Shown here: piece after piece, positions 1 to 64,000 of the stretch
Layout: each line of letters opens with the position of its first letter
Numbering within the stretch: position 1 is the first letter of the stretch
IMG/VR virus record: IMGVR_UViG_3300012953_000001
Location: 1 to 64,000 of that record
Length of the DNA: 64,000 bases
Direction: 5' to 3' (one strand)
DNA from: a virus
Program-made: the position numbers and the translations under genes
Notes under the pieces: generated by a model
Databases searched by the model: none
Seen by the model: the letters and a program-made list of their open reading frames with translations, nothing else
What the model was told of the DNA's origin: nothing

Positions 1-1
1 A

Positions 2-202
2 AGTTTTAGTGAGGTCCTTGACTACCATGCAAAGTGGTACGCCAAAGAGCTTAGTATTGAGGAGATTACCGACGAACTCAGCCAACTCTACTATGACACC
101 TACAAAGGCCGTGGGTACGTAGAAGAGGAAGAAGATGCCCAAGAGGTACTGGCGGCGGAGTTTGAAGAGGAAGACGACGAACCTGTGGGGGTGGCGGTAT
201 GA
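2..202 (+). CDS. 3' end of an upstream gene with acidic C-terminal tail (partial)
   Basis: Frame 2 is open from the window edge to TGA at 200-202 (…VEEEEDAQEVLAAEFEEEDDEPVGVAV*). The ATGA overlap with the next gene suggests translational coupling. Confidence 0.6.
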   Translation, partial: SFSEVLDYHAKWYAKELSIEEITDELSQLYYDTYKGRGYVEEEEDAQEVLAAEFEEEDDEPVGVAV

Positions 203-858
203 TTGATACTACCCGACAGTCTGGAATTATCCCCGACGAACAAGTCCAAAAAGCCTCTGTGGCTATCATCGGTGCGGGGGCCATTGGTTCCCATACCGCT
301 GAGGCTCTCTGTAAGATGGGAATTAGGAAAATTCGCATCTATGACTTCGATGATGTTGAGGCTCACAACGTAGCCAATCAAGGCTATTTCGTGACCGAAA
401 TTGGGTATAAGAAATGTGAAGCCCTACAGAGTCGTTTATCTGAAGGGACGGGTGCGGAAATCATTTCCGAGACTCGAAGGTTCGAAGCCGGTGAAAAGTT
501 CAAAGAGGACTACGTTATCTCAGCAGTAGATAACATGTCTTCTCGTTCTGACATCTGGTCTAGTTTCCTGATGAGTACTGGATCTAAGTATTTCCTAGAT
601 GGTCGTATGGGTGCGCGTGAAGGGTCAGTGTTCTTTGTGGACAAGGCCAAAGCAGAAACTGTAGCACGTTACGACCGAAGCCTGTTCCCTGACGAAGAAG
701 CGGTTCAACTACCGTGCACGGAGAAAAGCACCATTTTCTGCGCATACGGGATTTCAAGTATTATCGGTGCTCTTGTTGCCAAAAGTCTTATTGGTGATGA
801 GATAAATTACTCGGTGGATGTAGATTTCTCCAACTTCCACCTAAATAGAAACAGCTAG
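199..858 (+). CDS. ThiF/MoeB/E1-like adenylyltransferase
   Basis: Rossmann VAIIGAGAIGS, IYDFDDVEAHNVANQ, ISAVDN…R, FLDGRM, and a C-terminal LPC Cys. Confidence 0.85.
   Translation: MIDTTRQSGIIPDEQVQKASVAIIGAGAIGSHTAEALCKMGIRKIRIYDFDDVEAHNVANQGYFVTEIGYKKCEALQSRLSEGTGAEIISETRRFEAGEKFKEDYVISAVDNMSSRSDIWSSFLMSTGSKYFLDGRMGAREGSVFFVDKAKAETVARYDRSLFPDEEAVQLPCTEKSTIFCAYGISSIIGALVAKSLIGDEINYSVDVDFSNFHLNRNS
404..419 (+). promoter_or_regulatory. Intragenic copy of the GGYATAAG-N3-TRTGA motif
   Basis: GGTATAAGAAATGTGA differs at 2 of 16 positions from the copy at 32096. It lies inside the ThiF ORF, so it may be chance. Confidence 0.3.
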
Positions 859-884
859 CTAGCAAATTTATAGAGGAGATAGTT

Positions 885-1697
885 ATGGCTACCAACAACA
901 ACAACGACGGAAAGAAGTCTTCCAACAAGTCCAAATGGACACTCCCAGGCATGGGACAAGCAATGCTCAACTTGGTTGAGCCTGCACGAGCCCCAGATGT
1001 CATTACAATTCACTACAACAACACTGTTACCCGCATGTGTCGAATCATCGACAAGGACTCGGGCGAAATCTTTTACACGGGTGTTCCGGAAACAACCACC
1101 GGTCACAAGTGTAAGTTTGGTTTCACTCTTGGGTGTGACGGGTACTTCGACGGCTCTGCGGCAATGAACTTCATTGCTGCGGGCGGCTGGAAGCGTGGAA
1201 CTCGAAAGCCTACGGGTGCTGAAAAGGCCCAGGCTCGTGAGCAGTTCGTCACGTCGTTCCTAAGTGCTGCTATCCAGCACCGCGATCCTTCTTCCCGACC
1301 TCATAACTTTGAGGAACTGAAGAACGTGGTGTCGGAGACAAGTGGTCTGAAGGTTGAAGAGGGTGAAATGAGTGAGTCTGAGCTACGAACCCTGAGTCTT
1401 ATGGCTGTCCCCTTCCACATTGTGGAGGTGGCACTTAAGCGAGGGCTACGCTTGGTCACAAACGTTCCTGAGTATATTGCTAACCTTGTCCAGCCTGCCT
1501 ACGCAAAATGCGAGGAAGGGTCTTGGAACAAGGAAAGTTCTCAGGTAGCCATTACATCTGCTCTTTCCACTAGCCACACGCAGCTTATGCGTGAGGCAGG
1601 TCTTCGGTTCAAGAAAGTCCGTACTTACACAGTCGCTGCGGCGTCTGGTGAGAAGGGCAACAAGACCAAGGGCCAACCTACAGTGGAGCGTGGCTAA
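885..1697 (+). CDS. Hypothetical protein (270 aa)
   Basis: Long ORF with GAGGAG RBS, followed by a strong hairpin; no family recognised. Confidence 0.7.
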   Translation: MATNNNNDGKKSSNKSKWTLPGMGQAMLNLVEPARAPDVITIHYNNTVTRMCRIIDKDSGEIFYTGVPETTTGHKCKFGFTLGCDGYFDGSAAMNFIAAGGWKRGTRKPTGAEKAQAREQFVTSFLSAAIQHRDPSSRPHNFEELKNVVSETSGLKVEEGEMSESELRTLSLMAVPFHIVEVALKRGLRLVTNVPEYIANLVQPAYAKCEEGSWNKESSQVAITSALSTSHTQLMREAGLRFKKVRTYTVAAASGEKGNKTKGQPTVERG

Positions 1698-1703
1698 GTA
1701 ACG

Positions 1704-1762
1704 GTGGGGGTGTAGTACGGTCCAGTAGGGCTGTGCTGCACCTCCACTTCCCACACTTTTTT
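1704..1762 (+). terminator. 20-bp G-U-rich hairpin plus T tract (intrinsic terminator or processing stem)
   Basis: Arms 1704-1723 and 1728-1747 pair at all 20 positions (5 G-U wobbles, valid only on the + strand), loop AGTA, followed by a T6 run. Confidence 0.75.
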
Positions 1763-1775
1763 ATTGGTTATGTAA

Positions 1776-1810
1776 CAGATTTAAATCTGCTATTAACAGA
1801 AACATACCTG
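1776..1810. promoter_or_regulatory. Tandem palindromic operator pair CAG-N8-CTG
   Basis: CAGATTTAAATCTG (1776-1789, perfect palindrome) and CAGAAACATACCTG (1797-1810); starts are 21 bp apart. Confidence 0.55.
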
Positions 1811-1852
1811 TCATATAAAATGTAGGTTTTACGGCTACTTACAGAGGATATG

Positions 1853-1872
1853 TGGTATAAGGCTTGTGACAG
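1853..1872 (+). promoter_or_regulatory. Putative promoter TGGTATAAGGCTTGTGACAG
   Basis: 17/20 identical to 32095-32114; the core resembles an extended -10 (TGnTATAAT); upstream of a GGAGG RBS and ATG 1920. Confidence 0.6.
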
Positions 1873-1919
1873 AAAGATAGTTGCTACGGCTCTATACTTC
1901 TAATCTAACCGGAGGAGCG

Positions 1920-2987
1920 ATGGTGTTAGAACTAATCAACGTACGGGTCAAACCTCATGTAAAGGTTTCCTGCCATCCGACTTCCACAACTAACAAATGG
2001 TCTAGAAACGATTTCATTGATCCTGAAGACGATGAAGTCTGGGATGAGTCAGATCTTACTCCTACTGAAAGAGGCCACATCTACTTGTGGAAAGAAGATG
2101 CTGAGGCATGGGTACATATCTTCATGCCTTACAGAATAATGGACGCAGAAACAGCTGGTCTGGTCAAAGGATTTAAGACCTACAGAAGCACTGCTCCATT
2201 TGTAACTGGTAAACAATACGCTTTAGATAAGTTCGCGAAGAACCCAAAGAGTTGTTTACAGACATTCAAATTCACCAGAGATCTTTTCTCTACCTTCAAA
2301 AGTAGAGTAGAAGCTCTAGGTGGTATTCTTGAGAAAGATGAAATTGATGTAGATGCTTTTGTAAAAAGCATTCAGGCAGCTAGAACAAAAGCTTCTGAGA
2401 TTGCAGAATCTATATCAACATTCAGAGAAACGTTCTGTTCTCCAAGTGGAACAGTTCTGGATACGAAGGAATCAAAGGACCAAGCTTTAACAGCTTTCGC
2501 CTCTTCCAGAGAATCCATTATAGCCTTGTCTGAAGAAAAAGTATTGCTAGCGAAAACTTTAGATAGGCTAAGTAAAGAAGTTGGTAACGAGACAGCGTAC
2601 GTAGAAGCAAATGAATGGTTCCAGATGTTGAACAGTTCTATTGTATCGCTCAGAGGAACTGACTTCGTAAGACTTGAAAGAGAAGTGATACACAAGCACA
2701 GAGTTGATACAGGAGACTTAACAGATACTGCTAAGCCACCTACAATGATGTCCCTTGTGTCAGAGATAGAAACTCTGAAGCGTTACTATCCAAGTCTTCA
2801 AAAACTTGTTGTCATCGGTGAGAACGTATCCTTTGAGCTTCCTGGCTTAAAGATTACTTTGATGTCCGATGGATCTATTAAAGCCTCAGGCGACCCTGCA
2901 ATCCTAAAGCCTTACATTGAGGGAGCTACCTCAGTGCAGGCACAGGGCAGGAGAAGACGTGCGATCTATACAAAAGAAGAGAAATGA
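1920..2987 (+). CDS. Hypothetical protein with central helical/coiled-coil region
   Basis: Long ORF; ATG 1920 preceded by GGAGGAG is preferred over the TTG at 1881. Confidence 0.7.
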   Translation: MVLELINVRVKPHVKVSCHPTSTTNKWSRNDFIDPEDDEVWDESDLTPTERGHIYLWKEDAEAWVHIFMPYRIMDAETAGLVKGFKTYRSTAPFVTGKQYALDKFAKNPKSCLQTFKFTRDLFSTFKSRVEALGGILEKDEIDVDAFVKSIQAARTKASEIAESISTFRETFCSPSGTVLDTKESKDQALTAFASSRESIIALSEEKVLLAKTLDRLSKEVGNETAYVEANEWFQMLNSSIVSLRGTDFVRLEREVIHKHRVDTGDLTDTAKPPTMMSLVSEIETLKRYYPSLQKLVVIGENVSFELPGLKITLMSDGSIKASGDPAILKPYIEGATSVQAQGRRRRAIYTKEEK

Positions 2988-2997
2988 GGATGGGTGG

Positions 2998-3011
2998 CAG
3001 ATAATAATCTG
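2998..3011. promoter_or_regulatory. Palindromic operator CAGAT-N4-ATCTG
   Basis: CAGATAATAATCTG has the same half-sites as 1776-1789. Confidence 0.5.
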
Positions 3012-3070
3012 CGCCTACTGCCGAGCAGAAAACATCCACTAAATGCCCGTTATTCCTACAGTTTTGTGCA

Positions 3071-3105
3071 CAGATAAATTACTGTTATTGGCAGTAACTA
3101 ATCTG
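3071..3105. promoter_or_regulatory. Second tandem operator pair CAG-N8-CTG
   Basis: CAGATAAATTACTG (3071-3084) and CAGTAACTAATCTG (3092-3105); starts are again 21 bp apart. Confidence 0.55.
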
Positions 3106-3280
3106 TCATTCTGGAGGGGTAGGGAAAAAGAGTGGGCGTTGATATTACTAAGTTGCAATATTAATATTAGAGGACTAATACTATATGCGCTCGGCTTACT
3201 GCGATAATAGTGTTGCAATTATTTGCGGTAATATTACCCACTGAACTATTAAATGAAAAAATTCATTCGAAGGAGAAAAC

Positions 3281-4195
3281 ATGCAGCGTCAATTGAAGCT
3301 GAAGAAATTCAACTTTGACGATATCGAGAGAAACGCAGACGGCTTTCAGAATTGTCGTAAGGCAGATGCGTTTGAGGTCGAGGAGTTAAAGGAGTCCATC
3401 AAGCGAGACGGGCTGCTTAATCCACCTATTGTCAGAGTCTACAACGACGAGGAGGGCACTGAACGTGTTGTACTTCTTGCTGGTTACCGTAGGTACCAAG
3501 CCATCTCTGAAGAGCGTTCTTCGCTCAAAGAGGCTGGTGAGGACACCAGTAAGTTTTATGACCAAATCCAGTGTACGGTTTTTACCGGAGGTCTCGATGA
3601 GGCCCTTGCTCTAAACCTGAGCGAGAATATGCAGAGAAGCTCTCTTAACCATGCAGATCAGTGTGAGGCAATCGCCAAGCTCTGTGACCGTGTTGGTAAC
3701 CAAGAGACTGTAGCTTCTATGCTCTCAATCTCACAGCCACAGGTGTCGGTTATGACCGCCACGTATCGTGGTCTTTGTAAGGAGGCTTTTGAGGCTCTCC
3801 GACACGGGAACATCCGACTCAACCAAGCCAAGAAGTTGGCTAAGGTTGTGAAGGGTGACGGAACTCCAGATGTCAGACGACAGACGGAGATTCTAGAGCA
3901 GATCCTTACGACTGAGGATCGAACAGTTCCGGATGGTTCTCAGCGTAAACGCGCAAAGACCTATCGCTCCAAGCGAGAGGTTGAGGAACTCCGAACTAAG
4001 CTCGCACAGGCTGATGATGACAACATCGATGCAGACCATCGACGTTCCATCGCTCAGTTGATTCGTTGGTACTTCTGCGAACTCGATACAGACGACATGT
4101 TGTATCGCGTTGATGAAGCCGAAGGCGTGGAGGTCGTTGAAGAGGCCCCCGCACCACGGAAGAAGAAGCGGAAGAAAATCCGAGTAGGCGAGTAA
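3281..4195 (+). CDS. ParB/Srx-family protein with HTH
   Basis: LKESIKRDGLLNPPIVR, LLAGYRRY (GxRR CTPase motif), LSENMQR, HTH QETVASMLSISQPQVS; GAAGGAG RBS. Confidence 0.85.
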   Translation: MQRQLKLKKFNFDDIERNADGFQNCRKADAFEVEELKESIKRDGLLNPPIVRVYNDEEGTERVVLLAGYRRYQAISEERSSLKEAGEDTSKFYDQIQCTVFTGGLDEALALNLSENMQRSSLNHADQCEAIAKLCDRVGNQETVASMLSISQPQVSVMTATYRGLCKEAFEALRHGNIRLNQAKKLAKVVKGDGTPDVRRQTEILEQILTTEDRTVPDGSQRKRAKTYRSKREVEELRTKLAQADDDNIDADHRRSIAQLIRWYFCELDTDDMLYRVDEAEGVEVVEEAPAPRKKKRKKIRVGE

Positions 4196-4199
4196 TTAA

Positions 4200-5780
4200 A
4201 TGAGGTCGGTTGAAGAACTCGACCTCCTGATAAGAGCTGCCTACCCGGCCATCTTTGTAGTTTCATACGAAGAAGGTCGGGTAGAGCAGTCTCTCTCAGG
4301 AATAGTCGAGAAGCGCAACAGCATCACTGGAAGTAACTCCAAACTCCATGTTTGGTCTATAACTGAAGGTTGCCGTTGTGGAGATCATGTACTATCTGAA
4401 CTCGACGGCCCCCTGGATATCTTGGACTACATTCAAGACTACAGGGAATCCGGCGTGTTCCTATTAAGAGACTTCGCAAATTTTCTTAACACTGGGCCAG
4501 AATATTTAGTTCAAAGGAAACTCAGAGACACGCTGACCAATCTAGGTGCTGGCGTGACTATTGTTATTGTTGACTCTGAATTAGAAATCCCACCCAGGCT
4601 AGAGAAGCTTATTGCGGTCATTGATTTTGACCTACCAAGCTTGCGAGAACTAAGCGGTACCGCGAACCTTCTAATGGCAGACTGCGCAGCAACTGCCTCT
4701 CTTCCAGAAGAAGCTCGGAACCATATGGTTGAGATTGGGTCAAAAGCAGCCCTTGGGCTAACCTTGGCAGAAGCCGAGAATGTTTTTGCTAAGTCTCTAG
4801 CACACGCAAGCATGTTAGATCCCCAGATCGTTATCGAAGAGAAAAAGCATATCATCCGTAAAAGCGGTGTATTGCAGTTCTACGATGTTGATAGGGGTAT
4901 GAGTACCGTTGGTGGGCTCGACAACCTCAAAAGCTGGTTAGACCAGAGAGGTGAGTCCTTTAGCCAAGAAGCACGAGAGTACGGACTTCCCAATCCCAGA
5001 GGTGTCTTAATTGTAGGCATCCCAGGAACTGGTAAGAGTCTTATCTCAAAGTGTATTGGACATTCTTGGGGCATGCCTGTCTTAAGAATGGATGTTGGTT
5101 CTCTGTTTGGCTCTTTAGTGGGTCAGTCAGAGGCAAACATGCGTAAAGCGCTCAAGACCGCTGAGGCTCTTGCTCCTTGTGTCCTTTGGATTGACGAGCT
5201 TGAGAAAAGCCTCGGAAGTCCAAGTGGCGTGTCTGACAGTGGTACCACAGCTAGAGTTTTTGGTTCTTTCTTGAGTTGGATGCAGGAAAAGACTTCCCCG
5301 GTGTTTGTTGTTGCTACAGCTAATGATGTATCAGCACTTCCACCAGAGATGTTACGTAAAGGACGCTTTGACGAATTATTTTTCGTTGACCTGCCCGATG
5401 CTAGTGACCGTGCAAACATCTTATGTATTCACCTAGATAGATATAATCGAAGTATTTTGATTAATACCGAAACACCATTTGGAGACAATGTAGAGTCTTG
5501 GAATGAGTTAATAGAGGCTACAGACGGCTTTTCTGGCGCAGAGTTAGAACAGGTTGTTATTGACGCAATGTATAAAGCTTTCCCTGAAGGCCGAGAACCT
5601 ACTGAGGTAGACTACATCGAGTCAGCAAACAACACTGTTCCATTGTCTGCGACCATGGAAACAAAGATTGATAGTCTTCGTAAATGGGCTTCTGGAAGAG
5701 CTATTTCTGCAAACAACGAGAACACTGACCGGCAATCTAAGCCAAAGGCTAAGAGGGTCAGGAGGAGAGTCATGAATTGA
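4200..5780 (+). CDS. Ycf46-like AAA+ ATPase (degenerate N-terminal AAA plus active C-terminal AAA)
   Basis: N-term [17 protein letters not shown]; Walker A GIPGTGKS; Walker B LWIDELEK; [22 protein letters not shown]. Confidence 0.88.
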
Positions 5781-6643
5781 AGAAGTATCGCACTGGGGTA
5801 TGCCAGTTAGACGAGGCTTTGCTGGGTGGATTCCCTTGCGGAGTTTCTGAGGTCGTGGGTGGAGATGCCTGCGGCAAGACAACGATCTGCCTTAGTGTGA
5901 TGCGCGAAGCTTCAATTGATGGTTTACCAACCGCTCTCGTCTACACAGAAGGCTTACCCGACAAAACTTACTTTGGTACTGCGGGGCCAGACAGCTGTGT
6001 TGTCGCTACTCCTAGGTTCGGGGAGGCTGCTATTGAAGCAGCCTTCTCGTTCCTCAGGGGTGGTGCAAAGGTGGTTGTTATTGATAGCCTCACTAACTTG
6101 GGAACTTACACTGAAAGGGATTACCCGGTTGGTGCTAGAGAACCCTACGGTCTTAAGAAGATGGCCTATCATGGGTTGTCTGTTTTAAGAGAAGAGGCGC
6201 ACGACCGAGAGGCATTAGTGCTGGTCACAAGCCAGCTTAGAGTTCCTATTGGGGCACTTGTCCCAACGCCCGGGTCTTCATTTGAAGGCACCATTAATAA
6301 TATATGTGAAACCAGAATCATGAATAGGCGAGCGCAGATTCGAACCGAATACGGAGAGCTTGCGTACGCCAAAATAGAATTTTCGATCTTTAGGTCTTTA
6401 GGTGCCCCACCGGGAAGTAAGGCATACGGATTTATATTTAACCAAAAAGGTTTTGATCGTAACTTTGAACTGCTTAGGGCCCTAATCGCCAACGACACAT
6501 TGCGTCAATCTGGTGCCTATTTCACAGACCCGGATGGAAATAATCTAGGCCCTGGGTACTATGAAGCAGCCGAACAAGTTGGACAAAACTTTAATAACTA
6601 CTGGAGAAGACTCTATGGAAGTCAAAGTAATAGTGAATCCTGA
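5777..6643 (+). CDS. Short, divergent RecA/RadA-like ATPase
   Basis: TGVCQLDEALLGGFPCG, Walker A GGDACGKT, Walker B VVVIDS, VTSQLR. Confidence 0.7.
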   Translation: MKKYRTGVCQLDEALLGGFPCGVSEVVGGDACGKTTICLSVMREASIDGLPTALVYTEGLPDKTYFGTAGPDSCVVATPRFGEAAIEAAFSFLRGGAKVVVIDSLTNLGTYTERDYPVGAREPYGLKKMAYHGLSVLREEAHDREALVLVTSQLRVPIGALVPTPGSSFEGTINNICETRIMNRRAQIRTEYGELAYAKIEFSIFRSLGAPPGSKAYGFIFNQKGFDRNFELLRALIANDTLRQSGAYFTDPDGNNLGPGYYEAAEQVGQNFNNYWRRLYGSQSNSES

Positions 6644-6800
6644 TGGTTCAACCGTGATTGAGGTTGATGGCATTAAGGGGTCAGGATGTACCGAGTACAC
6701 CGACGCTGTCGTTAAGGCGCTCGGAGGAAAAGTTACTTCTGACACCAAGAAGCCTGAGTACCACGAGCAAGCGGACGACAATGTTAAGGCGGGTTCCTAA
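6615..6800 (+). CDS. DUF2997-like small protein
   Basis: MEVKVIVNPDGSTVIEVDGIKGSGC…ALG…KKPEY matches the family pattern; start ATG 6615 after GGAGA. Confidence 0.75.
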   Translation: MEVKVIVNPDGSTVIEVDGIKGSGCTEYTDAVVKALGGKVTSDTKKPEYHEQADDNVKAGS

Positions 6801-7394
6801 TTGAGGATATCGTCGATAACCAAGAATAGTTATGCCAATGGCCCAGGAAGAAGAAATGTTCTTCATGTCCAAGGATGTGGTCTGGCTTGTCCTGGTTGCT
6901 TCAACAAGCATACCTGGGCAAAGAAGGGCGGAAGAGAAACAACAGTCTCAGAGGTAGCCACAGAGCTTCTGGCGGACACCCCGGACGGTATTACTATCTC
7001 CGGTGGTGAGCCAATGGAGCAGTGGGAAGATGTCCAAAACTTAATCAAAGAGATGCTGGTCGTAAGGCCTACATTATCAGTGATAATATTTACTGGTTGG
7101 ACAAAAAATCGTCTCGAAAAGTCTGGCTATCTGGACGATATGAGAGATTCATATTACCTTAATGAGACGCTTGTCTCTATGCTTGTTTCTGGTCCCTATG
7201 TTGAAAAGTTGGCGTGCTCAGACCGCCCCCTTATCTCTTCATCAAACCAGGAAATTATATATGTGAACCCTGCCTACGAGCAGGTTGATTTGAATACTAT
7301 CCCAAGGGTTGAAGTTTCTTGCGGACCAGACGGAACAATACAGATATCTGGCCTGCCTGACTCCAGCACTTTGGGCGCAATCAAGGAGGGCTAA
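6801..7394 (+). CDS. Radical SAM protein, NrdG/PflA activase-like
   Basis: LHVQGCGLACPGCFN (CxxxCxxC), ITISGGEPMEQ, IFTG, SSNQ. Confidence 0.85.
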   Translation: MRISSITKNSYANGPGRRNVLHVQGCGLACPGCFNKHTWAKKGGRETTVSEVATELLADTPDGITISGGEPMEQWEDVQNLIKEMLVVRPTLSVIIFTGWTKNRLEKSGYLDDMRDSYYLNETLVSMLVSGPYVEKLACSDRPLISSSNQEIIYVNPAYEQVDLNTIPRVEVSCGPDGTIQISGLPDSSTLGAIKEG

Positions 7395-7808
7395 ATGTCC
7401 GCGTTAATCACTTGTGAGACCTGCATGAAAGATAAAAAGGCGGTCATCACAGCCCTAGAGAAACTAGGTATTCCGAGAGAGGAAATTCAGGTAGCCAACC
7501 CCGGTGAGACACTTGAGCTAATTGGCTACGGTAGGCAGCGGGCTCAGGTAGAGATCCTCATTAAGAAGTCTTACTACTCTGGGTATGGAGACGTAGGTTT
7601 CGCCAAAGGAGAGAACGGAGGATATACAGTTTATGTAGACGATCTTGACGATGGCGGTAGGCTTGGGGCCAAGGTAGGACAGAAGTTCTCCGAAGGAGTC
7701 AACCAGTGGTATGCCGCTGTGGTTGCTCAGAAGGCTTTGAAGAAGCAAGGTCTCGTGACTAAAGTTAAGAAAGACGGTAATAAGATTGTAGTCGTTGCAA
7801 AAGGGTAG
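7395..7808 (+). CDS. DUF1257 (Ycf35)-like protein
   Basis: MS.L…KDKKAVITALEKLG, DVGF…GYTVYVDD, ALKKQG.V..V; the usual neighbour of Ycf46-type AAA and DUF2997 genes. Confidence 0.75.
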   Translation: MSALITCETCMKDKKAVITALEKLGIPREEIQVANPGETLELIGYGRQRAQVEILIKKSYYSGYGDVGFAKGENGGYTVYVDDLDDGGRLGAKVGQKFSEGVNQWYAAVVAQKALKKQGLVTKVKKDGNKIVVVAKG

Positions 7809-7821
7809 CCTTGCAATGACG

Positions 7822-7853
7822 TGTGTGGGGGGATAAACCTCCCGCACATTTTT
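7822..7853 (+). terminator. Intrinsic terminator
   Basis: TGTGTGGGGGG-ATAAA-CCTCCCGCACA is an 11-bp stem (2 G-U) followed by TTTTT. Confidence 0.75.
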
Positions 7854-7868
7854 AGCTAGGAGGTAAAT

Positions 7869-8249
7869 ATGTTTTGGTTAAAAGCTTGGGATTGGTTGAA
7901 AACCTCTGCCGTAGAAGCATGGGAAGCAATTAAGAAGCTGCCACATTGGGCACTCGTTTCTTTTTTCACACTAATCGCAATCGCTTGGTGGGCTGTTCAG
8001 AAGTACATCTCGGGACAGAGGAAACTCAAGGTACGAACAGAGCAAGTCAAGATTGAGAAGCAGTTTGCCAAAGCAATAGAAGAAGCTGCGGATAAGCGTG
8101 AGTCTGATCGTGTTAAGATTCGAGAAGAATTCGAGAAGGAAAAAGAGAAGCTGGAGGAAGTCGATAAAGAGATCGACGAGGCAGCTAAAAAGGGTCCTGT
8201 GGGGATCGCAAAGGCTTGGGCGGAATACTTAGAAGGTAAGGGCAAATGA
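7869..8249 (+). CDS. i-spanin-like membrane protein (N-terminal TM plus coiled coil)
   Basis: One TM (WALVSFFTLIAIAWWAV), then a charged coiled coil; GGAGG RBS. Confidence 0.55.
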   Translation: MFWLKAWDWLKTSAVEAWEAIKKLPHWALVSFFTLIAIAWWAVQKYISGQRKLKVRTEQVKIEKQFAKAIEEAADKRESDRVKIREEFEKEKEKLEEVDKEIDEAAKKGPVGIAKAWAEYLEGKGK

Positions 8250-8665
8250 AGCACATCATAACAATCTACTTGTCTGTGGCACTGACCTTCCTGTCTATGC
8301 CAGACATGGCCTTCGCTGAGGAGTGTAAGGTTCCTGTGGCTTTAACAAGTCCCTGTAGCGGCGTACTACTCCCGCCCAACGCAGCAGAAGAAGGTCTTCG
8401 ATGCCTTAGGGTTGAAGTGCCTAAGCTCAAGCTGGAACTGAAGTACAACAAGGACCTGTTTACCAGCCAAAAGAACTACTACGACCTAGTGTTGGCTGCG
8501 GAAAAGCAACGATCCATCGACCTATCAAAACAGATCGATGTCCTTATGGCGAAACCATCACCTAGCAAATCTGTTTTCGAGAGCCCGGTCTTTTGGACGG
8601 TCGTTGGTGTTGTTATCGGAGCAGGAGCCACAATCGGTATCGCATACTCCCTCCCCAGAAATTGA
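8246..8665 (+). CDS. Secreted protein with C-terminal TM, spanin-partner-like
   Basis: Signal peptide ending AFA-EE, central coiled coil, C-terminal TM FWTVVGVVIGAGATIGIAY; ATGA overlap with the previous gene. Confidence 0.5.
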   Translation: MKHIITIYLSVALTFLSMPDMAFAEECKVPVALTSPCSGVLLPPNAAEEGLRCLRVEVPKLKLELKYNKDLFTSQKNYYDLVLAAEKQRSIDLSKQIDVLMAKPSPSKSVFESPVFWTVVGVVIGAGATIGIAYSLPRN

Positions 8666-8746
8666 CCAACAAAACGGACAATAGATATCTCCATCTGTCT
8701 GATGGAAATACCTAGCGCAGTGCGGGCACTGTCTCGCTATCCTCAA
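8558..8746 (-). CDS. Possible small Zn-ribbon protein
   Basis: CPHC…CPFC pair, but TTG start, weak RBS and a 108-bp antisense overlap with the convergent gene. Confidence 0.3.
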   Translation of the reverse strand: MRIARQCPHCARYFHQTDGDIYCPFCWSISGEGVCDTDCGSCSDNNTNDRPKDRALENRFAR

Positions 8747-8756
8747 TGCCTACTAA

Positions 8757-9122
8757 CTACTTCGAAGCTACAGGTGTTGCTACGGAGGGGGCTTTAGGGG
8801 CTTTAGGGGCGGTGGGAGTCTTAATTCTTCCGACAATCTTCGTTGGTTTATGGAACGTGATCGTTTCCACCTTTTTAGATGGGTGCTTCCATCGGGTCAC
8901 ATTACCCTTTCGGGCTTGTCTAGCATCCCACCATTTAGCAACCATCGCCCTAGAAGACTTGTTCCAAGTAGAACGCTTTCTCGGGTCTCCGCCTTGAGCT
9001 TTAATGTACTTTGCTCGTTGCCCATAAGAGGACTTTGAAGGGTCAAACCCGTACTGAGCTAGCTTCTCAATGAGCGCGTCGGTTAAGGTCTTTTTAGCAG
9101 CGTATTTTTCTAATGCGTTCAT
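8757..9122 (-). CDS. Basic putative internal head protein with MNALEKYAAKKTL leader
   Basis: True start ATG 9122 after GAGGGGG; K/R-rich; second motif LIEKLAQ. Confidence 0.7.
   Translation of the reverse strand: MNALEKYAAKKTLTDALIEKLAQYGFDPSKSSYGQRAKYIKAQGGDPRKRSTWNKSSRAMVAKWWDARQARKGNVTRWKHPSKKVETITFHKPTKIVGRIKTPTAPKAPKAPSVATPVASK
9100..9122 (-). repeat. 23-nt exact repeat ATGAACGCATTAGAAAAATACGC, copy 1
   Basis: Identical to 18253-18275 and 18424-18446; a synonymously diverged copy ends at 9660. Confidence 0.9.
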
Positions 9123-9135
9123 TAGTGCCCCCTCA

Positions 9136-9660
9136 TTATCTAGTAATGTCGTACGTGGCTTTTCCACCCACACCAGCGGCAAGACCCTTACCAAAGCGAC
9201 CACGCGCATTCATTGCCGCGCTATGATAGCTTTTGGGAACTTTTTGGCCGATGAGGGTCCTTGCTCCCGTAGCCCTGTTGGTGGGCGCGAGGAGCGTGCC
9301 CCCAGTGAGGCTAGTGCTACGATTACCATATCTTAGCCCAGCGAGAGTGCCCCTTACGGTGTTCCCCGCGCTGCGGAAAGCCGACTGGAGCCGTGTCGGA
9401 GCGGTGGCTGTTGGACGAGCCCATGATTGGGGCTGGCGTTCCTGCCGGTACGTGTTTCTAGAAGTCCCACCTAGGTTAGTCGAAGGTCGCCCCCCGCCCA
9501 CTCCCAAGCGGCTCTTTGACGCCCGACCAGCGGCTCTCGCGCCATGAAGCCCTTTGTACGCGCCTTTAATGGCCCTCGCCGCCAAGCCCGGTGCGAATGC
9601 TTCTTTAGTCAAACCGGCAATAAGTCTCTGCTTTGCAGCATATTTCTCTAGTGCATTCAT
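9136..9660 (-). CDS. Basic Gly/Arg-rich putative internal head protein with MNALEKYAAK leader
   Basis: Leader shared with three other modules; second motif LTKEAF. Confidence 0.7.
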   Translation of the reverse strand: MNALEKYAAKQRLIAGLTKEAFAPGLAARAIKGAYKGLHGARAAGRASKSRLGVGGGRPSTNLGGTSRNTYRQERQPQSWARPTATAPTRLQSAFRSAGNTVRGTLAGLRYGNRSTSLTGGTLLAPTNRATGARTLIGQKVPKSYHSAAMNARGRFGKGLAAGVGGKATYDITR

Positions 9661-9668
9661 TTTTTCAC

Positions 9669-9806
9669 CTACTTGAGATTCTTGCTAAGGAGCCCACTAA
9701 ATTTTTCTTTGGCATAACCGTATAGTTTGCCAATAGCGTGTGTGCTTCCTAGAAAGTAAGAAATAGGCGCTACTACAGCTGTAGTCCACATAATTGCATC
9801 GAACAT
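9669..9806 (-). CDS. 45-aa membrane peptide (not in ORF track)
   Basis: GAGGT RBS; MFDAIMWTTAVVAPISYFLGSTHAIGKLYGYAKEKFSGLLSKNLK*; directly downstream of the holin-like gene. Confidence 0.55.
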   Translation of the reverse strand: MFDAIMWTTAVVAPISYFLGSTHAIGKLYGYAKEKFSGLLSKNLK

Positions 9807-9815
9807 AATTACCTC

Positions 9816-10157
9816 TTATTTACCTGCGGGGTTAAAACTACTGATGATGGTTGATGTCTGCTTATACAGAGCTACGTTCAGTATAGCGCCAACCAGTCCA
9901 ACAGAAGCTCCCCAAGGCCAATGGATAAATAAGGTACCTGCGTAGGCACCAACGGCAAGAGGTATTACTCTAAATACTAATTGCCAATACCAAGGGTCTT
10001 TAGAATTAATGTCAGGCCCAATGTACTTTCTACATGGGATCTTTACTACTTGGGTGATCCCATAGGATATTACCCCACACAGAAACAGCACCACAATGAG
10101 AGTGGCGTACTCTGGCATTGCGGCTACTGCCTCTGTGGTTTCAAGGGCTTTATCCAT
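9816..10157 (-). CDS. Holin-like protein (about 3 TM segments)
   Basis: 113 aa with three hydrophobic segments, at the end of the tail operon. Confidence 0.55.
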   Translation of the reverse strand: MDKALETTEAVAAMPEYATLIVVLFLCGVISYGITQVVKIPCRKYIGPDINSKDPWYWQLVFRVIPLAVGAYAGTLFIHWPWGASVGLVGAILNVALYKQTSTIISSFNPAGK

Positions 10158-10912
10158 TAGAGAGTTGATCCATCACCACCGGAGAATCCACCAGTCGTAT
10201 CTTCCAACACATTGTTGAGAAGCTTAAGCTGCGTCATCTTAACCGGCTGCATTCTTTCATACTGAATGCCGACAGATTCTTGAACAATCAAACCTTGTGC
10301 GTCAACAGCAATAGAGTGCTGTGGCACGTAGCACTGATCTAAGTAAACCGACGCGACAGTGTTCTTTGCATTGTCCTTGAAGACAAGCAGAAGACCCATC
10401 GGCTGGCTGAATAAATCAGATGCGAGGTTAAGGAACATATTACCGTATCCTGGCGGAATCTTCACAGAGTGAAGACTAGAGCTAAGCTCACCTGGACCAC
10501 CAACAGCGAAAGGAGTCACACCCTGCGAGGTGGGTGCGTTCGTTAAACTGTCGATTTGATAAGCGCCGGGAGACACATCGTTAGACGTGTTGTAGTACGC
10601 ATACAAGGCTCGAAGGAGAGAGGGCCCATGGTACACAACTCGACCAAGAGACAACTGTCCGACACTTCGTCCAGAAATAAAGTAGCTTCTATCCGACCCG
10701 ATCTCAAAAATTCGGCTGATAGCCTTGTTCTGAGAGAGTGCAACATTCTGCGTCAACCCAATTGGGTATACCAGCATGTCACCTCCGCCGAGGCTTGAGA
10801 AAAAAGGCGGACCCGCACAAATGAGAATAAACTGCCCGTTGAGGAAGTTACCTTCTCGCAGACCACCTTGTACATGAGTTTTATACGGTGACCAATCTTC
10901 TAATCCAGGCAT
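10157..10912 (-). CDS. Tail tube protein
   Basis: PIGLTQNVALSQNKAISRIFEIGS..YFISGR..GQLSLGRV…I..E..I.YE pattern; two genes downstream of the sheath. Confidence 0.75.
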   Translation of the reverse strand: MPGLEDWSPYKTHVQGGLREGNFLNGQFILICAGPPFFSSLGGGDMLVYPIGLTQNVALSQNKAISRIFEIGSDRSYFISGRSVGQLSLGRVVYHGPSLLRALYAYYNTSNDVSPGAYQIDSLTNAPTSQGVTPFAVGGPGELSSSLHSVKIPPGYGNMFLNLASDLFSQPMGLLLVFKDNAKNTVASVYLDQCYVPQHSIAVDAQGLIVQESVGIQYERMQPVKMTQLKLLNNVLEDTTGGFSGGDGSTL

Positions 10913-10943
10913 GTTTTATCCTCCTACAGGGTGTGTACCTATA

Positions 10944-11786
10944 TTACTCGTAAAATACGACGGTAATGTCTTCAGAGCCATCAGTTGTTAAGCCCATTCC
11001 ACCTGAGATATCGATGCTACAAATAGCGCCATCACCATCTGGAGTGTACGTGACAGCAACGCCGACAGTAGAAACTTCTGCTCCGGTACCCGTAACTTTT
11101 GCCTTAGCAATATGCGTACGGGGAAGGAAGGGAAGTCTACAGACAAGGCCAGCATCCTTACCAGCAACAACGGTTTCTGCATCGTAGACGTAGTTCACAA
11201 CAGCAGAGTTCGAGCCGGTGGCAGTTGCAGCCGCAGCCTGAAGAGCAGCAACGTTGAACCCATCGCCAGCATCGCTGAGGCCGTCTGTCGTAGCGATATC
11301 AGCCGCAGGGAGACCCTGGGCTTCATCACCGTTCGCGTCAACACAAATGACGGTTGCGTCATTAGCACCGATACCGATAAGGCGGACAAGCTCACTTCCG
11401 TTAGTCTGCGCGTCAGTAAGGGCAACGCCCATCACGCCTGTAAGACCATCGTCAACAGCAGTGCCTGCACCAGCCATAGCTGCCTGTAAGTTAGCCATCG
11501 TGGCAGCAGGATCAGCACCGATAAGGACGGCGATGTTACCCACTAGCGCGAGGGAGCCCATAGCAGCCAAGAACTCGTAGGTATCGTTGCCAATGGTGAT
11601 GGTGTCAGCCGCTGTAGGGTTAACATCAAAGTGCAGAGTCGCCCGCGTTTGGGCACCCGTCATCTCAGCTACGCTAAAAGCATTGTCAATGTCGTTATAT
11701 AGGTCGTCCAACGCATCACCGACAGTCCCATCACGGAACTGCTTACCAGCGGGGCGTCTTTCGCTTCCAAAAGAATTACTAGCCAT
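10944..11786 (-). CDS. Tail/sheath-associated structural protein (beta-rich)
   Basis: Between sheath and tube; ATLHFDVNPTAADTITIGNDTYEF is a fibre/decoration-type segment. Confidence 0.5.
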   Translation of the reverse strand: MASNSFGSERRPAGKQFRDGTVGDALDDLYNDIDNAFSVAEMTGAQTRATLHFDVNPTAADTITIGNDTYEFLAAMGSLALVGNIAVLIGADPAATMANLQAAMAGAGTAVDDGLTGVMGVALTDAQTNGSELVRLIGIGANDATVICVDANGDEAQGLPAADIATTDGLSDAGDGFNVAALQAAAATATGSNSAVVNYVYDAETVVAGKDAGLVCRLPFLPRTHIAKAKVTGTGAEVSTVGVAVTYTPDGDGAICSIDISGGMGLTTDGSEDITVVFYE

Positions 11787-11808
11787 TTTTTATCTCCTTC
11801 AAAGTTGT

Positions 11809-14800
11809 CTAGATGACAATTGTAATCTTGATTCTGTTAGCTGGGTAGAAAGGAATAAGTCCTACCTCGGCAACAATCTCATCGGGGCTTGTCTCCGACT
11901 GAGTGAGGCTGTCGAGTGAGGCTTCCGCAACAACGGATCCTGATACACTAGCTAACGCTGCTTGCATTGATAGAGAAATAGTCTCTAGCAATTGAATTGT
12001 AATATTGTTTTTACCGATGTACCGCTTAACCTGCGTTCTAAGAAGCTTAGCGACAAAGTCGATAGCTTTAAGAATCGAAAGCTCTCTGGTCTTCAGAGAA
12101 GTAACATCCGTAGTAAGCTGATGTCTTGAGACACAAGGTCCTCCTGGGACATCTTGAATAACCCAATAAATTCCGCCAGCCGCAGCAGTTGCCATCTGAT
12201 TTTCACTGAAGAAGTCGCTAGAGCCGACAGGTCTGGTGTAACCAACCATTGGTAGGTTTGTGAAGGGCTGAGAAGGATTCTGCTGCCCAATCATTCCTGC
12301 AACACCTGCGCAGAGGTAATAACCAGGAACAAGAACTTCCATACCACCAACTGTAGTTCCAACTTGCTCAGGCTGCATCATCACCATTCTGCGGTTCTGG
12401 AAGCCTGTCACGCCACCAGCGATTTCCGCCAAGGTTTCACATGCCTTGAGCTTCCCAGCCGTACCACTCATATCGATAGCTGGCTGGCGAATCTTAATGG
12501 AACAAAGCTCACCGTCAGCTTCCCATGTGGAAAGGTTGCCCACAGCAGGAAGTCCGATTCGGTAGTAGCTGTCGTCGTTTCCGCTAGTATCGGGACCAAA
12601 CTCACCCGGGAAGAAAACATCGCTAGTCTCAACCGTTACGGACAACCCTGAGGGCGTCCCTACGACGAGGTAGCGGAAGGCATCTCCTTCTCGGTCAAGG
12701 TAAATACCGTCAGAAGGTAGGTAGGAAGATCCGTTTCCTCCACCAAGTACACTTCCTCCAGCGTTGGTTTTCCCGTCGATGGCCATAGGAATGTTAAGCG
12801 TGGAGTTTTCATCCATCACGGTAATTTCGTACTTACCGCCACCAACATCTTGAAGACCAAACGTTTCAGAGGCAACCAGTGTAGAAACCTCTTCCGAGGG
12901 AAGCTGTGGACAAGCAAGGAACATACGCTCTGACTTGTTTACAGGCTCCGACATACTTGAGACGTGAAGGCTTAAGAGCTTAAAGACTTCCCCATCGTGC
13001 GTCATGGGAGCAATCGCATACACCTCATGAAGCTGCAAGAAGTCTAGGCATTCTGCGTACCCTTCAAGAGTCCCTGCCGGTGCATCAGCACTAACATCAC
13101 CAATACCCATTCCTGAGATAGTAATATCCGTGGTGTTAAGGAACGCCATGTAAAGACCGAAGGCGAGAGGGTTATCGGGCTGAATTGGTCCGATAAGACT
13201 GTCAACCTCAGCGATGCTTCCGAAGACCAGAAGTCCAGGATTCGCTGTGTCCGCAGTAACGTCCTTACGCAAAGCCTTGACCTGCGCGTAGATTGGTGCG
13301 CTGCTACCAGCAACCGCAATACCCGCAGCGTTTCGGTTTACTCCAGGCTTGATTGAGTACATCTGGGTCAGGTCGTTGAACTCTGCCTCAGGCTCAGGAC
13401 GGATGTTAGTGGGGGTGTCATCACCAGTACCCGAAACAAGGTTCTGTGCTGTGACGTACCACTTATCCAGAGAAGCAAGCTTCGAAAGTGCGAACTCAGA
13501 AATAACAATCTGAGAACCAGCATACACAGCGTGTGCGGGGTCTGGGTGAATGTTCCAGGCTTCAAGGCCCGTAACGCGTCCAAGAACCGAGCCGTTGCTG
13601 TAAAGCATGTCAGCAGTCATAACCTGATTGCTTCGACCGTGGTACAGACGCGAGCTATAGCTTCGCTCTTCTGCGCCCATGGCATGTCGCCATACACGGC
13701 TATAACTGATAATAGCCCAGCTTGCGCCCGTGAAGGCGAAAGTGACAGGTAGAACGTCTGCAAGCACTGCTTCGTCAGACTGCCCAGCAGTAACGATACC
13801 AATGTGACCCTCAGACCACTCAAGCAACGACTGGTTATCACCACGCGATGCTTGTCCAACAGCATTTCCAACATCAGTAGAACCACCGAGGATATACTCC
13901 GTCAGGGCACTGGGGTTGGACGTGTCGGGCGTGTTAATGGGGCAACAACCAGCAAGCGAAGTTAGACTAATGCTCGTAACGAGGATGCTGTTTCCGTTAC
14001 CGCCGTCTGTCAAAGTGATGGTGGCATCAGCAGTAATACCGTCTACATCGAAAGGTACAGCGGGATTGGCGTTGGTCAAAAGACCCTCAAGAAGAGCATC
14101 AGTGTTAGATGCTCCAGACCCACCAAGTTGGATTGTCTCTCCAGCAGCGTGTGCAGCCTTGGTTCTTGTGATGCAGAGTGTTCCGTTTGCTTCGTGTGCA
14201 ACACACTCTCCACCAATAACCATGCTGACAGCGATCTTAGCGTTGATGTCGGATACCAACTCAGCAAGAGTCCCAATAGGGGCACCCATAGTTCCGCCAG
14301 AGTTGCAGTCGAGGGCGAGGTCCTCAAAACTGTTACCGCTATCAAGGGAAACAGAGAGAACAAGGCCGTCGTTCCAACCAGCGGCGGCAGCAGCCGCAAC
14401 AACAGCGTCATTGTCACAATGTGTCCGGATGGTACCCAAAGCCAGACCACTGGTCTGAATGCTTAAGGAGCCAACCTGGAGCGCTGTTTCGCCTACCGTG
14501 GAAGCGAGTAGGTTGAAGTCGTTACCGACGCCACCCATTACACCCCATCGACGGGCTGCGTTATTTGTGTCCGTAACACCGGTCAAGGTAGCAGTAACTG
14601 CTTGTGTGACAGTCTCGGTCGCGCTTTTGTGACCAGCAAACAATCTTTGTAGGACAAGGTCGCTGGACGCGGAAAGTTCTAGGGTAGAGTCATGTCCGTT
14701 TGTAGAGGTAGTGCTGATTTGAAGGTGGTTAACAACCTCTCCAAGATGGTTAGCACTTGCTACAGACTGGCAAGAAGCACCTACTGGATCCAGCGCGGTA

Positions 14801-16302
14801 TCAATAGCTGTCACAATCGAACCGCCCGCAGGGATCTGAATGTCGAGAGGAATCCCCCCGTCAACAGACACACTAAGCGTTTCACCAGTAAGACCAAGTT
14901 GGCCACCTGTAACTGCTCCTGTGATGTTCGTGGAACCAGCAACAAAAGCTTGTCGCTCTGTCCCGGCAGCATCGCGAGAGAAGTCTACGGGGTCAGACCC
15001 ACCATGCAGATTAAAGCTCGCCGCTCCCACCGTCCAAGGACCACCATTGGTAATCCCTCGACAAGGAAAACCGCCGTTAACAGCGAACCCGGGACCCATC
15101 TCAATAATGAGGTCACTAGAGATCGAGTCCGCAAACGCTGGCTCCTCTAGAGCCGCAGCTAGGTCGTCAAAGGTAGAGGCGTTATTGATCTCAATAGTCA
15201 GAGTTGCGGTACCCGCATTCCAAGAAGCCGAGTTCGCTCCGCCATCCGTAAATGCAACAGTAACGTCGTTTCCGTCAGCGCCGATAAGGTTACCAAGATC
15301 AGCGGGGTTACCAGAACCAATATAGTTCTGGAATCCTAGAGCGGTAACCTTAAGGTAGTTCTCACCGCTAGCATCTGGCCAAGACGTATCCGACTGGACA
15401 CCAAACTGCGCAGCAAACTGGTGTGCGAGTGGGATGGTGATGCTCGCCGCAACACCCGTGCTGCAAAGACGATTAGTCTTAGAGCCAGTACCCGGCTTGC
15501 CCCACAGAGTGGTCTTACCGTTAGCAACTGCACCCTGAAGACTATTAGTGGTTGCAGCACCGTTGATACCAGAATCTGCCAAGGTGTAGGCGTTCCAGTT
15601 GACGGCGCTATTATCAGATAATTCGTAAAGGGAATTAGCGAAAAATCTGTACAGAGCAATATCGTCACCCTGCCAAACACACTCTTCCGGACTTGTCATC
15701 GGAGAAGGGAGGCTGGTGTACGGAATGTTGTACGCGATATTAGTGTAGTTCGTCTGACCGGTGAAGGCAGTGCCTTGTAGGTCATTCATCGCGATAATAT
15801 CATCTCCGCCAGCCCCGTAAGCGGAAGATGCGTCACCGTTAGGATGTGGTCGCAAAGTAATAGAAGCAGTTGGCCCCTTCGCGTTGGTTCGGAAAACCAA
15901 GCGACTTGGCTGAGCAACACCATCAACTACGCCGGGAGTGAATTCGGCAGTAGCTCCAGTAAGCTGCTTGTTGATCGTATTCTGAATAAGCGCAAAGCTC
16001 ATAGCGAAGTTACCATTTACCGCTGCGGGCATGCTGATAACCTGATCATCTCCATTATTAATGGAAATAATGAACTCTCTGCCCCGAAGGTTAACGGGCT
16101 CAGTGAGCGCTGCGGTACTCTGAATACGCGCTGCAATAGATACTGAAGCTTGTGGGTTTAACGCGCCATCTTCGTCGATGGGGTTAACCATCTGGAAGCA
16201 AGGCCCGATAATACAAGGCACCAGTGAAGGTGTTAAGACGGTGGGCGATTGGACTACAATCTCTTGTGAAATCTCTACGCCTGGACGTGGAAGCGTTGCC
16301 AT
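11809..16302 (-). CDS. Very large contractile tail sheath protein with inserted repeat domains
   Basis: N-term PRPGVEISQE; C-term VPGYYLCAGVAG…FTNLP…RHQLTTD…RELS…IDFVAK…YIGK.NI…FYPANRIKITI; start ATG 16302 after AGGAG. Confidence 0.9.
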   Translation of the reverse strand: MATLPRPGVEISQEIVVQSPTVLTPSLVPCIIGPCFQMVNPIDEDGALNPQASVSIAARIQSTAALTEPVNLRGREFIISINNGDDQVISMPAAVNGNFAMSFALIQNTINKQLTGATAEFTPGVVDGVAQPSRLVFRTNAKGPTASITLRPHPNGDASSAYGAGGDDIIAMNDLQGTAFTGQTNYTNIAYNIPYTSLPSPMTSPEECVWQGDDIALYRFFANSLYELSDNSAVNWNAYTLADSGINGAATTNSLQGAVANGKTTLWGKPGTGSKTNRLCSTGVAASITIPLAHQFAAQFGVQSDTSWPDASGENYLKVTALGFQNYIGSGNPADLGNLIGADGNDVTVAFTDGGANSASWNAGTATLTIEINNASTFDDLAAALEEPAFADSISSDLIIEMGPGFAVNGGFPCRGITNGGPWTVGAASFNLHGGSDPVDFSRDAAGTERQAFVAGSTNITGAVTGGQLGLTGETLSVSVDGGIPLDIQIPAGGSIVTAIDTALDPVGASCQSVASANHLGEVVNHLQISTTSTNGHDSTLELSASSDLVLQRLFAGHKSATETVTQAVTATLTGVTDTNNAARRWGVMGGVGNDFNLLASTVGETALQVGSLSIQTSGLALGTIRTHCDNDAVVAAAAAAGWNDGLVLSVSLDSGNSFEDLALDCNSGGTMGAPIGTLAELVSDINAKIAVSMVIGGECVAHEANGTLCITRTKAAHAAGETIQLGGSGASNTDALLEGLLTNANPAVPFDVDGITADATITLTDGGNGNSILVTSISLTSLAGCCPINTPDTSNPSALTEYILGGSTDVGNAVGQASRGDNQSLLEWSEGHIGIVTAGQSDEAVLADVLPVTFAFTGASWAIISYSRVWRHAMGAEERSYSSRLYHGRSNQVMTADMLYSNGSVLGRVTGLEAWNIHPDPAHAVYAGSQIVISEFALSKLASLDKWYVTAQNLVSGTGDDTPTNIRPEPEAEFNDLTQMYSIKPGVNRNAAGIAVAGSSAPIYAQVKALRKDVTADTANPGLLVFGSIAEVDSLIGPIQPDNPLAFGLYMAFLNTTDITISGMGIGDVSADAPAGTLEGYAECLDFLQLHEVYAIAPMTHDGEVFKLLSLHVSSMSEPVNKSERMFLACPQLPSEEVSTLVASETFGLQDVGGGKYEITVMDENSTLNIPMAIDGKTNAGGSVLGGGNGSSYLPSDGIYLDREGDAFRYLVVGTPSGLSVTVETSDVFFPGEFGPDTSGNDDSYYRIGLPAVGNLSTWEADGELCSIKIRQPAIDMSGTAGKLKACETLAEIAGGVTGFQNRRMVMMQPEQVGTTVGGMEVLVPGYYLCAGVAGMIGQQNPSQPFTNLPMVGYTRPVGSSDFFSENQMATAAAGGIYWVIQDVPGGPCVSRHQLTTDVTSLKTRELSILKAIDFVAKLLRTQVKRYIGKNNITIQLLETISLSMQAALASVSGSVVAEASLDSLTQSETSPDEIVAEVGLIPFYPANRIKITIVI

Positions 16303-16324
16303 ATTGTTCACTCCTGTTGGGGCT

Positions 16325-16960
16325 CTATTCCAAACCCATATGTAGATTAACAGCTCTCATTAATGAGTAGAAGTCCTTCTCATCAGAGGTTATTACATCC
16401 TGTATATAGAAAGGAATAATTACTTGAATCATCTTCCACTCAGGCGAAGATGACCCTGGTACAAGAGCACCCTGCTGGCTCTCTTGCGTCAAGGTTACAT
16501 TATTACTAATAGCGTGTATCCGACCAAGGCGCATAATTGATTCCTTAAATACAGGAATCATCCGAAAAATAAAATACGCTATGTTTTGTGCCTCTAAACC
16601 TTCTCTCGCGATAACGCTAAGAGTCATAGAGGTACCGATAATATCGGAATACGTAGTTCTCGGTGAAGCAAGGTCATGCTGGATTGACTGACCCATAGAA
16701 GTGCCTGCCCAAGTGGCGGGTCCTCTAGCAGTAGCGATAATCGGACGAATGTTCGTCTTCTCAATCTTGTCTGGGTTCTGGTCAGTAATCACAATCTCAG
16801 TTTCATCCATATTTGAATTCCACTGATAATAACCGCTCGGGCGAGTTCTAAAAAGGCCCTGAAGCCAAATAAGCCAAGCGCGTGTTGCTTGATGGATAGA
16901 ATCATCAGGAACAGCGAACGGAGATGGGTCCGGATTGATGGGGAGTACTGTAGATGTCAT
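16325..16960 (-). CDS. Tail completion/terminator-like protein
   Basis: Position immediately upstream of the sheath; alpha/beta pattern PIIATARG…TSMTLSVIAREGLEAQNIA. Confidence 0.5.
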   Translation of the reverse strand: MTSTVLPINPDPSPFAVPDDSIHQATRAWLIWLQGLFRTRPSGYYQWNSNMDETEIVITDQNPDKIEKTNIRPIIATARGPATWAGTSMGQSIQHDLASPRTTYSDIIGTSMTLSVIAREGLEAQNIAYFIFRMIPVFKESIMRLGRIHAISNNVTLTQESQQGALVPGSSSPEWKMIQVIIPFYIQDVITSDEKDFYSLMRAVNLHMGLE

Positions 16961-17862
16961 GCGGTCACCGGACCTTTAGCAAAAACATTATTCAGTACAT
17001 TGGAGAGCTTATCTCCCTCGATTGTTTGCGGATTCGTGTAGTTCCTCTCCGGGCTAGCAATCAGGTCTCGAATATCTTCCTCAGATAGATTTAGAGGGAT
17101 TCGGTACTCGATGTCTCCCGTGGGAACTCTGTGAACCGCTACTTGCTGTCGAACCAACGCTCTTGATTTCTTAACCTTAGAGATAGACGCAGCTACACGC
17201 CAACGGATGTTCTCGGCCTCTACGACCAAGTCTCCTTCTGATATCTCTGGGTAATTACCAATAAGCATTGTTGTGTTCTCGTTTTGTACGTCCCCGAAGT
17301 TTGCGTGGATTGTTTGTTCGTTTGGCGAAACAATCATTGCATACGTTCTTACGGGAGCATGATAACCCCCAACCCAGCTAGTGTCATAGCACGTAGCGCA
17401 ACCAGAACGAACACGCCTTTGTGCGACATCGTCATAACACAATCTGCATCGTTGACCAGATTGCTTTCGGGGGAAAACCCAGACCTGTCTTCCAGAGAAC
17501 TCTTTCAGCTTTAAATTGTTCAGTCTGGCCATTTCCATGGCAGCGAGATCAGGTAAAGCAGCAAGCTTAACTCCGCCTACTTCTGGGAATACCGCTTGGT
17601 CCGAGCCACCTCTTTCTTGGACCCTAATCCTATAATAAATTTTATTATAGAAATTTTTCTGTCCTCGCACAGTGTTGTCGCGAACATGGTAGCGGTCAAT
17701 GAAGGGAACTGTGAGATCGTGATACGGCCCAAATTCGTTATCTGATTTCTCAACAACGAATTCATAAGCGTCTACGGCTTCAAAGCTAGGCTCGATATCC
17801 CAGTAGATATCTAGGTAGCCTAGGTCGAAGCTTCTTACGCGTATGTTTGTGACCTGTAACAA
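16957..17862 (-). CDS. Neck/head-closure protein with N-terminal FN3-like domain and Zn ribbon
   Basis: LDIYWD…YEFVVEKS…YYRIRV (FN3-like); CRLC…CATCYDTSWVGGY; beta-barrel YPEISEGDLVVE..NIRWRV. Confidence 0.55.
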   Translation of the reverse strand: MLQVTNIRVRSFDLGYLDIYWDIEPSFEAVDAYEFVVEKSDNEFGPYHDLTVPFIDRYHVRDNTVRGQKNFYNKIYYRIRVQERGGSDQAVFPEVGGVKLAALPDLAAMEMARLNNLKLKEFSGRQVWVFPRKQSGQRCRLCYDDVAQRRVRSGCATCYDTSWVGGYHAPVRTYAMIVSPNEQTIHANFGDVQNENTTMLIGNYPEISEGDLVVEAENIRWRVAASISKVKKSRALVRQQVAVHRVPTGDIEYRIPLNLSEEDIRDLIASPERNYTNPQTIEGDKLSNVLNNVFAKGPVTA

Positions 17863-17864
17863 TC

Positions 17865-18446
17865 TTACTTCCGCTTCTTCTTATCTAGTACGGCCTTAAG
17901 TCCTGCTGCGCCACCAACGGCTGCGCCACCAATAGCTAAAGACTTTTTATTCTTACGAGCCATATTGCCGAGCCGCTTTGCAGCGGATTGGGTTCCCTTG
18001 ATCGCACTCTTGCTAGCAGAACGCTTAGCAACAGCTTTCGCGCCAATACCCAGTGCAGCCAGCCCAGCTAATCCAGCAAACCCTTTGGCCTGGGATTGCG
18101 CTTTACTCTGAGCTTTCTCTGCCCGGGCCTTGGCTTTAGGGTTCTTTGCATTTTTTACACGTGCGCCACTGAAATCTTGCTTATAGTTCTTGGCTCTGTG
18201 CCCGAAACCCTTGGCCTTAGCCTTCAATGCTTCGACAAGAGTTTTCTTAGCTGCGTATTTTTCTAATGCGTTCATACTTACGCCCCCGGTCTTCTCTGCA
18301 CCGCCCCCCATCTTGGCCGCAAGCGAGGCTACTTGATCAGGGGTGTAATCTGGGTATGCAGCCTTGATAGCTTCCTTAAGCCCCATGCCTTTAGCTAGAA
18401 AGGCACGAACCTTGGCTATATTTGCGTATTTTTCTAATGCGTTCAT
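17865..18446 (-). CDS. Two-module basic glycine-zipper head protein, each module starting MNALEKYA
   Basis: MNALEKYANIA… then internal AEKTGGVS-MNALEKYAAKKTL; two hydrophobic Gly/Ala helices. Confidence 0.7.
   Translation of the reverse strand: MNALEKYANIAKVRAFLAKGMGLKEAIKAAYPDYTPDQVASLAAKMGGGAEKTGGVSMNALEKYAAKKTLVEALKAKAKGFGHRAKNYKQDFSGARVKNAKNPKAKARAEKAQSKAQSQAKGFAGLAGLAALGIGAKAVAKRSASKSAIKGTQSAAKRLGNMARKNKKSLAIGGAAVGGAAGLKAVLDKKKRK
18253..18275 (-). repeat. 23-nt exact repeat, copy 2 (internal)
   Basis: Identical to 9100-9122. Confidence 0.9.
18424..18446 (-). repeat. 23-nt exact repeat, copy 3
   Basis: Identical to 9100-9122. Confidence 0.9.
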
Positions 18447-19600
18447 CGTACAATCACCTGTGGTTCTTTTCTTTGCTTGCTGCCTTTAAGAAGGGCGAGT
18501 GTACCCAGTCCTCCCGCCCCAGCAAGAAGCATCATTTTCTGGTTATGAGCCTTAGCGGCGGCTCTAGACTTGGAGGCAGCGCGTAACCCAGCAGTTGCTG
18601 CGGTACCCATTCCTAAGACGGCTTCTGGGGAGGTGAGGCCAAGGCCTTCAAGTCCTTTGTAAACGCTGGAAGGGGAAACCTTCCCGTCAGGTCCTTTGAT
18701 AGCGCCCCAGATTTCTTGCCCAGTTTTCTTTGCGCCTGTCGCAGTTTCCGCTTTGCGAGTAAACTCAAAGCTCTTCATGAAGTCTGCTTGTTTCTTCTCA
18801 GCGGCAGCTAAACCCTTATCCCAAGCTTTAGCGGCTTGAGGGTTGGTGGGCCTAGGTCCAACTGTGGACTTATAATCATCGACGTATTTCGAGGCGCGTG
18901 TTCTCGCCTTAGCTAAATTTGGGTCCATGAAGTTTTGGACACCTCTTTTGGCACCCTGATATTTCTTGCTAATATTACTTCCCCACCTAGAGAAGGTAGG
19001 CATTGAGCCTGAAGCCTTTCGCTTTAGCGCGTCTCGTAAAAGACCTAAGCGGCTAATCTCAGGCTTAAGGGCCTCTTTCGCTCCTGCGCCAGCAGCGCCT
19101 GCTCTTGCCGCTGCTTCACCACCACCCTTAAGGGCGCTTTTAACTCCTCGGGCGGCTGCGGTAAAAAAATAGGCTCTCTTCTCAATGAGGGCTGCGGTGA
19201 GTAATTCTTTCTCTTCCGGGCTAGCCATCTTTTTCTTTAAAGCAGGAAGCTTTTTGATTTGTTTCTCTGGAAGCTTATCTTGCTTTGGGAGCTTCTTGTA
19301 CTTAGAGGCAACTGCTCCACCAGATACTTTAGGCGCAATGGCTTGTCCCGCTGTCGCGGTCGCCTTGGGCGCTTTAACCGGAGGCTTGACCGAGAGCTTA
19401 GGCGTAGGCCCTGACTTCACTCCTTTAAGGAGCTTTTGCACATCTTCTCTGGCAACAGCCCTAAGCTTCTTTCCTCGATTGTGTCGGACAGAAACCTTGG
19501 CGGACTCTTTCTTAAGTCCAGTGAAAAACTCTGCGGCGGCAGAGTGCTTTTCATCTGTGTCTTTCTCTTGTTGCAGTAGCTTTTCAAACTGGTCCATCAA
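18443..19600 (-). CDS. Lys/Ala-rich multi-module putative internal head protein with C-terminal TM-like helix
   Basis: MMDQFEKLL leader; KESA, KMAS and IEKRA motifs; C-term MMLLAGAGGLGTLALL. Confidence 0.65.
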   Translation of the reverse strand: MMDQFEKLLQQEKDTDEKHSAAAEFFTGLKKESAKVSVRHNRGKKLRAVAREDVQKLLKGVKSGPTPKLSVKPPVKAPKATATAGQAIAPKVSGGAVASKYKKLPKQDKLPEKQIKKLPALKKKMASPEEKELLTAALIEKRAYFFTAAARGVKSALKGGGEAAARAGAAGAGAKEALKPEISRLGLLRDALKRKASGSMPTFSRWGSNISKKYQGAKRGVQNFMDPNLAKARTRASKYVDDYKSTVGPRPTNPQAAKAWDKGLAAAEKKQADFMKSFEFTRKAETATGAKKTGQEIWGAIKGPDGKVSPSSVYKGLEGLGLTSPEAVLGMGTAATAGLRAASKSRAAAKAHNQKMMLLAGAGGLGTLALLKGSKQRKEPQVIVR

Positions 19601-19606
19601 AGCCTC

Positions 19607-20023
19607 CTACAAGCTCGCGCTATATGCGGAGTCATACATCATAACGCCGACAGTCATGTCAATATTACCAGCGGAACCGTTCGTACAGCGGAGAATGATT
19701 CCTCCGGGAATAGGAACTAATAGGTCAAGGATGTTTAGCTGATCGTCAAGAAGATCATAGGTTATTTCATTCGGGGCACCAGAACTCACACCCTGCCTAA
19801 CAATGGTCTTAAACTCTTCACCAGCCTGGGGCACGGTAGCATTGGCCTCGTTAGTTCCTGGCACATTGGCCCCAAGGGTCCAGACGACTGTGCCAGCCGT
19901 ATTTGGGATGGAAATAGCAAACTTCGTGTAGTGCTCTGACCCAGGGATAGCAACGTCGAGCGCTGTGCCGTTTGCTACCGTGTAGTTCAGAAGCTCTCTT
20001 CGTTTATTAGGAATAGTAGCCAT
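19607..20023 (-). CDS. Beta-rich virion structural protein
   Basis: All-beta composition, position between head and neck genes. Confidence 0.5.
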   Translation of the reverse strand: MATIPNKRRELLNYTVANGTALDVAIPGSEHYTKFAISIPNTAGTVVWTLGANVPGTNEANATVPQAGEEFKTIVRQGVSSGAPNEITYDLLDDQLNILDLLVPIPGGIILRCTNGSAGNIDMTVGVMMYDSAYSASL

Positions 20024-20032
20024 CGTTATCTC

Positions 20033-20572
20033 CTATGTATCCAGGTCCGAAAATAGGCCATTAATATAGGCGTACTCGGACGGGACGCCGGAACCATTTA
20101 ACGCGTTACCTAGATTAATAGCTTGCTTTAAGCGAAACTTTTTTTGCTCATAGTCCTGCTTAAACAAATTCATCCAGTTCATTAGTTGTGGGCCCTTATC
20201 TGAAACACTTACTTGAATACCTTGTCCGTCTGAATAGGACATATGGTTCCTTGTTTGCAACAGCCCCACAGAAGTAATGATGTTAATAATGGATCCATTT
20301 ATTAACAGAGATATTGAAGGAAAAGCTGCCAATGTAAAAGTGCCTAATAATGGAGGTGTCATATTGAAATCGTCAATACACTCCATTATCGCAAAAGCGA
20401 TCTCTCTGTCGGAGGTCTCTCTACCTTCGATCAGTCGATTTAATTCGGGGAAGTCTCGAAGCTTTGACCGGATCAACGCAATCGTATGCACAAGCTCCTT
20501 GGGAAGGCCTTTCTTTACAGAAGCCTCCGGAGACAGTGCGTTGCTGTTTGGATCTTTCGGGTCATTCGCCAC
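20033..20572 (-). CDS. Head-tail adaptor-like protein
   Basis: Helical IRSKLRD..ELNRLI..ETSDREIAFAI; location after the capsid gene cluster. Confidence 0.5.
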   Translation of the reverse strand: MANDPKDPNSNALSPEASVKKGLPKELVHTIALIRSKLRDFPELNRLIEGRETSDREIAFAIMECIDDFNMTPPLLGTFTLAAFPSISLLINGSIINIITSVGLLQTRNHMSYSDGQGIQVSVSDKGPQLMNWMNLFKQDYEQKKFRLKQAINLGNALNGSGVPSEYAYINGLFSDLDT

Positions 20573-20574
20573 GA

Positions 20575-20985
20575 CTACTCACCTTTTCCCTTAGTAGCTT
20601 TCGTGATTTTATCAAGAAGAGCAGCCTTGGTGTCAGTGGCAGAGAACTCGATATTTAGTTTTTTAGCAAAAGCGGTAAGTTGCTTTTTAGACAAAGACTT
20701 TAACTTTGGTTGGGGGGCTGCGCCTTCCCAAGCCTCGTTGATATCTTTTGTCTTTGGGTCGTCTGCCTTGTAGTGACCATCGTTCGTTCGAGCACGTTTA
20801 GGAGACTTACTTGCCTTCCTAGCAGCCCGAACAGCTTCTGGGTCATTTTGATGAACAGAGAACCAGTCACAATCAATCAGGTGCTGCAAGCCACTAAGCG
20901 TCTTTTCGGAGACCTCTAGAGTTTCTCCAACCTTAAGAAGCTTCCCAGCCACGCGGCATGGTTGTTTTTCACAGCGAATAAACAT
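20575..20985 (-). CDS. Small basic protein with RAR..G.Y.ADDP.T.D.NEAW motif and C-terminal Rho-N/HeH-like helix pair
   Basis: RARTNDGHYKADDPKTKDINEAW; LKSLSKKQLTAFAKKLNI…TKAALLDKI. Confidence 0.55.
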   Translation of the reverse strand: MFIRCEKQPCRVAGKLLKVGETLEVSEKTLSGLQHLIDCDWFSVHQNDPEAVRAARKASKSPKRARTNDGHYKADDPKTKDINEAWEGAAPQPKLKSLSKKQLTAFAKKLNIEFSATDTKAALLDKITKATKGKGE

Positions 20986-21533
20986 TAGTCATCCTTCTTT
21001 TTGCGTCTGCGGGATGCCCGCTTCGACGGGGCCTTTTCAGGCTCCTCTGAGGATTCTTTTTTAGAAGTTGCCTTTTTCTTTAGCTCTGGCTTCTTCTCTA
21101 CCTCAGGCTCTTCAGCCTTTTCCTCTTCCGGTTCGGTAGAAGCCATATCCAAAATAACCGCACCAACTTCCGATTCATCCGGGCCGTCTGTGGAGATCTC
21201 CACTACGCCAGAGGCCTCAGGAGAACCTTCGTCTGGAGAAGGTGCGGGCGGCTCTGGGGAAGGCGCATGAAGCTGAGGTTGTTGTACCTCAAAAGCTTCT
21301 GCTGCTACATCGCCAATAGCCAGCAAACTAATCAACTTTTGATCAACGTAGGTGTCGATCTGGGACTTATTAGCGGCATATGTATCATCACTAATAACAA
21401 TTGATTTCCCAATCCGAAGTCTTCTCTGGCCAATTCGCATACGAGCAGATGCTCTCCGCACCGTAGGATTGTTGTGTCCCCGCTTATTCGGGTCCCTGCG
21501 CGATTGTGCAAGGTTCTTAATCTTAAAAGGCAT
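20985..21533 (-). CDS. Hypothetical protein, basic N-terminus and acidic/Pro-rich then basic tail
   Basis: Start reassigned to ATG 21533 (GGGAG RBS); the longer track start overlaps the MCP gene and its terminator. Confidence 0.6.
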   Translation of the reverse strand: MPFKIKNLAQSRRDPNKRGHNNPTVRRASARMRIGQRRLRIGKSIVISDDTYAANKSQIDTYVDQKLISLLAIGDVAAEAFEVQQPQLHAPSPEPPAPSPDEGSPEASGVVEISTDGPDESEVGAVILDMASTEPEEEKAEEPEVEKKPELKKKATSKKESSEEPEKAPSKRASRRRKKKDD

Positions 21534-21550
21534 CTGGGTCTCCCATATAC

Positions 21551-21609
21551 AAAAATCGAAAATAAATGAGGTGAAGACACCCCCCAGGAAACCCAGGGGG
21601 TGCCCCACC
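21551..21609 (-). terminator. Terminator after the major capsid gene
   Basis: On the - strand GGTGGGGCACCCCCTGGG-TTT-CCTGGGGGGTGTCTTCACC (about 18 bp with G-U pairs and one bulge), followed by a T-rich run. Confidence 0.7.
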
Positions 21610-21615
21610 AAGCAG

Positions 21616-22821
21616 CTAGAACTGCGTGACAGCCGGGAAGGTCTGGCCCTCTTGGACCAAGTTATTCCGTGCGCCAAGATCAGCTTCCGCAACAGGAAGT
21701 CGTGCAGCACGCGTCACCGCGTTAGTAGCACCACCAGCAGCCATGGTCTCGACACTACCGGCGTAAAGCTCAAGCTTACGCACACCAGCGACGTTACCCA
21801 CGTACATACCAATGTCTTCCCACGCCTCGAACGAGATTCGGTTACGCTCTTTGTCAGCGTAGAACTTAGTCTTGTTCAGGATGCAGAAACCACCCAAGTA
21901 CTCCGGAGAGCAGAACGCGTAGATGTTACCGGGTCGAAGGATGTCAGTCTTCAAGGTACGGATGAACTTACGTCCAATAACCGTCTTGTACTTGTATCCA
22001 TCAACCGTGGTCTCACCCACAATCTTGTCACCCATGTCAGCATGGGCCCAAGAGTTCAGGTCCTCGAAGTCAGTGTCAGTCATGAGGAACTGATCACAAC
22101 GAAGACGGGAACCACGACCACCGCCACCCGTGAACGTCTGGAACAACTTAATGAAGTCGTCCTTCTGAACGGGGAAGATGAGGTTCTCGTCAGCACCAGC
22201 AGGAGCGGCACCAGCAGCGCTGCCTTGGAGGCAGTCAATACCTTTAACCTTACCAACCTCAGGCACACCGTTGTTGTTGACGTTGAACGCCGAGAACACG
22301 GTAGCACCAGTGTTGGCATAGTCTGCACCGAACCCAAGGCCCTGTGCATCCTGCTGCAACGACTGACAGGCCGACTCCATGTGAGTCAAGAACACGCGGT
22401 CCTCAATCTCCTGGATGTCGTTAACGATGTTACGCTTGATGATCTCCGTGATAGGCATCACGTAGGCCATAAGCTCCTGCTCAGTCTGCTCATATCGCTG
22501 CGAACCAACCGTATGGAACGGCACCTCAAAGCGCGGACCAGTGTAGTATCGGACCGTGGGCTGTGCCCGGAACGACATACTCATAGCACGGCTCTGTGGC
22601 TCCACTTCAACGATCTTCACGAGAGTATCGTGGTTCACGCTGACCTGGAGGTCAGAACGACTAACAGTCTTCGGGGGAAGGACTTTGCGAGCAAAGCTCT
22701 CCTCACGCAGACGGTCTCTAATGAAATCACCGCCAAGGGCAGCAATCTTTTCTTTTCCAGCCTCAGTATCGAGTTTGCTTACAAACAACTCGTTGAGGAC
22801 TTCGCTAGGTACACTAGACAT
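21616..22821 (-). CDS. Major capsid protein (HK97-fold inferred)
   Basis: 401 aa; follows protease, scaffolds and decoration gene; strong codon bias (open antisense frame); IRDRLREESFARKVLP…IQEIEDRVF…AWEDIGMYVGN; followed by a strong terminator. Confidence 0.8.
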   Translation of the reverse strand: MSSVPSEVLNELFVSKLDTEAGKEKIAALGGDFIRDRLREESFARKVLPPKTVSRSDLQVSVNHDTLVKIVEVEPQSRAMSMSFRAQPTVRYYTGPRFEVPFHTVGSQRYEQTEQELMAYVMPITEIIKRNIVNDIQEIEDRVFLTHMESACQSLQQDAQGLGFGADYANTGATVFSAFNVNNNGVPEVGKVKGIDCLQGSAAGAAPAGADENLIFPVQKDDFIKLFQTFTGGGGRGSRLRCDQFLMTDTDFEDLNSWAHADMGDKIVGETTVDGYKYKTVIGRKFIRTLKTDILRPGNIYAFCSPEYLGGFCILNKTKFYADKERNRISFEAWEDIGMYVGNVAGVRKLELYAGSVETMAAGGATNAVTRAARLPVAEADLGARNNLVQEGQTFPAVTQF

Positions 22822-22836
22822 AATAATATCCTCCTA

Positions 22837-23442
22837 TTAGTTGGCGATAAGCCGAGGCTTGTCGTAAAGGTATACCGTGATCGGACGATCAGCGGCAGGG
22901 ACGCGGTTATCAGAAGCAGTCACGTAACCAACAGCCCAACCAGCCTGTCCCTCAGCGAGAGGGGCCAAAACCAGACGGCCTGTTGATGCGGGAGCCGTGC
23001 TACCAGCAGCATTGACACTCAAGTCTTGAGTGTTGTCTGCTACAGTAACCTGAATCCCAACGGGGAAGTTAGTTGCTGCGTCAAGCGCTGCACCGGTATC
23101 TCCAGCTTCGTACAAACTGCACTGAACCTCGATACCGCCATGCGCCAACGTGGCAACTCGGCTATCCCCAAGTGCCTGTCGGTCAGAGCGCTGGGCAGAG
23201 CCCCACACCATGACAAGACTTGCACCATTAAGGTGGTGACCGGCATTAAGTCCACCGACGTTAGCGCCACTAAAGTCGTTAGCGCCTCCGGCAGGGCTTG
23301 TGCCTTGCAATGTAATAAATTCTCCGTCTTCAGGAGCAACAGCGAGTCCAGAACAATCCACATCTCTGGTTTGTACCTTCAAAGTAGATGAAGTTGGGCT
23401 CACGTTCCTACGTCGGACAGCACTAAATGATCCTGCGGCCAT
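22837..23442 (-). CDS. Capsid decoration/cement-like protein
   Basis: About 200 aa, beta-rich, immediately upstream of the MCP, same codon bias. Confidence 0.55.
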   Translation of the reverse strand: MAAGSFSAVRRRNVSPTSSTLKVQTRDVDCSGLAVAPEDGEFITLQGTSPAGGANDFSGANVGGLNAGHHLNGASLVMVWGSAQRSDRQALGDSRVATLAHGGIEVQCSLYEAGDTGAALDAATNFPVGIQVTVADNTQDLSVNAAGSTAPASTGRLVLAPLAEGQAGWAVGYVTASDNRVPAADRPITVYLYDKPRLIAN

Positions 23443-23467
23443 TTTAGTTCTCCTTAGTTGTTAACGT

Positions 23468-23821
23468 TTACTCATTGCTTCCGAGAAGAAAACTCTCGAA
23501 AGCGCTCGTCGCGTCATTGCCTTCCGGCATATCGGAAATAGACGCAAATGACAGATCGGGTGGGGATAGGGCTAGCGCCTCTTTAACCACGTTCAGATCC
23601 TTCTTCGAAGCCAGCAATGCTGCCACCTTCGTCTTTAAAGGAACTCCGCGATCAGAGAAACCACGAGCATCCATCATGGCCACAACCTCTTCCGCCTCCT
23701 CCCGCTTACGATACTCTTCAAGAGCAGCAGCAAGCTTTGTGTTTTCTTCCACTAGAGTCCGCAGAGTCTGCGGAACTTGCTTCAGAACTTCCTGGGCTGA
23801 GTTTTTATTGATTGTGCTCAT
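23468..23821 (-). CDS. Scaffold-like coiled-coil protein
   Basis: Coiled coil LRTLVEENTKLAAALEEYRKREEAEE; C-term FESFLLG helix as in capsid-binding scaffold tails. Confidence 0.5.
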   Translation of the reverse strand: MSTINKNSAQEVLKQVPQTLRTLVEENTKLAAALEEYRKREEAEEVVAMMDARGFSDRGVPLKTKVAALLASKKDLNVVKEALALSPPDLSFASISDMPEGNDATSAFESFLLGSNE

Positions 23822-23823
23822 AA

Positions 23824-24663
23824 TTATGCCTCCTTACCAATCTTAGCCATCAACCGCTTTTTCAAGTTGTCAGTGGCCTGTTGTCGAGCCATGGGCCCTT
23901 CACTACCGTGAACATCGCCGGTCTCTGCGCCTGCTGAGGCACTCTCGTCAAATTGTCCATCAGAGCTTAATGCTGCATTCAGCACATCAGCGAGACTGTG
24001 GCCAGCCGAAGCTGCCTTTACCGCCGCCTCACCGTCAGCTTCATTTGAAGCTTCCTCTTCTGGTTCGTCGGTAGCGGAAGAACCGACGTTAAAGATTTGA
24101 TCCTCAGACACAGGGGTCTCAGAATCACCGCTATAAAAATTCTCGTTATCTTCAGAGCCCTCATCAGATGAAGAGGTGCTTTCAGGCTTAAGCTCTTTAA
24201 GCTTACCTAAGACATTCTGAAGAAGCGCTTTGTTTGCTTCGTCAGCTTCGTCGGCCTGCTCTTTTTCCTGCTCTGCTTCCTGAACCGCTTCTTGCTTTTC
24301 AGCGATTCGGGCGCGGAGACGATCACGTAAAGCTCCAGAAATGTCTGTAACATTATCTGGGACTTCATCGGTCTCTGGGGCTGCTGCGGGTTCCGGCGTT
24401 ACATCTTTGTCTGAGACAAAGCGACCAGAGACGGGGTCTCGGCTTAACGCCTCTTTGATAATAGCAACACGCTCATTAATGGGCGGCTGTGGCTCCTTGA
24501 TGGACTCCATATTATCAACAATAAAATCTACGGCTGAGGCTAACTTTTCAACATATACCGGATCGGTAACATTCTGCTCATCACTAGCAGTTTCCACGGA
24601 CGTGGCCACGGTAGAAGAGTCAGCCCCAGCAAGCTTTTCAATCAGTTTATTTAATGAAGACAT
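23824..24663 (-). CDS. Acidic scaffold/core protein with EKLA motifs
   Basis: Highly acidic; LIEKLAG, YVEKLAS, AVKAAS. Confidence 0.55.
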   Translation of the reverse strand: MSSLNKLIEKLAGADSSTVATSVETASDEQNVTDPVYVEKLASAVDFIVDNMESIKEPQPPINERVAIIKEALSRDPVSGRFVSDKDVTPEPAAAPETDEVPDNVTDISGALRDRLRARIAEKQEAVQEAEQEKEQADEADEANKALLQNVLGKLKELKPESTSSSDEGSEDNENFYSGDSETPVSEDQIFNVGSSATDEPEEEASNEADGEAAVKAASAGHSLADVLNAALSSDGQFDESASAGAETGDVHGSEGPMARQQATDNLKKRLMAKIGKEA

Positions 24664-24680
24664 TGCTTCCTCCTGTTGAG

Positions 24681-24716
24681 GAGTGGCCCCGCCCAGTTTC
24701 CCAGGCGGGACCCCTC
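24681..24716 (-). other. GAAA-tetraloop RNA hairpin without U tract
   Basis: - strand GAGGGGTCCCGCCTGG-GAAA-CTGGGCGGGGCCACTC (15/16 pairs including G-U), followed directly by the RBS of the next gene. Confidence 0.6.
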
Positions 24717-24720
24717 AAAC

Positions 24721-24897
24721 TTACTTCGTGGCCTTACGATCACGCTGCTTAATTATATTAGCAGCTAATAAAGTAAACAAGGCAGCTTCGGCAGGTCGTT
24801 TCTTTAAAAAAGACCAGCTTTTCCCCAAAGTCTTACGTCCCTCCTTATTAGCAAGGTGGAATTTAGACTTCAGGGTTTTGATTGCTGCTGAGTTCAT
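24721..24897 (-). CDS. 58-aa basic peptide (not in ORF track)
   Basis: MNSAAIKTLKSKFHLANKEGRKTLGKSWSFLKKRPAEAALFTLLAANIIKQRDRKATK*; exactly fills the gap between two late genes. Confidence 0.5.
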   Translation of the reverse strand: MNSAAIKTLKSKFHLANKEGRKTLGKSWSFLKKRPAEAALFTLLAANIIKQRDRKATK

Positions 24898-24903
24898 TTA
24901 TTA

Positions 24904-25512
24904 TTAACCGTTAAGTACCGCTGCGATCTCATCAACGTTGTAACCAGCCTCAGCAAGAAGCTCGCCTGCACGCTCAGTCACAGCGGTGTCCAACTGCTCA
25001 TCATCGATTGCAGCAGAAGACTGCTTGACGCTACCAGTGTCCAAGTACTCAAGGATCTCGTTAGCGCGTTCAACGGACGCGTCCTCGAAAGCCTGTGCGA
25101 ACTCAGGATCAACCTCAGTGTCACCAGCGGTCTTCATCAAGAAAGCATCGCTTGGACGACCGTAGACGCCAGCGGTCTTCTCAGCATCACCGTGCTGAAT
25201 AGTGGTAAGCTCGTCGTAGAAAGCGTGTGCCATGGTGCGGCCAAGGAAGTCGGCTTCAGCAAGCTTAACCTGCGTATCCTCGTCCTCAGTGTCAACACCT
25301 TCGACACCAGCGGTCTTCTCGACATCACCACCCATGGCTTCGCCAAGGATCTCAAGAATGTCATCATCACTGAACTCATTAAGATCAATGCCTTCGGCGG
25401 CAGCAACCTTCTCAAGTTCCTCTAAAAGTGCGGCCTCAGCGGTCTTCTCAACGCCTGAATTGGAGTCGATGTTTCCCTGGGTACCATATGCTTGTGCTAG
25501 CAGTTCGTTCAT
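24904..25512 (-). CDS. Acidic scaffold/core protein with six K-x-A motifs
   Basis: VEKTAE, LEKVAA, VEKTAG, VKLAE, AEKTAG, MKTAG in 202 aa; AAGGAG RBS. Confidence 0.65.
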   Translation of the reverse strand: MNELLAQAYGTQGNIDSNSGVEKTAEAALLEELEKVAAAEGIDLNEFSDDDILEILGEAMGGDVEKTAGVEGVDTEDEDTQVKLAEADFLGRTMAHAFYDELTTIQHGDAEKTAGVYGRPSDAFLMKTAGDTEVDPEFAQAFEDASVERANEILEYLDTGSVKQSSAAIDDEQLDTAVTERAGELLAEAGYNVDEIAAVLNG

Positions 25513-25604
25513 TTTAAATTCTCCTTAGAAATAAGAACGGTTTCTTGTTTTAACTGCGTCCCAGCATCATCTTCGATAAATAATTTCATCTAGATACCCC
25601 TGGA

Positions 25605-27290
25605 CTACGAAAACTTGACCGCTAGGTTGTTTAACGACTTGTTAAACGCCCCAGATGATTTGAGGTTCATACCCAAACGGGTAAGTCCCACAAACACCGA
25701 AGTGGCCAAGATTGGATGTTTTTCGATAAACCTATCAAGCGGACCATTTGACACACCGAAACGCCGCTTCTTTCTTACGTGCGCTCCGTAAAGATAAGCC
25801 ATGGGAAGAACACCTACTAACGCCAAAGGCAGTTTAGCTGTTTTTGTTAGTGTTGGTTCCATCATGAATTCATCTTCTAGTCTCTGACCGTTGATGGCCG
25901 AAAGCAATCCTATATCATTACTTGTAATATGAGCAACTATAGATCCCATTTTCTCCATTAGTTGCTCGCGATAACCATTGTAGCCTGCCGAGATCTTATT
26001 AAGAAGAGCTTTTTCGTCAGGACTAATATCAATATTGTTTACTCCACCTTCTTTTCGCAGCCCGACAATACCCGGACTAGAACCCCCTGTGGAAGAGGGC
26101 ATGCTTCTAATAATTGTAATACGCTTAGTAATAACCGGTTCAAACATACTACGTTTTGGAATTATGTCCATTAGCATATCCCGAATTGAGCCGCTATGTT
26201 GGCTAGGGCCCCCTATACTTATACTCCTATCCACATTCATGGAAGGTGCAAATGTATAACCTGCATTATCCAGTCTATCTGCCAACGGCTTTTTCCCGAT
26301 CCGGATAAGAATAATTCGCTGATACTCACGAGGCTTCAACACAATTCCGCTTGCAGCAGAAGTCGTTAAGGCCTTCTGTGCAGGGTGCCCAGCCATTCTG
26401 TCAAGGATGCTCCTTGCGATGTCTGGTTCATGGGAATTTATTTTTGGCATCACTCTCGCGGACAAACCGGGAACCTCTTTTAAGATTCTAGAGATCTTGT
26501 GCTTAGCCGCCATTTTCTCTTTAAGCACTTTTATATTGTACCCGTCACGAATCCCTGATTCTTCTGCTGCTAGTGCAGAGGATCCACCAAGGACAGAAGC
26601 AACTTTAGCCATCGCATAGCTGGTTCGGTCTGCGCCGATAATCACGAAGCTTAAATCAAAGAACTTAGGTTTCGGGTTGTAAACAAACACTTTCCTACCG
26701 TCAGGAAAGATTTTGCCCATCATTGTTTTGGTGTGGACACAGTAGTCTGCCCGTGTCTTGGACTTATGTCCGCAGATAGAGCAGATGTCATACTTCACGC
26801 GGCAACCCATACTAACCGCTGGGTGATCGCCAGAATCTAGCTTTGCTACAAGATCGCCGTGCCCTTCAAGCTCAGCCTTGCTACGGTTGATTTTTAAAAC
26901 CAACTCAACTCGATGCATTACTGGGTTGTAAACAGCACAAACCACTTTACCTGTAGATTTGGCGATATCTTTGTTCTTGTGGTGCCGGTAGATCCCCGCG
27001 TTAAAAAAGGTCTTATACCCAGTGGTGCCATCGCACTCCGTAGGGTGTAATTCTTTTTCCTCAAAGTAATCACCGTTGATATTACTCCCGTAATATTCTC
27101 CTGCCCCAAGAGCATTAACAAGAACATAGAGGTGCTCGTCACAAGCACTAATCCCCGTAATAAAACTGCTGATGTCTGGGTGCAGGTTCTCCTGAGATGC
27201 AACTTTGACTAGTTCATCGGTGGGGTTGATCGCCTGCACAAAGATGTTCCCATCTTCATCCATACCTGGGAATGTGAGTAACTTTAACAT
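25605..27290 (-). CDS. Prohead (capsid maturation) protease, HK97/assemblin fold with Zn-finger insert, plus C-terminal extension
   Basis: SNINGDYF; putative catalytic His in IYRHHKN and Ser in AVSMGC; DICSICG…CVH; FFDLSFV…AD; position upstream of scaffolds and MCP. Confidence 0.75.
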   Translation of the reverse strand: MLKLLTFPGMDEDGNIFVQAINPTDELVKVASQENLHPDISSFITGISACDEHLYVLVNALGAGEYYGSNINGDYFEEKELHPTECDGTTGYKTFFNAGIYRHHKNKDIAKSTGKVVCAVYNPVMHRVELVLKINRSKAELEGHGDLVAKLDSGDHPAVSMGCRVKYDICSICGHKSKTRADYCVHTKTMMGKIFPDGRKVFVYNPKPKFFDLSFVIIGADRTSYAMAKVASVLGGSSALAAEESGIRDGYNIKVLKEKMAAKHKISRILKEVPGLSARVMPKINSHEPDIARSILDRMAGHPAQKALTTSAASGIVLKPREYQRIILIRIGKKPLADRLDNAGYTFAPSMNVDRSISIGGPSQHSGSIRDMLMDIIPKRSMFEPVITKRITIIRSMPSSTGGSSPGIVGLRKEGGVNNIDISPDEKALLNKISAGYNGYREQLMEKMGSIVAHITSNDIGLLSAINGQRLEDEFMMEPTLTKTAKLPLALVGVLPMAYLYGAHVRKKRRFGVSNGPLDRFIEKHPILATSVFVGLTRLGMNLKSSGAFNKSLNNLAVKFS

Positions 27291-27292
27291 CT

Positions 27293-27877
27293 TCAGCCAC
27301 CTCTCGACAGTGTTTCTAGGAGGCGGGTTTCTCCTTTAGTGAGCTTTTCTCCACGCTTAGCTCTGGCAGAGAGTGCGCGAGCCCACATGTGTCTACTGAC
27401 AGCGGTACCTGCACCACCTGACAGACCTTCCGTTACTGCGCCAGCCGGACCCCCAAACAATAGTCCTAGAGCCGCTCTCCCCATTGCGTGGGTTTTGGGA
27501 GTTACATAATACTCAGAAAAACCCTTTACCCCACCAGAACCTTTACGATTTCCAACAAGGAGCTTCTTCTCCTCACCAGTGAAACCGCCTCTTCCAGAGC
27601 GCAATTTGCTGTCTAGCGCATTAGCATAAATGTCTCTTTCCATGTTGGCAAACAGACCACTTATCCCACCAGAGAAAGCAGCTGTCCCTGCAATCTGCTT
27701 ATTCGTTGGCCCCGCTTTTTGGGACTTGATAAGGCGTTGCATCGCCTTAGTTCTTAGTCCTCTGCGAAGCGCCAACATAGTCCCACCGGTAACGGCGGCG
27801 GAGCCGAGAGTCTTCCCCAACGGGCTCGTTAAGAACCTTGAGATTGGGTAGTCTTGTTTGGCTTCTGGTTGCGACAT
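27293..27877 (-). CDS. Basic glycine-zipper protein, two-fold internal repeat
   Basis: Two Gly/Ala hydrophobic segments, each followed by (ALDSKL/ALSARA)…GE.(F/L)T.(E/G)E..LL. Confidence 0.6.
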   Translation of the reverse strand: MSQPEAKQDYPISRFLTSPLGKTLGSAAVTGGTMLALRRGLRTKAMQRLIKSQKAGPTNKQIAGTAAFSGGISGLFANMERDIYANALDSKLRSGRGGFTGEEKKLLVGNRKGSGGVKGFSEYYVTPKTHAMGRAALGLLFGGPAGAVTEGLSGGAGTAVSRHMWARALSARAKRGEKLTKGETRLLETLSRGG

Positions 27878-27878
27878 A

Positions 27879-28520
27879 TTACCCTGCGTAGCTCAAAAGC
27901 TCTGCACCAGAGCCAGCAAATGCATTTCGAAGGATGCTGTCCTTCTTCTTAGAAGCCTGTAGATTCTTGTTAACCTCTACTAACGTCTTAACGTCTACTG
28001 GTTGAATGCCTTCATCCTTGAACTGGAGTGATCTCTTAAGGAAAGACCCTGCTACTAAGGGGTCACTTGCCATAGCAGGATTGAACTTATAAAGCGTTCT
28101 AAAGATCTTTGAAACATCTTTAGGGTCTTCTTTCCGGAGAACGGGATTTTCTTCCATCATGTTGTTGAAGTATTTCTTCTTCTTCAGAGGACCGCCGATA
28201 CTGTCGCCAAGAGCCTCTACGCCTTTAAGCCCGCCAGCAATACCAGCAGCGCCAGCACCAAACATAAGAGCTTTGCGCCCAGGCGTGTCTTTTCCGATCA
28301 ACTTCTGCATCAGAGTTGGTTTCTTCTTCAGGTACTTAGCTGCCAGAACCCCGCCACCAAGAACCGCCCCTTTACTCAGGGCACTTCTAAGTGCTTTCCC
28401 TAATTCTTTTGGGTTAACCGTCTCTTTGGCGGTGTTCTTAGCAGTCTCTTTAGCAAAGTCTTTTGCCTTCTGCCAATCAGCCAACTTCTCAAGAAGTGAA
28501 TCTTTTCTAGTTTGTTCCAT
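27879..28520 (-). CDS. Basic glycine-zipper putative internal head protein
   Basis: LLEKLAD leader; two Gly/Ala helices; C-term NP.L…V.K.F.TL..FNP.MA.DPLVAGSF. Confidence 0.65.
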   Translation of the reverse strand: MEQTRKDSLLEKLADWQKAKDFAKETAKNTAKETVNPKELGKALRSALSKGAVLGGGVLAAKYLKKKPTLMQKLIGKDTPGRKALMFGAGAAGIAGGLKGVEALGDSIGGPLKKKKYFNNMMEENPVLRKEDPKDVSKIFRTLYKFNPAMASDPLVAGSFLKRSLQFKDEGIQPVDVKTLVEVNKNLQASKKKDSILRNAFAGSGAELLSYAG

Positions 28521-28522
28521 GA

Positions 28523-29131
28523 TTAACCCCACGCTCTCCTTTGAAATGGACTCTCCACATTAGGCTCTTTCCATTGCCTAATGACCTCCGGAGAAATATC
28601 TGTATTACTTTTTGGCAGCATTGCCGAAGCCGCAGCCCTAGTCTCAGGACTCTTTGCAAGATAGTAAGCTAGCAATGCGCCGCCACCCATAAGAAGGGGG
28701 TGTTTCTGCGCAAGGCCAACCAACCCTCCTGGTCGATACTGCCTTTTATAGTACACGGGTCGAATGTGTCCTTCGCCCTTGAACTTGTAGGCCTTACCTT
28801 TTTGTACGCCACGCTTAATTTCATCGTACTCAGCGCGGGAGATCTCTTCTAAGCCCTTAGTCCCACTAACTGCTTTTAGCCGCTTGCCATGCATTGGACT
28901 AAGTGGGTTTTGCTCTTTTGCGCCAAAAAGAGCCCCTCCCAAAGAGTTGCTAGCCCATCTCCCTGGGGAAGCTGCCACCCATGAAGCGGGACCATAGACA
29001 GCGTGATTAACGCCTCGCGCAAGTCTAGAGTTCTTCCCCAGCACCAAGTTATCTTTGTGGCCGTGGTAGATATGCTTGTTAAACGCCGCCGCTAATTCAT
29101 CTTTGGCTGCTTGTTTTTCAAGCTCGTTCAT
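28523..29131 (-). CDS. Basic putative internal head protein with MNELEKQAAK leader
   Basis: Leader related to MNALEKYAAK; hydrophobic LLMGGGALLAYYLA. Confidence 0.65.
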   Translation of the reverse strand: MNELEKQAAKDELAAAFNKHIYHGHKDNLVLGKNSRLARGVNHAVYGPASWVAASPGRWASNSLGGALFGAKEQNPLSPMHGKRLKAVSGTKGLEEISRAEYDEIKRGVQKGKAYKFKGEGHIRPVYYKRQYRPGGLVGLAQKHPLLMGGGALLAYYLAKSPETRAAASAMLPKSNTDISPEVIRQWKEPNVESPFQRRAWG

Positions 29132-30207
29132 TACATGGCCCCCGGTCCCGCTGGTCCTACTGGTCCCTGTGCGGGCGCGGGTGCTGGAGTTGCCACTGTT
29201 TCCTGGGGAGCAGACCCAGCGCCCATAGCAGGACTAGGTCCGCTAGAAGGAGAAGGGGAACCGCCAGCGGGTTGGCCTGCCATGGGAGTTGGGTCTGCGG
29301 GAGGTCCTCCAGGGATCGGCATCCCTCCACCAAAGACTTGTGCGGCTGGTCCAGAAGTATCTGGCCCTCGAAGGATAGAAAGAAGCTCTTGCATAGCCAT
29401 CTGTGTTTTAGACACTGCTTGTTGAGCCATGATTAACTTCTGAGAAACGCCTTCTAATTCCTGGGTAAGGCCTGTGATCGGGTTACCCATCAGCATACCC
29501 ATACCCATTTTCTCTAGCTCGCTGCTGTGACCGTACTCAACTAAGTCACCAACATTTTCACTAATAACGTCTAGGAGCCCTTTAGACGGGCTTCCCGACT
29601 CCACAGCGTAACCAATAATCCCGGAGCTATTCCCAGCCCTGGACGCTTCTTTGCACAGGTCTTTGAGTGCTGCCAGCTTAATGTGAAAGATGTCCCCAAG
29701 AGACTCCATATCCGCCGAAGCATTTTTGTTCTCTCTGTGCGCGTCTAAGAAGTTATTTGTCGCATCTTTAATAGATGGATCGGAGTAAGAAGCGAGTTTT
29801 TCGTGTCCCTCGCCTGAGCCGAAAACAGCTTCAATATCAACAGCTTCTTGTCCGGGGATATATCTCATTCGGCTAGGGATAACCTCCCGTTTAGCCGAAG
29901 CAGTTTTTTCTTTAGGCGCGTGGATCGTCTGAGAAATCGCTGTTGCGTCGGCCATAGGGAAGGTAATGTTTTTGGCAAACCCAAGCTTAAACATGGCTGC
30001 AAAGGTATCGTTATTCGCGTACTCAGAAACACGCTTAATCTGCTCAAGGTTGAGACCGGCCTCTTTAGCTAGTTCAGAGATGGAGTCATTCAACGGCATG
30101 TCTTTTTGAATGTAACGCACCGCTGCCTGCTTACCCATGTGTCGAAGCTCCGAGGCAGAGACACCCGAATCCTTTTTATTAAGTAGGTAATTTTCGAATT
30201 CGTTCAT
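29131..30207 (-). CDS. Head core protein with multiple K-x-A-S motifs and Pro/Gly-rich tail
   Basis: EKTAS, EKLAS, KEAS, EKMG; GPGAM-type low-complexity end. Confidence 0.6.
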   Translation of the reverse strand: MNEFENYLLNKKDSGVSASELRHMGKQAAVRYIQKDMPLNDSISELAKEAGLNLEQIKRVSEYANNDTFAAMFKLGFAKNITFPMADATAISQTIHAPKEKTASAKREVIPSRMRYIPGQEAVDIEAVFGSGEGHEKLASYSDPSIKDATNNFLDAHRENKNASADMESLGDIFHIKLAALKDLCKEASRAGNSSGIIGYAVESGSPSKGLLDVISENVGDLVEYGHSSELEKMGMGMLMGNPITGLTQELEGVSQKLIMAQQAVSKTQMAMQELLSILRGPDTSGPAAQVFGGGMPIPGGPPADPTPMAGQPAGGSPSPSSGPSPAMGAGSAPQETVATPAPAPAQGPVGPAGPGAM

Positions 30208-30209
30208 GT

Positions 30210-31865
30210 CTATCTTCTCCTGGCCCTGTTTAGCTTGTCTTCGGAGTCGCCAACAGGTGTGATAATATCAGGTCTTGGGTGCTTTATCATAGATGCTAAA
30301 AAACAATACGTTAAGGAATGAAGGGTATCATCCGTCGTCCCAGGCGTTCTCTGGATCACAGTGGTCCTTCTAGACTCATTATACTCCGAGAAAATAGATA
30401 ACATATCACTAGCAAATGGAAACTCTACGTCTTCCCACCGTGGGAAAACAAACTCATCTTCTCTGTTAATTGCGTTGATAACAGCCATCAAGGCCTCCGT
30501 ACGGTTAACCATAAACCTGTGAAGACTATTATCAAAGTATATCCTCTTAGTATTTACGTACTGATATCTCGCAATCCGCCGTATACCAAACGTCCTGATT
30601 AACTTGTCGTTCCTATCGAACCCACCACCGTAGTCTACACCAACAGTGTCTATCTTAAAACGCTCAATATAACCACTAATAATATTCATTAGTCGTTCAG
30701 GTTCGGCCTCTTCGCCCTCAAATCTTCGGAACAAAAGGATATGAAATTTATCCTGTAGGTAACAGCCGATAGTCATTACCGTATAAGAGTTTTCCGCTGT
30801 GCCCCAGTCGATACCCATATAGGTCTTGGCTCTTCCGATGTACTTCCGGGCATCTTCCATGCTCCTATCTGAGCAAAGTTTCATGAGTGCTTCTCTAGTA
30901 ATAGGCTTACTACCAGAGTCATAAGGGAGCCCAAGGCACTCATTGTAGAACTGTGCTTTGGTGTACCTTTTTCGTTTGTCTGTGATTTCGTGCCAATTGA
31001 CCCAAGGGGTAATGACCTGTGGGATCCTGTACCCCTCAAACGGCTCAGAAATAGGGGGGTCTTTCAACCAATTGGCTGATCGCATAGATGCCCATTGAGC
31101 CCGCTCGTGTGCTGGATGTATCTGGCCCCCACATTTACTACAGATCAGGTAGTCTTTCCCGATGTTGTCTATACCGATGACATTCCACTTGTTACAGCTA
31201 TCGCAAGGGATGACCCACTCGTTCTGCGTAGAGAACTGGTTCCAGTAGTAACTGATCGTATTGTCTTGGCTTTTCGGCGTCCCTGAGTACCTAAGCATCT
31301 TGATGGGGGAGTGGGACAGTGCTTCTTCGATAACAGGGATGACCTCTGTAAGAATATCCTGGATCTCATCCAAGAGAAGCATATCAGCAGAAATACCACG
31401 CACACGGTCAGCATGTAGGAACGCATACCGCATGGTTAGATCTGAGCCAGTCACAAACTTTTTGTACAGAACGTTATTCTTGGTGCTCTCACCCCGAGTA
31501 AAAACCTGTAGATGCGGGGACACTTCTATGGGCGTAGAGATACGGTCGCGAGAGAAGGTTTCGGTCTGCTGCTGCGTCGGACTAACAAATAGCGCCCTAA
31601 AATGCTGTTGAAGCATTGTATGGGTCAGCATACAATTCCCTAGGGTCGTACTCTTCTCTACCTGACGACCACACTGAAGTAGCAACCTTCTAGCAGGAGT
31701 GTCGTATATGGGTAGAAGATACCGTCGTCCTTCGAAGTTGAATTTGTCGAGCCTACCGCCTGTGGCAATATTCACAAAAGAGCTAACAAACTCCGAGGGG
31801 AACATCTTAAGCGATGTATTCTCTCCGTTGCTTTCTTCGTGAACCTTTAACATGAATGATGCCAC
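30210..31865 (-). CDS. terL: Terminase large subunit
   Basis: Walker A CGRQVEKST, Walker B LLLDEIQ, coupling motif SGTPK, Zn ribbon CDSC…CSKC, nuclease YMGIDWG and C-terminal DD.LH; the exact start is uncertain. Confidence 0.9.
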   Translation of the reverse strand: MASFMLKVHEESNGENTSLKMFPSEFVSSFVNIATGGRLDKFNFEGRRYLLPIYDTPARRLLLQCGRQVEKSTTLGNCMLTHTMLQQHFRALFVSPTQQQTETFSRDRISTPIEVSPHLQVFTRGESTKNNVLYKKFVTGSDLTMRYAFLHADRVRGISADMLLLDEIQDILTEVIPVIEEALSHSPIKMLRYSGTPKSQDNTISYYWNQFSTQNEWVIPCDSCNKWNVIGIDNIGKDYLICSKCGGQIHPAHERAQWASMRSANWLKDPPISEPFEGYRIPQVITPWVNWHEITDKRKRYTKAQFYNECLGLPYDSGSKPITREALMKLCSDRSMEDARKYIGRAKTYMGIDWGTAENSYTVMTIGCYLQDKFHILLFRRFEGEEAEPERLMNIISGYIERFKIDTVGVDYGGGFDRNDKLIRTFGIRRIARYQYVNTKRIYFDNSLHRFMVNRTEALMAVINAINREDEFVFPRWEDVEFPFASDMLSIFSEYNESRRTTVIQRTPGTTDDTLHSLTYCFLASMIKHPRPDIITPVGDSEDKLNRARRR

Positions 31866-32091
31866 CTTTAAAAAAGTTATAGCCTCGCTCTCCAGAGCTA
31901 TAGGTAATGACCTATTAGCTTACGAGAAGCATGGGGATACATATACTCTTTCTCTACGGTCTCCCATAATTCCAGAGAAAAAAGTACTGTTAACCGCCTT
32001 CCTAAAAAGCGTCCTAGGCGCTAAGGGGAGAGTTAGGATTAACGCAAAATACGGTAAAATCACAATATGGTATGGCAAGAGACGTGCGTAA
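31852..32091 (+). CDS. Small hypothetical protein, antisense island in the late region
   Basis: 79-aa ORF with plausible alpha/beta composition; no clear RBS. Confidence 0.4.
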   Translation: MNDATFKKVIASLSRAIGNDLLAYEKHGDTYTLSLRSPIIPEKKVLLTAFLKSVLGAKGRVRINAKYGKITIWYGKRRA

Positions 32092-32094
32092 ATC

Positions 32095-32114
32095 TGGCAT
32101 AAGAATTGTGACAG
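32095..32114 (+). promoter_or_regulatory. Putative promoter TGGCATAAGAATTGTGACAG
   Basis: 17/20 identical to 1853-1872; directly upstream of GGAGG and ATG 32125. Confidence 0.6.
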
Positions 32115-32124
32115 GAGGTTACAC

Positions 32125-32361
32125 ATGAGCATTCCAGACTCAACAATTGAGATGAAGGTAACGCCCATACCAAAGAAGCTGTTGGAGTTATTTAATGACA
32201 ACCCAGTAGACCATAAGTTGAACGAGTGGTTAACCGTTCGTTGCTTTATTGGGCTACCTACAAAACCAGAAGCCTTGGCTTTCATCAAGAGACAAGTCAG
32301 CAACAACACTAAGTGCCGAATCCCAGAAAAGGTCCGCAAGGCAGCGGGCATGGAAAAGTAA
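32125..32361 (+). CDS. Small hypothetical protein
   Basis: GGAGG RBS, own promoter motif and terminator. Confidence 0.65.
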   Translation: MSIPDSTIEMKVTPIPKKLLELFNDNPVDHKLNEWLTVRCFIGLPTKPEALAFIKRQVSNNTKCRIPEKVRKAAGMEK

Positions 32362-32384
32362 GAGGTCCTCCTCTTATTTTTCTT
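32359..32384 (+). terminator. Intrinsic terminator
   Basis: TAAGAGG-TCCT-CCTCTTA stem followed by TTTTTCTT. Confidence 0.6.
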
Positions 32385-32402
32385 AGCTATGGGACGCATG
32401 AT

Positions 32403-33710
32403 CTACCTCCCCACCCAAGTCCCTGGTGCTTCCGCCCACGTCCGACGACTCTGGCCCAAAGTGGCCGGGTTCCTCGTCGGAGCAGTTTGAAACCCCCTCG
32501 GAATCGTCGGCCCGAAGGGATTTACCGGGGGGCCCTTTGCTCCACCACGTATTACCCCAGGCACCGTGGCGGTAGTATTACTAGGACCTTTTAGCGCTCC
32601 GACCGCAGCCCTGTTCCTTTGCTGAAGGAGTGTTGATGTCCTTGATTGGGCAAGCATCCTTTCATACTCAGGGGATACAGGTGGCCCAGAGCCCTTTGGT
32701 TGCTGTCCGGTGTATCTTGCTTTGGGAACAGCTTTGCCTACACGAGGTGAGCCAGGGCCAAGTCCTCGCAGAGTGTTAACCACATCTGCTTTGCGTAGAC
32801 CACCCTCGATAGGGATATCCGCAACAGAAGTGTTCGCCCCGGGAACTCTTGCTCGCCAGCCAGCAGCACGCTCTCTTAAGGACCGCTTTAAGGGACTTTT
32901 TTCTCTGAGAGCTTTAGCAAGCTGCTCTTTCTTAACGGTTCTAGAGCTATCCGGCCCAGCCTTAGTAACCCTCTTGCCTGTACTTCCCTTGGGGGAGACA
33001 TAGAAATCAACAATCTTAGGTTTGCCTGAAGGGGTGACCATTATGTTTGTGGGATTGGATCTATCCAGCGCGGCTCCAGTTCTAGACGCTCTGCCAGACA
33101 TCGCGTCCTTGATAGACTTTCCGCGACGACCCATCATGTAGCTATCGCCCGCCATCCCTTGCGATTTCCATAGCTGTTTTAGATGCTTCTTTGTGGCCCT
33201 AGGTAAGCCCCCTGAGCGGACGACTGTATCGTACATGTCTCGCCCAGGCACATACTCCGAGTGGTAGTACCTTCCACCAGTAGGCGTCTTATGGAGCTTA
33301 TTGCTCACCACCTTAGCGAAGTCCTGGTTTCCTCTAGACATCATATGCCCACCAGATTTCGCAGGTGTTGCTCTGAGCCTTCGAAGAACATTAAACTTTT
33401 CAGCCGCTTGCTGCTTGCTGAATATTGCCCCAGAGGGGTCCATCATTTTTCGAACTAGGACTCTGCTAGGCGCATCTTTAGCACCAATAACCAAGTGTGC
33501 TGGACCCTCGCTACCAGAACCAAGGAACCTTAGCTGGGAGCCTTGCTTAGAGGTCTTCAGTGCGCCTTTAGAGACTAATCGTGCTGCTAAAGACTCAGCC
33601 TTAGCGATGTTCCCAGCATTAACCAACGCCCGAATAGCTTTGAGCGCGGCTGTAGCTGCGACCTTTTCAAGCTCGGAACGGTAGTTGTCTATTAACATCG
33701 CTTGGCTCAT
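32403..33710 (-). CDS. Protein-kinase-fold protein with LEKVAA leader and basic tail
   Basis: FLGSGSEG (Gly loop), VLVRK, SEYVPG (hinge), ALDRSNPTNIMVTPSGKPKIVDF (catalytic loop and DF). Confidence 0.6.
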   Translation of the reverse strand: MSQAMLIDNYRSELEKVAATAALKAIRALVNAGNIAKAESLAARLVSKGALKTSKQGSQLRFLGSGSEGPAHLVIGAKDAPSRVLVRKMMDPSGAIFSKQQAAEKFNVLRRLRATPAKSGGHMMSRGNQDFAKVVSNKLHKTPTGGRYYHSEYVPGRDMYDTVVRSGGLPRATKKHLKQLWKSQGMAGDSYMMGRRGKSIKDAMSGRASRTGAALDRSNPTNIMVTPSGKPKIVDFYVSPKGSTGKRVTKAGPDSSRTVKKEQLAKALREKSPLKRSLRERAAGWRARVPGANTSVADIPIEGGLRKADVVNTLRGLGPGSPRVGKAVPKARYTGQQPKGSGPPVSPEYERMLAQSRTSTLLQQRNRAAVGALKGPSNTTATVPGVIRGGAKGPPVNPFGPTIPRGFQTAPTRNPATLGQSRRTWAEAPGTWVGR

Positions 33711-33971
33711 CTACCCCTCCGTTGGCTCGAAGTCATCGCATAAAAAATCCGCCCTAACCGGAGAATCCCCGTGCTTAGAGCACATACCATCACCCTTCCA
33801 ACTCCGCCCAGGCCTGTACCCAAAGCTTTGGCAACCGTCACACGCCGCATCACTTCTGTCCGACACTCGGAGATTGGGCGGGCGCGACTGCGCTAACTTC
33901 TGGAGTTGTTTTTCTAGAGAAGAATCTAGAAAAGAGTCCAGGGGATTTTTTGGGTCTTTTGGCGTATACAT
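33711..33971 (-). CDS. Small Cys4 protein overlapping the SNF2 3' end
   Basis: LEKQLQKLAQ motif, then CDGC…C…CDDF; about 120 nt overlap with the upstream gene in another frame. Confidence 0.5.
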   Translation of the reverse strand: MYTPKDPKNPLDSFLDSSLEKQLQKLAQSRPPNLRVSDRSDAACDGCQSFGYRPGRSWKGDGMCSKHGDSPVRADFLCDDFEPTEG

Positions 33972-35631
33972 AGCGAGTCTCACCCTTATCATCTACGTAC
34001 TTGTAGAGATGCTTCTTTGTTTTGTAAGCGCCGTAAAACTGTTCCTGCTGCTTGAACTTTCTACTGGCAACGTTGTCCATCCACTGGTCGGTAGTCTGTG
34101 GTGTTTTCTTACCGATTAACTTACCGAAAAATCCCGGACGCTTACTCATTGGTACGGTGCTTTGGTAACGTCTGACCTTCACAACGCGGTTCTCTAAGGA
34201 ACGATGTTCTTGCCCACCGAGTCTTCTAGCTCTTCCTTCTGCCTGAAGAACTCTTTGTGGGTTGAAGTGCCCATCTAAAGACATGAACGCTGTTGAGTTT
34301 TTTAGGTCTAACCCCTCGGCCCCAGCACCGCTAATAACGATGACTCGCTTCTTCCCAGACTTATACGCCTGTACTCCTTCTTGTCTAGAGACAGCGGTTA
34401 CTTTTCCACCACCTACCTCTGTGCCTTTACCAACAAAAATTGAATGCGGAATGCCACGTTCTTTAAGGCCTGCCGCTAAGACATCAACTCCGCCGCGTAC
34501 CAAGTTCGAATATAGGACAACCTTATTGTCCTTCCTTTCTACTAGGTGGGCTTCCGTATCGTTTAGTAGCTTGTTCACTTTAGGGGTTCTTCGGGCAGAC
34601 TCAGCTAACGACACATCACTTCTCCCCGAAGCCAATGAGTTCGCTAATTGCCGTGCCTGAGACACCTGAGAGAAAAGAAGCTTGGCATCCCTAACTGTTA
34701 TGTTCGGGTCTTTTTTGGTGATGTATTTTTTCACCGGCCCAAGCTTATCTAAGGAAAGTTGGTAGAGGCGATACTGCTCTTTGGACATTGGGACTTCTAC
34801 AGTCTCAGTGTCCTTTCTGGGCATCGTCTTTCCTTTGAGGTCTTTTGTTTGGACGTAGTCAATTTTGGTGCCGGTTCTGTCTGACAGGTCCCCGACATTT
34901 TTCATCCCAACAATTTTCTTTTTGGAGTCGTTAAACCCGCGAGTAAACCCGATTGTTTGGGTGTACCTGCGCTTGAACTGCTTTGGGGACAGGTCTCTAC
35001 GTCCCTCACTTAGTGTTAGTAAGGTAGCTATCTCTGATGGGTTGTTATTGATTAAGGACGCGGTCAGGCCCATGAAGTTTGTGGCCATTGATCGGGCAAT
35101 GGCAAGCGCCTTAAACGTCGTAGCAGACTCATTTCGAGTCTTATGGAATTCATCAGCGATAATAGTATCAGCACCGCTTCTTCTCATAAACCCGACAGGG
35201 TCTCTTCGAAACATTGAATAGCTGATGACTGTGTAGTCTTTATCGGTCTCTTCTCCGGGACGGATATACCCAGACTTTTTAGCTTTCTCTGAAGAAGACC
35301 CTACTGCCTGCCAAGAACTGCTTGTGAACTTTTCGATGCCATTTTTAGCAAAGTTGTCACGCAAGCCAGAGGGCACAATCACGATTGCTTTTTTAGCTTT
35401 ACCTTCGTGCTTGAGTTTCTCAAACCCGTAGATACTTGTGACTGTTTTACCAGTGCCCATCTCGTGGGCTAGGATCATCTTCCCCTTGTTCGCAAACAAG
35501 CGATCAATCGCTGCTGCTTGATGCGCGTAGGGCTTAAACCACTCTTTCATTGAAGGTATACCGGTGCCGTGCGCAGGCTTATCTCCTGCTGCTTCAGCCG
35601 CCTTCTTGATTAAGTAGTCGCCAAGAGTCAT
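33850..35631 (-). CDS. SNF2/SWI2-family helicase-like ATPase
   Basis: PYAHQ, AHEMGTGKT, IVPSGL, IIADEFH, LTASLINN, GAEGLDL, QAEGRARR; leader LIKKAA. Confidence 0.88.
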   Translation of the reverse strand: MTLGDYLIKKAAEAAGDKPAHGTGIPSMKEWFKPYAHQAAAIDRLFANKGKMILAHEMGTGKTVTSIYGFEKLKHEGKAKKAIVIVPSGLRDNFAKNGIEKFTSSSWQAVGSSSEKAKKSGYIRPGEETDKDYTVISYSMFRRDPVGFMRRSGADTIIADEFHKTRNESATTFKALAIARSMATNFMGLTASLINNNPSEIATLLTLSEGRRDLSPKQFKRRYTQTIGFTRGFNDSKKKIVGMKNVGDLSDRTGTKIDYVQTKDLKGKTMPRKDTETVEVPMSKEQYRLYQLSLDKLGPVKKYITKKDPNITVRDAKLLFSQVSQARQLANSLASGRSDVSLAESARRTPKVNKLLNDTEAHLVERKDNKVVLYSNLVRGGVDVLAAGLKERGIPHSIFVGKGTEVGGGKVTAVSRQEGVQAYKSGKKRVIVISGAGAEGLDLKNSTAFMSLDGHFNPQRVLQAEGRARRLGGQEHRSLENRVVKVRRYQSTVPMSKRPGFFGKLIGKKTPQTTDQWMDNVASRKFKQQEQFYGAYKTKKHLYKYVDDKGETRYVYAKRPKKSPGLFSRFFSRKTTPEVSAVAPAQSPSVGQK

Positions 35632-36476
35632 CCCTGCACGCCCCTGTGCTCCGCGTCAGACTGGATTTTTTGAGAAGCCTTGCTGGCCACTCTGGATAAA
35701 GCAGCGCCGCCACCAAAAGCTGCCAGTCCGAGCCCAAAGCTCTTTGCTGAGCTTCTTTTGAAGAGCTTGTTCAAGAGTTTTTTATCAATGCTTTTAGGGG
35801 ATTTTTTCAAAAGCTCTTTAAGCTTCTCAATGCTTATGGGTTTAGCTTCTTTCTTTGCCTGCTTGATAAGCAGTGCATGTGCGAGCTTTTCATACCAAGA
35901 GCTACTCTGAACCTCGGACCAAGCTTCGTTGACCTTCTTCATCTTCTCAGGGTCACCGCCCCGGTCTGGGTGATGCTTGAAGGCTGTTGCCCTAAAATGC
36001 TTCTTTGCCTCTTTTTTGGTCTTAACGTTCTTTGGAATATTAAGTGTTGATAGATTATCCTTAATAGTGCTTCGCCCTGGGCTCGTGTACTGCCTACGAC
36101 CACCACCGCCAGCATTTCGCCATGTCTGTTCCCAGCTTTCGTCAGCAGCCTTTCGAAATCGCTTCGTGAACCTTGCCATGTCTACACCAAGGCCAGCGTA
36201 ACCACCGAGGGACGACCCAACACCAGCGCCAGTCTCTCCCGCGATCCTCCGGTCTAGATCCATACGAGTTCGATACTTCTTTGAAAGAAGCATCTTCATC
36301 TTGTGGACCGCTTTCTTTCCTACTGGGAGCTTACGTAACTTCCTGTCGAAAAGTTTCTTACCAAGATGCTTGCCCCCGAAATGCCCCGCAGTGCTGCCTG
36401 TAATGGTGCCAGCGTAATCTTTGGCTAATTGGCCAAGTTCTTTCGCAGCAGATGCTTTCGCTACTTTTTCATACAT
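35628..36476 (-). CDS. Modular protein: glycine zipper, J-domain (HPD), glycine zipper
   Basis: LSTLNI…KEAKKHFRATAFKHHPDRGGDPEKMKKVNEAW (about 35890-36060); YEKVAK and YEKLAH motifs bound the modules. Confidence 0.75.
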   Translation of the reverse strand: MYEKVAKASAAKELGQLAKDYAGTITGSTAGHFGGKHLGKKLFDRKLRKLPVGKKAVHKMKMLLSKKYRTRMDLDRRIAGETGAGVGSSLGGYAGLGVDMARFTKRFRKAADESWEQTWRNAGGGGRRQYTSPGRSTIKDNLSTLNIPKNVKTKKEAKKHFRATAFKHHPDRGGDPEKMKKVNEAWSEVQSSSWYEKLAHALLIKQAKKEAKPISIEKLKELLKKSPKSIDKKLLNKLFKRSSAKSFGLGLAAFGGGAALSRVASKASQKIQSDAEHRGVQG

Positions 36477-36481
36477 AGTTT

Positions 36482-38308
36482 TTACTCCCGCCCCATCTTA
36501 GAGAGGCCAGCTAAAGCGCCAGCACCCAGCATGGGGGCTGCGGCAGCTTGAGAAAAGGTTAGCCTTGCAGGGGAAACCATCTGATTAATTCGTTTTTGTG
36601 CCCCACCTCGCATGGCCCCTCGCCCTGCTTCAGCAAGCCTTCTAGCCGCACCACCGGTCATTCGGCCAAAATCCCTAGACGCTGGCGAAACAAAAACATC
36701 CATGGCGTGTTCGCCAAGTCTTTGCTTCATCGTCTTTTTCATGCCAGGAAGGAAGGCTTCTCGGATGCCTTGGGCAGCGGATTGTAGGCCCTTTTTCTGT
36801 ACGTACTTAGACCTGACTGCGAGTCCTTTGATACCGCCGATCAGACCATGCGACCCTAACGCAGCAAGGGGTAAAGCAGCTAATCCGCCCGTAGCAGTTG
36901 CAGCCGCACCCAGACCAACGCCGCCTCCAAGAAGGGCTAGATCTACACCAAGACCCTTCTTTTTAGCATCAGCTTGTAAGGCTTTGGGTAACCCTTGAAC
37001 TGCCTTACCGCCCTGAGACAACGCACCGCGACCTCCGTGCATTAACTGGTTGTACAGCCCGGACATCCCTGTTCGTTTAAAAATCTTCTTCTTGCCTACC
37101 GCCATGTCAATAGCATCAGGAAGCTGATTCCACACAGGAACGGGTTCCCCGCGCTTACTCCAGCGCATTGTGGGCGTAATGTACCTCTTGGCAGTGAGGA
37201 GGGCGGTCTCTCTGTACGCGGGTGGAACCCCACGGAGAAGTTTACCAATCTCGATACCCATCTGCCTGTTATATTTTAGCTCTGGGGCAAGCATTCCTAG
37301 GCCAAGACCTGCGCGGGTACCAACCCCCCGACGACCAGCTAGTCCTTCGCGAATCCCCATCGCCAATTGTTTGGTTTTAATTGTATTGGTGGCCCCCAGA
37401 ACCTTAGAGCCCCCGGGAACTTTGGACAGCCCTCTGCCCATCTTCCCGTACCCCATGGCCGCTTTGGTCGCGATGTGTCCCGCGCCAACCATTGGCAAAC
37501 CATGTGCAAGCATGTCCACAATAGATTTTCCAAGAAAAGCCGCGCCACCCAAACCGGCAGCAGCAGTAGCAGACCCCTCTTTTTTGAGAGCTTTCATCGC
37601 GCCATCAACAGCCGCAGACAAAACCAGACCGCCTAGAACTCCACCAGCGGCACCCCCACCTGCTGCTGGAAGAGCTTTCTTAAATACCTGTGTAGTCAAT
37701 TTGCCACCACTCATACCTTTTTGCAGAGCAACGCTTTCCGCTCCACGAGAGAGGGCACCAATTGCTGCGCCAGAAAGTGCGGGGGTTAGGTATTTCGCTA
37801 ACGCCCCGCCCCCCTTCTTACTCTTCTTCCTGCCCGAAGCAATGCTCAAGCCTAGAAGAATCGCTGAAGGGGTCTTATACGCAATGCGGGTCCCTCCGAT
37901 AATCGCGCCCCGTTTTGCGGATAAAGACTTCCCAAGGCCCCCAGACCTAGCGGATTTGTACCCCTCAATAAAACCCTTTTGTCCTTGATACGCAGCAGCA
38001 CTAGACCCCAGTAGGGCTAGTCCCGTTCTTTGTTTTGATTTGTCTTTTGATGTTACATAGTCGAGGCCTTTAAGAAATAGCGGAGCAGAGGCTACGCCGA
38101 CAGCCCCACCAATAGCCCTTCCGCTACCTCGACCTTTTAACCCACTGACGAGTAGGTCTTTGAGTTTGGTTTTGCTCCCTCGCAACTTTGCTTCAGTTGC
38201 GTGCTCAATGGAGCCTTTTGGAAGATCCCCTAGAACCGCCTTGAGCCCAAAGGCGGGAGCGGTCTTAAGCATGGTATCAAAATATTTTGGTTTGTTATCT
38301 TTCGCCAT
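36482..38308 (-). CDS. Large basic multi-glycine-zipper protein (candidate ejection/membrane protein)
   Basis: At least seven Gly/Ala-rich hydrophobic stretches; LKTAP and LKKEGS motifs at module starts. Confidence 0.65.
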   Translation of the reverse strand: MAKDNKPKYFDTMLKTAPAFGLKAVLGDLPKGSIEHATEAKLRGSKTKLKDLLVSGLKGRGSGRAIGGAVGVASAPLFLKGLDYVTSKDKSKQRTGLALLGSSAAAYQGQKGFIEGYKSARSGGLGKSLSAKRGAIIGGTRIAYKTPSAILLGLSIASGRKKSKKGGGALAKYLTPALSGAAIGALSRGAESVALQKGMSGGKLTTQVFKKALPAAGGGAAGGVLGGLVLSAAVDGAMKALKKEGSATAAAGLGGAAFLGKSIVDMLAHGLPMVGAGHIATKAAMGYGKMGRGLSKVPGGSKVLGATNTIKTKQLAMGIREGLAGRRGVGTRAGLGLGMLAPELKYNRQMGIEIGKLLRGVPPAYRETALLTAKRYITPTMRWSKRGEPVPVWNQLPDAIDMAVGKKKIFKRTGMSGLYNQLMHGGRGALSQGGKAVQGLPKALQADAKKKGLGVDLALLGGGVGLGAAATATGGLAALPLAALGSHGLIGGIKGLAVRSKYVQKKGLQSAAQGIREAFLPGMKKTMKQRLGEHAMDVFVSPASRDFGRMTGGAARRLAEAGRGAMRGGAQKRINQMVSPARLTFSQAAAAPMLGAGALAGLSKMGRE

Positions 38309-38627
38309 TACTTTCGACCACCTTCGCTATCTTCCCGACCAATGTTTCAACCAGATAATCGTTAAGTGTATCTACGTTTTTTATCTCGCCGTACCAGCTA
38401 TCCACTTCGGGAACAAATTCTACAATAATATTCTCTGGGGGAAACCCTCCCAATGCGTTGGTAATACTATCGCCAAACCCTTTTGGGAATTCTGGCTCTC
38501 CCCAAAAATGAAATTTAACGCCACTATCAACCAGCAAGTACTCAGACCGGACACCAGGGATTGCGGTCTTTGCCTCAGTAAAAATGACCGGCTCAATTCT
38601 AAACCCATCTTTGTTATTACCAAACAT
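38295..38627 (-). CDS. Hypothetical acidic protein
   Basis: GAGGAG RBS; 110 aa. Confidence 0.6.
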   Translation of the reverse strand: MFGNNKDGFRIEPVIFTEAKTAIPGVRSEYLLVDSGVKFHFWGEPEFPKGFGDSITNALGGFPPENIIVEFVPEVDSWYGEIKNVDTLNDYLVETLVGKIAKVVESNGER

Positions 38628-38640
38628 ACTTACTGACTCC

Positions 38641-39420
38641 TCACTTCAAATCTTCGATGCTGCTAATATCCCGCTTGCCTAGCTTAATGGCAACAGTCTT
38701 TAGCTCATCAAGAACTTGGCGAACCTCGTCCCCTGTTTTATTCATTTCTTCCGTAGCTTTGAATATATTCTCTGCCCACATCTTCGCAGTCATAGCTGTA
38801 TCGCGGTTATTTGGTGAAGTTGTTGTTTCAAAAAACCGCATGGCAGATTCATGAAACACGCTTCTAATAACGTCTTTCTGCGATAACTCAACACGGTAGC
38901 CGAGTCGCCATAAGGCATACTCAAGCCCCTGCTTGTAGCATTGGCTAAGCACCTCACCGTTTGGGTGGGACTCCAGATACTCTAGCCACTCATTACTGGA
39001 TAATAAATCCCTGTTCCAAAAGTAATGGCGATAGAAATCTATTGTCTTTTTAGACAGTTTGACGCCACAAACTTCCACAACATACTTAGTAATGTCCTTC
39101 AGACTTGCATCACAGATAATGAGTGCTTCAAGCACGGGTCGAAGTTTTGTCTGCCCCAATATGTCCCTTGCGCGAATAGCGTCAGGCTGCTCAGACGCTA
39201 GAGACATTACTCGCTGTCGTCTAACCCAAACCCTTGTGGGGTTGTTGTTCAGATCAAGTCTTGCAGGCCTTGTTTCATCAAGCTGGGTAGAAAGCTCCCT
39301 TAAATACGCCTCAGTGGGCTCAGGCATTGCGTACATACGCGCAGCTTCCCTGATCTGTCCTGAGGAGAGACCAGAGAACAGCAGCATATACTTAAGCCAG
39401 TATTCATTGGGTTGCTTCAT
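38641..39420 (-). CDS. Helical protein with HTH-like segment; candidate terminase small subunit (unproven)
   Basis: SLKDITKYV…LSKKTIDFYRHYF is HTH-like, followed by C-terminal helices; the ORF is solid but the function is a guess. Confidence 0.4.
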   Translation of the reverse strand: MKQPNEYWLKYMLLFSGLSSGQIREAARMYAMPEPTEAYLRELSTQLDETRPARLDLNNNPTRVWVRRQRVMSLASEQPDAIRARDILGQTKLRPVLEALIICDASLKDITKYVVEVCGVKLSKKTIDFYRHYFWNRDLLSSNEWLEYLESHPNGEVLSQCYKQGLEYALWRLGYRVELSQKDVIRSVFHESAMRFFETTTSPNNRDTAMTAKMWAENIFKATEEMNKTGDEVRQVLDELKTVAIKLGKRDISSIEDLK

Positions 39421-39428
39421 AAGTTTTA

Positions 39429-41420
39429 CTACGCCAGTGAAACATTAGCTCTGATTTGTAACTTCTTAAGCCCTTGCGTTGCCCTCTCAAGGCCACGAAG
39501 AGCCGAAGAGACAGCGCTCTCAGGAACATCCGAGAGCCCCAAGCGAACCCCCACAAGAAGTTCTGCCAGCTTGGAAGAAGCTTCTTCAAGTGTAGGAATC
39601 GCATCAACGTATCCCATGATGTTCTCAGGAGTAACGAAATTGAGTGACAGGACGGAGTCCACAGTTCCAGCAGCGGTCAATGCTGCGGCCTCTTTTGTGA
39701 GGTCCATATTGATGACCTTAGCCAACTCAATAAGCTCGCTATCTACCTGGGCGACCTTCTCCTTCTCGCCTAATCGCTTATCTGCCACAAAGGAGATCGA
39801 GGTGTTCTTGGCTGCGGACGCCAACTTCTTAACAGCACCATCAGGAGTATCTCCCAATACGCCAAGAAGAAGTAAAGACTCTTGCCCAGTAAGACCCGCG
39901 CTCTTAATCAAGCCGTCAACAGGTCTGCCAGAAAAAGCGAACTCGGAGCCATCTGAACGGATAGTGACCTCCATCATCCGGTCCTTCCTAGACGCAATCT
40001 TGTCCATCGCAACAGCATCAGTTGCGTAGCGTCCACCAAAGGCGAGGGGCACAAACGTGGCATCCTCAGGAAATAAGTAGTCGTTTCTTTCGATGTGGAG
40101 AGGCTTCCGCACGTTGGCAATCTTCAGCATCCCGCGACCCCTGATTGGGTGGTCGTAGATGTAGGAGTCACCATTATCGTCGGACACCTTGTGAAGAATA
40201 CTCAGAGGCTCTGTAACAACTCCTGCCTCTTTATATACAAAGACGCCTTCCCCATGCGGGTCTGCGCCAGCCAAGGTATCTAGATCCAAGGTGCCACAAG
40301 ATACGCCTGCTACCTTTTCCTGGAAAGCCGCACCGGACTTACCTACGACAAGGCACAGATCCATACGACTGCCATCAAGCGATTCCACATCCGTGATAAC
40401 AGCGGCTCTTTGGGCACTCCCTGATTTAGTCATAACGGAGTAGACCCCGTTCCCATCCACAGTCTTCAGGTTGGCAGTCTTCTCAACTGAAACTAGTTCG
40501 GAGTTACTTTCTGGAACAATGAGAGTGCTGCCATGATTAATTACATGCTGTCGAATCTCTAAAGGAATCTCCTGCCCGTCAACGTTGCTAAGGAAAATCT
40601 CTTGGGAAGTCCCGTCCACAGAAGCCATCTTTAGGGAGTAACCACCATCAACCTTAGAGATGATTGTGGCATCGAAGTCGTCGATGTTACCGGCAGGCTC
40701 AGAAGGGGTTCCATGAGCCTTTTCGGAATTCTCGGCAAGCTTTACGATTGCTGCGCTGAATGCATCATTCAACATAATAGCATCTTTAAGGGATTGATCG
40801 CCCGCCACCTTATGGAGGAACTCTTCGACAGCACGAGAGTCAATCGATGGGGACACTGCATCTAAAACAGATGCCTGCTTCACCGTGGCGTTTGTCGCAC
40901 CGCCCTGACCACCACCATACGCCTGCTGAGGCTCTTCTGGTGTAGTTACGGGGTTGAGTGCCCCACTCGGGTTCGGGGCCACGATGTACTGAGACATATC
41001 GAATAGAGCACGAGAAATGCGCTCCTCGTTCAGAGGGAGAAACCTTCCGTCTGGCGAAATGAACACGTCAAAAGAGTACGCCTTCTTGTTCTCCACAATG
41101 ATTGGGATGCGCAAAGAGGTTTTCTTCTCTTCTGGGCTTACTGGTTGCTCAGGGGATCTAACCATTTCTCCCATGCGAGACTGGCCGGGTCCTGCGGGGA
41201 CATCGGGCGCATGAGAAACCATGAACACGCCGTACATGTAACCAAGACTTTCGTCCTGGCCATCGATGGACATGTTTACTTTGTACTTACCTAAAAAAGA
41301 GTGCTGCTTATATAGATGCGCGAGCAACTCACTAGGATAAGTGCTGGGGTTGTCTCCCAACATAAATTTAGACGCCGTTTTCTCGAACGTCGGTCGTTGT
41401 AATTTTCTAACGAGTTCCAT
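39429..41420 (-). CDS. Large head core/inner-body-like protein with many K-x-A-S motifs
   Basis: FEKTAS, VKQAS, LKMAS, VEKTAN, DKIAS, KKLAS, TKEAA. Confidence 0.65.
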   Translation of the reverse strand: MELVRKLQRPTFEKTASKFMLGDNPSTYPSELLAHLYKQHSFLGKYKVNMSIDGQDESLGYMYGVFMVSHAPDVPAGPGQSRMGEMVRSPEQPVSPEEKKTSLRIPIIVENKKAYSFDVFISPDGRFLPLNEERISRALFDMSQYIVAPNPSGALNPVTTPEEPQQAYGGGQGGATNATVKQASVLDAVSPSIDSRAVEEFLHKVAGDQSLKDAIMLNDAFSAAIVKLAENSEKAHGTPSEPAGNIDDFDATIISKVDGGYSLKMASVDGTSQEIFLSNVDGQEIPLEIRQHVINHGSTLIVPESNSELVSVEKTANLKTVDGNGVYSVMTKSGSAQRAAVITDVESLDGSRMDLCLVVGKSGAAFQEKVAGVSCGTLDLDTLAGADPHGEGVFVYKEAGVVTEPLSILHKVSDDNGDSYIYDHPIRGRGMLKIANVRKPLHIERNDYLFPEDATFVPLAFGGRYATDAVAMDKIASRKDRMMEVTIRSDGSEFAFSGRPVDGLIKSAGLTGQESLLLLGVLGDTPDGAVKKLASAAKNTSISFVADKRLGEKEKVAQVDSELIELAKVINMDLTKEAAALTAAGTVDSVLSLNFVTPENIMGYVDAIPTLEEASSKLAELLVGVRLGLSDVPESAVSSALRGLERATQGLKKLQIRANVSLA

Positions 41421-41432
41421 TATTTATACCCC

Positions 41433-41924
41433 TTAAGACCATGGCAACACTATGGGTGTTGGCGCTGGTGTTGTCTGAAGACCAGTTATGGCCCAAGTCA
41501 ATAATACTCCGTGTAGAGCGGTTGTTGAAGGCATTGTAGATTCCGAAGGCGGTAATGCTAACAACACACTCAGATTAAGTGGCGCTGCTGGCGGTGTATG
41601 CGTAACCGGAGGCGGTGGCATAACATTACCAGGAGACGCGCATAAAGCAGCGAAGGCTGTAAAACCAACCTCTAATGCCTGCTGGCTCATAGCTTGGGGC
41701 GAAGACATAACACCTAGAGCAGCCCCTATAAAAGCTTGTTTCCCTAAGCCCAGCCCTACAGGTGTCCAGGCTGGTATAACTGACTGCTGGAAAAATGCTT
41801 CCGCAACGTTTGCCCACTTCTCAGCGGCGTTCCAGCTTTGTAGGGCTTCCTCAGATTGAGGTAGCCCACCTACAATATTTTGTACTTGAGCATCCATAGG
41901 TGCTGCTGCTGCGGCTAAAGGCAT
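41433..41924 (-). CDS. Spike-associated hypothetical protein
   Basis: Start coupled by TAATG overlap to the spike stop codon at 41924-41926. Confidence 0.55.
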   Translation of the reverse strand: MPLAAAAAPMDAQVQNIVGGLPQSEEALQSWNAAEKWANVAEAFFQQSVIPAWTPVGLGLGKQAFIGAALGVMSSPQAMSQQALEVGFTAFAALCASPGNVMPPPPVTHTPPAAPLNLSVLLALPPSESTMPSTTALHGVLLTWAITGLQTTPAPTPIVLPWS

Positions 41925-43300
41925 TACGGTTTCACCTTTACTTTTTGTGACCCCACGCTCGGTGTGAACGACGGAATCATAGGCCCACTCGGACCCCAGG
42001 CGGTAACGCACTGGAACGCGGACTTCATAAAAGTTTCTAGGTCTTCGAACCGAACAACCATATTATCAGCACCTTCTCCTAGCTCTATATTCTCACTAGC
42101 TTTTAGAATCACGTCTTTACTAGTAAATTCAATACTATTAACAACTTCCCACACAACTTTCTTGCACGCCATCTTGAATTCATTGGATTTAAGAAACTCG
42201 GCGTAAGAGTCGCCTGACGCGTCTTTAGCCCCATCGCCCCAATCTAGTCTAGCGGAGCCATGTACTGATGCGTACACATCTTTTTCTACCTCATGCCGAA
42301 TACTTCCCTTAGAAAAAACAAAGTTGTCTCCGTCCCTGTTTAACTGGAAGGCGTAAGTCACCTTTCCGCTATTATCACCATCATCGTGATTATAAACAGT
42401 AATACTTATAACACCCTTCTCTTCTGCGGTAATACCCTCTTCTGGTGGACCGCCCCTACTTTGCATAAGATCGGCATTTGCAAAAATATGTTCTGCATCC
42501 ACCTCGGTGTCTAATGTCTCGTCGGTTAAACGGCCTACCCTAAGCTCAACGGTATATTTGCCTTTTGACACATCTTCCTGTGCCAAATCTTTGATATTGT
42601 ACCGCACGATGCAGGGGGTTTCTTCTGCGGTCTTAAGCGCGTTCTTTTGGCCCTCGTCTAAAAAATAGTTGGACGATGGTACGCTTCCTGTCCCCCCTGC
42701 TGGATTCTCTCCTGCGGAAAGAACAGCGTGCCCCCATTCAATTTCTCCTACCGGGGAAAAAGCTTGGTACCTTTGGAAGTAGTCCCTAATGACGTTTTCC
42801 ACGGGCAGGTACACTCTTTGTGCTAGTCCCGTAGCCCCGATCTGGACTATTCCACCCCTACGCAAGACAATTTGATTCTCGTCTACGGTGCTCAGCATGA
42901 TGTCGCCAGCTTCAAGTGGATCTCTAAACCCACGATAACTAGGCCCCAAATCTTGGTGAGACTCGTCTATCGTATCCTCGTCCTCGTCCGCCTCATTCGC
43001 GGCCTGCGTGACAGGGGTCAACACAAACCCCAGGATAAAAGATGTCCGATCTGCGCAAGAGCAGATGTAGCAAAGCGAATCAACCTCGGGTATGAAGTTT
43101 ATGCCTCCAGCATGGTCTCTATTACAGTAAGGGACCATGAATGGGATATCCACCATCGTCTGCATGGTGAACACTGTTTGAACGTCCACAGTCCACTCTT
43201 TGACGTTCACATTTGTGACTTTCGCCAAGGTTATCTTTGGTGGCCCGTCCGCATAACCAGACTCGCTCGCGTATCCATCATTTTTTGGATCTTCTGCCAT
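41924..43300 (-). CDS. Baseplate central spike (gp5/gpV/VgrG-like)
   Basis: N-terminal OB-fold LAKVTNVN…TVDV…GGINFIPEVDS; beta-helix-like C-terminus ending GPSGP. Confidence 0.7.
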   Translation of the reverse strand: MAEDPKNDGYASESGYADGPPKITLAKVTNVNVKEWTVDVQTVFTMQTMVDIPFMVPYCNRDHAGGINFIPEVDSLCYICSCADRTSFILGFVLTPVTQAANEADEDEDTIDESHQDLGPSYRGFRDPLEAGDIMLSTVDENQIVLRRGGIVQIGATGLAQRVYLPVENVIRDYFQRYQAFSPVGEIEWGHAVLSAGENPAGGTGSVPSSNYFLDEGQKNALKTAEETPCIVRYNIKDLAQEDVSKGKYTVELRVGRLTDETLDTEVDAEHIFANADLMQSRGGPPEEGITAEEKGVISITVYNHDDGDNSGKVTYAFQLNRDGDNFVFSKGSIRHEVEKDVYASVHGSARLDWGDGAKDASGDSYAEFLKSNEFKMACKKVVWEVVNSIEFTSKDVILKASENIELGEGADNMVVRFEDLETFMKSAFQCVTAWGPSGPMIPSFTPSVGSQKVKVKP

Positions 43301-46300
43301 TAATATGGCCCTCCCTTGGACTTGTCTTTATGCCCAAACTCCGCGCTATAAGCTAAGCCCGGTGCTGGGTGGAGTCCGTGAATATCGGACTCCCATCCCT
43401 CATTGGCTGCTCTGATAAAGGTCTCCTTCAGCTTTCTGTACTGGAGTCTGGCTAGCCAATCTGTTGTTTGATCCAGCGGCAAGGTCTCTACACCACGAAG
43501 AACTGGCACTGTCTGTATAGGATTCTTCATAGTTTTATTTAGTGACCCTGCATGGGATAAAGAAATGTAGTCGCCTCGGATAAACTTAGGGGAGTCTCCT
43601 GGGTCAACAACTTTGCCGAGGTTGGTAAGCGCCTTGGTGACAACCTCAACATTTCTTTTCTTAATGCCCTCACTGGCATAGACCTTGTGGATCTCGTCTG
43701 CCAGATACCGCTGAACTGTTTCTATGTTCGTCTTTTCAAGAAGATCGTGTGGGTTTATTATGCCCGACGAAATAGGCTGTCCCTTACGGATCTTCTGTCC
43801 CTTTTTAACTGTGACCCTAAGGTTCCCAGGAATGTAAGCGTCCTGCGTACCTATGACTAAGTCATACCCACCAACAGGGCTCTCCTTGACGGATTTAACC
43901 TCTCCAGCCATAGGGGAAAGGGTCGCTGCATGAGCCAGGGTTTCTGGCATCTTTAGAAGCTGGGATACACGGTCGATCCCGCCAACAACGGAGCTTCCTC
44001 CTCCTGCGACACCACCTGTATGGAAAGCTTTCATGGAAAGCTGCGTTCCGCGTTCACCAATAGCAGTTCCCGCGATTAGCCCAATATTTGTGCCTTTGGA
44101 GATAACTGTTCCGTCATCGGTGACCCCGTAACACTTAGAGCATAAGCCCTTGGAAAGTTCACACTTCAGGGGCGATCTAGCAATAACTCGATCTACTTTC
44201 GCAGACTTGAACTTAGAAAGAAGATTAGGAGTAATAAGGGTATTCGCAGAGACCTTGAGCCCACCAGAGGAAATGGGCTTCGCAGTAAACCTATCTACTA
44301 AGTCCGAGTCCGTGACGGGTAAGGCGATGCCCTTAGTGGTTCCGCAGTCATCATTGGATACGATGTAGGAGATGGTCGTGTTAGCAATTTGCTTGTTTAA
44401 CGCCCCAGGCTTCTGGACCGACTGAACCTTTTTAATCAGGCCCGATCTCGCACCAGAAGTAGTTACCCAGTAGTCCGAAGACTTAAGTCCCTCTGAATAA
44501 GACCTTGAAATTGGGACTGGGATGACTCTGCCCTGAGCGTTCTCCACAAGCATCGGAGAAATAATCATCTGCTTCAACTGCGCCCAAGATGGTTTAACAC
44601 CGGCTTTTTCCATAGCCCTTAGCTTATTCCCGTCCTTATCTAACAAGCCCCGAGCCTCTTTACTCATGGCGTCAGAAGCATCTGTGTAAAGCTTAACAAC
44701 CTTAAGGTCTGCGGCTTCCTGGGAAAGCATGTTCATGGAAACTTGTTTGCGAATCACAGACTCTTGCTTCGCAGCTTTAGCCATGTGCTTCTCTCGAATC
44801 TCCCGCAATGGGAGGAAGTCGGAGAGCCCAAAACTAAAGCCGATGTTGTAAGCGTGCCCGAACCCAAGATCTTTAATCTTATCTGCGGTATTGGCGAACT
44901 CGGAAGGTGTCTTTGTCGCGAGGTCCCTAAGAACAGATTGTAGTCTACCCTTATCTACAACAGCCTTTGGATCCTTTAAAAATTCTTCTGACTGAATTTT
45001 GGAAGGCAGTTTGCTGTTGAAGAGCAGTCTCCCCGCTGTCGTCTTTATAGCCCCAACCTGCACAACATCTGTCATGCTTGTTTCGCCAGACTTAGCGGAG
45101 TCAATCGCTTCCTTAGCATTCTTAAAGCGGTTATTGGAACCCTTGCCCCAACGAGTGAGAAGGTACAGACCAAGCTGCCCTTCAAGGGTTGGTTGATACA
45201 TTACCCTTCCAGTAGCTGGGTTAAACAGGTTCTTGGAAGGCATCATCTTTTGTGCCTCGTCAACCGCCTCCTGCGATACAGGGACAAATACCGCCATGGT
45301 ATCCCCGTCAAAGTCAGCGTTAAATCCACCGACAACCAGTGGGTGGATGTGGATAGCAGACTCATCATGGAGCTTTGGCTTAAAGGCCATAATCCCAAAC
45401 TTATGCAGTACTGGATCTCTTTTAAAGAGTACTGGCCTCTTACTAACTGCAATATCAAGCGCCTTGTTCGCCAAGGAACTCTTCTTGTCTACTTCTTCTC
45501 GTGCCTGCAAGGGGGTGTACCCCATCTTTACAAGCTCTCTTACAACGAACGGGCGATAGATTTTCATCGCACCCTTCCGTGGCAGACCAAGCTCATCAAG
45601 ATGCAGTTCCATATTAGGCACAATAACGGAACGCATACTTATGTCTTGTCGCCTATCTACTAGCCGTTGAAGGAAGTAGCTCTGCTTAGGTGAGGATCGC
45701 CCGGACAAAATATGAAGAATCCCCGGAGGCCTTGGCTGACCGTCTGTGGTCAAGCCGCCCTGCGTCATTGTCTGGACACCCATCAGAGCTTCTGTCGCTG
45801 AGTAAAGATCCTCCCTAAGCTTAGTAATCTCACTATCCGGAAGGACCCCTTTGGCCTCGTTCAGCTTCTTATTTAGAAGAGCGATGTCTCTGTAAAGCAT
45901 GTTGACGCCATCAATGTTCAAGTCACCGCCCTCCATGGCAGTAATCGGACGGAACAGAGGCGGCAACACTGGGACGTGATCCAGTACGTAGGCTTCAGCA
46001 GCACTGATGTTGTTGTTCTTGAGCATCAAGCTGTACTTGATTTTCTTGTTGACTTTATCGAGGTCATTGCGGCGAACCGTTTTGATCTTCTCTTTTGCCT
46101 CCGCAAGCTCCTTATCAAGGTCCAGTCCTTTAAGGGCCGCAACTATGGCAGAGGGACCAGTGCTTACCCCATCACCCGACGCTACAACGTCTCCCTCGGC
46201 GTTAAACCCTAATTTACCGTCAATGATACCGTCGTACTCTTTTCCAGTAATCCCAAGGAGAGAGCGTACGCCTTTTTCGAAGACAGGATTGGGTATGGAC

Positions 46301-49300
46301 TCCGCAAGCTTGATATGCGACCAGTTCTTTCCGCCAGGACCTCCAGTAATGGTCTCGTCAAACAAACCATTCTTTTCAGGCTTCAGGTCCTTTCCTCTGA
46401 TGACCCTACTGCCGTCCTTAATTTCCCCATTAGACATTTCAACAATCTGTTTGTCCGTTAGTGGGGAAACAATCAGCCCATTACCATCCTTCTCAACATT
46501 CAGCCCTAGCGCACTCATGTAGGCTAGGAACTTCTCGTAAGCAAACGAGGGCTTCGGTGTTGGAAGCACTGCGCCTGTCTGAACCGCAGTCCAAACCTCG
46601 TCCTGCTGCTTGTCTCCCTTATAGGTTAATGCGTCCCGAATGTTCGCCGTAGCTCCATGCGCGAGCATTGCGTACAAACCAAGTTCACCAAACCGCTGTG
46701 CGCCTCCGCTCTTGCCACCGCTTTTTGGAACCAAGTTCGCGTCATAGTCGTAGCCATACCCATGTGATCTGGCGCTAAGCTTCTTATCGACTTGGTGCAT
46801 AAGCTTGAGGAAGTACTGATGTCCCACCAAGACTTTACCGAGGCTCTTCCCGGTTTGCGGGTCGAACAACTCACGCGTCTCAGAGAGCCCAGCCCCCTTT
46901 AAAGCATTATCTACAACATCACGGTAGCCCATATCACGCTCATGCTCTTTTACATGAACGGTCTTAGGGCCTGCTTTGGTCTGGATAACCCGAGTATGCG
47001 CCTTAACGCGGACAATCTTCTTCCTATCATCTGACTGAAAGTTCTCGACTGCGTACGGTTCGCCTTGGGTGTAAGCAACATTCCCAAGGCTTGTTTCCAG
47101 AACCTGCCCCGGATTGATTCGCCCAGGAACACCCGAGGGGTTTAAGACAATATGTAGTGCGTTGCCTTCTGCGTCCTTGGGCATCTCTTCATCAGGTATT
47201 ACTGCGGTAATAACACCCTTGTTTCCATGCCTACCCGTAAGCTTGTCTCCAATATCTGCTTGCTCTTCAGTCTTAACGTAGACAACGATCTCTCGACCAT
47301 TTCTAACTACGTCTGTCACGGTTCCGCGATAGGGCTTGTCCCAAGTCAGTGACTTGTTTTTATACGGTCGGACCAAAGACTTGTGAATGCCTTTGAGTAG
47401 AATCTGCTCCTTAGAAGGCTCCGTCTTTTGCAGAACGGTGACAATGGTATCGCCGGGGTCAACAACTTGACCCTTTTTGATCACACCATCTTCATCCAGC
47501 TTCACGGAATTCTCATCAGATATGGAGCCGGGGTAGTTTGCGCGAAACTTCTTTAGCCCAACACCCATACCCTTATCTATGTAAGACCGCTCTTTATGTA
47601 GGTGGTTACTAGTAAGCTTCTTGGAGGCACTCTCACTAATTACAATTCCATCCTCAAACACAAGACCCTTGTAGGGCAAGTACCCAACACGAAGGTTTGT
47701 CCCCAGGGAAAGCGTGCCGCCCCGAGTGAAGTTTGTGTCTGCGATTATTTGACCAGAGGAAACTTTGTCCCCCTTTTTCACCAGCGGATTACTGCTAATA
47801 AAAGCTTTTTTATCGTTGAGCGGGAAGTTGTCATAAAGCTGAATTTCGTGCTTCTTTCCTGCCTTGTCTTTAACCACAACTCTGGACGATGAAATGGAGT
47901 CCACAAATCCAGACACAGGTGAAGGATGCGAGGTAAACCGACCAACGATCTTTTCCCAAGTAGCGTAGTTAGGGTCCGGGTTTCCAGAAACAACCTGCAC
48001 CAGGGGCTGCTCCGGGTCCTTGAGGGAGATAGCCTGCTCAATATGTCTGGTCGCCATACCAGCGCGATTCGCTTGGTCAGATGGAAGAAACGGGACAAGA
48101 TTAGCGGTAATAGAGAACATCTGTTTTGGGGACTGTAGTACATAGTCCACATCAGAAGACGACACACGACTAGGGTCTCCACCACCTACCGGAATAACAA
48201 CAGACGTGTCTTTTTTGGGCTTAGGGGTTTTACCAGAGAAGTCGTACTGGTCTGAGAAAGATACATTGCCTAGAGTTAAATCTGCTGGAGACTTATCGTT
48301 GTATTTACCGGCCTTTACGTCAAAGACACGGATTGTAGGCGTTGTTCCTTTTTTACGGACCCCAAGAGACAGGTGCCCACTAATGCCAGAACGCTTACCC
48401 TCTGGGGTATGTACCGGATCAATAAACCCTAAGTAACTAGAGTCAATCAGCTTAGCCTCATCAGATATCGCACTGTCGTTCTGGATACCTCCGGTTCCCA
48501 TGATGGTGGTTCTTAAGAAGCCTCCAACCATATCGACAGGGTTAACTTGGGTTGTTTGTTGAGACAGCGATGTGGAAGTAAAAAATGCCTTAACGGGCAC
48601 ATTGAAAATATCAGAAGTAACAATGGCGCGGACGTTGTCCCTGCGGTCCAAATTGTTTGTCATCTTGTAGGTGATGCGCCGCTTGGAGTTGGCTATACGC
48701 TCTGGGATGTGGTCATTAATCGCCCAGAGTTCCTTGAACTGTAGCGCATCTCGGTTGTCTACCTTGTCATCACCCTTGTTAATGTTTAGGAGCTTCTCAG
48801 ACGAAGCCAGTAATGCTCCGCCTGTAACAGAGGAGAAGCCTTTGCCTAGAGTGATCTTGGTGGTGTCTTCAAGAAGCTTGGTTTTTTCAAGTGCCTCTTG
48901 AATTACTGGCACCGCCTCCGAGTCGGTCTTCGCGCCCGCTCTAGGATTGAGTGCTTTTGATAGCTTTACAAGTTCGCCGCGCTTCTTTGACTTCAGGGCG
49001 CTTGTATAGAGTTCCGTACCCCAGGTCTTCTGGATATTCTCGTCTTTTACACCTAGTGCCTGTAGCACCGGGAGTAGCTGGATATTCGATGTCCCGTAGG
49101 ACATGAGGAAACGCCTCTTGGTGGGGTCAAACCCAAGACGAAATCCTCTTCCTTCTGCCAGATTGAACTGGGACTCAAGCTCACCGTTTGCCTTACGCCT
49201 AGCGTAAACACCAGACTTCAGACGCCACTGGTTGTCTGCTTGGTACTCCGTTCCATCAACTATATAGCTATACCGCCTAGTGATCTTCGGAAGGTTCAGA

Positions 49301-49572
49301 ACTTTCAACTTCTTGGCAGAGTTAACAACCTTACCAGTCTCGTTGTTGACCAGATCGAAATTACCAAAAATACCCTGCGCCCAAGTTCTGCCACGAAGCC
49401 GTGCTTTCTTCTGTGCGCCAATGTCGTCAAGGTCTAGGGGGTCTCCCACATAGATATCCTTGGCAACAAGGGTGTGCTTCTTTCCCACCAGGGGAAAGAA
49501 CTTTTTGATTTCGTTTATTGTCCCGTCTTCGAGAGTTTCCATTACCCTCTGGGGATCTAAAACATTAGACAT
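43300..49572 (-). CDS. rpoBC: Single-chain fused beta-beta-prime DNA-directed RNA polymerase
   Basis: Beta motifs: YIVDGTE, TPEG, GDKLTGRHGNKGVI, LNPSGVPGRIN, YFLKLMH, AQRFGE. Beta-prime motifs: HIKLA, VPVLPP..RP, RQD.S.RSVI, RDPVLH, NADFDGD, GAR.GL, GERGTQLSMKAFHTGG. Confidence 0.95.
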   Translation of the reverse strand: MSNVLDPQRVMETLEDGTINEIKKFFPLVGKKHTLVAKDIYVGDPLDLDDIGAQKKARLRGRTWAQGIFGNFDLVNNETGKVVNSAKKLKVLNLPKITRRYSYIVDGTEYQADNQWRLKSGVYARRKANGELESQFNLAEGRGFRLGFDPTKRRFLMSYGTSNIQLLPVLQALGVKDENIQKTWGTELYTSALKSKKRGELVKLSKALNPRAGAKTDSEAVPVIQEALEKTKLLEDTTKITLGKGFSSVTGGALLASSEKLLNINKGDDKVDNRDALQFKELWAINDHIPERIANSKRRITYKMTNNLDRRDNVRAIVTSDIFNVPVKAFFTSTSLSQQTTQVNPVDMVGGFLRTTIMGTGGIQNDSAISDEAKLIDSSYLGFIDPVHTPEGKRSGISGHLSLGVRKKGTTPTIRVFDVKAGKYNDKSPADLTLGNVSFSDQYDFSGKTPKPKKDTSVVIPVGGGDPSRVSSSDVDYVLQSPKQMFSITANLVPFLPSDQANRAGMATRHIEQAISLKDPEQPLVQVVSGNPDPNYATWEKIVGRFTSHPSPVSGFVDSISSSRVVVKDKAGKKHEIQLYDNFPLNDKKAFISSNPLVKKGDKVSSGQIIADTNFTRGGTLSLGTNLRVGYLPYKGLVFEDGIVISESASKKLTSNHLHKERSYIDKGMGVGLKKFRANYPGSISDENSVKLDEDGVIKKGQVVDPGDTIVTVLQKTEPSKEQILLKGIHKSLVRPYKNKSLTWDKPYRGTVTDVVRNGREIVVYVKTEEQADIGDKLTGRHGNKGVITAVIPDEEMPKDAEGNALHIVLNPSGVPGRINPGQVLETSLGNVAYTQGEPYAVENFQSDDRKKIVRVKAHTRVIQTKAGPKTVHVKEHERDMGYRDVVDNALKGAGLSETRELFDPQTGKSLGKVLVGHQYFLKLMHQVDKKLSARSHGYGYDYDANLVPKSGGKSGGAQRFGELGLYAMLAHGATANIRDALTYKGDKQQDEVWTAVQTGAVLPTPKPSFAYEKFLAYMSALGLNVEKDGNGLIVSPLTDKQIVEMSNGEIKDGSRVIRGKDLKPEKNGLFDETITGGPGGKNWSHIKLAESIPNPVFEKGVRSLLGITGKEYDGIIDGKLGFNAEGDVVASGDGVSTGPSAIVAALKGLDLDKELAEAKEKIKTVRRNDLDKVNKKIKYSLMLKNNNISAAEAYVLDHVPVLPPLFRPITAMEGGDLNIDGVNMLYRDIALLNKKLNEAKGVLPDSEITKLREDLYSATEALMGVQTMTQGGLTTDGQPRPPGILHILSGRSSPKQSYFLQRLVDRRQDISMRSVIVPNMELHLDELGLPRKGAMKIYRPFVVRELVKMGYTPLQAREEVDKKSSLANKALDIAVSKRPVLFKRDPVLHKFGIMAFKPKLHDESAIHIHPLVVGGFNADFDGDTMAVFVPVSQEAVDEAQKMMPSKNLFNPATGRVMYQPTLEGQLGLYLLTRWGKGSNNRFKNAKEAIDSAKSGETSMTDVVQVGAIKTTAGRLLFNSKLPSKIQSEEFLKDPKAVVDKGRLQSVLRDLATKTPSEFANTADKIKDLGFGHAYNIGFSFGLSDFLPLREIREKHMAKAAKQESVIRKQVSMNMLSQEAADLKVVKLYTDASDAMSKEARGLLDKDGNKLRAMEKAGVKPSWAQLKQMIISPMLVENAQGRVIPVPISRSYSEGLKSSDYWVTTSGARSGLIKKVQSVQKPGALNKQIANTTISYIVSNDDCGTTKGIALPVTDSDLVDRFTAKPISSGGLKVSANTLITPNLLSKFKSAKVDRVIARSPLKCELSKGLCSKCYGVTDDGTVISKGTNIGLIAGTAIGERGTQLSMKAFHTGGVAGGGSSVVGGIDRVSQLLKMPETLAHAATLSPMAGEVKSVKESPVGGYDLVIGTQDAYIPGNLRVTVKKGQKIRKGQPISSGIINPHDLLEKTNIETVQRYLADEIHKVYASEGIKKRNVEVVTKALTNLGKVVDPGDSPKFIRGDYISLSHAGSLNKTMKNPIQTVPVLRGVETLPLDQTTDWLARLQYRKLKETFIRAANEGWESDIHGLHPAPGLAYSAEFGHKDKSKGGPY

Positions 49573-49605
49573 TAATCCCTCCGTGCAGACACGGCCTATT
49601 AGTTA

Positions 49606-49621
49606 GGTATAAGAACTATGA
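49606..49621 (+). promoter_or_regulatory. Copy of the GGYATAAG-N3-TRTGA motif
   Basis: GGTATAAGAACTATGA in the divergent gap between rpoBC and a small + strand gene, whose ATG lies inside the motif. Confidence 0.45.
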
Positions 49622-49806
49622 TGGGCAATGAGGCCCTCACCTTTAAAGCAACTCAAACAAAAGGAGTTTATGTTGTGATCAGTAATCGGAAGAAGTTGTA
49701 CCATGCACGTTCTAATTATAGAAAGATGCCTCGTGGCGCATTCTGCAAAAATAGTTGTGAAGACCTTGCAGACGCGGTTGAGGAATCTCTTAGTTCGGGG
49801 AAGTAA
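49618..49806 (+). CDS. Small hypothetical protein (possibly leaderless)
   Basis: 62 aa; no RBS, ATG 5 nt after the TATAAG box. Confidence 0.45.
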   Translation: MMGNEALTFKATQTKGVYVVISNRKKLYHARSNYRKMPRGAFCKNSCEDLADAVEESLSSGK

Positions 49807-49809
49807 CCC

Positions 49810-50028
49810 TTGAAGATTAAAAAGCCTATTAAATGCTTTATCAAACAGGGCTACTGTCGCGAACCAAAGAACTGCGGGCAGTGCAGCTACTTCCTTGAAA
49901 AAAGAGGCGGTGTCTTCTGGGTATGTTCTAAATGCCTTACGCATGATGACGACACCTCTAGCTTCTTCCAAAAAGGTCGATGTGATCGCTGTGATAACTT
50001 CGCAGCAATCCTGGTATGTGTAGATTAA
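49810..50028 (+). CDS. Cys-rich Zn-binding-like protein
   Basis: Nine Cys: C…C…CGQC…CSKC…CDRC…C. Confidence 0.55.
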   Translation: MKIKKPIKCFIKQGYCREPKNCGQCSYFLEKRGGVFWVCSKCLTHDDDTSSFFQKGRCDRCDNFAAILVCVD

Positions 50029-52058
50029 ATCTGCGCACCATCTGGACCTGTTCTGGGTGGTTTCTGCTCCGGTAAAGGTCTCATGGGTTTAACCCCCTGG
50101 CCTGATAGAGCATTGTTTACAAGCATGTATAGGTCTGGGTTGCTGGCTCTTAATTGGGCCAGCACCCTATACCTATCCACTTCATTCATTTTTTGTATCT
50201 CAGACGTGAGCTTTTTAGCCTGCGCGAACAGGTCTACCATTGGGCTCTGCCCCATTTGGGTAGGACTCTGTTCTGCCCCTTGGACTACGCCACCAGCCTG
50301 CTGCGCCTGTGGTGCTGCTTGTTGCTGCGCCTGCGCGGCATTCGGGTCTTGTTGCTGCGGGGCATCGCCTTGCTGTTGGGGTGGTGGTTGTTCCCCTCCG
50401 CCTTGTTGAGGTTGTCCCTGCCCCTGTCCTTGAGCGCCTTGCTCTTGTCCGGGAGCGCCCTGCTGCTCTTGTCCGGGAGGAGGACCATACTGCTGCTGCA
50501 TCTGCATCTGGTTCTCTTGCTGCATATTCTGCGACTCGATTTGATACCGAGTCTGTACAAGCATTGACTCTCCCTGAGCCTCTGTTTGTCGAATTTGCTG
50601 CTCCCGCTGGGTCAAGCCAAACATCTCTGCTTCTTTGTTGATCAGTTCAATCTCGTTGTCGAAATTGAAGTCTCGGGACTGCAAGAACGTGCGGCGACTG
50701 ATCATACCAGCGTTGGCCAAGTTCATATCAAAAGATGCCCGTTGAATGTCATCAGCCATCTTGAATGGTTTGAACTTCAACTTAATCTTGGGGAGGTTCA
50801 GGAAGTGCGCAACGCGGTCTCTAATGAACTCAACACACCGAAGCATATCCTGTCGGTTTCCTAAGAATTCATTCTCAAGAGCCCGAAGATTAACAGAGGC
50901 ACCGGAATACTGGGCCTCTCCGTAGAAGAATCCTGTGGGAACTCCCATACCTGCAATAATTTGATCACTGTAAATTCTCAGTTCTTGGTGTAGTAGTAAC
51001 GAACGGCCTTGGCCACCAACCATCTGGTAACCAACGGGAACGGGCATAACCGGTATGTGGTTATTGTCTTGTCGCCACCTACGGATTTGCCCCTGAACCT
51101 CTTTCTGCCAATCTTGTAAATTGATTTGTGAGTAAGGGTTGTTTCCGTCAGCGGAGATTTGCGGGAAGAGTACTCGCATTGGAACAACGTGCTCCATGGC
51201 GACAGCTTCCTGCGCTTTTCGTAAGACCTGTAAGAAGAATATGTCTTTGAGTACAGGTAGGATTAGAGGAGCGCCCCAACCACTGTCCGATGGGGATCTT
51301 GATATGGAAGGGCGTCGGCTATGGAAAATCTTATCGCTATCTAAAAGAATCGACTTCTTTTTACGTAGCGCATCAATAAATGCCTGGGGAATCGTCTCAA
51401 GGACATCTGGCTTACCCAGAGTAATGTCGTTCTTAAGCCCTCGGGGCATCTTGTAGTAGTACAAGTACTTGCCGGTAATCTCATTATATTTAATAATAAT
51501 GTGCTTTGGATTCCAGCGAATGAGGGAGATCTTAACTGCGGCTTTAACAGGTTCGTCTGTAACTCTGGCGGGTCCGAAGTGACCGCATTGTGGGCAGTCT
51601 AAGTGGAACTGGAGGCCCTTCCATTTATACCCCGTGCTATGTGCGGGACCATCCCAACCACAACTAGTGCACTTGAGTACTTTGGTAAACGGGAACGCGA
51701 TAGAGATGAAGGAGTTCCCGTAAGTATACCGGTCCAAGTTTGCTTCAATCAGAAAAGACCGGAGCAAGAACTGGTTCTCAAACAGTTCCTTGTACATACC
51801 GACAACGCCTTCGTTATCGTCTTCGTAAACCAAGTCAGTAATGGGGTAGGTAGCCAGCTTCTGGGTTACAGCGTTAACCAGGGGGTTGGTAAGCTGGTAA
51901 TAATGGCACCAGTCAAAGCACTCTTTAATTGTCTTTGGAATGTAGTTCTTGGCAACATCAAAGAAAGGACTCGGGTAAAACCCATCTGGGCGACCAACGG
52001 ACTTCGCCCTAGCTCCGCTAGAGGATAACCCATATCGTTGTGAACCATAATCTGCCAT
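50025..52058 (-). CDS. Portal protein
   Basis: YPSPFF…NPLVNAVTQKLATYP; LISLIRWNPK-type stem (ISLIRWNPKHI); GWGAPLILPVL; PMRVLFP; IAGMGVP..F; Zn-ribbon insert and Gln-rich C-terminal linker. Confidence 0.8.
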   Translation of the reverse strand: MADYGSQRYGLSSSGARAKSVGRPDGFYPSPFFDVAKNYIPKTIKECFDWCHYYQLTNPLVNAVTQKLATYPITDLVYEDDNEGVVGMYKELFENQFLLRSFLIEANLDRYTYGNSFISIAFPFTKVLKCTSCGWDGPAHSTGYKWKGLQFHLDCPQCGHFGPARVTDEPVKAAVKISLIRWNPKHIIIKYNEITGKYLYYYKMPRGLKNDITLGKPDVLETIPQAFIDALRKKKSILLDSDKIFHSRRPSISRSPSDSGWGAPLILPVLKDIFFLQVLRKAQEAVAMEHVVPMRVLFPQISADGNNPYSQINLQDWQKEVQGQIRRWRQDNNHIPVMPVPVGYQMVGGQGRSLLLHQELRIYSDQIIAGMGVPTGFFYGEAQYSGASVNLRALENEFLGNRQDMLRCVEFIRDRVAHFLNLPKIKLKFKPFKMADDIQRASFDMNLANAGMISRRTFLQSRDFNFDNEIELINKEAEMFGLTQREQQIRQTEAQGESMLVQTRYQIESQNMQQENQMQMQQQYGPPPGQEQQGAPGQEQGAQGQGQGQPQQGGGEQPPPQQQGDAPQQQDPNAAQAQQQAAPQAQQAGGVVQGAEQSPTQMGQSPMVDLFAQAKKLTSEIQKMNEVDRYRVLAQLRASNPDLYMLVNNALSGQGVKPMRPLPEQKPPRTGPDGAQI

Positions 52059-52067
52059 CTGTTACTC

Positions 52068-52736
52068 CTACGGAACCAGCTTCTTTAGCTGCGTGAGTAA
52101 TGCCCTAGAGGAAGATTCAAGGAAGTCTTTCACAGATGTCACCTTCATTAGCTGAACATCATCCTCGTTCTTACCATTAAATGTGGGTTTCCTTCGCATC
52201 TTCACCGCTTTTCGTATACTTTCTTGCCGCTGTCCACCCACGAATTTCGTTAGGTGTTTATTGCAGGGCTCCAAAGGTCCCGGGCCATAAGCCAGCCCGT
52301 GATCTAGCATAACAGCAGCTACATATTTATACACCTCATTAGATATATTTAAGTCTTCTTTTACTTGCGCCAATATATCTAGTGCTAATGCTGCCCTGTG
52401 CGGGGTGGGTTTTTGTATCAGGTCAAACCTTGGAGTTAGCCCTACAAAACCCATAGATACTTTCTCAAAGGTTTCCCACCGCTGGTACGGCTCATCAGAA
52501 ACGTGACACGTTCTAATGGCCTGAATCTTATTCTTGTTGATCTCTGAGATTGTGGTGTTCCACGTTCTCGCGATTTCCACCCAACAAGTTTCAGGCTCCC
52601 ACCCCAAATAATCTGAGCCGAACTCCTTCAGGAGCATCAAGTTCAGGATAAGCGGGTGCGTCTCACGGTTAGTAAACGCGTGTTTTGGTACGGTTGGTCC
52701 GCCTATTTGTGCAGCACTATCAGTTGTTACGTTCAT
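52068..52736 (-). CDS. Hypothetical protein of the head operon
   Basis: 222 aa, coupled to neighbours. Confidence 0.6.
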   Translation of the reverse strand: MNVTTDSAAQIGGPTVPKHAFTNRETHPLILNLMLLKEFGSDYLGWEPETCWVEIARTWNTTISEINKNKIQAIRTCHVSDEPYQRWETFEKVSMGFVGLTPRFDLIQKPTPHRAALALDILAQVKEDLNISNEVYKYVAAVMLDHGLAYGPGPLEPCNKHLTKFVGGQRQESIRKAVKMRRKPTFNGKNEDDVQLMKVTSVKDFLESSSRALLTQLKKLVP

Positions 52737-53718
52737 CGATCATCCGAGCAATAACCTGCTTGTGCGTATCTGGTAGGCTGTCAAGTACGGCCACCGGATC
52801 AGTGGTAAACTGCGTGGTGAAATCCTCACCAAAGGAGCTAGTTAACCTATCTGACCCGCCATTATCAACCCAAGACTTGATGTCATTGGGTTCGTACTCT
52901 CTTCCACCAATCTCAAGCGGTCGTGCAACGGACGCATTCTTCTCTACCGAAGTACCAAAAACTGTCTGGTACGGGTCCGGTATTACTCGGTTATACAGAT
53001 GTGTGACTCCGTGTCGGATATCGAAATCCGTTAAATCCTCGGCCAACTGGTCTGGATCTGCGGAGGCGGACTTAACCATTAATGCCTCCAACTCTGCCAC
53101 GCCGTCTCCGCCAAGAACTGCCATTCTTCGCGTGTCGATTCCCACACGGAAATCCGACCCAAGCTCAGCGCGACCGTAGTCCTGCATATCATCTGTTAGT
53201 AGGTCGTTGAACACGCCTGCCTCTTTGACCTGCATCATCAATCGGCGTTTCCCTCGCGGGGAGCAAGAGTCAAAAGCATCCTTCATGACTTCCCACTGAC
53301 TGTCACCGCTCACGCCAAACAAGGACTCCAGCCCTCTATCTTCGGCCTCACCGCTGTAACCAAGTTCCATAGCGGCGGTTTTGGTAAGGTCCTCTGGGGG
53401 TGTAAATCCAAAAGAAACCAACGCTTCGCTTAATTTCTGCGCTGCCTCTTTTTGCAAGGGCTCTGGGAGGGCTCCCCCATGCTCAGAAAAGTACAGTGCG
53501 GAGGCAATGGTATTCCCAGCGTCTACAATAGGTAGTTTACGCGCTTGACCCTGCGGAGTATCTACAACAAGGGCGTAGTCACCGTCTTTAGTGGCGTTAC
53601 TATTCGAAAGGTCTGCGGCTACCTTAACAATATGGGGGATCCCTCGCTCAGAAAACTCTCTGCGAAGTAATAATCCACCATCATCGTAATGGTCTAGAAC
53701 TGCTGGTAATTGATTCAT
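52720..53718 (-). CDS. First gene of the virion operon; head core-like protein with K-x-A motifs
   Basis: VKVAA, TKTAA, VKSAS, EKNAS; start ATG 53718 after GGGAG. Confidence 0.6.
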   Translation of the reverse strand: MNQLPAVLDHYDDGGLLLRREFSERGIPHIVKVAADLSNSNATKDGDYALVVDTPQGQARKLPIVDAGNTIASALYFSEHGGALPEPLQKEAAQKLSEALVSFGFTPPEDLTKTAAMELGYSGEAEDRGLESLFGVSGDSQWEVMKDAFDSCSPRGKRRLMMQVKEAGVFNDLLTDDMQDYGRAELGSDFRVGIDTRRMAVLGGDGVAELEALMVKSASADPDQLAEDLTDFDIRHGVTHLYNRVIPDPYQTVFGTSVEKNASVARPLEIGGREYEPNDIKSWVDNGGSDRLTSSFGEDFTTQFTTDPVAVLDSLPDTHKQVIARMIDERNN

Positions 53719-53747
53719 GATGTCTCCCACAAGGGCTTGAATGTTTT

Positions 53748-53756
53748 TGGTATAAG
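53748..53756 (+). promoter_or_regulatory. TGGTATAAG core in the divergent gap between virion and replication operons
   Basis: Same core as 1853 and 32095; the downstream TGTGA part is absent. Confidence 0.45.
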
Positions 53757-53803
53757 CAAATCGGAAAGCCCCAAACTTTTTCTAACTCAAAAACCCGGAG
53801 GTT

Positions 53804-54082
53804 ATGATGGACAATAATAAAAGATGTACGCTCAAGGTGGAAGTACCACGTAAGCGTCCCGAACTCAAAGATGTACTTCTAGAGGCTGGCTTGCAAGGCC
53901 TCAAAGAAGCAGCCAGTGCTCTTGCAAATAGTTTATCACGTAATGATGATAACAGCCGTAATGTTAAATTGACAATCGATGTACCAAAAATCAATGTAGG
54001 TTCCTCGGCTTCAGACGACAATGTCGATACCTCAAATACTGAAGATCGGCAAGAACCTTCAGATGAAGATGAGGAGTGTTGA
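53804..54082 (+). CDS. Small protein with acidic tail
   Basis: GGAGG RBS; 92 aa. Confidence 0.6.
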   Translation: MMDNNKRCTLKVEVPRKRPELKDVLLEAGLQGLKEAASALANSLSRNDDNSRNVKLTIDVPKINVGSSASDDNVDTSNTEDRQEPSDEDEEC

Positions 54083-54519
54083 TGGCCCAATTAACTAGGT
54101 TTGGTCAGGTAATAAAGAAATTAAGAGACTCTTCTGGATATACGTCCAGAAGGAGTTTCGCCATTGATTGCGGATTATCTGCGGAAACTATACGTAATTA
54201 TGAGTCTGGTAAGGCGCTCCCTTCTAACCAAGCACTCATGCAAATGCTCAAAGTTTTAGAGCTAGAGTTGTCCTCTAATGAGGCTAAAGAGGTTATTGCC
54301 TCCTTGCATGAAGCTCGAAGAAGTAGGGCCGTAGGCAATAAAAGGTCCTACGGAGCAGCGGCAAATTTAGAACTAAGTAAGTACCTAAGTGATTCAAATG
54401 TCTCTGAGGAAAAGATAGAAGCACTAATATCTCTGTTTCTGGAGTATATCAACCCTGATAGACAGAGTGATAGTTTCATGTATTTCTTAAGACAGAAGAT
54501 AACAAAGATATTGGAGTAA
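54082..54519 (+). CDS. XRE-family HTH transcriptional regulator
   Basis: FGQVIKKLR…SRRSFAIDCGLSAETIRNYESGKALP; start ATG 54082 after GAGGAG. Confidence 0.85.
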   Translation: MAQLTRFGQVIKKLRDSSGYTSRRSFAIDCGLSAETIRNYESGKALPSNQALMQMLKVLELELSSNEAKEVIASLHEARRSRAVGNKRSYGAAANLELSKYLSDSNVSEEKIEALISLFLEYINPDRQSDSFMYFLRQKITKILE

Positions 54520-54523
54520 CTAT

Positions 54524-55927
54524 ATGATGTACCTCCCCGAACTGGACGGAGGGGCCCGCATTCTGGATGAGGCTTTTGCCTCCGCCAGCATGTGGATTCC
54601 AAAAAGTATGGTAGAAAACCGTGACGCATTTATTCGTGCAACAACGGTACGTACCGAGAATTCACGCACCGGAGAGGTCAAAACAATCTCTTTGGCCCAC
54701 AGCCGCAAAAATCACCTAGTGGTCGCTAGGCACCTATTCACAGAAGAAGAGTGGGAGTCTCGACTTGGGAATTGGAGTATTCCCGCTATGGAGATTTTCT
54801 GGGATAACTTTGACTTCGGGGACAAAATATCTCCGAGGGATAAGTCCCAAAAGGAGGCGTGGGAGGCATTTTCAACCGCAGAGAATGGGGTTCTAAACCT
54901 TGCTTGCGGTAAGGGCAAGACAGTGATGGCCCTAAAGAAGATCGCTCAACGCGGCCATCCAGCCATAGTCATTGTTAATAATAGAGGGCTAATGGATCAG
55001 TGGCGGGAGCGGGCCTGTGAATTTCTTGATATCGATGAGAAAGATATTGGTATTGTTCAAGGCCCCAAAGCTGAGTGGGATAAGCCTCTTGTGCTGGCAA
55101 TGATTCATTCGTTAGCCAATCATGCAGAGCGTGGTCTAGATATGGACCACAGGCTTAGGTTTGGTACGGTAATATTTGATGAGGTTCATCACTTAAGTGC
55201 CACCAAGTTTAGCCAGACTGCTGATTTATTTCTCGGTAATAGATACGGATTGACTGCTACCCCTACCCGGGAAGACGGTTTGGAAGATGTGTACTACGCA
55301 CATATCGGAAGAATCTTTCACAGTGATTTGGTGGGTGATCTAACTGCGAAGATATTCTTCGTAAAGATACCAACTCCTCTCCCCCCAAATGAGTCAATCA
55401 TACAAGATAAAACTGGAGAGTTCTCTGCTCCCAAAATGTATACGTATCTCGCTAATAACGAGGAAAGGAACTGTAGAATCTTGAAGTGTGTTTGTGATGC
55501 ACTAGACAAAGGTCGAAAGATCTTAGTACTGGCCCACAGTAAAGCGCACCCCCAAATTCTACAGGATAAATTTCTCGACAATAAGCGTATGAAAGGATAT
55601 ACAAGCGGCGTCGTTACTGGAGATACCTCCGGTGGGGACCGCACCAAGATAATCAGAGACTCTGATGTTGCGTTTGCAACTTTCCAGGTGGCTAAGGAAG
55701 GACTCGACGTTGCTGAGTTGGACACATTGTTATTCGCTACCCCATTCAAGTCTTGGGGCGCTTTCCAACAAGGGAAGGGGCGTATCGAACGACAGTTCAA
55801 TGGCAAAAAAGATCCTATCGTCCTGGTCATGGATGACACATACATCGGAGCATCTACCAACATGTGCCGAGCGCTTAAACGAGGAATTGTACAGAATGGA
55901 TTATCTTTCAAAACCGTCGAAGGATGA
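54524..55927 (+). CDS. Superfamily 2 DNA helicase (UvsW/XPB-like)
   Basis: SPRDKSQ, LACGKGKT, IFDEVHH, GLTATP.RED, KEGLDV, QGKGRIER. Confidence 0.9.
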   Translation: MMYLPELDGGARILDEAFASASMWIPKSMVENRDAFIRATTVRTENSRTGEVKTISLAHSRKNHLVVARHLFTEEEWESRLGNWSIPAMEIFWDNFDFGDKISPRDKSQKEAWEAFSTAENGVLNLACGKGKTVMALKKIAQRGHPAIVIVNNRGLMDQWRERACEFLDIDEKDIGIVQGPKAEWDKPLVLAMIHSLANHAERGLDMDHRLRFGTVIFDEVHHLSATKFSQTADLFLGNRYGLTATPTREDGLEDVYYAHIGRIFHSDLVGDLTAKIFFVKIPTPLPPNESIIQDKTGEFSAPKMYTYLANNEERNCRILKCVCDALDKGRKILVLAHSKAHPQILQDKFLDNKRMKGYTSGVVTGDTSGGDRTKIIRDSDVAFATFQVAKEGLDVAELDTLLFATPFKSWGAFQQGKGRIERQFNGKKDPIVLVMDDTYIGASTNMCRALKRGIVQNGLSFKTVEG

Positions 55928-56576
55928 TCTTAAGTCATATCTACACACATTCAACAACTGTACAGCGTGCAGACTTCATAAGAACAAAAAGGGTTTAATC
56001 CTTGGACGAGGGAGCATCCACGCGTCTGTTGTTGTGTTGTTAGATAGGTCGAGTGTTCGCGCCGCATATAGTGGAAACATTATGGACGGCGGTGAAGGAC
56101 AAACGCTTCAACAAGTCTTACGATTTGTAGCGGAAGATTATCCAGTAATACGTGAAAATTTCCTTTGGGTAACCCCCGTAACTATCTGCCCTACACAGAG
56201 GCCCGGAAAGCAAGAGATGCTACCGACGCCTACTGCCAAGGAGCAGGCAGCTTGCTTTGAAAGGTTATCTGGGGAACTACATCGCATACAGCCTGAAATC
56301 ATCATTGCTTGTGGTTCAGCCGCCTATAAGGCAGTTACTCCCACAGGAAGTGGTTCCTACGACGAGCGCGTAGGTAGGGTTGTAGAGGCATATATTAACG
56401 GTGATATTGGGAAATATCCGATACCCGTGATGGTGACTTATTCAATGAACCAACTGTTTCGGAATCCGACGCAAAATGTCGGAGGTGTATGGAATAAGAC
56501 AGTTGGCCACTTCAAACAGGCTGTATCAATAGCCGAAACTTTATTGAAAACAAGGAGGACCTCAAATGGGGTATAG
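55896..56576 (+). CDS. Family-4 uracil-DNA-glycosylase-like protein with degenerate catalytic motifs
   Basis: CTACRLH…GRG; WVTPVTICP; CFERL..EL..IQPEIIIACGSAA. Motif A reads LDRSS instead of GEAPG, motif B YSMN instead of HPS. Start ATG 55896. Confidence 0.7.
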   Translation: MDYLSKPSKDDLKSYLHTFNNCTACRLHKNKKGLILGRGSIHASVVVLLDRSSVRAAYSGNIMDGGEGQTLQQVLRFVAEDYPVIRENFLWVTPVTICPTQRPGKQEMLPTPTAKEQAACFERLSGELHRIQPEIIIACGSAAYKAVTPTGSGSYDERVGRVVEAYINGDIGKYPIPVMVTYSMNQLFRNPTQNVGGVWNKTVGHFKQAVSIAETLLKTRRTSNGV

Positions 56577-56997
56577 TTCAAAACAAACAGAAGCAAGAAA
56601 AGCAGTAGAGAAGTTCGAGGAGTCGCGACAAGCGATCCACACCTTCCTAGAAGAACACCCACAACTTATGGATATTTTTATCCCGTTGATGGACCAGTAC
56701 AATGTCAACCTGTCCGAAGCAAAACAGTTGGTGCGGAATCTTCCGGGTTCCGATAAGCTCTCTATCGGACCATTCACAAGAACCGCTCGTCCTAAGTCAG
56801 TTGTCTATGACGCCACAAAGGTTAACCCTGAAGTTTTGGGGCTACCGGGTGTCGTTAAGAAAATTGACGCAAAGGAAGTTGACCGATTGATTGTGGCTGG
56901 GACAATCTCCCATGCAGATGTAGAAGATGGGCAGTCTGAGGAGTTTGGCTCTGCCAGAGTTCTTGGTCCGAAAGAAATTGTATTGAAAGTTGTCTAA
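56566..56997 (+). CDS. Hypothetical protein
   Basis: GGAGG RBS; 143 aa. Confidence 0.65.
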   Translation: MGYSSKQTEARKAVEKFEESRQAIHTFLEEHPQLMDIFIPLMDQYNVNLSEAKQLVRNLPGSDKLSIGPFTRTARPKSVVYDATKVNPEVLGLPGVVKKIDAKEVDRLIVAGTISHADVEDGQSEEFGSARVLGPKEIVLKVV

Positions 56998-57000
56998 CCA

Positions 57001-57453
57001 ATGGCTGGCTATAAAAAGAAAGCCGTGGCTGACACCCCCTCACTAGCTGAGGGGTTTGCCACCCTGCGACGTACCACGGTAAAGAGTTGGGGTTCTAAAG
57101 ATGACATTCAAAGTGAGGATGAAAGAATGGAAGAACAAATTCCTGTAAAGTCGTTGGTCTCTGGAGACCCTGCCGCTGCTGCGTCTGTTACCGCTAGTGT
57201 GTCCACTAAGATGTCAGACGCTGTGTATTACCCGCCTAACGGTACTTGGGACAAAATCCCATATAGCGTAGAGGTATTTTCAAGCGTGACCTTAAAGTGT
57301 GATCAAGATTCCGACACCATTAAGTCGGCCCATGAGATGGCTTATGATCTCGCATGGGACTCATCTAGGGAGCATATTTTGAAAGCAGTTGCGGGACACA
57401 CGGTAGATATTAAACAACGTCTCTGCCCAGGCTACTTCTCGGAAGAGGGGTAG
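57001..57453 (+). CDS. Hypothetical protein
   Basis: 150 aa in a tightly packed operon. Confidence 0.6.
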   Translation: MAGYKKKAVADTPSLAEGFATLRRTTVKSWGSKDDIQSEDERMEEQIPVKSLVSGDPAAAASVTASVSTKMSDAVYYPPNGTWDKIPYSVEVFSSVTLKCDQDSDTIKSAHEMAYDLAWDSSREHILKAVAGHTVDIKQRLCPGYFSEEG

Positions 57454-57457
57454 TCTT

Positions 57458-57757
57458 ATGGCGGACTTATTGAAGTGCAACATAGATTCCCTGCACGCTC
57501 ATAGCATTGAGGTTTTTAGTTCAGATGCCGCTGGTAGTCATGCGGTTATCAAAGCTAAGATCGGCTTTAGCGTTGCAGGGAAACCTGTTGGAGAAGTATC
57601 TGTAGATGGTTTAGAGCAAAATGAAGATGTCATAGAGGCCGCAAGATTACTTGTTGCTGCTGTGGAGAAAGCTTTTGCGCCGACCGTAGGCATTATAAGC
57701 GAACTAGACGAAAAGAAACCGGAAGAAAACCCGCCTGCGGGCATCACCGATTTCTAG
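57458..57757 (+). CDS. Hypothetical protein
   Basis: 99 aa, GAGGGG RBS. Confidence 0.6.
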   Translation: MADLLKCNIDSLHAHSIEVFSSDAAGSHAVIKAKIGFSVAGKPVGEVSVDGLEQNEDVIEAARLLVAAVEKAFAPTVGIISELDEKKPEENPPAGITDF

Positions 57758-57775
57758 CGACAACATGGAGGTCAC

Positions 57776-59188
57776 ATGGCATCAAACTGGGAGTTGCAAC
57801 TTATTGCGTCAATTGTACGAGGGGAATCGCCAGCCGACCTTTTCGAAAGCGCTCAGAAAGAAGGTATCACCTTCCGCACATTCGGAGGCATGGAGGCGAA
57901 AACCTTATGGGCAACCATAGACGCGCACTATAAACGACCTAAAAATTTTGGTCACGTACCCAGCGAACAAGCATTAGGGGAGCAGTTCCCCTCACTGGAC
58001 CTGCCAAAGCCTGTTGAAAACTTTCTAGACCTTTGTGGAAAGATTAGAGACGGACATCTCAGAAGAGAGGCAGAGACAGCATTAAATAAGTATCTGAGCG
58101 ATATTGAGCCTAGTAAAGGTGCCGAGGTTGTTAGTAAGCTCCATGAGCATCTAGGACAGCTTCTAGAGCAAGCGGTAGCTGACAACGACGTTTGCTTTTC
58201 CAAGGTAGCTTTTCAGGAATGTGTGGATGAACTCCAATCTGTGGAGTCCTCCAGCGGCATGACTGGAATGCCTTGGCCTTGGGCGAGGCTAAATGCTGCT
58301 ACCCAGGGTATTCAACCCGGTGATTACATCATGGTCTGGGCTTTGCCTAAGAACATGAAAACTTGGTTTGGGTTGGTGATTGCTGCGTACCTTCTCGAAA
58401 CGGGTCGTAGAGTTCTTATCTACTCTAAGGAAATGACTTGGGACGCAGTTAGAAGACGGCTTGCTTGTATTATCGCAAAAGTAAATTACACAAAACTAAA
58501 AGAGGGTAGCCTGTCCTCTGCTGAGACTGAGCAATACTTACAAAAACTAGAAGAGATATGCGACCCTCAATTTCCTGGGGATGTCTGGTTCACGCAAGCT
58601 GACCGTGCAGACGGTAGTGTTGGTGGTCCTGACGATATCCGTAGGAAGATAGAGGTGTTTCGTCCTCACTTTGTATTGTTGGACTCTGCTTACATGCTGG
58701 AGCTTCCTGGTTCTGGTGCGAGTGCTTTGGACTGGAAACAGATGTCTATCGTCAATAGGCGCTTAAAGCAGATTGCAAAAACCACAGGGATACCAATGCT
58801 GGCTATCCTACAGGAGAACGAAAGAAGTGCGTATAAGTATTCAAAGTCTAGGGGGACAGCTTCCTTGGCTATGAACACTGGTGCGGTCATGGACTGTGAT
58901 GTTGGTATCCGGTTGGTCTATCACAAGCGTCGGGAAGAGATCTCTATCCACCTTGCCGCTGCTCGTGAAACGACTGACGAAGGATTCACGATCAACGCCC
59001 TAGCGGCTGAGAACTTTAACTACGCACACGACGGGCTGTATACGCTCGCAGACGTTCAAGAAGAAGAGGAAGAAGTGTCCCTTCCAGAAGGGGTGTCCGA
59101 TCAACCTACAGTTGACGAATCGGTCACCAGCCCTTTAATGGCCATTAGTAGAGATCGTGATGAGATCGATGATGACCTTGGGTTGTAG
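57776..59188 (+). CDS. dnaB: DnaB-like replicative helicase
   Basis: WARLNAATQGIQPGDYI; Walker A variant ALPKNMKT; YSKEM; Walker B VLLDSAY; LKQIAK…IPML..LQ; adjacent to primase. Confidence 0.85.
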   Translation: MASNWELQLIASIVRGESPADLFESAQKEGITFRTFGGMEAKTLWATIDAHYKRPKNFGHVPSEQALGEQFPSLDLPKPVENFLDLCGKIRDGHLRREAETALNKYLSDIEPSKGAEVVSKLHEHLGQLLEQAVADNDVCFSKVAFQECVDELQSVESSSGMTGMPWPWARLNAATQGIQPGDYIMVWALPKNMKTWFGLVIAAYLLETGRRVLIYSKEMTWDAVRRRLACIIAKVNYTKLKEGSLSSAETEQYLQKLEEICDPQFPGDVWFTQADRADGSVGGPDDIRRKIEVFRPHFVLLDSAYMLELPGSGASALDWKQMSIVNRRLKQIAKTTGIPMLAILQENERSAYKYSKSRGTASLAMNTGAVMDCDVGIRLVYHKRREEISIHLAAARETTDEGFTINALAAENFNYAHDGLYTLADVQEEEEEVSLPEGVSDQPTVDESVTSPLMAISRDRDEIDDDLGL

Positions 59189-59190
59189 CT

Positions 59191-60177
59191 ATGGATTATA
59201 GACATGAAATCATGTCCATATTGCAGAGCCACATAAGATTCCACGAACACCAATCCGGTACTACAAATGTCGCTGCTTACTGCCCCTTTCATAAGGGTGG
59301 TAAGGAGTCTAAGCCCTCATTCTACGTGTACGTAGGGCCTCCCACGAGCAACAAGCTCCCAGGGGCCTGTTTCTGTCATACGTGTAGTGAGGGTTGGAGC
59401 CTGATAGGTCTCCTAAAGAAGTTGTCTGTACCGAACTCCCTTATAGACACCATACGGTCCCACGTAGAAGAAGCTTACCCTGAGCAAAAAAGGGACAAGC
59501 TCGAATTTGGGTGGACCCAACTACCTGAGGCGGTTCTAGGCATGTTTTCTTACATGCCTAAGAACTTGCTTGAGATTGGTTTTTCTGAGGAGGTGTTACG
59601 TGAGTATGAAGTGGGCTTTGACAGAGGGCGTAAGAGGATAATTTTCCCCATTCGAAACCACCTTGGTGAGTTAGTGGCTATGTCTGGTCGTACCGTAAAG
59701 GACGCTTGGCCTAGGTACAAAATTTACAAGGAAGAGCTGTCCGAAGTTGTTGGCGGGTACTCTTTCGATAAGAAGGCGGTCTTGTGGGGACTAGATAAAT
59801 TTTATAATTCTCGCATGTATAATGATAGAAACATTGACATGCCTGTAGTAGTGTGTGAAGGATTCAAAGCAGCCTTGTGGGTTATCCAGAGTGGATACCC
59901 CTTCACCGTAGCAATTCTAGGGTCTTACTTGAGTAAGGAACAAGAAGCATTGTTATCAAGAGTAGCAAATCGGGTTGTGCTATTTCTCGATAATGATGAT
60001 GCGGGTAGAAAGGCTACTCACAAGATCATGGAGAACCAGCTTCAAGGTCTTGATTTAAAAGCTGCCAATTATAGGCAGAACCATGGCAAGTCTCCCGATG
60101 ACTTGTCGCTAACAGAGGTGCAAGCCGCGATAGAGACGGCACTAACACCGATTACTTGGAGGAGATCCAATGAGTAA
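59191..60177 (+). CDS. dnaG: DNA primase (Zn finger plus TOPRIM)
   Basis: CPFH…PSF…CFCHTC; RIIFPIRN…SGR; VCEGFKA; FLDNDDAG; KSPD. Confidence 0.9.
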   Translation: MDYRHEIMSILQSHIRFHEHQSGTTNVAAYCPFHKGGKESKPSFYVYVGPPTSNKLPGACFCHTCSEGWSLIGLLKKLSVPNSLIDTIRSHVEEAYPEQKRDKLEFGWTQLPEAVLGMFSYMPKNLLEIGFSEEVLREYEVGFDRGRKRIIFPIRNHLGELVAMSGRTVKDAWPRYKIYKEELSEVVGGYSFDKKAVLWGLDKFYNSRMYNDRNIDMPVVVCEGFKAALWVIQSGYPFTVAILGSYLSKEQEALLSRVANRVVLFLDNDDAGRKATHKIMENQLQGLDLKAANYRQNHGKSPDDLSLTEVQAAIETALTPITWRRSNE

Positions 60178-61297
60178 AGTTGATTACGCAGAATTTCAAA
60201 AAATGCAGGCAGAGAAACGCCAGCGGCTTCTTAATAAAACTAAGCAAGCCAACCGCCCTAGCGGCGGAGGCGGAAACAAGAGTGGGGGCTATGAGGTTCC
60301 TGCTTGGAAGAAACGCCAAGAGTACTTCAAGCCTGGAACGGAGCCCACAAAGATCCGCCTTATCCCTAATGATAAAGGAGAACTGTGGTATCCCTACATG
60401 AGCAAGTGGGTTTCTACCGCGAAAGGAAAGAGAAATATTATCTCTAATGCCTGGAACGGTGACAGAGACATGCCGTGTGTCCTCTACTACTACGCAGTGG
60501 AGAATGAGAACGCGGACTACCTTGCCTCGGAGCAAATGGTCACAACCGTACTTGTCTTGGAAGATTACTATAAGATCCCCAAGACATCTGCCAAAGGTAA
60601 CGAGTACCACGTGTACGAGAAAAGCCTTGGCACAGATAAGCACGGTAGGACCTTAGACCCCGCAGAGTATCAGAGTTATGAGAAGTCATTTGGGAGGAAA
60701 CTGCATTGGTCTATGTGGCCAAGCCAGCAGCGGAATTTCATGAATACGCTTCTCAGTCTTGTAGACAAATGTGCAAACTGCAAAGACGGTGAAATCAGTG
60801 TGTACGCGTATGGTTGCCCCCAGTGTGGAGGAACCATCGCGGACCACCGAGAAGAGCCTATCGACCGAGAAAGCGAACAGGTTCTGAGAACACAGAGCGT
60901 TGTTTGCCCTCATTGCGAGGCAACAGTCGTTGCGGAGCAGCAGTATGAGTGTGTAAAGCAAGACGGTTATGGAGGCGATTGGGTTGAGGGCTGTGGTAGC
61001 CCTATCCGTATCTCGCTCGATGAACCTCTCGACCTTGTTATTCGAGCCGTACCTGCCGGTAGAAGTGTCGCTATCGAAGTCTTGGAGTTTGGCCCCGCGT
61101 CAGACGACGGAAAGTCTATTCCTGACTGGATGACCAAGCCTTTCGAGTTCGACTCTTTCTTCGGGAAGATGGACTTGGCTGATCAAGCGAACTCTATGGG
61201 TCTCCCGATGCCCTTCGAGGAATCGGCACAAGCTCTTGTAGATCAATTTTTTGAAGCACAGGCCGACGAGGAAGATGACGATAGCATCCCCTTCTAG
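60170..61297 (+). CDS. Single-stranded DNA-binding protein with Zn ribbons
   Basis: KIRLIP (gp32-like start); CANC, CPQC, CPHC; acidic tail ending DEEDDDSIPF; followed by a strong terminator. Confidence 0.75.
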   Translation: MSKVDYAEFQKMQAEKRQRLLNKTKQANRPSGGGGNKSGGYEVPAWKKRQEYFKPGTEPTKIRLIPNDKGELWYPYMSKWVSTAKGKRNIISNAWNGDRDMPCVLYYYAVENENADYLASEQMVTTVLVLEDYYKIPKTSAKGNEYHVYEKSLGTDKHGRTLDPAEYQSYEKSFGRKLHWSMWPSQQRNFMNTLLSLVDKCANCKDGEISVYAYGCPQCGGTIADHREEPIDRESEQVLRTQSVVCPHCEATVVAEQQYECVKQDGYGGDWVEGCGSPIRISLDEPLDLVIRAVPAGRSVAIEVLEFGPASDDGKSIPDWMTKPFEFDSFFGKMDLADQANSMGLPMPFEESAQALVDQFFEAQADEEDDDSIPF

Positions 61298-61308
61298 GCG
61301 GTAATTAG

Positions 61309-61344
61309 GCGGGGGCTCGGGAGACCGGGTCCCCGCTTTCTTTT
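61309..61344 (+). terminator. Intrinsic terminator with GAGA tetraloop
   Basis: GCGGGGGCTCGG-GAGA-CCGGGTCCCCGC (12 bp, 2 G-U), then TTTCTTTT. Confidence 0.85.
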
Positions 61345-61360
61345 CCCAAGGAGGACTATC

Positions 61361-63250
61361 ATGGGGATGTTTACGCTTCTTCCAGAAGCAATCGCAATTC
61401 GTACGCCTGAACAAGCTGCTCAGGTGATTGAGGACTACTCGGACGCTAGGATTGTAGCGTTTGATACGGAGACCACTGGTCTGTCTCGGTCTAAAGACCG
61501 CGCCGTTATTTTAGCCATAAGTGATGGTGAAAGCCGTTACGCAATTTATCCAGAAGTAATTCCTTACTTCAAAGACTTCTTAGAGAATCCCGAACTAAAG
61601 CTCGTTGCTCACAACGCAAACTTTGACCAGTGGATGCTCTTAAATATTGGCATCGACCTTAATAGGCACTCTTTGCGGAACCACTACCGTGTCTACGACA
61701 CAATGGTTATGCATGCGTTGGTTGATGACACAATTGGCCACGATCTTAAGTCGCTCGTAAAAAGTTACTTAGGTATCGAGATGGTCCCATTCAAGAGTGT
61801 CTTCGGTTCACAGATGCGCCGAAGAACACTTCATGACCTACTACTAGATCCGGAAAATGAGGAGGTAGTGACGAACTACGCCTCCTTGGATGCGTACGCC
61901 ACCTTTAAGCTTTTCATCGCGCTCCGAGAGGAGTTGATGGAAATGTTTACTGGTAATAATGAGTACAAGAGTCTCTGGGAGTACTATTACAAAACAGAGC
62001 TTCCTTTCACAAAGATACTTTGGGAAATGGAGCGTGTTGGCGTCAAGATCGACAAGGACGCACTGCTTGAGCAGGCTCCCAAGATCGAAGCAGAGCTTTT
62101 GTCTATCCAGAAATGGTTCGGACGAGAGATGCGGCAACTGTATGTGAACCTAAACTCTAAAGACCAAATGGGTGCTTTCTTCTTTGGAGAACTTGGCCAC
62201 AAGCCTCTGTCTTATACAGAGAAAGGCAAACCCCAGCTAAACGCAGCCACTCTACAAAAGTGGGAACGTGGTGGTTGTGAGTACGCCACTAAGCTCCTTA
62301 GATATAGGGACCAAGATAAGAAGCTCTCCACATACATAACAAACTTGTTGGACCGGATACATATAGACGACAGGATCCATGCGACGTTCAATCAAACGGG
62401 AGCAAGGACCGGTCGATTAAGTTCTTCTGAACCGAACCTACAGAACCAACCCGCGTACATCAGAGGTGCCTATGTAGGTTCAAATATGACCAAGTTATAC
62501 GCTGCTGACTATGCGCAGCTTGAGATGCGTATCCTTGCGCATTTCTCAGAAGACCCTTCCCTAATAAACGCCATCAGAAGTGGCCAGGATGTGCACACAA
62601 GTACCGCCTCTAAAATGTTCAAAGTTCCCTATGAAGACATCATGGTTGCAAGGGAAAAAGACGACAATGATGAGGAGCTTACTGCTCATGAAAAGACACT
62701 TCTCAAGCATCGAAAAGGCGCGAAAGCTATTAACTTTGGGCTCATGTATGGGCAGGGTTCTGGGCGGTTAGCTGCCACCCTGAATTGCTCTATCGATGAA
62801 GCAAAGATGCTTATCCGCCAGTATTTTGCGGCCTTCCCTAAGGTCACGAAGTATTTCAAAAGTGCTATTCGGGAAGCTTCTGAACTAGAGTACTGCTCCA
62901 CCATTCTTGGTAGACGCAGACAAGTTCCAGGGCTGAATTCAAATGTCAGCATGGACAGAGGTAACGCAGAGCGTCAAGTGAAGAACTCCCCCATTCAAGG
63001 GACCGCTGCCGATATTACTAAACTGGCAATGATCCGCTTATGGGAAGACCCACTCATCGAAGCCTCTGGAGCGAAGATGGTCATCCAAGTTCACGATGAA
63101 ATCGTGTTCGAGGTACCGGACGAGTTCGTAAATGATGAAGAATTTAACAACAGAATTTCAGATCTAATGGCCCAACCTTTCTCGTTTGACCTAGCGGTTC
63201 CGCTGGAGACCTCGGGTAAGTACGGGGCTAACTGGTCGGAGTGTAAGTGA
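61361..63250 (+). CDS. polA: Family A DNA polymerase with 3'-5' exonuclease, no 5'-3' exonuclease
   Basis: AFDTETTGL, HNANFD, YASLDA; TGRLSSSEPNLQN; DYAQLEMR; RKGAKAINFGLMYG; VHDEI. Confidence 0.95.
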   Translation: MGMFTLLPEAIAIRTPEQAAQVIEDYSDARIVAFDTETTGLSRSKDRAVILAISDGESRYAIYPEVIPYFKDFLENPELKLVAHNANFDQWMLLNIGIDLNRHSLRNHYRVYDTMVMHALVDDTIGHDLKSLVKSYLGIEMVPFKSVFGSQMRRRTLHDLLLDPENEEVVTNYASLDAYATFKLFIALREELMEMFTGNNEYKSLWEYYYKTELPFTKILWEMERVGVKIDKDALLEQAPKIEAELLSIQKWFGREMRQLYVNLNSKDQMGAFFFGELGHKPLSYTEKGKPQLNAATLQKWERGGCEYATKLLRYRDQDKKLSTYITNLLDRIHIDDRIHATFNQTGARTGRLSSSEPNLQNQPAYIRGAYVGSNMTKLYAADYAQLEMRILAHFSEDPSLINAIRSGQDVHTSTASKMFKVPYEDIMVAREKDDNDEELTAHEKTLLKHRKGAKAINFGLMYGQGSGRLAATLNCSIDEAKMLIRQYFAAFPKVTKYFKSAIREASELEYCSTILGRRRQVPGLNSNVSMDRGNAERQVKNSPIQGTAADITKLAMIRLWEDPLIEASGAKMVIQVHDEIVFEVPDEFVNDEEFNNRISDLMAQPFSFDLAVPLETSGKYGANWSECK

Positions 63251-63393
63251 TGAACGAAATAATTCTTGAGATAGTGAGGGTGGTTCTAGCTGACGAGGCC
63301 CTTAGAGAGCAGGTTTTGTCTGAGTTGGATATTACCGATGAGGCGGCTTGGGCAATTAAAGAAGCCTACGAAAACCAAGACGAGACTTTATGA
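63250..63393 (+). CDS. 47-aa acidic peptide (not in ORF track)
   Basis: TGATG and ATGA overlaps at both ends: MNEIILEIVRVVLADEALREQVL…. Confidence 0.55.
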   Translation: MNEIILEIVRVVLADEALREQVLSELDITDEAAWAIKEAYENQDETL

Positions 63394-63581
63394 AAACCCC
63401 GTGGAGCAAGCACGAGGATGAAATGGTGCGGAGGCTTTGGCCGACACACCACGTCACCCGAATAGCTAGAAAGCTGAAGCGTTCTGACGCTGCGGTAGCC
63501 CGCAGAGCTTATAGACTTCTTGGTACCAAGCGTATCCAGGAGATTAGACAACTAAATAAAAAGCTGCGGGAGAGTCGATGA
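63390..63581 (+). CDS. Myb/GcrA-like HTH protein
   Basis: PWSKHEDEMVRRLW…IARKLKRSDAAV..RAYRL. Confidence 0.65.
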   Translation: MKTPWSKHEDEMVRRLWPTHHVTRIARKLKRSDAAVARRAYRLLGTKRIQEIRQLNKKLRESR

Positions 63582-63766
63582 TGGAGCGACATTACAGAAT
63601 AATTATTGAGGAGGAGCTACGGGCTAACAACCCAAAGCAAGCCCTCGTGTACGCCTTAGAAAGAATACAGACCGAAGAAACTGTCGCGTCTGTGACATGT
63701 GAATCTACTGGAGAAGTTTTCCATTACGAGATTCAAACCTTACAACGATTAGATAACGAAAATTGA
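63578..63766 (+). CDS. Small hypothetical protein
   Basis: GGGAG RBS; coupled ORF. Confidence 0.55.
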   Translation: MMERHYRIIIEEELRANNPKQALVYALERIQTEETVASVTCESTGEVFHYEIQTLQRLDNEN

Positions 63767-63776
63767 GGAGGTCCTT

Positions 63777-64000
63777 ATGGGCTGGTGGTCTATTAATAAT
63801 ACGGTGTTGGACGGAGGTATCCACGAAGGTGGTACCGAAATGTTCAATGGAGATGGTCCCGCAGATATCATGGGTGTAGCGCTAGACTCAGTAGTTAAAG
63901 AGTACGAGTCTACCTGGGGACGAAAGCCTTTTAAGGAAGAGCTTCGTGCGGCGTTTAATTTTGTCGCCAATAGCCTAGAGCTAGAGAGCGTAAAAGAGAG
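63777..64000 (+). CDS. Hypothetical protein (runs off the window)
   Basis: GAGGAGG RBS; MGWWS…GDGPADIMGVAL…WGRKP. Confidence 0.6.
   Translation, partial: MGWWSINNTVLDGGIHEGGTEMFNGDGPADIMGVALDSVVKEYESTWGRKPFKEELRAAFNFVANSLELESVKE

Follow-up and report, generated by a model that had tools for sequence, protein, structure and literature searches.

This phage carries, among its structural genes, a bacterial-type RNA polymerase (RNAP) whose beta and beta' subunits form a single polypeptide. The gene lies on the minus strand at positions 43300..49572 of the window, namely, the entire 64,000-nucleotide stretch of DNA analyzed in this work. Its ATG is preceded by a GGAGGG Shine-Dalgarno sequence. 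ORF calling, Pfam searches, and motif alignment agree on one uninterrupted ORF of 2,090 amino acids (P0001), free of inteins, in which the catalytic motifs of beta are followed by those of beta', as had been claimed in the first-pass annotation of this DNA. The beta module spans aa 1 to ~1029, with the Pfam domains Rpb2_3, Rpb2_6, and Rpb2_7 at aa 341-996, and the beta' module spans aa ~1030 to 2090, with Rpb1_1, Rpb1_2, Rpb1_3, and Rpb1_5 at aa 1149-1880. The double-psi barrel of beta was recognized by PF00562 (Rpb2_6; E 6.6e-57) and contains the GRHGNKG motif at aa 780-786. The beta' barrel was identified by PF00623 (E 1.1e-26) and PF04998 (E 6.6e-23) and contains the catalytic NADFDGD motif (45301..45321, minus strand; aa 1418-1424) as well as the bridge helix and the trigger loop, both of which were found by alignment to E. 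coli. The NCBIfam rpoB and rpoC models also match P0001, both below their equivalog cut-offs. When P0001 was aligned by MAFFT to family members and to the E. coli rpoB and rpoC products, the beta C terminus and the beta' N terminus proved to be joined directly, without a linker, at ALGLNVEKDGNGLIVSPL (46459..46512, minus strand; aa 1021-1038).

The elements said in the first-pass annotation to be retained were all located by alignment to E. coli. The flap-tip helix SKEQILLKGIH of beta (47383..47415, minus strand; aa 720-730) aligns with residues 897-909 of E. coli beta (EEKLLRAIFGEK), and the lid and clamp helices of beta' (45850..45969, minus strand) align with E. coli beta' 245-300. In bacterial RNAP, the flap tip is the docking site for sigma region 4, and the lid and clamp helices are that for sigma region 2. 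The second Zn site (DDCGT ... KCELSKGLCSKCYG; 44125..44352, minus strand) is formed by C1743, C1804, C1811, and C1814, which are the only four cysteines of the protein, none being present before aa 1743. The four-Cys N-terminal Zn-binding domain of beta' (E. coli beta' 70-88) is absent. Residues 68-99 of E. coli beta' correspond to a 32-residue gap in P0001, and the scar of this loss, KPEKNGLFDETITG-GPGGKN-WSHIKLA, was aligned to nucleotides 46303..46383 on the minus strand (aa ~1077-1084, GGPGG-KN), which fits the clean deletion previously placed at about 46300-46390. Apart from this domain, P0001 shows gaps relative to E. coli only where the lineage-specific inserts SI1, SI2, and SI3 lie and at the ends of the chains; the C-terminal region of beta' is remodelled relative to bacteria. 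The loss of the Zn-binding domain is common to the whole fused family described below and to phages Arash and D69, whereas the domain is retained in phages Carin-5, YerA41, and RHph_Y65 and in bacteria. Its absence would take away a surface used by host termination and regulatory factors. Taken as sequence evidence, these data support the notion that P0001 is a genuine, streamlined single-chain bacterial-type beta-beta' enzyme encoded within the head and ejection gene block of the phage.

Pfam and PHROG searches with the eight to ten ORFs neighbouring the RNAP gene gave no matches, and the identities of the flanking genes were established by homology to Salmonella phage Arash, by Atlas, and by fold. 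Downstream, the RNAP stop codon TAA and the ATG of a 458-aa ORF (41924..43300, minus strand) overlap by one base (TAATG). The AF2 model of this ORF (pLDDT 73) was matched by Foldseek to phi92 gp138, the R2 pyocin spike, P2 gpV, VgrG, and PVC/AFP spikes (probability 1.00, E 3e-5 to 1e-3), and its Atlas match consists of Phage_base_V clusters, so the modelled fold confirms a membrane-piercing central spike of the gpV/gp138/VgrG type. A spike-type gene also lies 3' of the RNAP gene in relatives L013, L014, L023, and L024. Upstream, a 677-aa ORF (50025..52058, minus strand) shares 33% identity (E 6e-90) with the annotated portal protein gp204 of Arash and was assigned to the portal proteins by Atlas (feature score 0.98; TM 0.66-0.69 to portal clusters). 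An SNF2-family helicase (33850..35631, minus strand; PF00176, E 6.6e-20) belongs to the same gene block; it is homologous to Arash gp217, the gene of which directly follows the Arash RNAP genes, and SNF2-type helicases have been linked to phage RNAPs (PMC7824862). The order portal, RNAP, and spike, followed by the SNF2 helicase and TerL, is kept in relatives at 44-85% identity, and the order portal, small gene, and RNAP is kept in Arash and D69.

The earlier proposal that the RNAP gene is located between portal and spike genes in one operon therefore stands as far as the flanking genes and the one-nucleotide overlap with the spike gene are concerned, but not for same-strand contiguity with the portal gene, since an antisense cassette of two genes intervenes. 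The 450-bp gap between portal and RNAP genes contains two small plus-strand ORFs of 62 and 72 aa (49618..50028), the translations of which are conserved in L023, L024, and L013. The 72-aa ORF contains eight cysteines and is Zn-ribbon-like; Pfam gave no match for either ORF. No same-strand gene was called in this gap in the relatives, and a 122-aa minus-strand ORF at 49603-49971 is probably a shadow of the two plus-strand ORFs. Rfam had no match over 41-54.5 kb.

The small ORFs stand behind a conserved promoter-like motif, GTGCAGA-N15-GGTATAAG (49583..49613, plus strand), which faces away from the RNAP gene and, on the opposite strand, overlaps the ribosome-binding site of that gene. This motif is the best-conserved part of the gap in relatives (71-85% identity), and the same bipartite motif, with a sigma-70-like hexamer spacing of 17 bp, occurs ahead of about 12 intergenic plus-strand units elsewhere in the genome. 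Its general form, TGCAAAA-N15-GGYATAAG, is a candidate promoter for the phage RNAP. A promoter of the RNAP gene itself was not found; k-mer enrichment upstream of minus-strand units returned a weak TTAGTTA signal that is partly part of the plus-strand motif.

The window belongs to a complete marine phage genome of 178,429 bp with terminal repeats, in which one Rpb2_6 and one Rpb1_2 locus were detected. A search of the genome for a T7-type RNAP gave no match, but the control likewise matched in no genome, which leaves this negative uninformative. Genes for alpha, omega, or sigma are not present in the 64-kb window, as had been reported, and no alpha or omega gene was found in the complete genome either. 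The proposed search of the remaining genome for sigma and alpha thus failed for alpha and succeeded for sigma: a sigma-70-family protein is encoded at 111,243-112,121, outside the window. A six-frame Pfam search for sigma regions 2 and 4 had been negative, and the gene surfaced only through its homology to Arash gp10 (33.5% identity, E 8e-26). The NCBIfam SigBFG and sigma70 models match at E of about 1e-6 and cover regions 2 to 4 (SigBFG, E 1.7e-6 over aa 117-289), and Pfam detected region 3 (E 6e-4) and region 2 (E 3e-3), with all these profile matches falling under the curated cut-offs. The AF2 model (pLDDT 77.5) has sigma factors as all 50 of its 50 best PDB matches, each with probability 1.00, so that regions 2, 3, and 4 and the fold of the family are all represented. 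In total, 169 homologues were found on contigs of the same sizes as the RNAP-bearing contigs, and many carry PF04539. By homology and predicted fold, the phage encodes a divergent sigma-70-family factor, and such factors accompany the RNAP throughout the family, which replaces the earlier view of a specificity factor of unrecognized nature. This factor presumably pairs with the phage RNAP. A candidate second sigma gene at 153,855 (weak Sigma70_r4_2 match, E 0.007) was dropped, as it had neither Pfam nor NCBIfam support.

The nearest isolates are Salmonella phage Arash, with the RNAP proteins gp206 and gp216, and Vibrio phages D69, D148, and D181, which share about 30% identity with P0001 over 98% of its length and have genomes of comparable size (~180-187 kb). 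As in P0001, beta is fused to the N-terminal part of beta' in these phages, the Zn-binding domain is lost, and the gene comes after that of the portal protein; Arash also shares the homologous sigma factor and SNF2 helicase with this phage. The clade of Arash-like and fused phage RNAPs is defined here by the beta-beta'N join, a TGGxxG scar, an upstream portal gene, and a gp10-type sigma factor, all of which were found for P0001. However, the Arash-type chain is broken at a position corresponding to aa ~1510 of P0001, giving proteins of 1525 and ~606 aa that are encoded 4.7 kb apart in Arash, whereas P0001 is unbroken. Furthermore, the Arash-type proteins carry degenerate motifs, namely, AADYDGD, GLHGNKG, and a changed trigger loop, whereas those of P0001 are canonical. 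To judge from these sequences, a phage RNAP with a beta-beta'N fusion, Zn-domain loss, and portal adjacency is already known, and the full single-chain fusion is an added variant.

Arash also provides the link to the virion. In purified Arash particles, gp206, which comprises beta and beta'N, gave 3516 spectra, the most of any protein and more than the major capsid protein; gp216 gave 1210 spectra, and the sigma factor gp10 gave 467 spectra at 100% coverage, and the helicase gp217 was also reported (PMC10585845). By analogy, packaging of the RNAP into the virion is plausible for the present phage. The reading preferred here is that the single chain is the core of the phage's own packaged, sigma-dependent polymerase for early phage transcription, to which a probability of roughly 60% is assigned. 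The RNAP would be made alongside the head and ejection proteins, packaged into the capsid with the phage sigma-70-family factor, and enter the cell with the DNA, where both would start transcription at the bipartite phage promoters without host RNAP. The covalent link between beta and beta', in place of the alpha dimer and omega, would hold the two halves together, and the flap tip and clamp helices would persist as docking sites for the phage sigma factor.

The enzyme may alternatively be a non-virion RNAP that is made during infection for the transcription of middle or late genes, like the phiKZ non-virion RNAP or T7 RNAP; its proximity to the portal and spike genes would then be mere gene order, and host RNAP, perhaps redirected by the phage sigma factor, would transcribe the early genes. 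This is considered unlikely. It agrees with the composition of the Arash preparation, which comprised 116 proteins including many evidently non-structural enzymes, such as ribonucleotide reductase and kinases, and for which the authors allow carry-over of abundant infection proteins (PMC10585845), and also with the fact that the host core enzyme is a common partner of phage sigma factors (PMC13282480). Moreover, P0001 lacks the N-terminal tag or cleavage motif of the neighbouring head proteins, [LMFIV][ED]KxA, which is frequent at the N termini of head-module proteins; its absence is weakly informative because only about 1.5 occurrences are expected by chance. Against this reading, the Arash homologue exceeds the major capsid protein in spectra, and the linkage of portal, RNAP, and spike persists over deep divergence. 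In addition, the sole RNAP of the genome is located in the structural block, where one would not expect an early or middle enzyme that acts purely inside the cell.

The phage chain could also be only a catalytic core that forms a hybrid enzyme with host alpha2, omega, and possibly host sigma, and is thus not self-sufficient. The genome without an alpha or omega gene would be in line with this, as would motifs close to the bacterial consensus and the retained sigma docking elements. Such a hybrid is nonetheless judged distinctly unlikely, in view of the co-occurrence of a phage sigma factor with the RNAP, the remodelled beta' C-terminal region, and the precedent of the phiKZ and AR9 RNAPs, which work without alpha, omega, and bacterial sigma and do not bind them stably (PMC13282480; PMC7598289). 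The phage polymerase favored above would be independent of host alpha and omega.

Several other phage RNAPs help to place this enzyme. The phiKZ-like and AR9-like jumbo phages encode beta and beta' homologues without alpha or omega, and one of the sets enters the virion and is injected to transcribe early genes (PMC7598289; PMC13282480). These RNAPs consist of four or five very divergent polypeptides, occur as two paralogous sets, and use gp68 and gp226 instead of a sigma-70-family factor, whereas the present phage has one chain, one enzyme per genome, clear Pfam Rpb1 and Rpb2 domains, and a recognizable sigma factor. The crAss-like phage phi14:2 protein gp66 and the tape-measure-fused RNAP of Thermus phage P23-45 reportedly contain both barrels in one polypeptide, are packaged and delivered with the DNA, and are genetically tied to the ejection apparatus (bioRxiv 10.1101/2020.03.07.982082; PMC10770324). 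RNAPs of this type are too divergent for the COG0085 and COG0086 models (PMC7481178), whereas P0001 is a plain bacterial-type beta-beta' protein. Finally, full-length beta and beta' that can be aligned also occur in the tailed phages mReC (Weinheimer and Aylward 2020, PMC7481178), YerA41, Carin-5, and Rhizobium RHph_Y65. These phages encode the two subunits as separate proteins, the beta' gene coming first in YerA41, whereas those of P0001 are fused; in Carin-5, a sigma gene adjoins the RNAP genes. The present phage is also set apart by the described markers of mReC, a gp23-type capsid protein (PF07068) and a PF03237 terminase, since its TerL belongs to PF05876 and its capsid protein has no Pfam match. 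To our knowledge, the phiKZ, AR9, crAss, and P23-45 RNAPs all lack a classical sigma factor.

Fused RNAPs were found to form a very large, mostly marine family with genomes of about 160-200 kb. All 120 nearest relatives are fused proteins of 2030-3258 aa on contigs of up to ~199 kb, and in an exhaustive search the fusion was seen in at least 150 clusters (50% identity) that stem from independent metagenomes; the best 150 match at E <= 1e-188 and 35-61% identity, and beta' starts after aa ~980-1050 in nearly all of their full-length members. As the same fusion recurs in at least 150 divergent clusters from independent samples, many with inteins, it is real and not an assembly artefact. In the phylogeny that had been proposed, which sampled four bacteria and contained no outgroup, a branch with support 100 sets off the family, which has the Arash-like phages as its sister group and is separate from the four bacteria. 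P0001 shares only 26-32% identity with bacterial proteins, and six peptide patterns searched against 185,579 species genomes revealed no close relative, only an ordinary Pelagibacter rpoBC. The fused rpoBC proteins of Helicobacter and Wolbachia, to which P0001 had been compared, are cellular proteins; they measure about 2840-2890 aa, retain the Zn-binding domain, and function together with alpha2, omega, and sigma. They share the architecture of P0001, namely, beta followed by beta' in a direct join in one polypeptide, but close kinship does not hold. Beside its separate phage clade, its scores of 579 bits against NF007172 (cut-off 5372) and 489 bits against NF011417 (cut-off 4632) make it very improbable that P0001 is a recently captured bacterial fusion of this kind, or two genes joined by an assembly or frameshift error, although the fused beta/beta' model NF007172 is its top-scoring NCBIfam match.

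No account of a fully fused bacterial-type phage RNAP, or of its family, was found in the literature, including reviews. Multisubunit phage RNAPs described earlier either come in four or five highly diverged pieces, as in phiKZ and AR9, or are barely recognizable (crAss, P23-45). New here are a single chain that keeps the active site, flap tip, and clamp helices of a textbook bacterial enzyme and has shed the Zn-binding domain, and its travelling with a recognizable sigma-70-family factor in a genome without alpha or omega genes. Were it active by itself, no simpler bacterial-type holoenzyme would be known; it would help in studying how the core assembles, how sigma docks, and what the Zn domain does in termination, and might serve as an orthogonal transcription module; the large, mostly marine family would document a common and overlooked infection strategy in the ocean. 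A more far-reaching synthesis can be offered tentatively, with doubt outweighing confidence: the single chain and one phage sigma factor might form a complete two-polypeptide bacterial-type holoenzyme that does without alpha, omega, and the Zn-binding domain. It would travel in the capsid and be injected, perhaps in coordination with the co-translated spike, such that widespread marine phages of ~180 kb would run their whole programme without host RNAP. On this view, selection would favor one chain so strongly that a relative restores it by a split intein, and the lost Zn module could be replaced in trans by the small Cys-rich product of the divergent gene at the RNAP start.

Inteins, one to three each, are present in 33 of the 120 nearest relatives, at GRHGNKG, after NADFDGD, and in the trigger loop, and their location in catalytic motifs argues that the protein is expressed and indispensable. 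The beta part of D181 contains a group I intron with a homing endonuclease, and no group I intron was found in the gap between the beta'N and beta'C genes of D69 and D181. Among the relatives, P0398 was considered as an unfused beta' gene and ruled out, being intein-split; this relative appears, from its sequence, to reconstitute one continuous chain by means of a split intein. Another apparent unfused beta' gene, P0448, has an odd N terminus and is located on a short contig with fragmented beta pieces.

The RNA polymerase (RNAP) gene of this phage was found to be a single ORF on the minus strand (window 43300-49572) that encodes a fused beta-beta' chain of 2,090 aa, P0001. Pfam domains Rpb2_3, Rpb2_6 and Rpb2_7 were located at aa 341-996, followed by Rpb1_1, _2, _3 and _5 at aa 1149-1880, and the NCBIfam rpoB and rpoC models matched with E values of 1e-101 to 1e-164, every score being below the equivalog cut-off. 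An alignment of P0001 and family members with E. coli rpoB and rpoC revealed that the beta C-terminus passes into the beta' N-terminus without a linker (aa 1021-1038), and that residues of P0001 align with the bacterial GRHGNKG and NADFDGD motifs, flap-tip helix, lid, clamp helices, bridge helix, trigger loop and second Zn site. Once the chain ends and the inserts particular to E. coli (SI1, SI2 and SI3) are set aside, there is one gap, beta' 68-99, which corresponds to the N-terminal Zn-binding domain and is replaced by GGPGG-KN (nt 46303-46383). The chain contains four Cys in total, exactly the four ligands of the second Zn site. The first-pass annotation had described one ORF with beta followed by beta' motifs, free of inteins and lacking this Zn-binding domain; Pfam order and alignment agree with it, the deletion falls at the same coordinates, and the intein found in longer relatives is absent here. 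Its observation is confirmed, and its interpretation is partly supported.

Searches of phage records by tblastn identified Vibrio phages D181, D148 and D69 (187 kb), with 30% identity over 98% of the length, and also Salmonella phage Arash (181 kb). The gene order in Arash is portal gp204, a small gp205, gp206, 4.7 kb of other genes, gp216 and the helicase gp217, and the layout of D69 is the same. Whereas the window enzyme is one chain, that of Arash is divided into gp206 (1525 aa, beta plus the N-terminal part of beta') and gp216 (606 aa, the remaining beta'), and the chain break of Arash-like RNAPs corresponds to P0001 aa ~1510. A terminal G-x-Y is common to RNAP chains from three phage groups, with KGGPY, NGRY, GGRY and LGSY(E) at the C-termini of P0001 and the Arash, D69 and Carin-5 homologues. 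D181 carries two group I introns (L022:694-901 and L022:4491-4771; Rfam, 101-103 bits), one upstream of or within the portal region and the other, with a homing endonuclease, inside the beta part of the RNAP gene.

The most probable reading (about 0.6) is that P0001 forms the catalytic chain of a phage RNAP that depends on sigma, is carried in the virion and initiates the infection programme. Among the proteins of Arash particles, gp206 ranked first by number of spectra (3516), gp216 gave 1210, and the sigma factor gp10 was detected with 467 spectra and 100% coverage; the helicase gp217 was also reported (PMC10585845). By homology, the RNAP is likely to be packaged in the virion of the window phage. 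Two main alternatives compete with this reading, an enzyme that acts only inside the cell and a core that takes up host alpha and omega. The former would be compatible with the 116 proteins found in Arash particles, which include ribonucleotide reductases and for which the authors considered carry-over of abundant infection proteins possible (PMC10585845); set against the rank of gp206 among the particle proteins, an enzyme confined to the cell appears unlikely. Motifs of the type [LMFIV][ED]KxA recur near the N-termini of many head-module proteins and may represent a protease or targeting signal; the window RNAP contains none, with ~1.5 expected by chance. LEKYA, LEKxA or VEKTA was seen at or near the N-terminus at window 9136-9660, 17865-18446, 28523-29131, 32403-33710, 39429-41420 and others.

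The RNAP gene has structural genes on both sides. Upstream lies the portal gene (window 50025-52058, 677 aa), the product of which shares 33% identity with Arash gp204 and has an Atlas feature score of 0.98 and TM values of 0.66-0.69 to portal clusters. The downstream 458-aa ORF had no match in Pfam or PHROG; its model (pLDDT 73, from an alignment of 38 homologues) matched the membrane-piercing spikes of phi92 (gp138), R2 pyocin, P2 (gpV), Mu, VgrG, PVC and AFP with a probability of 1.00 and E values of 3e-5 to 1e-3, and Atlas likewise points to Phage_base_V. Further downstream on the same strand are an SNF2 helicase (PF00176, E 7e-20; homologue of Arash gp217), a large terminase (PF05876) and a capsid protein homologous to Arash gp226, and a DnaJ-domain protein (window 35628-36476, minus strand; PF00226, E 9e-7) is encoded between the RNAP block and the helicase. 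The order portal, gap, RNAP, spike-like gene, ~660-700-aa protein, SNF2 helicase and terminase recurs in four relatives with RNAP identities of 85, 71, 47 and 44%. The RNAP gene has a GGAGGG Shine-Dalgarno sequence ahead of its start codon, and its stop codon shares one base with the ATG of the spike gene (TAATG), an overlap found in three of these four relatives. The gap between portal and RNAP holds two small conserved plus-strand ORFs of 62 aa (49618-49806) and 72 aa (49810-50028), preceded by a promoter-like motif, GTGCAGA-N15-GGTATAAG (49583-49613, plus strand), which is the best-conserved part of the gap and coincides in part with the minus-strand ribosome-binding site of the RNAP gene. 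Both ORFs were seen in the relatives L023 and L024, and a 113-aa version in L013. Because these opposite-strand elements lie in the gap, the RNAP is not a simple continuation of the portal transcript; the placement between portal and spike given in the first-pass annotation holds, as does a stop/start overlap that would fit its coupling to the spike, but a single operon with the portal does not. A 122-aa minus-strand ORF in the same gap, called in none of the relatives, probably only shadows these two. The eight Cys of the 72-aa protein have a spacing reminiscent of a double Zn ribbon (C-x7-C-x5-C-x2-C-x14-C-x2-C-x17-C-x2-C), and the location of this protein beside an RNAP lacking a Zn domain is suggestive.

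The source record (178,429 bp) has direct terminal repeats and is rated complete, the window being its first 64 kb. It contains one Rpb2_6 and one Rpb1_2 locus, both inside the P0001 ORF, and neither alpha (PF01000, PF01193) nor omega (PF01192) was found in it, with positive controls in 14 genomes. T7-type RNAP gave no match, and the control of that search matched no genome either. Phage multisubunit RNAPs are described in reviews as consisting of 4 or 5 pieces, without alpha, omega and sigma (PMC7598289; PMC7824862; PMC13282480). A core that recruits host alpha and omega would be consistent with the lack of both genes, but in view of these alpha-less precedents it is improbable.

The search of the remaining genome for sigma and alpha envisaged in the first-pass annotation, which had left the specificity factor unassigned, failed for alpha and succeeded for sigma. 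Six-frame Pfam searches of the genome returned no sigma regions; however, Arash gp10, annotated as a sigma factor, matched a 292-aa protein encoded at genome 111,243-112,121 (33.5% identity, E 8e-26). Pfam matches of this sigma-70-family protein to regions 3 and 2 are weak, and its aa 117-290 match NCBIfam SigB/F/G and sigma-70 models (E ~1e-6, below cut-off). In an alignment of 30 homologues, regions 2, 3 and 4 are recognisable after a conserved N-terminal beta-hairpin segment, and the best 50 PDB matches of its AlphaFold model (pLDDT 77.5) were all sigma factors. Its 169 homologues were found on contigs of the same lengths as RNAP-bearing contigs (for example 181199, 181912, 180954, 174029, 176613, 169782, 182687, 189099 and 177938 bp), so the RNAP and sigma genes travel together. 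A candidate phage promoter class is TGCAAAA-N15-GGYATAAG, which precedes ~12 intergenic plus-strand units and has 17 bp between its two hexamers, as in sigma-70-type promoters. Sites were located at window 1854 and 53749 and, outside the window, at genome 131,100-143,400, 70,236 and 166,224. A second sigma candidate, a 436-aa ORF with a Sigma70_r4_2-like match at genome 153,855-153,938 (plus strand; E 0.007), was not supported by Pfam and NCBIfam protein scans and probably represents no more than a helix-turn-helix.

In a quick tree inferred by maximum likelihood (LG+G4, 2003 columns, 20 rows; unrooted and thinly sampled), a branch with support 100 sets off the 12 fused proteins, whose sister group is Arash plus D69 (support 100); E. 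coli, Acinetobacter, Pelagibacter and Enterococcus lie elsewhere, as do phages YerA41 and Carin-5. This excludes a recent capture from the four sampled bacterial lineages; on deeper origin such a tree says nothing firm. The Zn-binding domain is absent in Arash, D69-type and fused RNAPs alike, with a common TGGxxG scar, whereas its four Cys are kept in bacteria and in the RNAPs of phages Carin-5, YerA41 and RHph_Y65. Canonical motifs are kept in the fused family, whereas those of Arash-like enzymes have diverged (AADYDGD, GLHGNKG and a changed trigger loop).

A word-indexed search with the RNAP gave 770 matches at E <= 1e-20, the best 120 of which were all fused (42-100% identity), on contigs reaching ~199 kb from Tara, JGI, ENA and Logan samples. 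Mis-binned MAG contigs in this search suggest Alteromonadaceae as candidate hosts. The beta' half was also used for an exhaustive search, in which the 150 top-ranking clusters (50% identity) all had E <= 1e-188 and 35-61% identity; among 144 of their representatives, 46 were 1990-2160 aa long, 63 were longer, up to 4739 aa, and 35 were shorter, mostly truncated by contig ends. The fusion is not an artefact, and the family is very large. Given this tree and family, an origin by capture from bacteria, or an assembly error, is very unlikely.

The enzyme is of a known kind, with sequenced members and with RNAP subunits and sigma in particles according to the Arash paper (PMC10585845); the novelty lies in its architecture, the missing Zn domain, the partnership with a sigma factor and the family size. 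The literature searched contained no account of a phage RNAP of bacterial type that is fully fused. In the mReC paper, beta and beta' are treated as separate and fusion is mentioned for crAss only (PMC7481178); furthermore, the capsid protein of mReC phages is of gp23 type and their terminase belongs to PF03237, from which this genome differs.

Inteins home to genes that are indispensable and expressed. They were present in 33 of the 120 nearest relatives, with 1-3 inserts of 300-500 aa each, at P0001 aa ~392, ~636, ~779 (GRHGNKG), ~985-1071, ~1430-1440 just past NADFDGD, and ~1850 in the trigger loop; LAGLIDADG and intein Pfam domains were detected in the longer relatives. Arash-like phages illustrate that the enzyme tolerates a break in beta'. 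On the 125-kb JGI contig Ga0302244_1000032 (L026), the RNAP is split over L026:1-1685 and L026:6001-9111, 4.3 kb apart with small genes in between. In the first gene, TGGIRGDRW is followed by CFAHDTLVLT and ~90 aa before the stop, resembling an intein N-terminal block; the first ~42 aa of the second end in THNYIAGGVLVGN, resembling an intein C-terminal block, and lead into SHFKLAEP and beta'. The arrangement looks like a natural split intein, by which the two halves would be trans-spliced into one chain, and the break falls exactly on the scar of the Zn-domain deletion.
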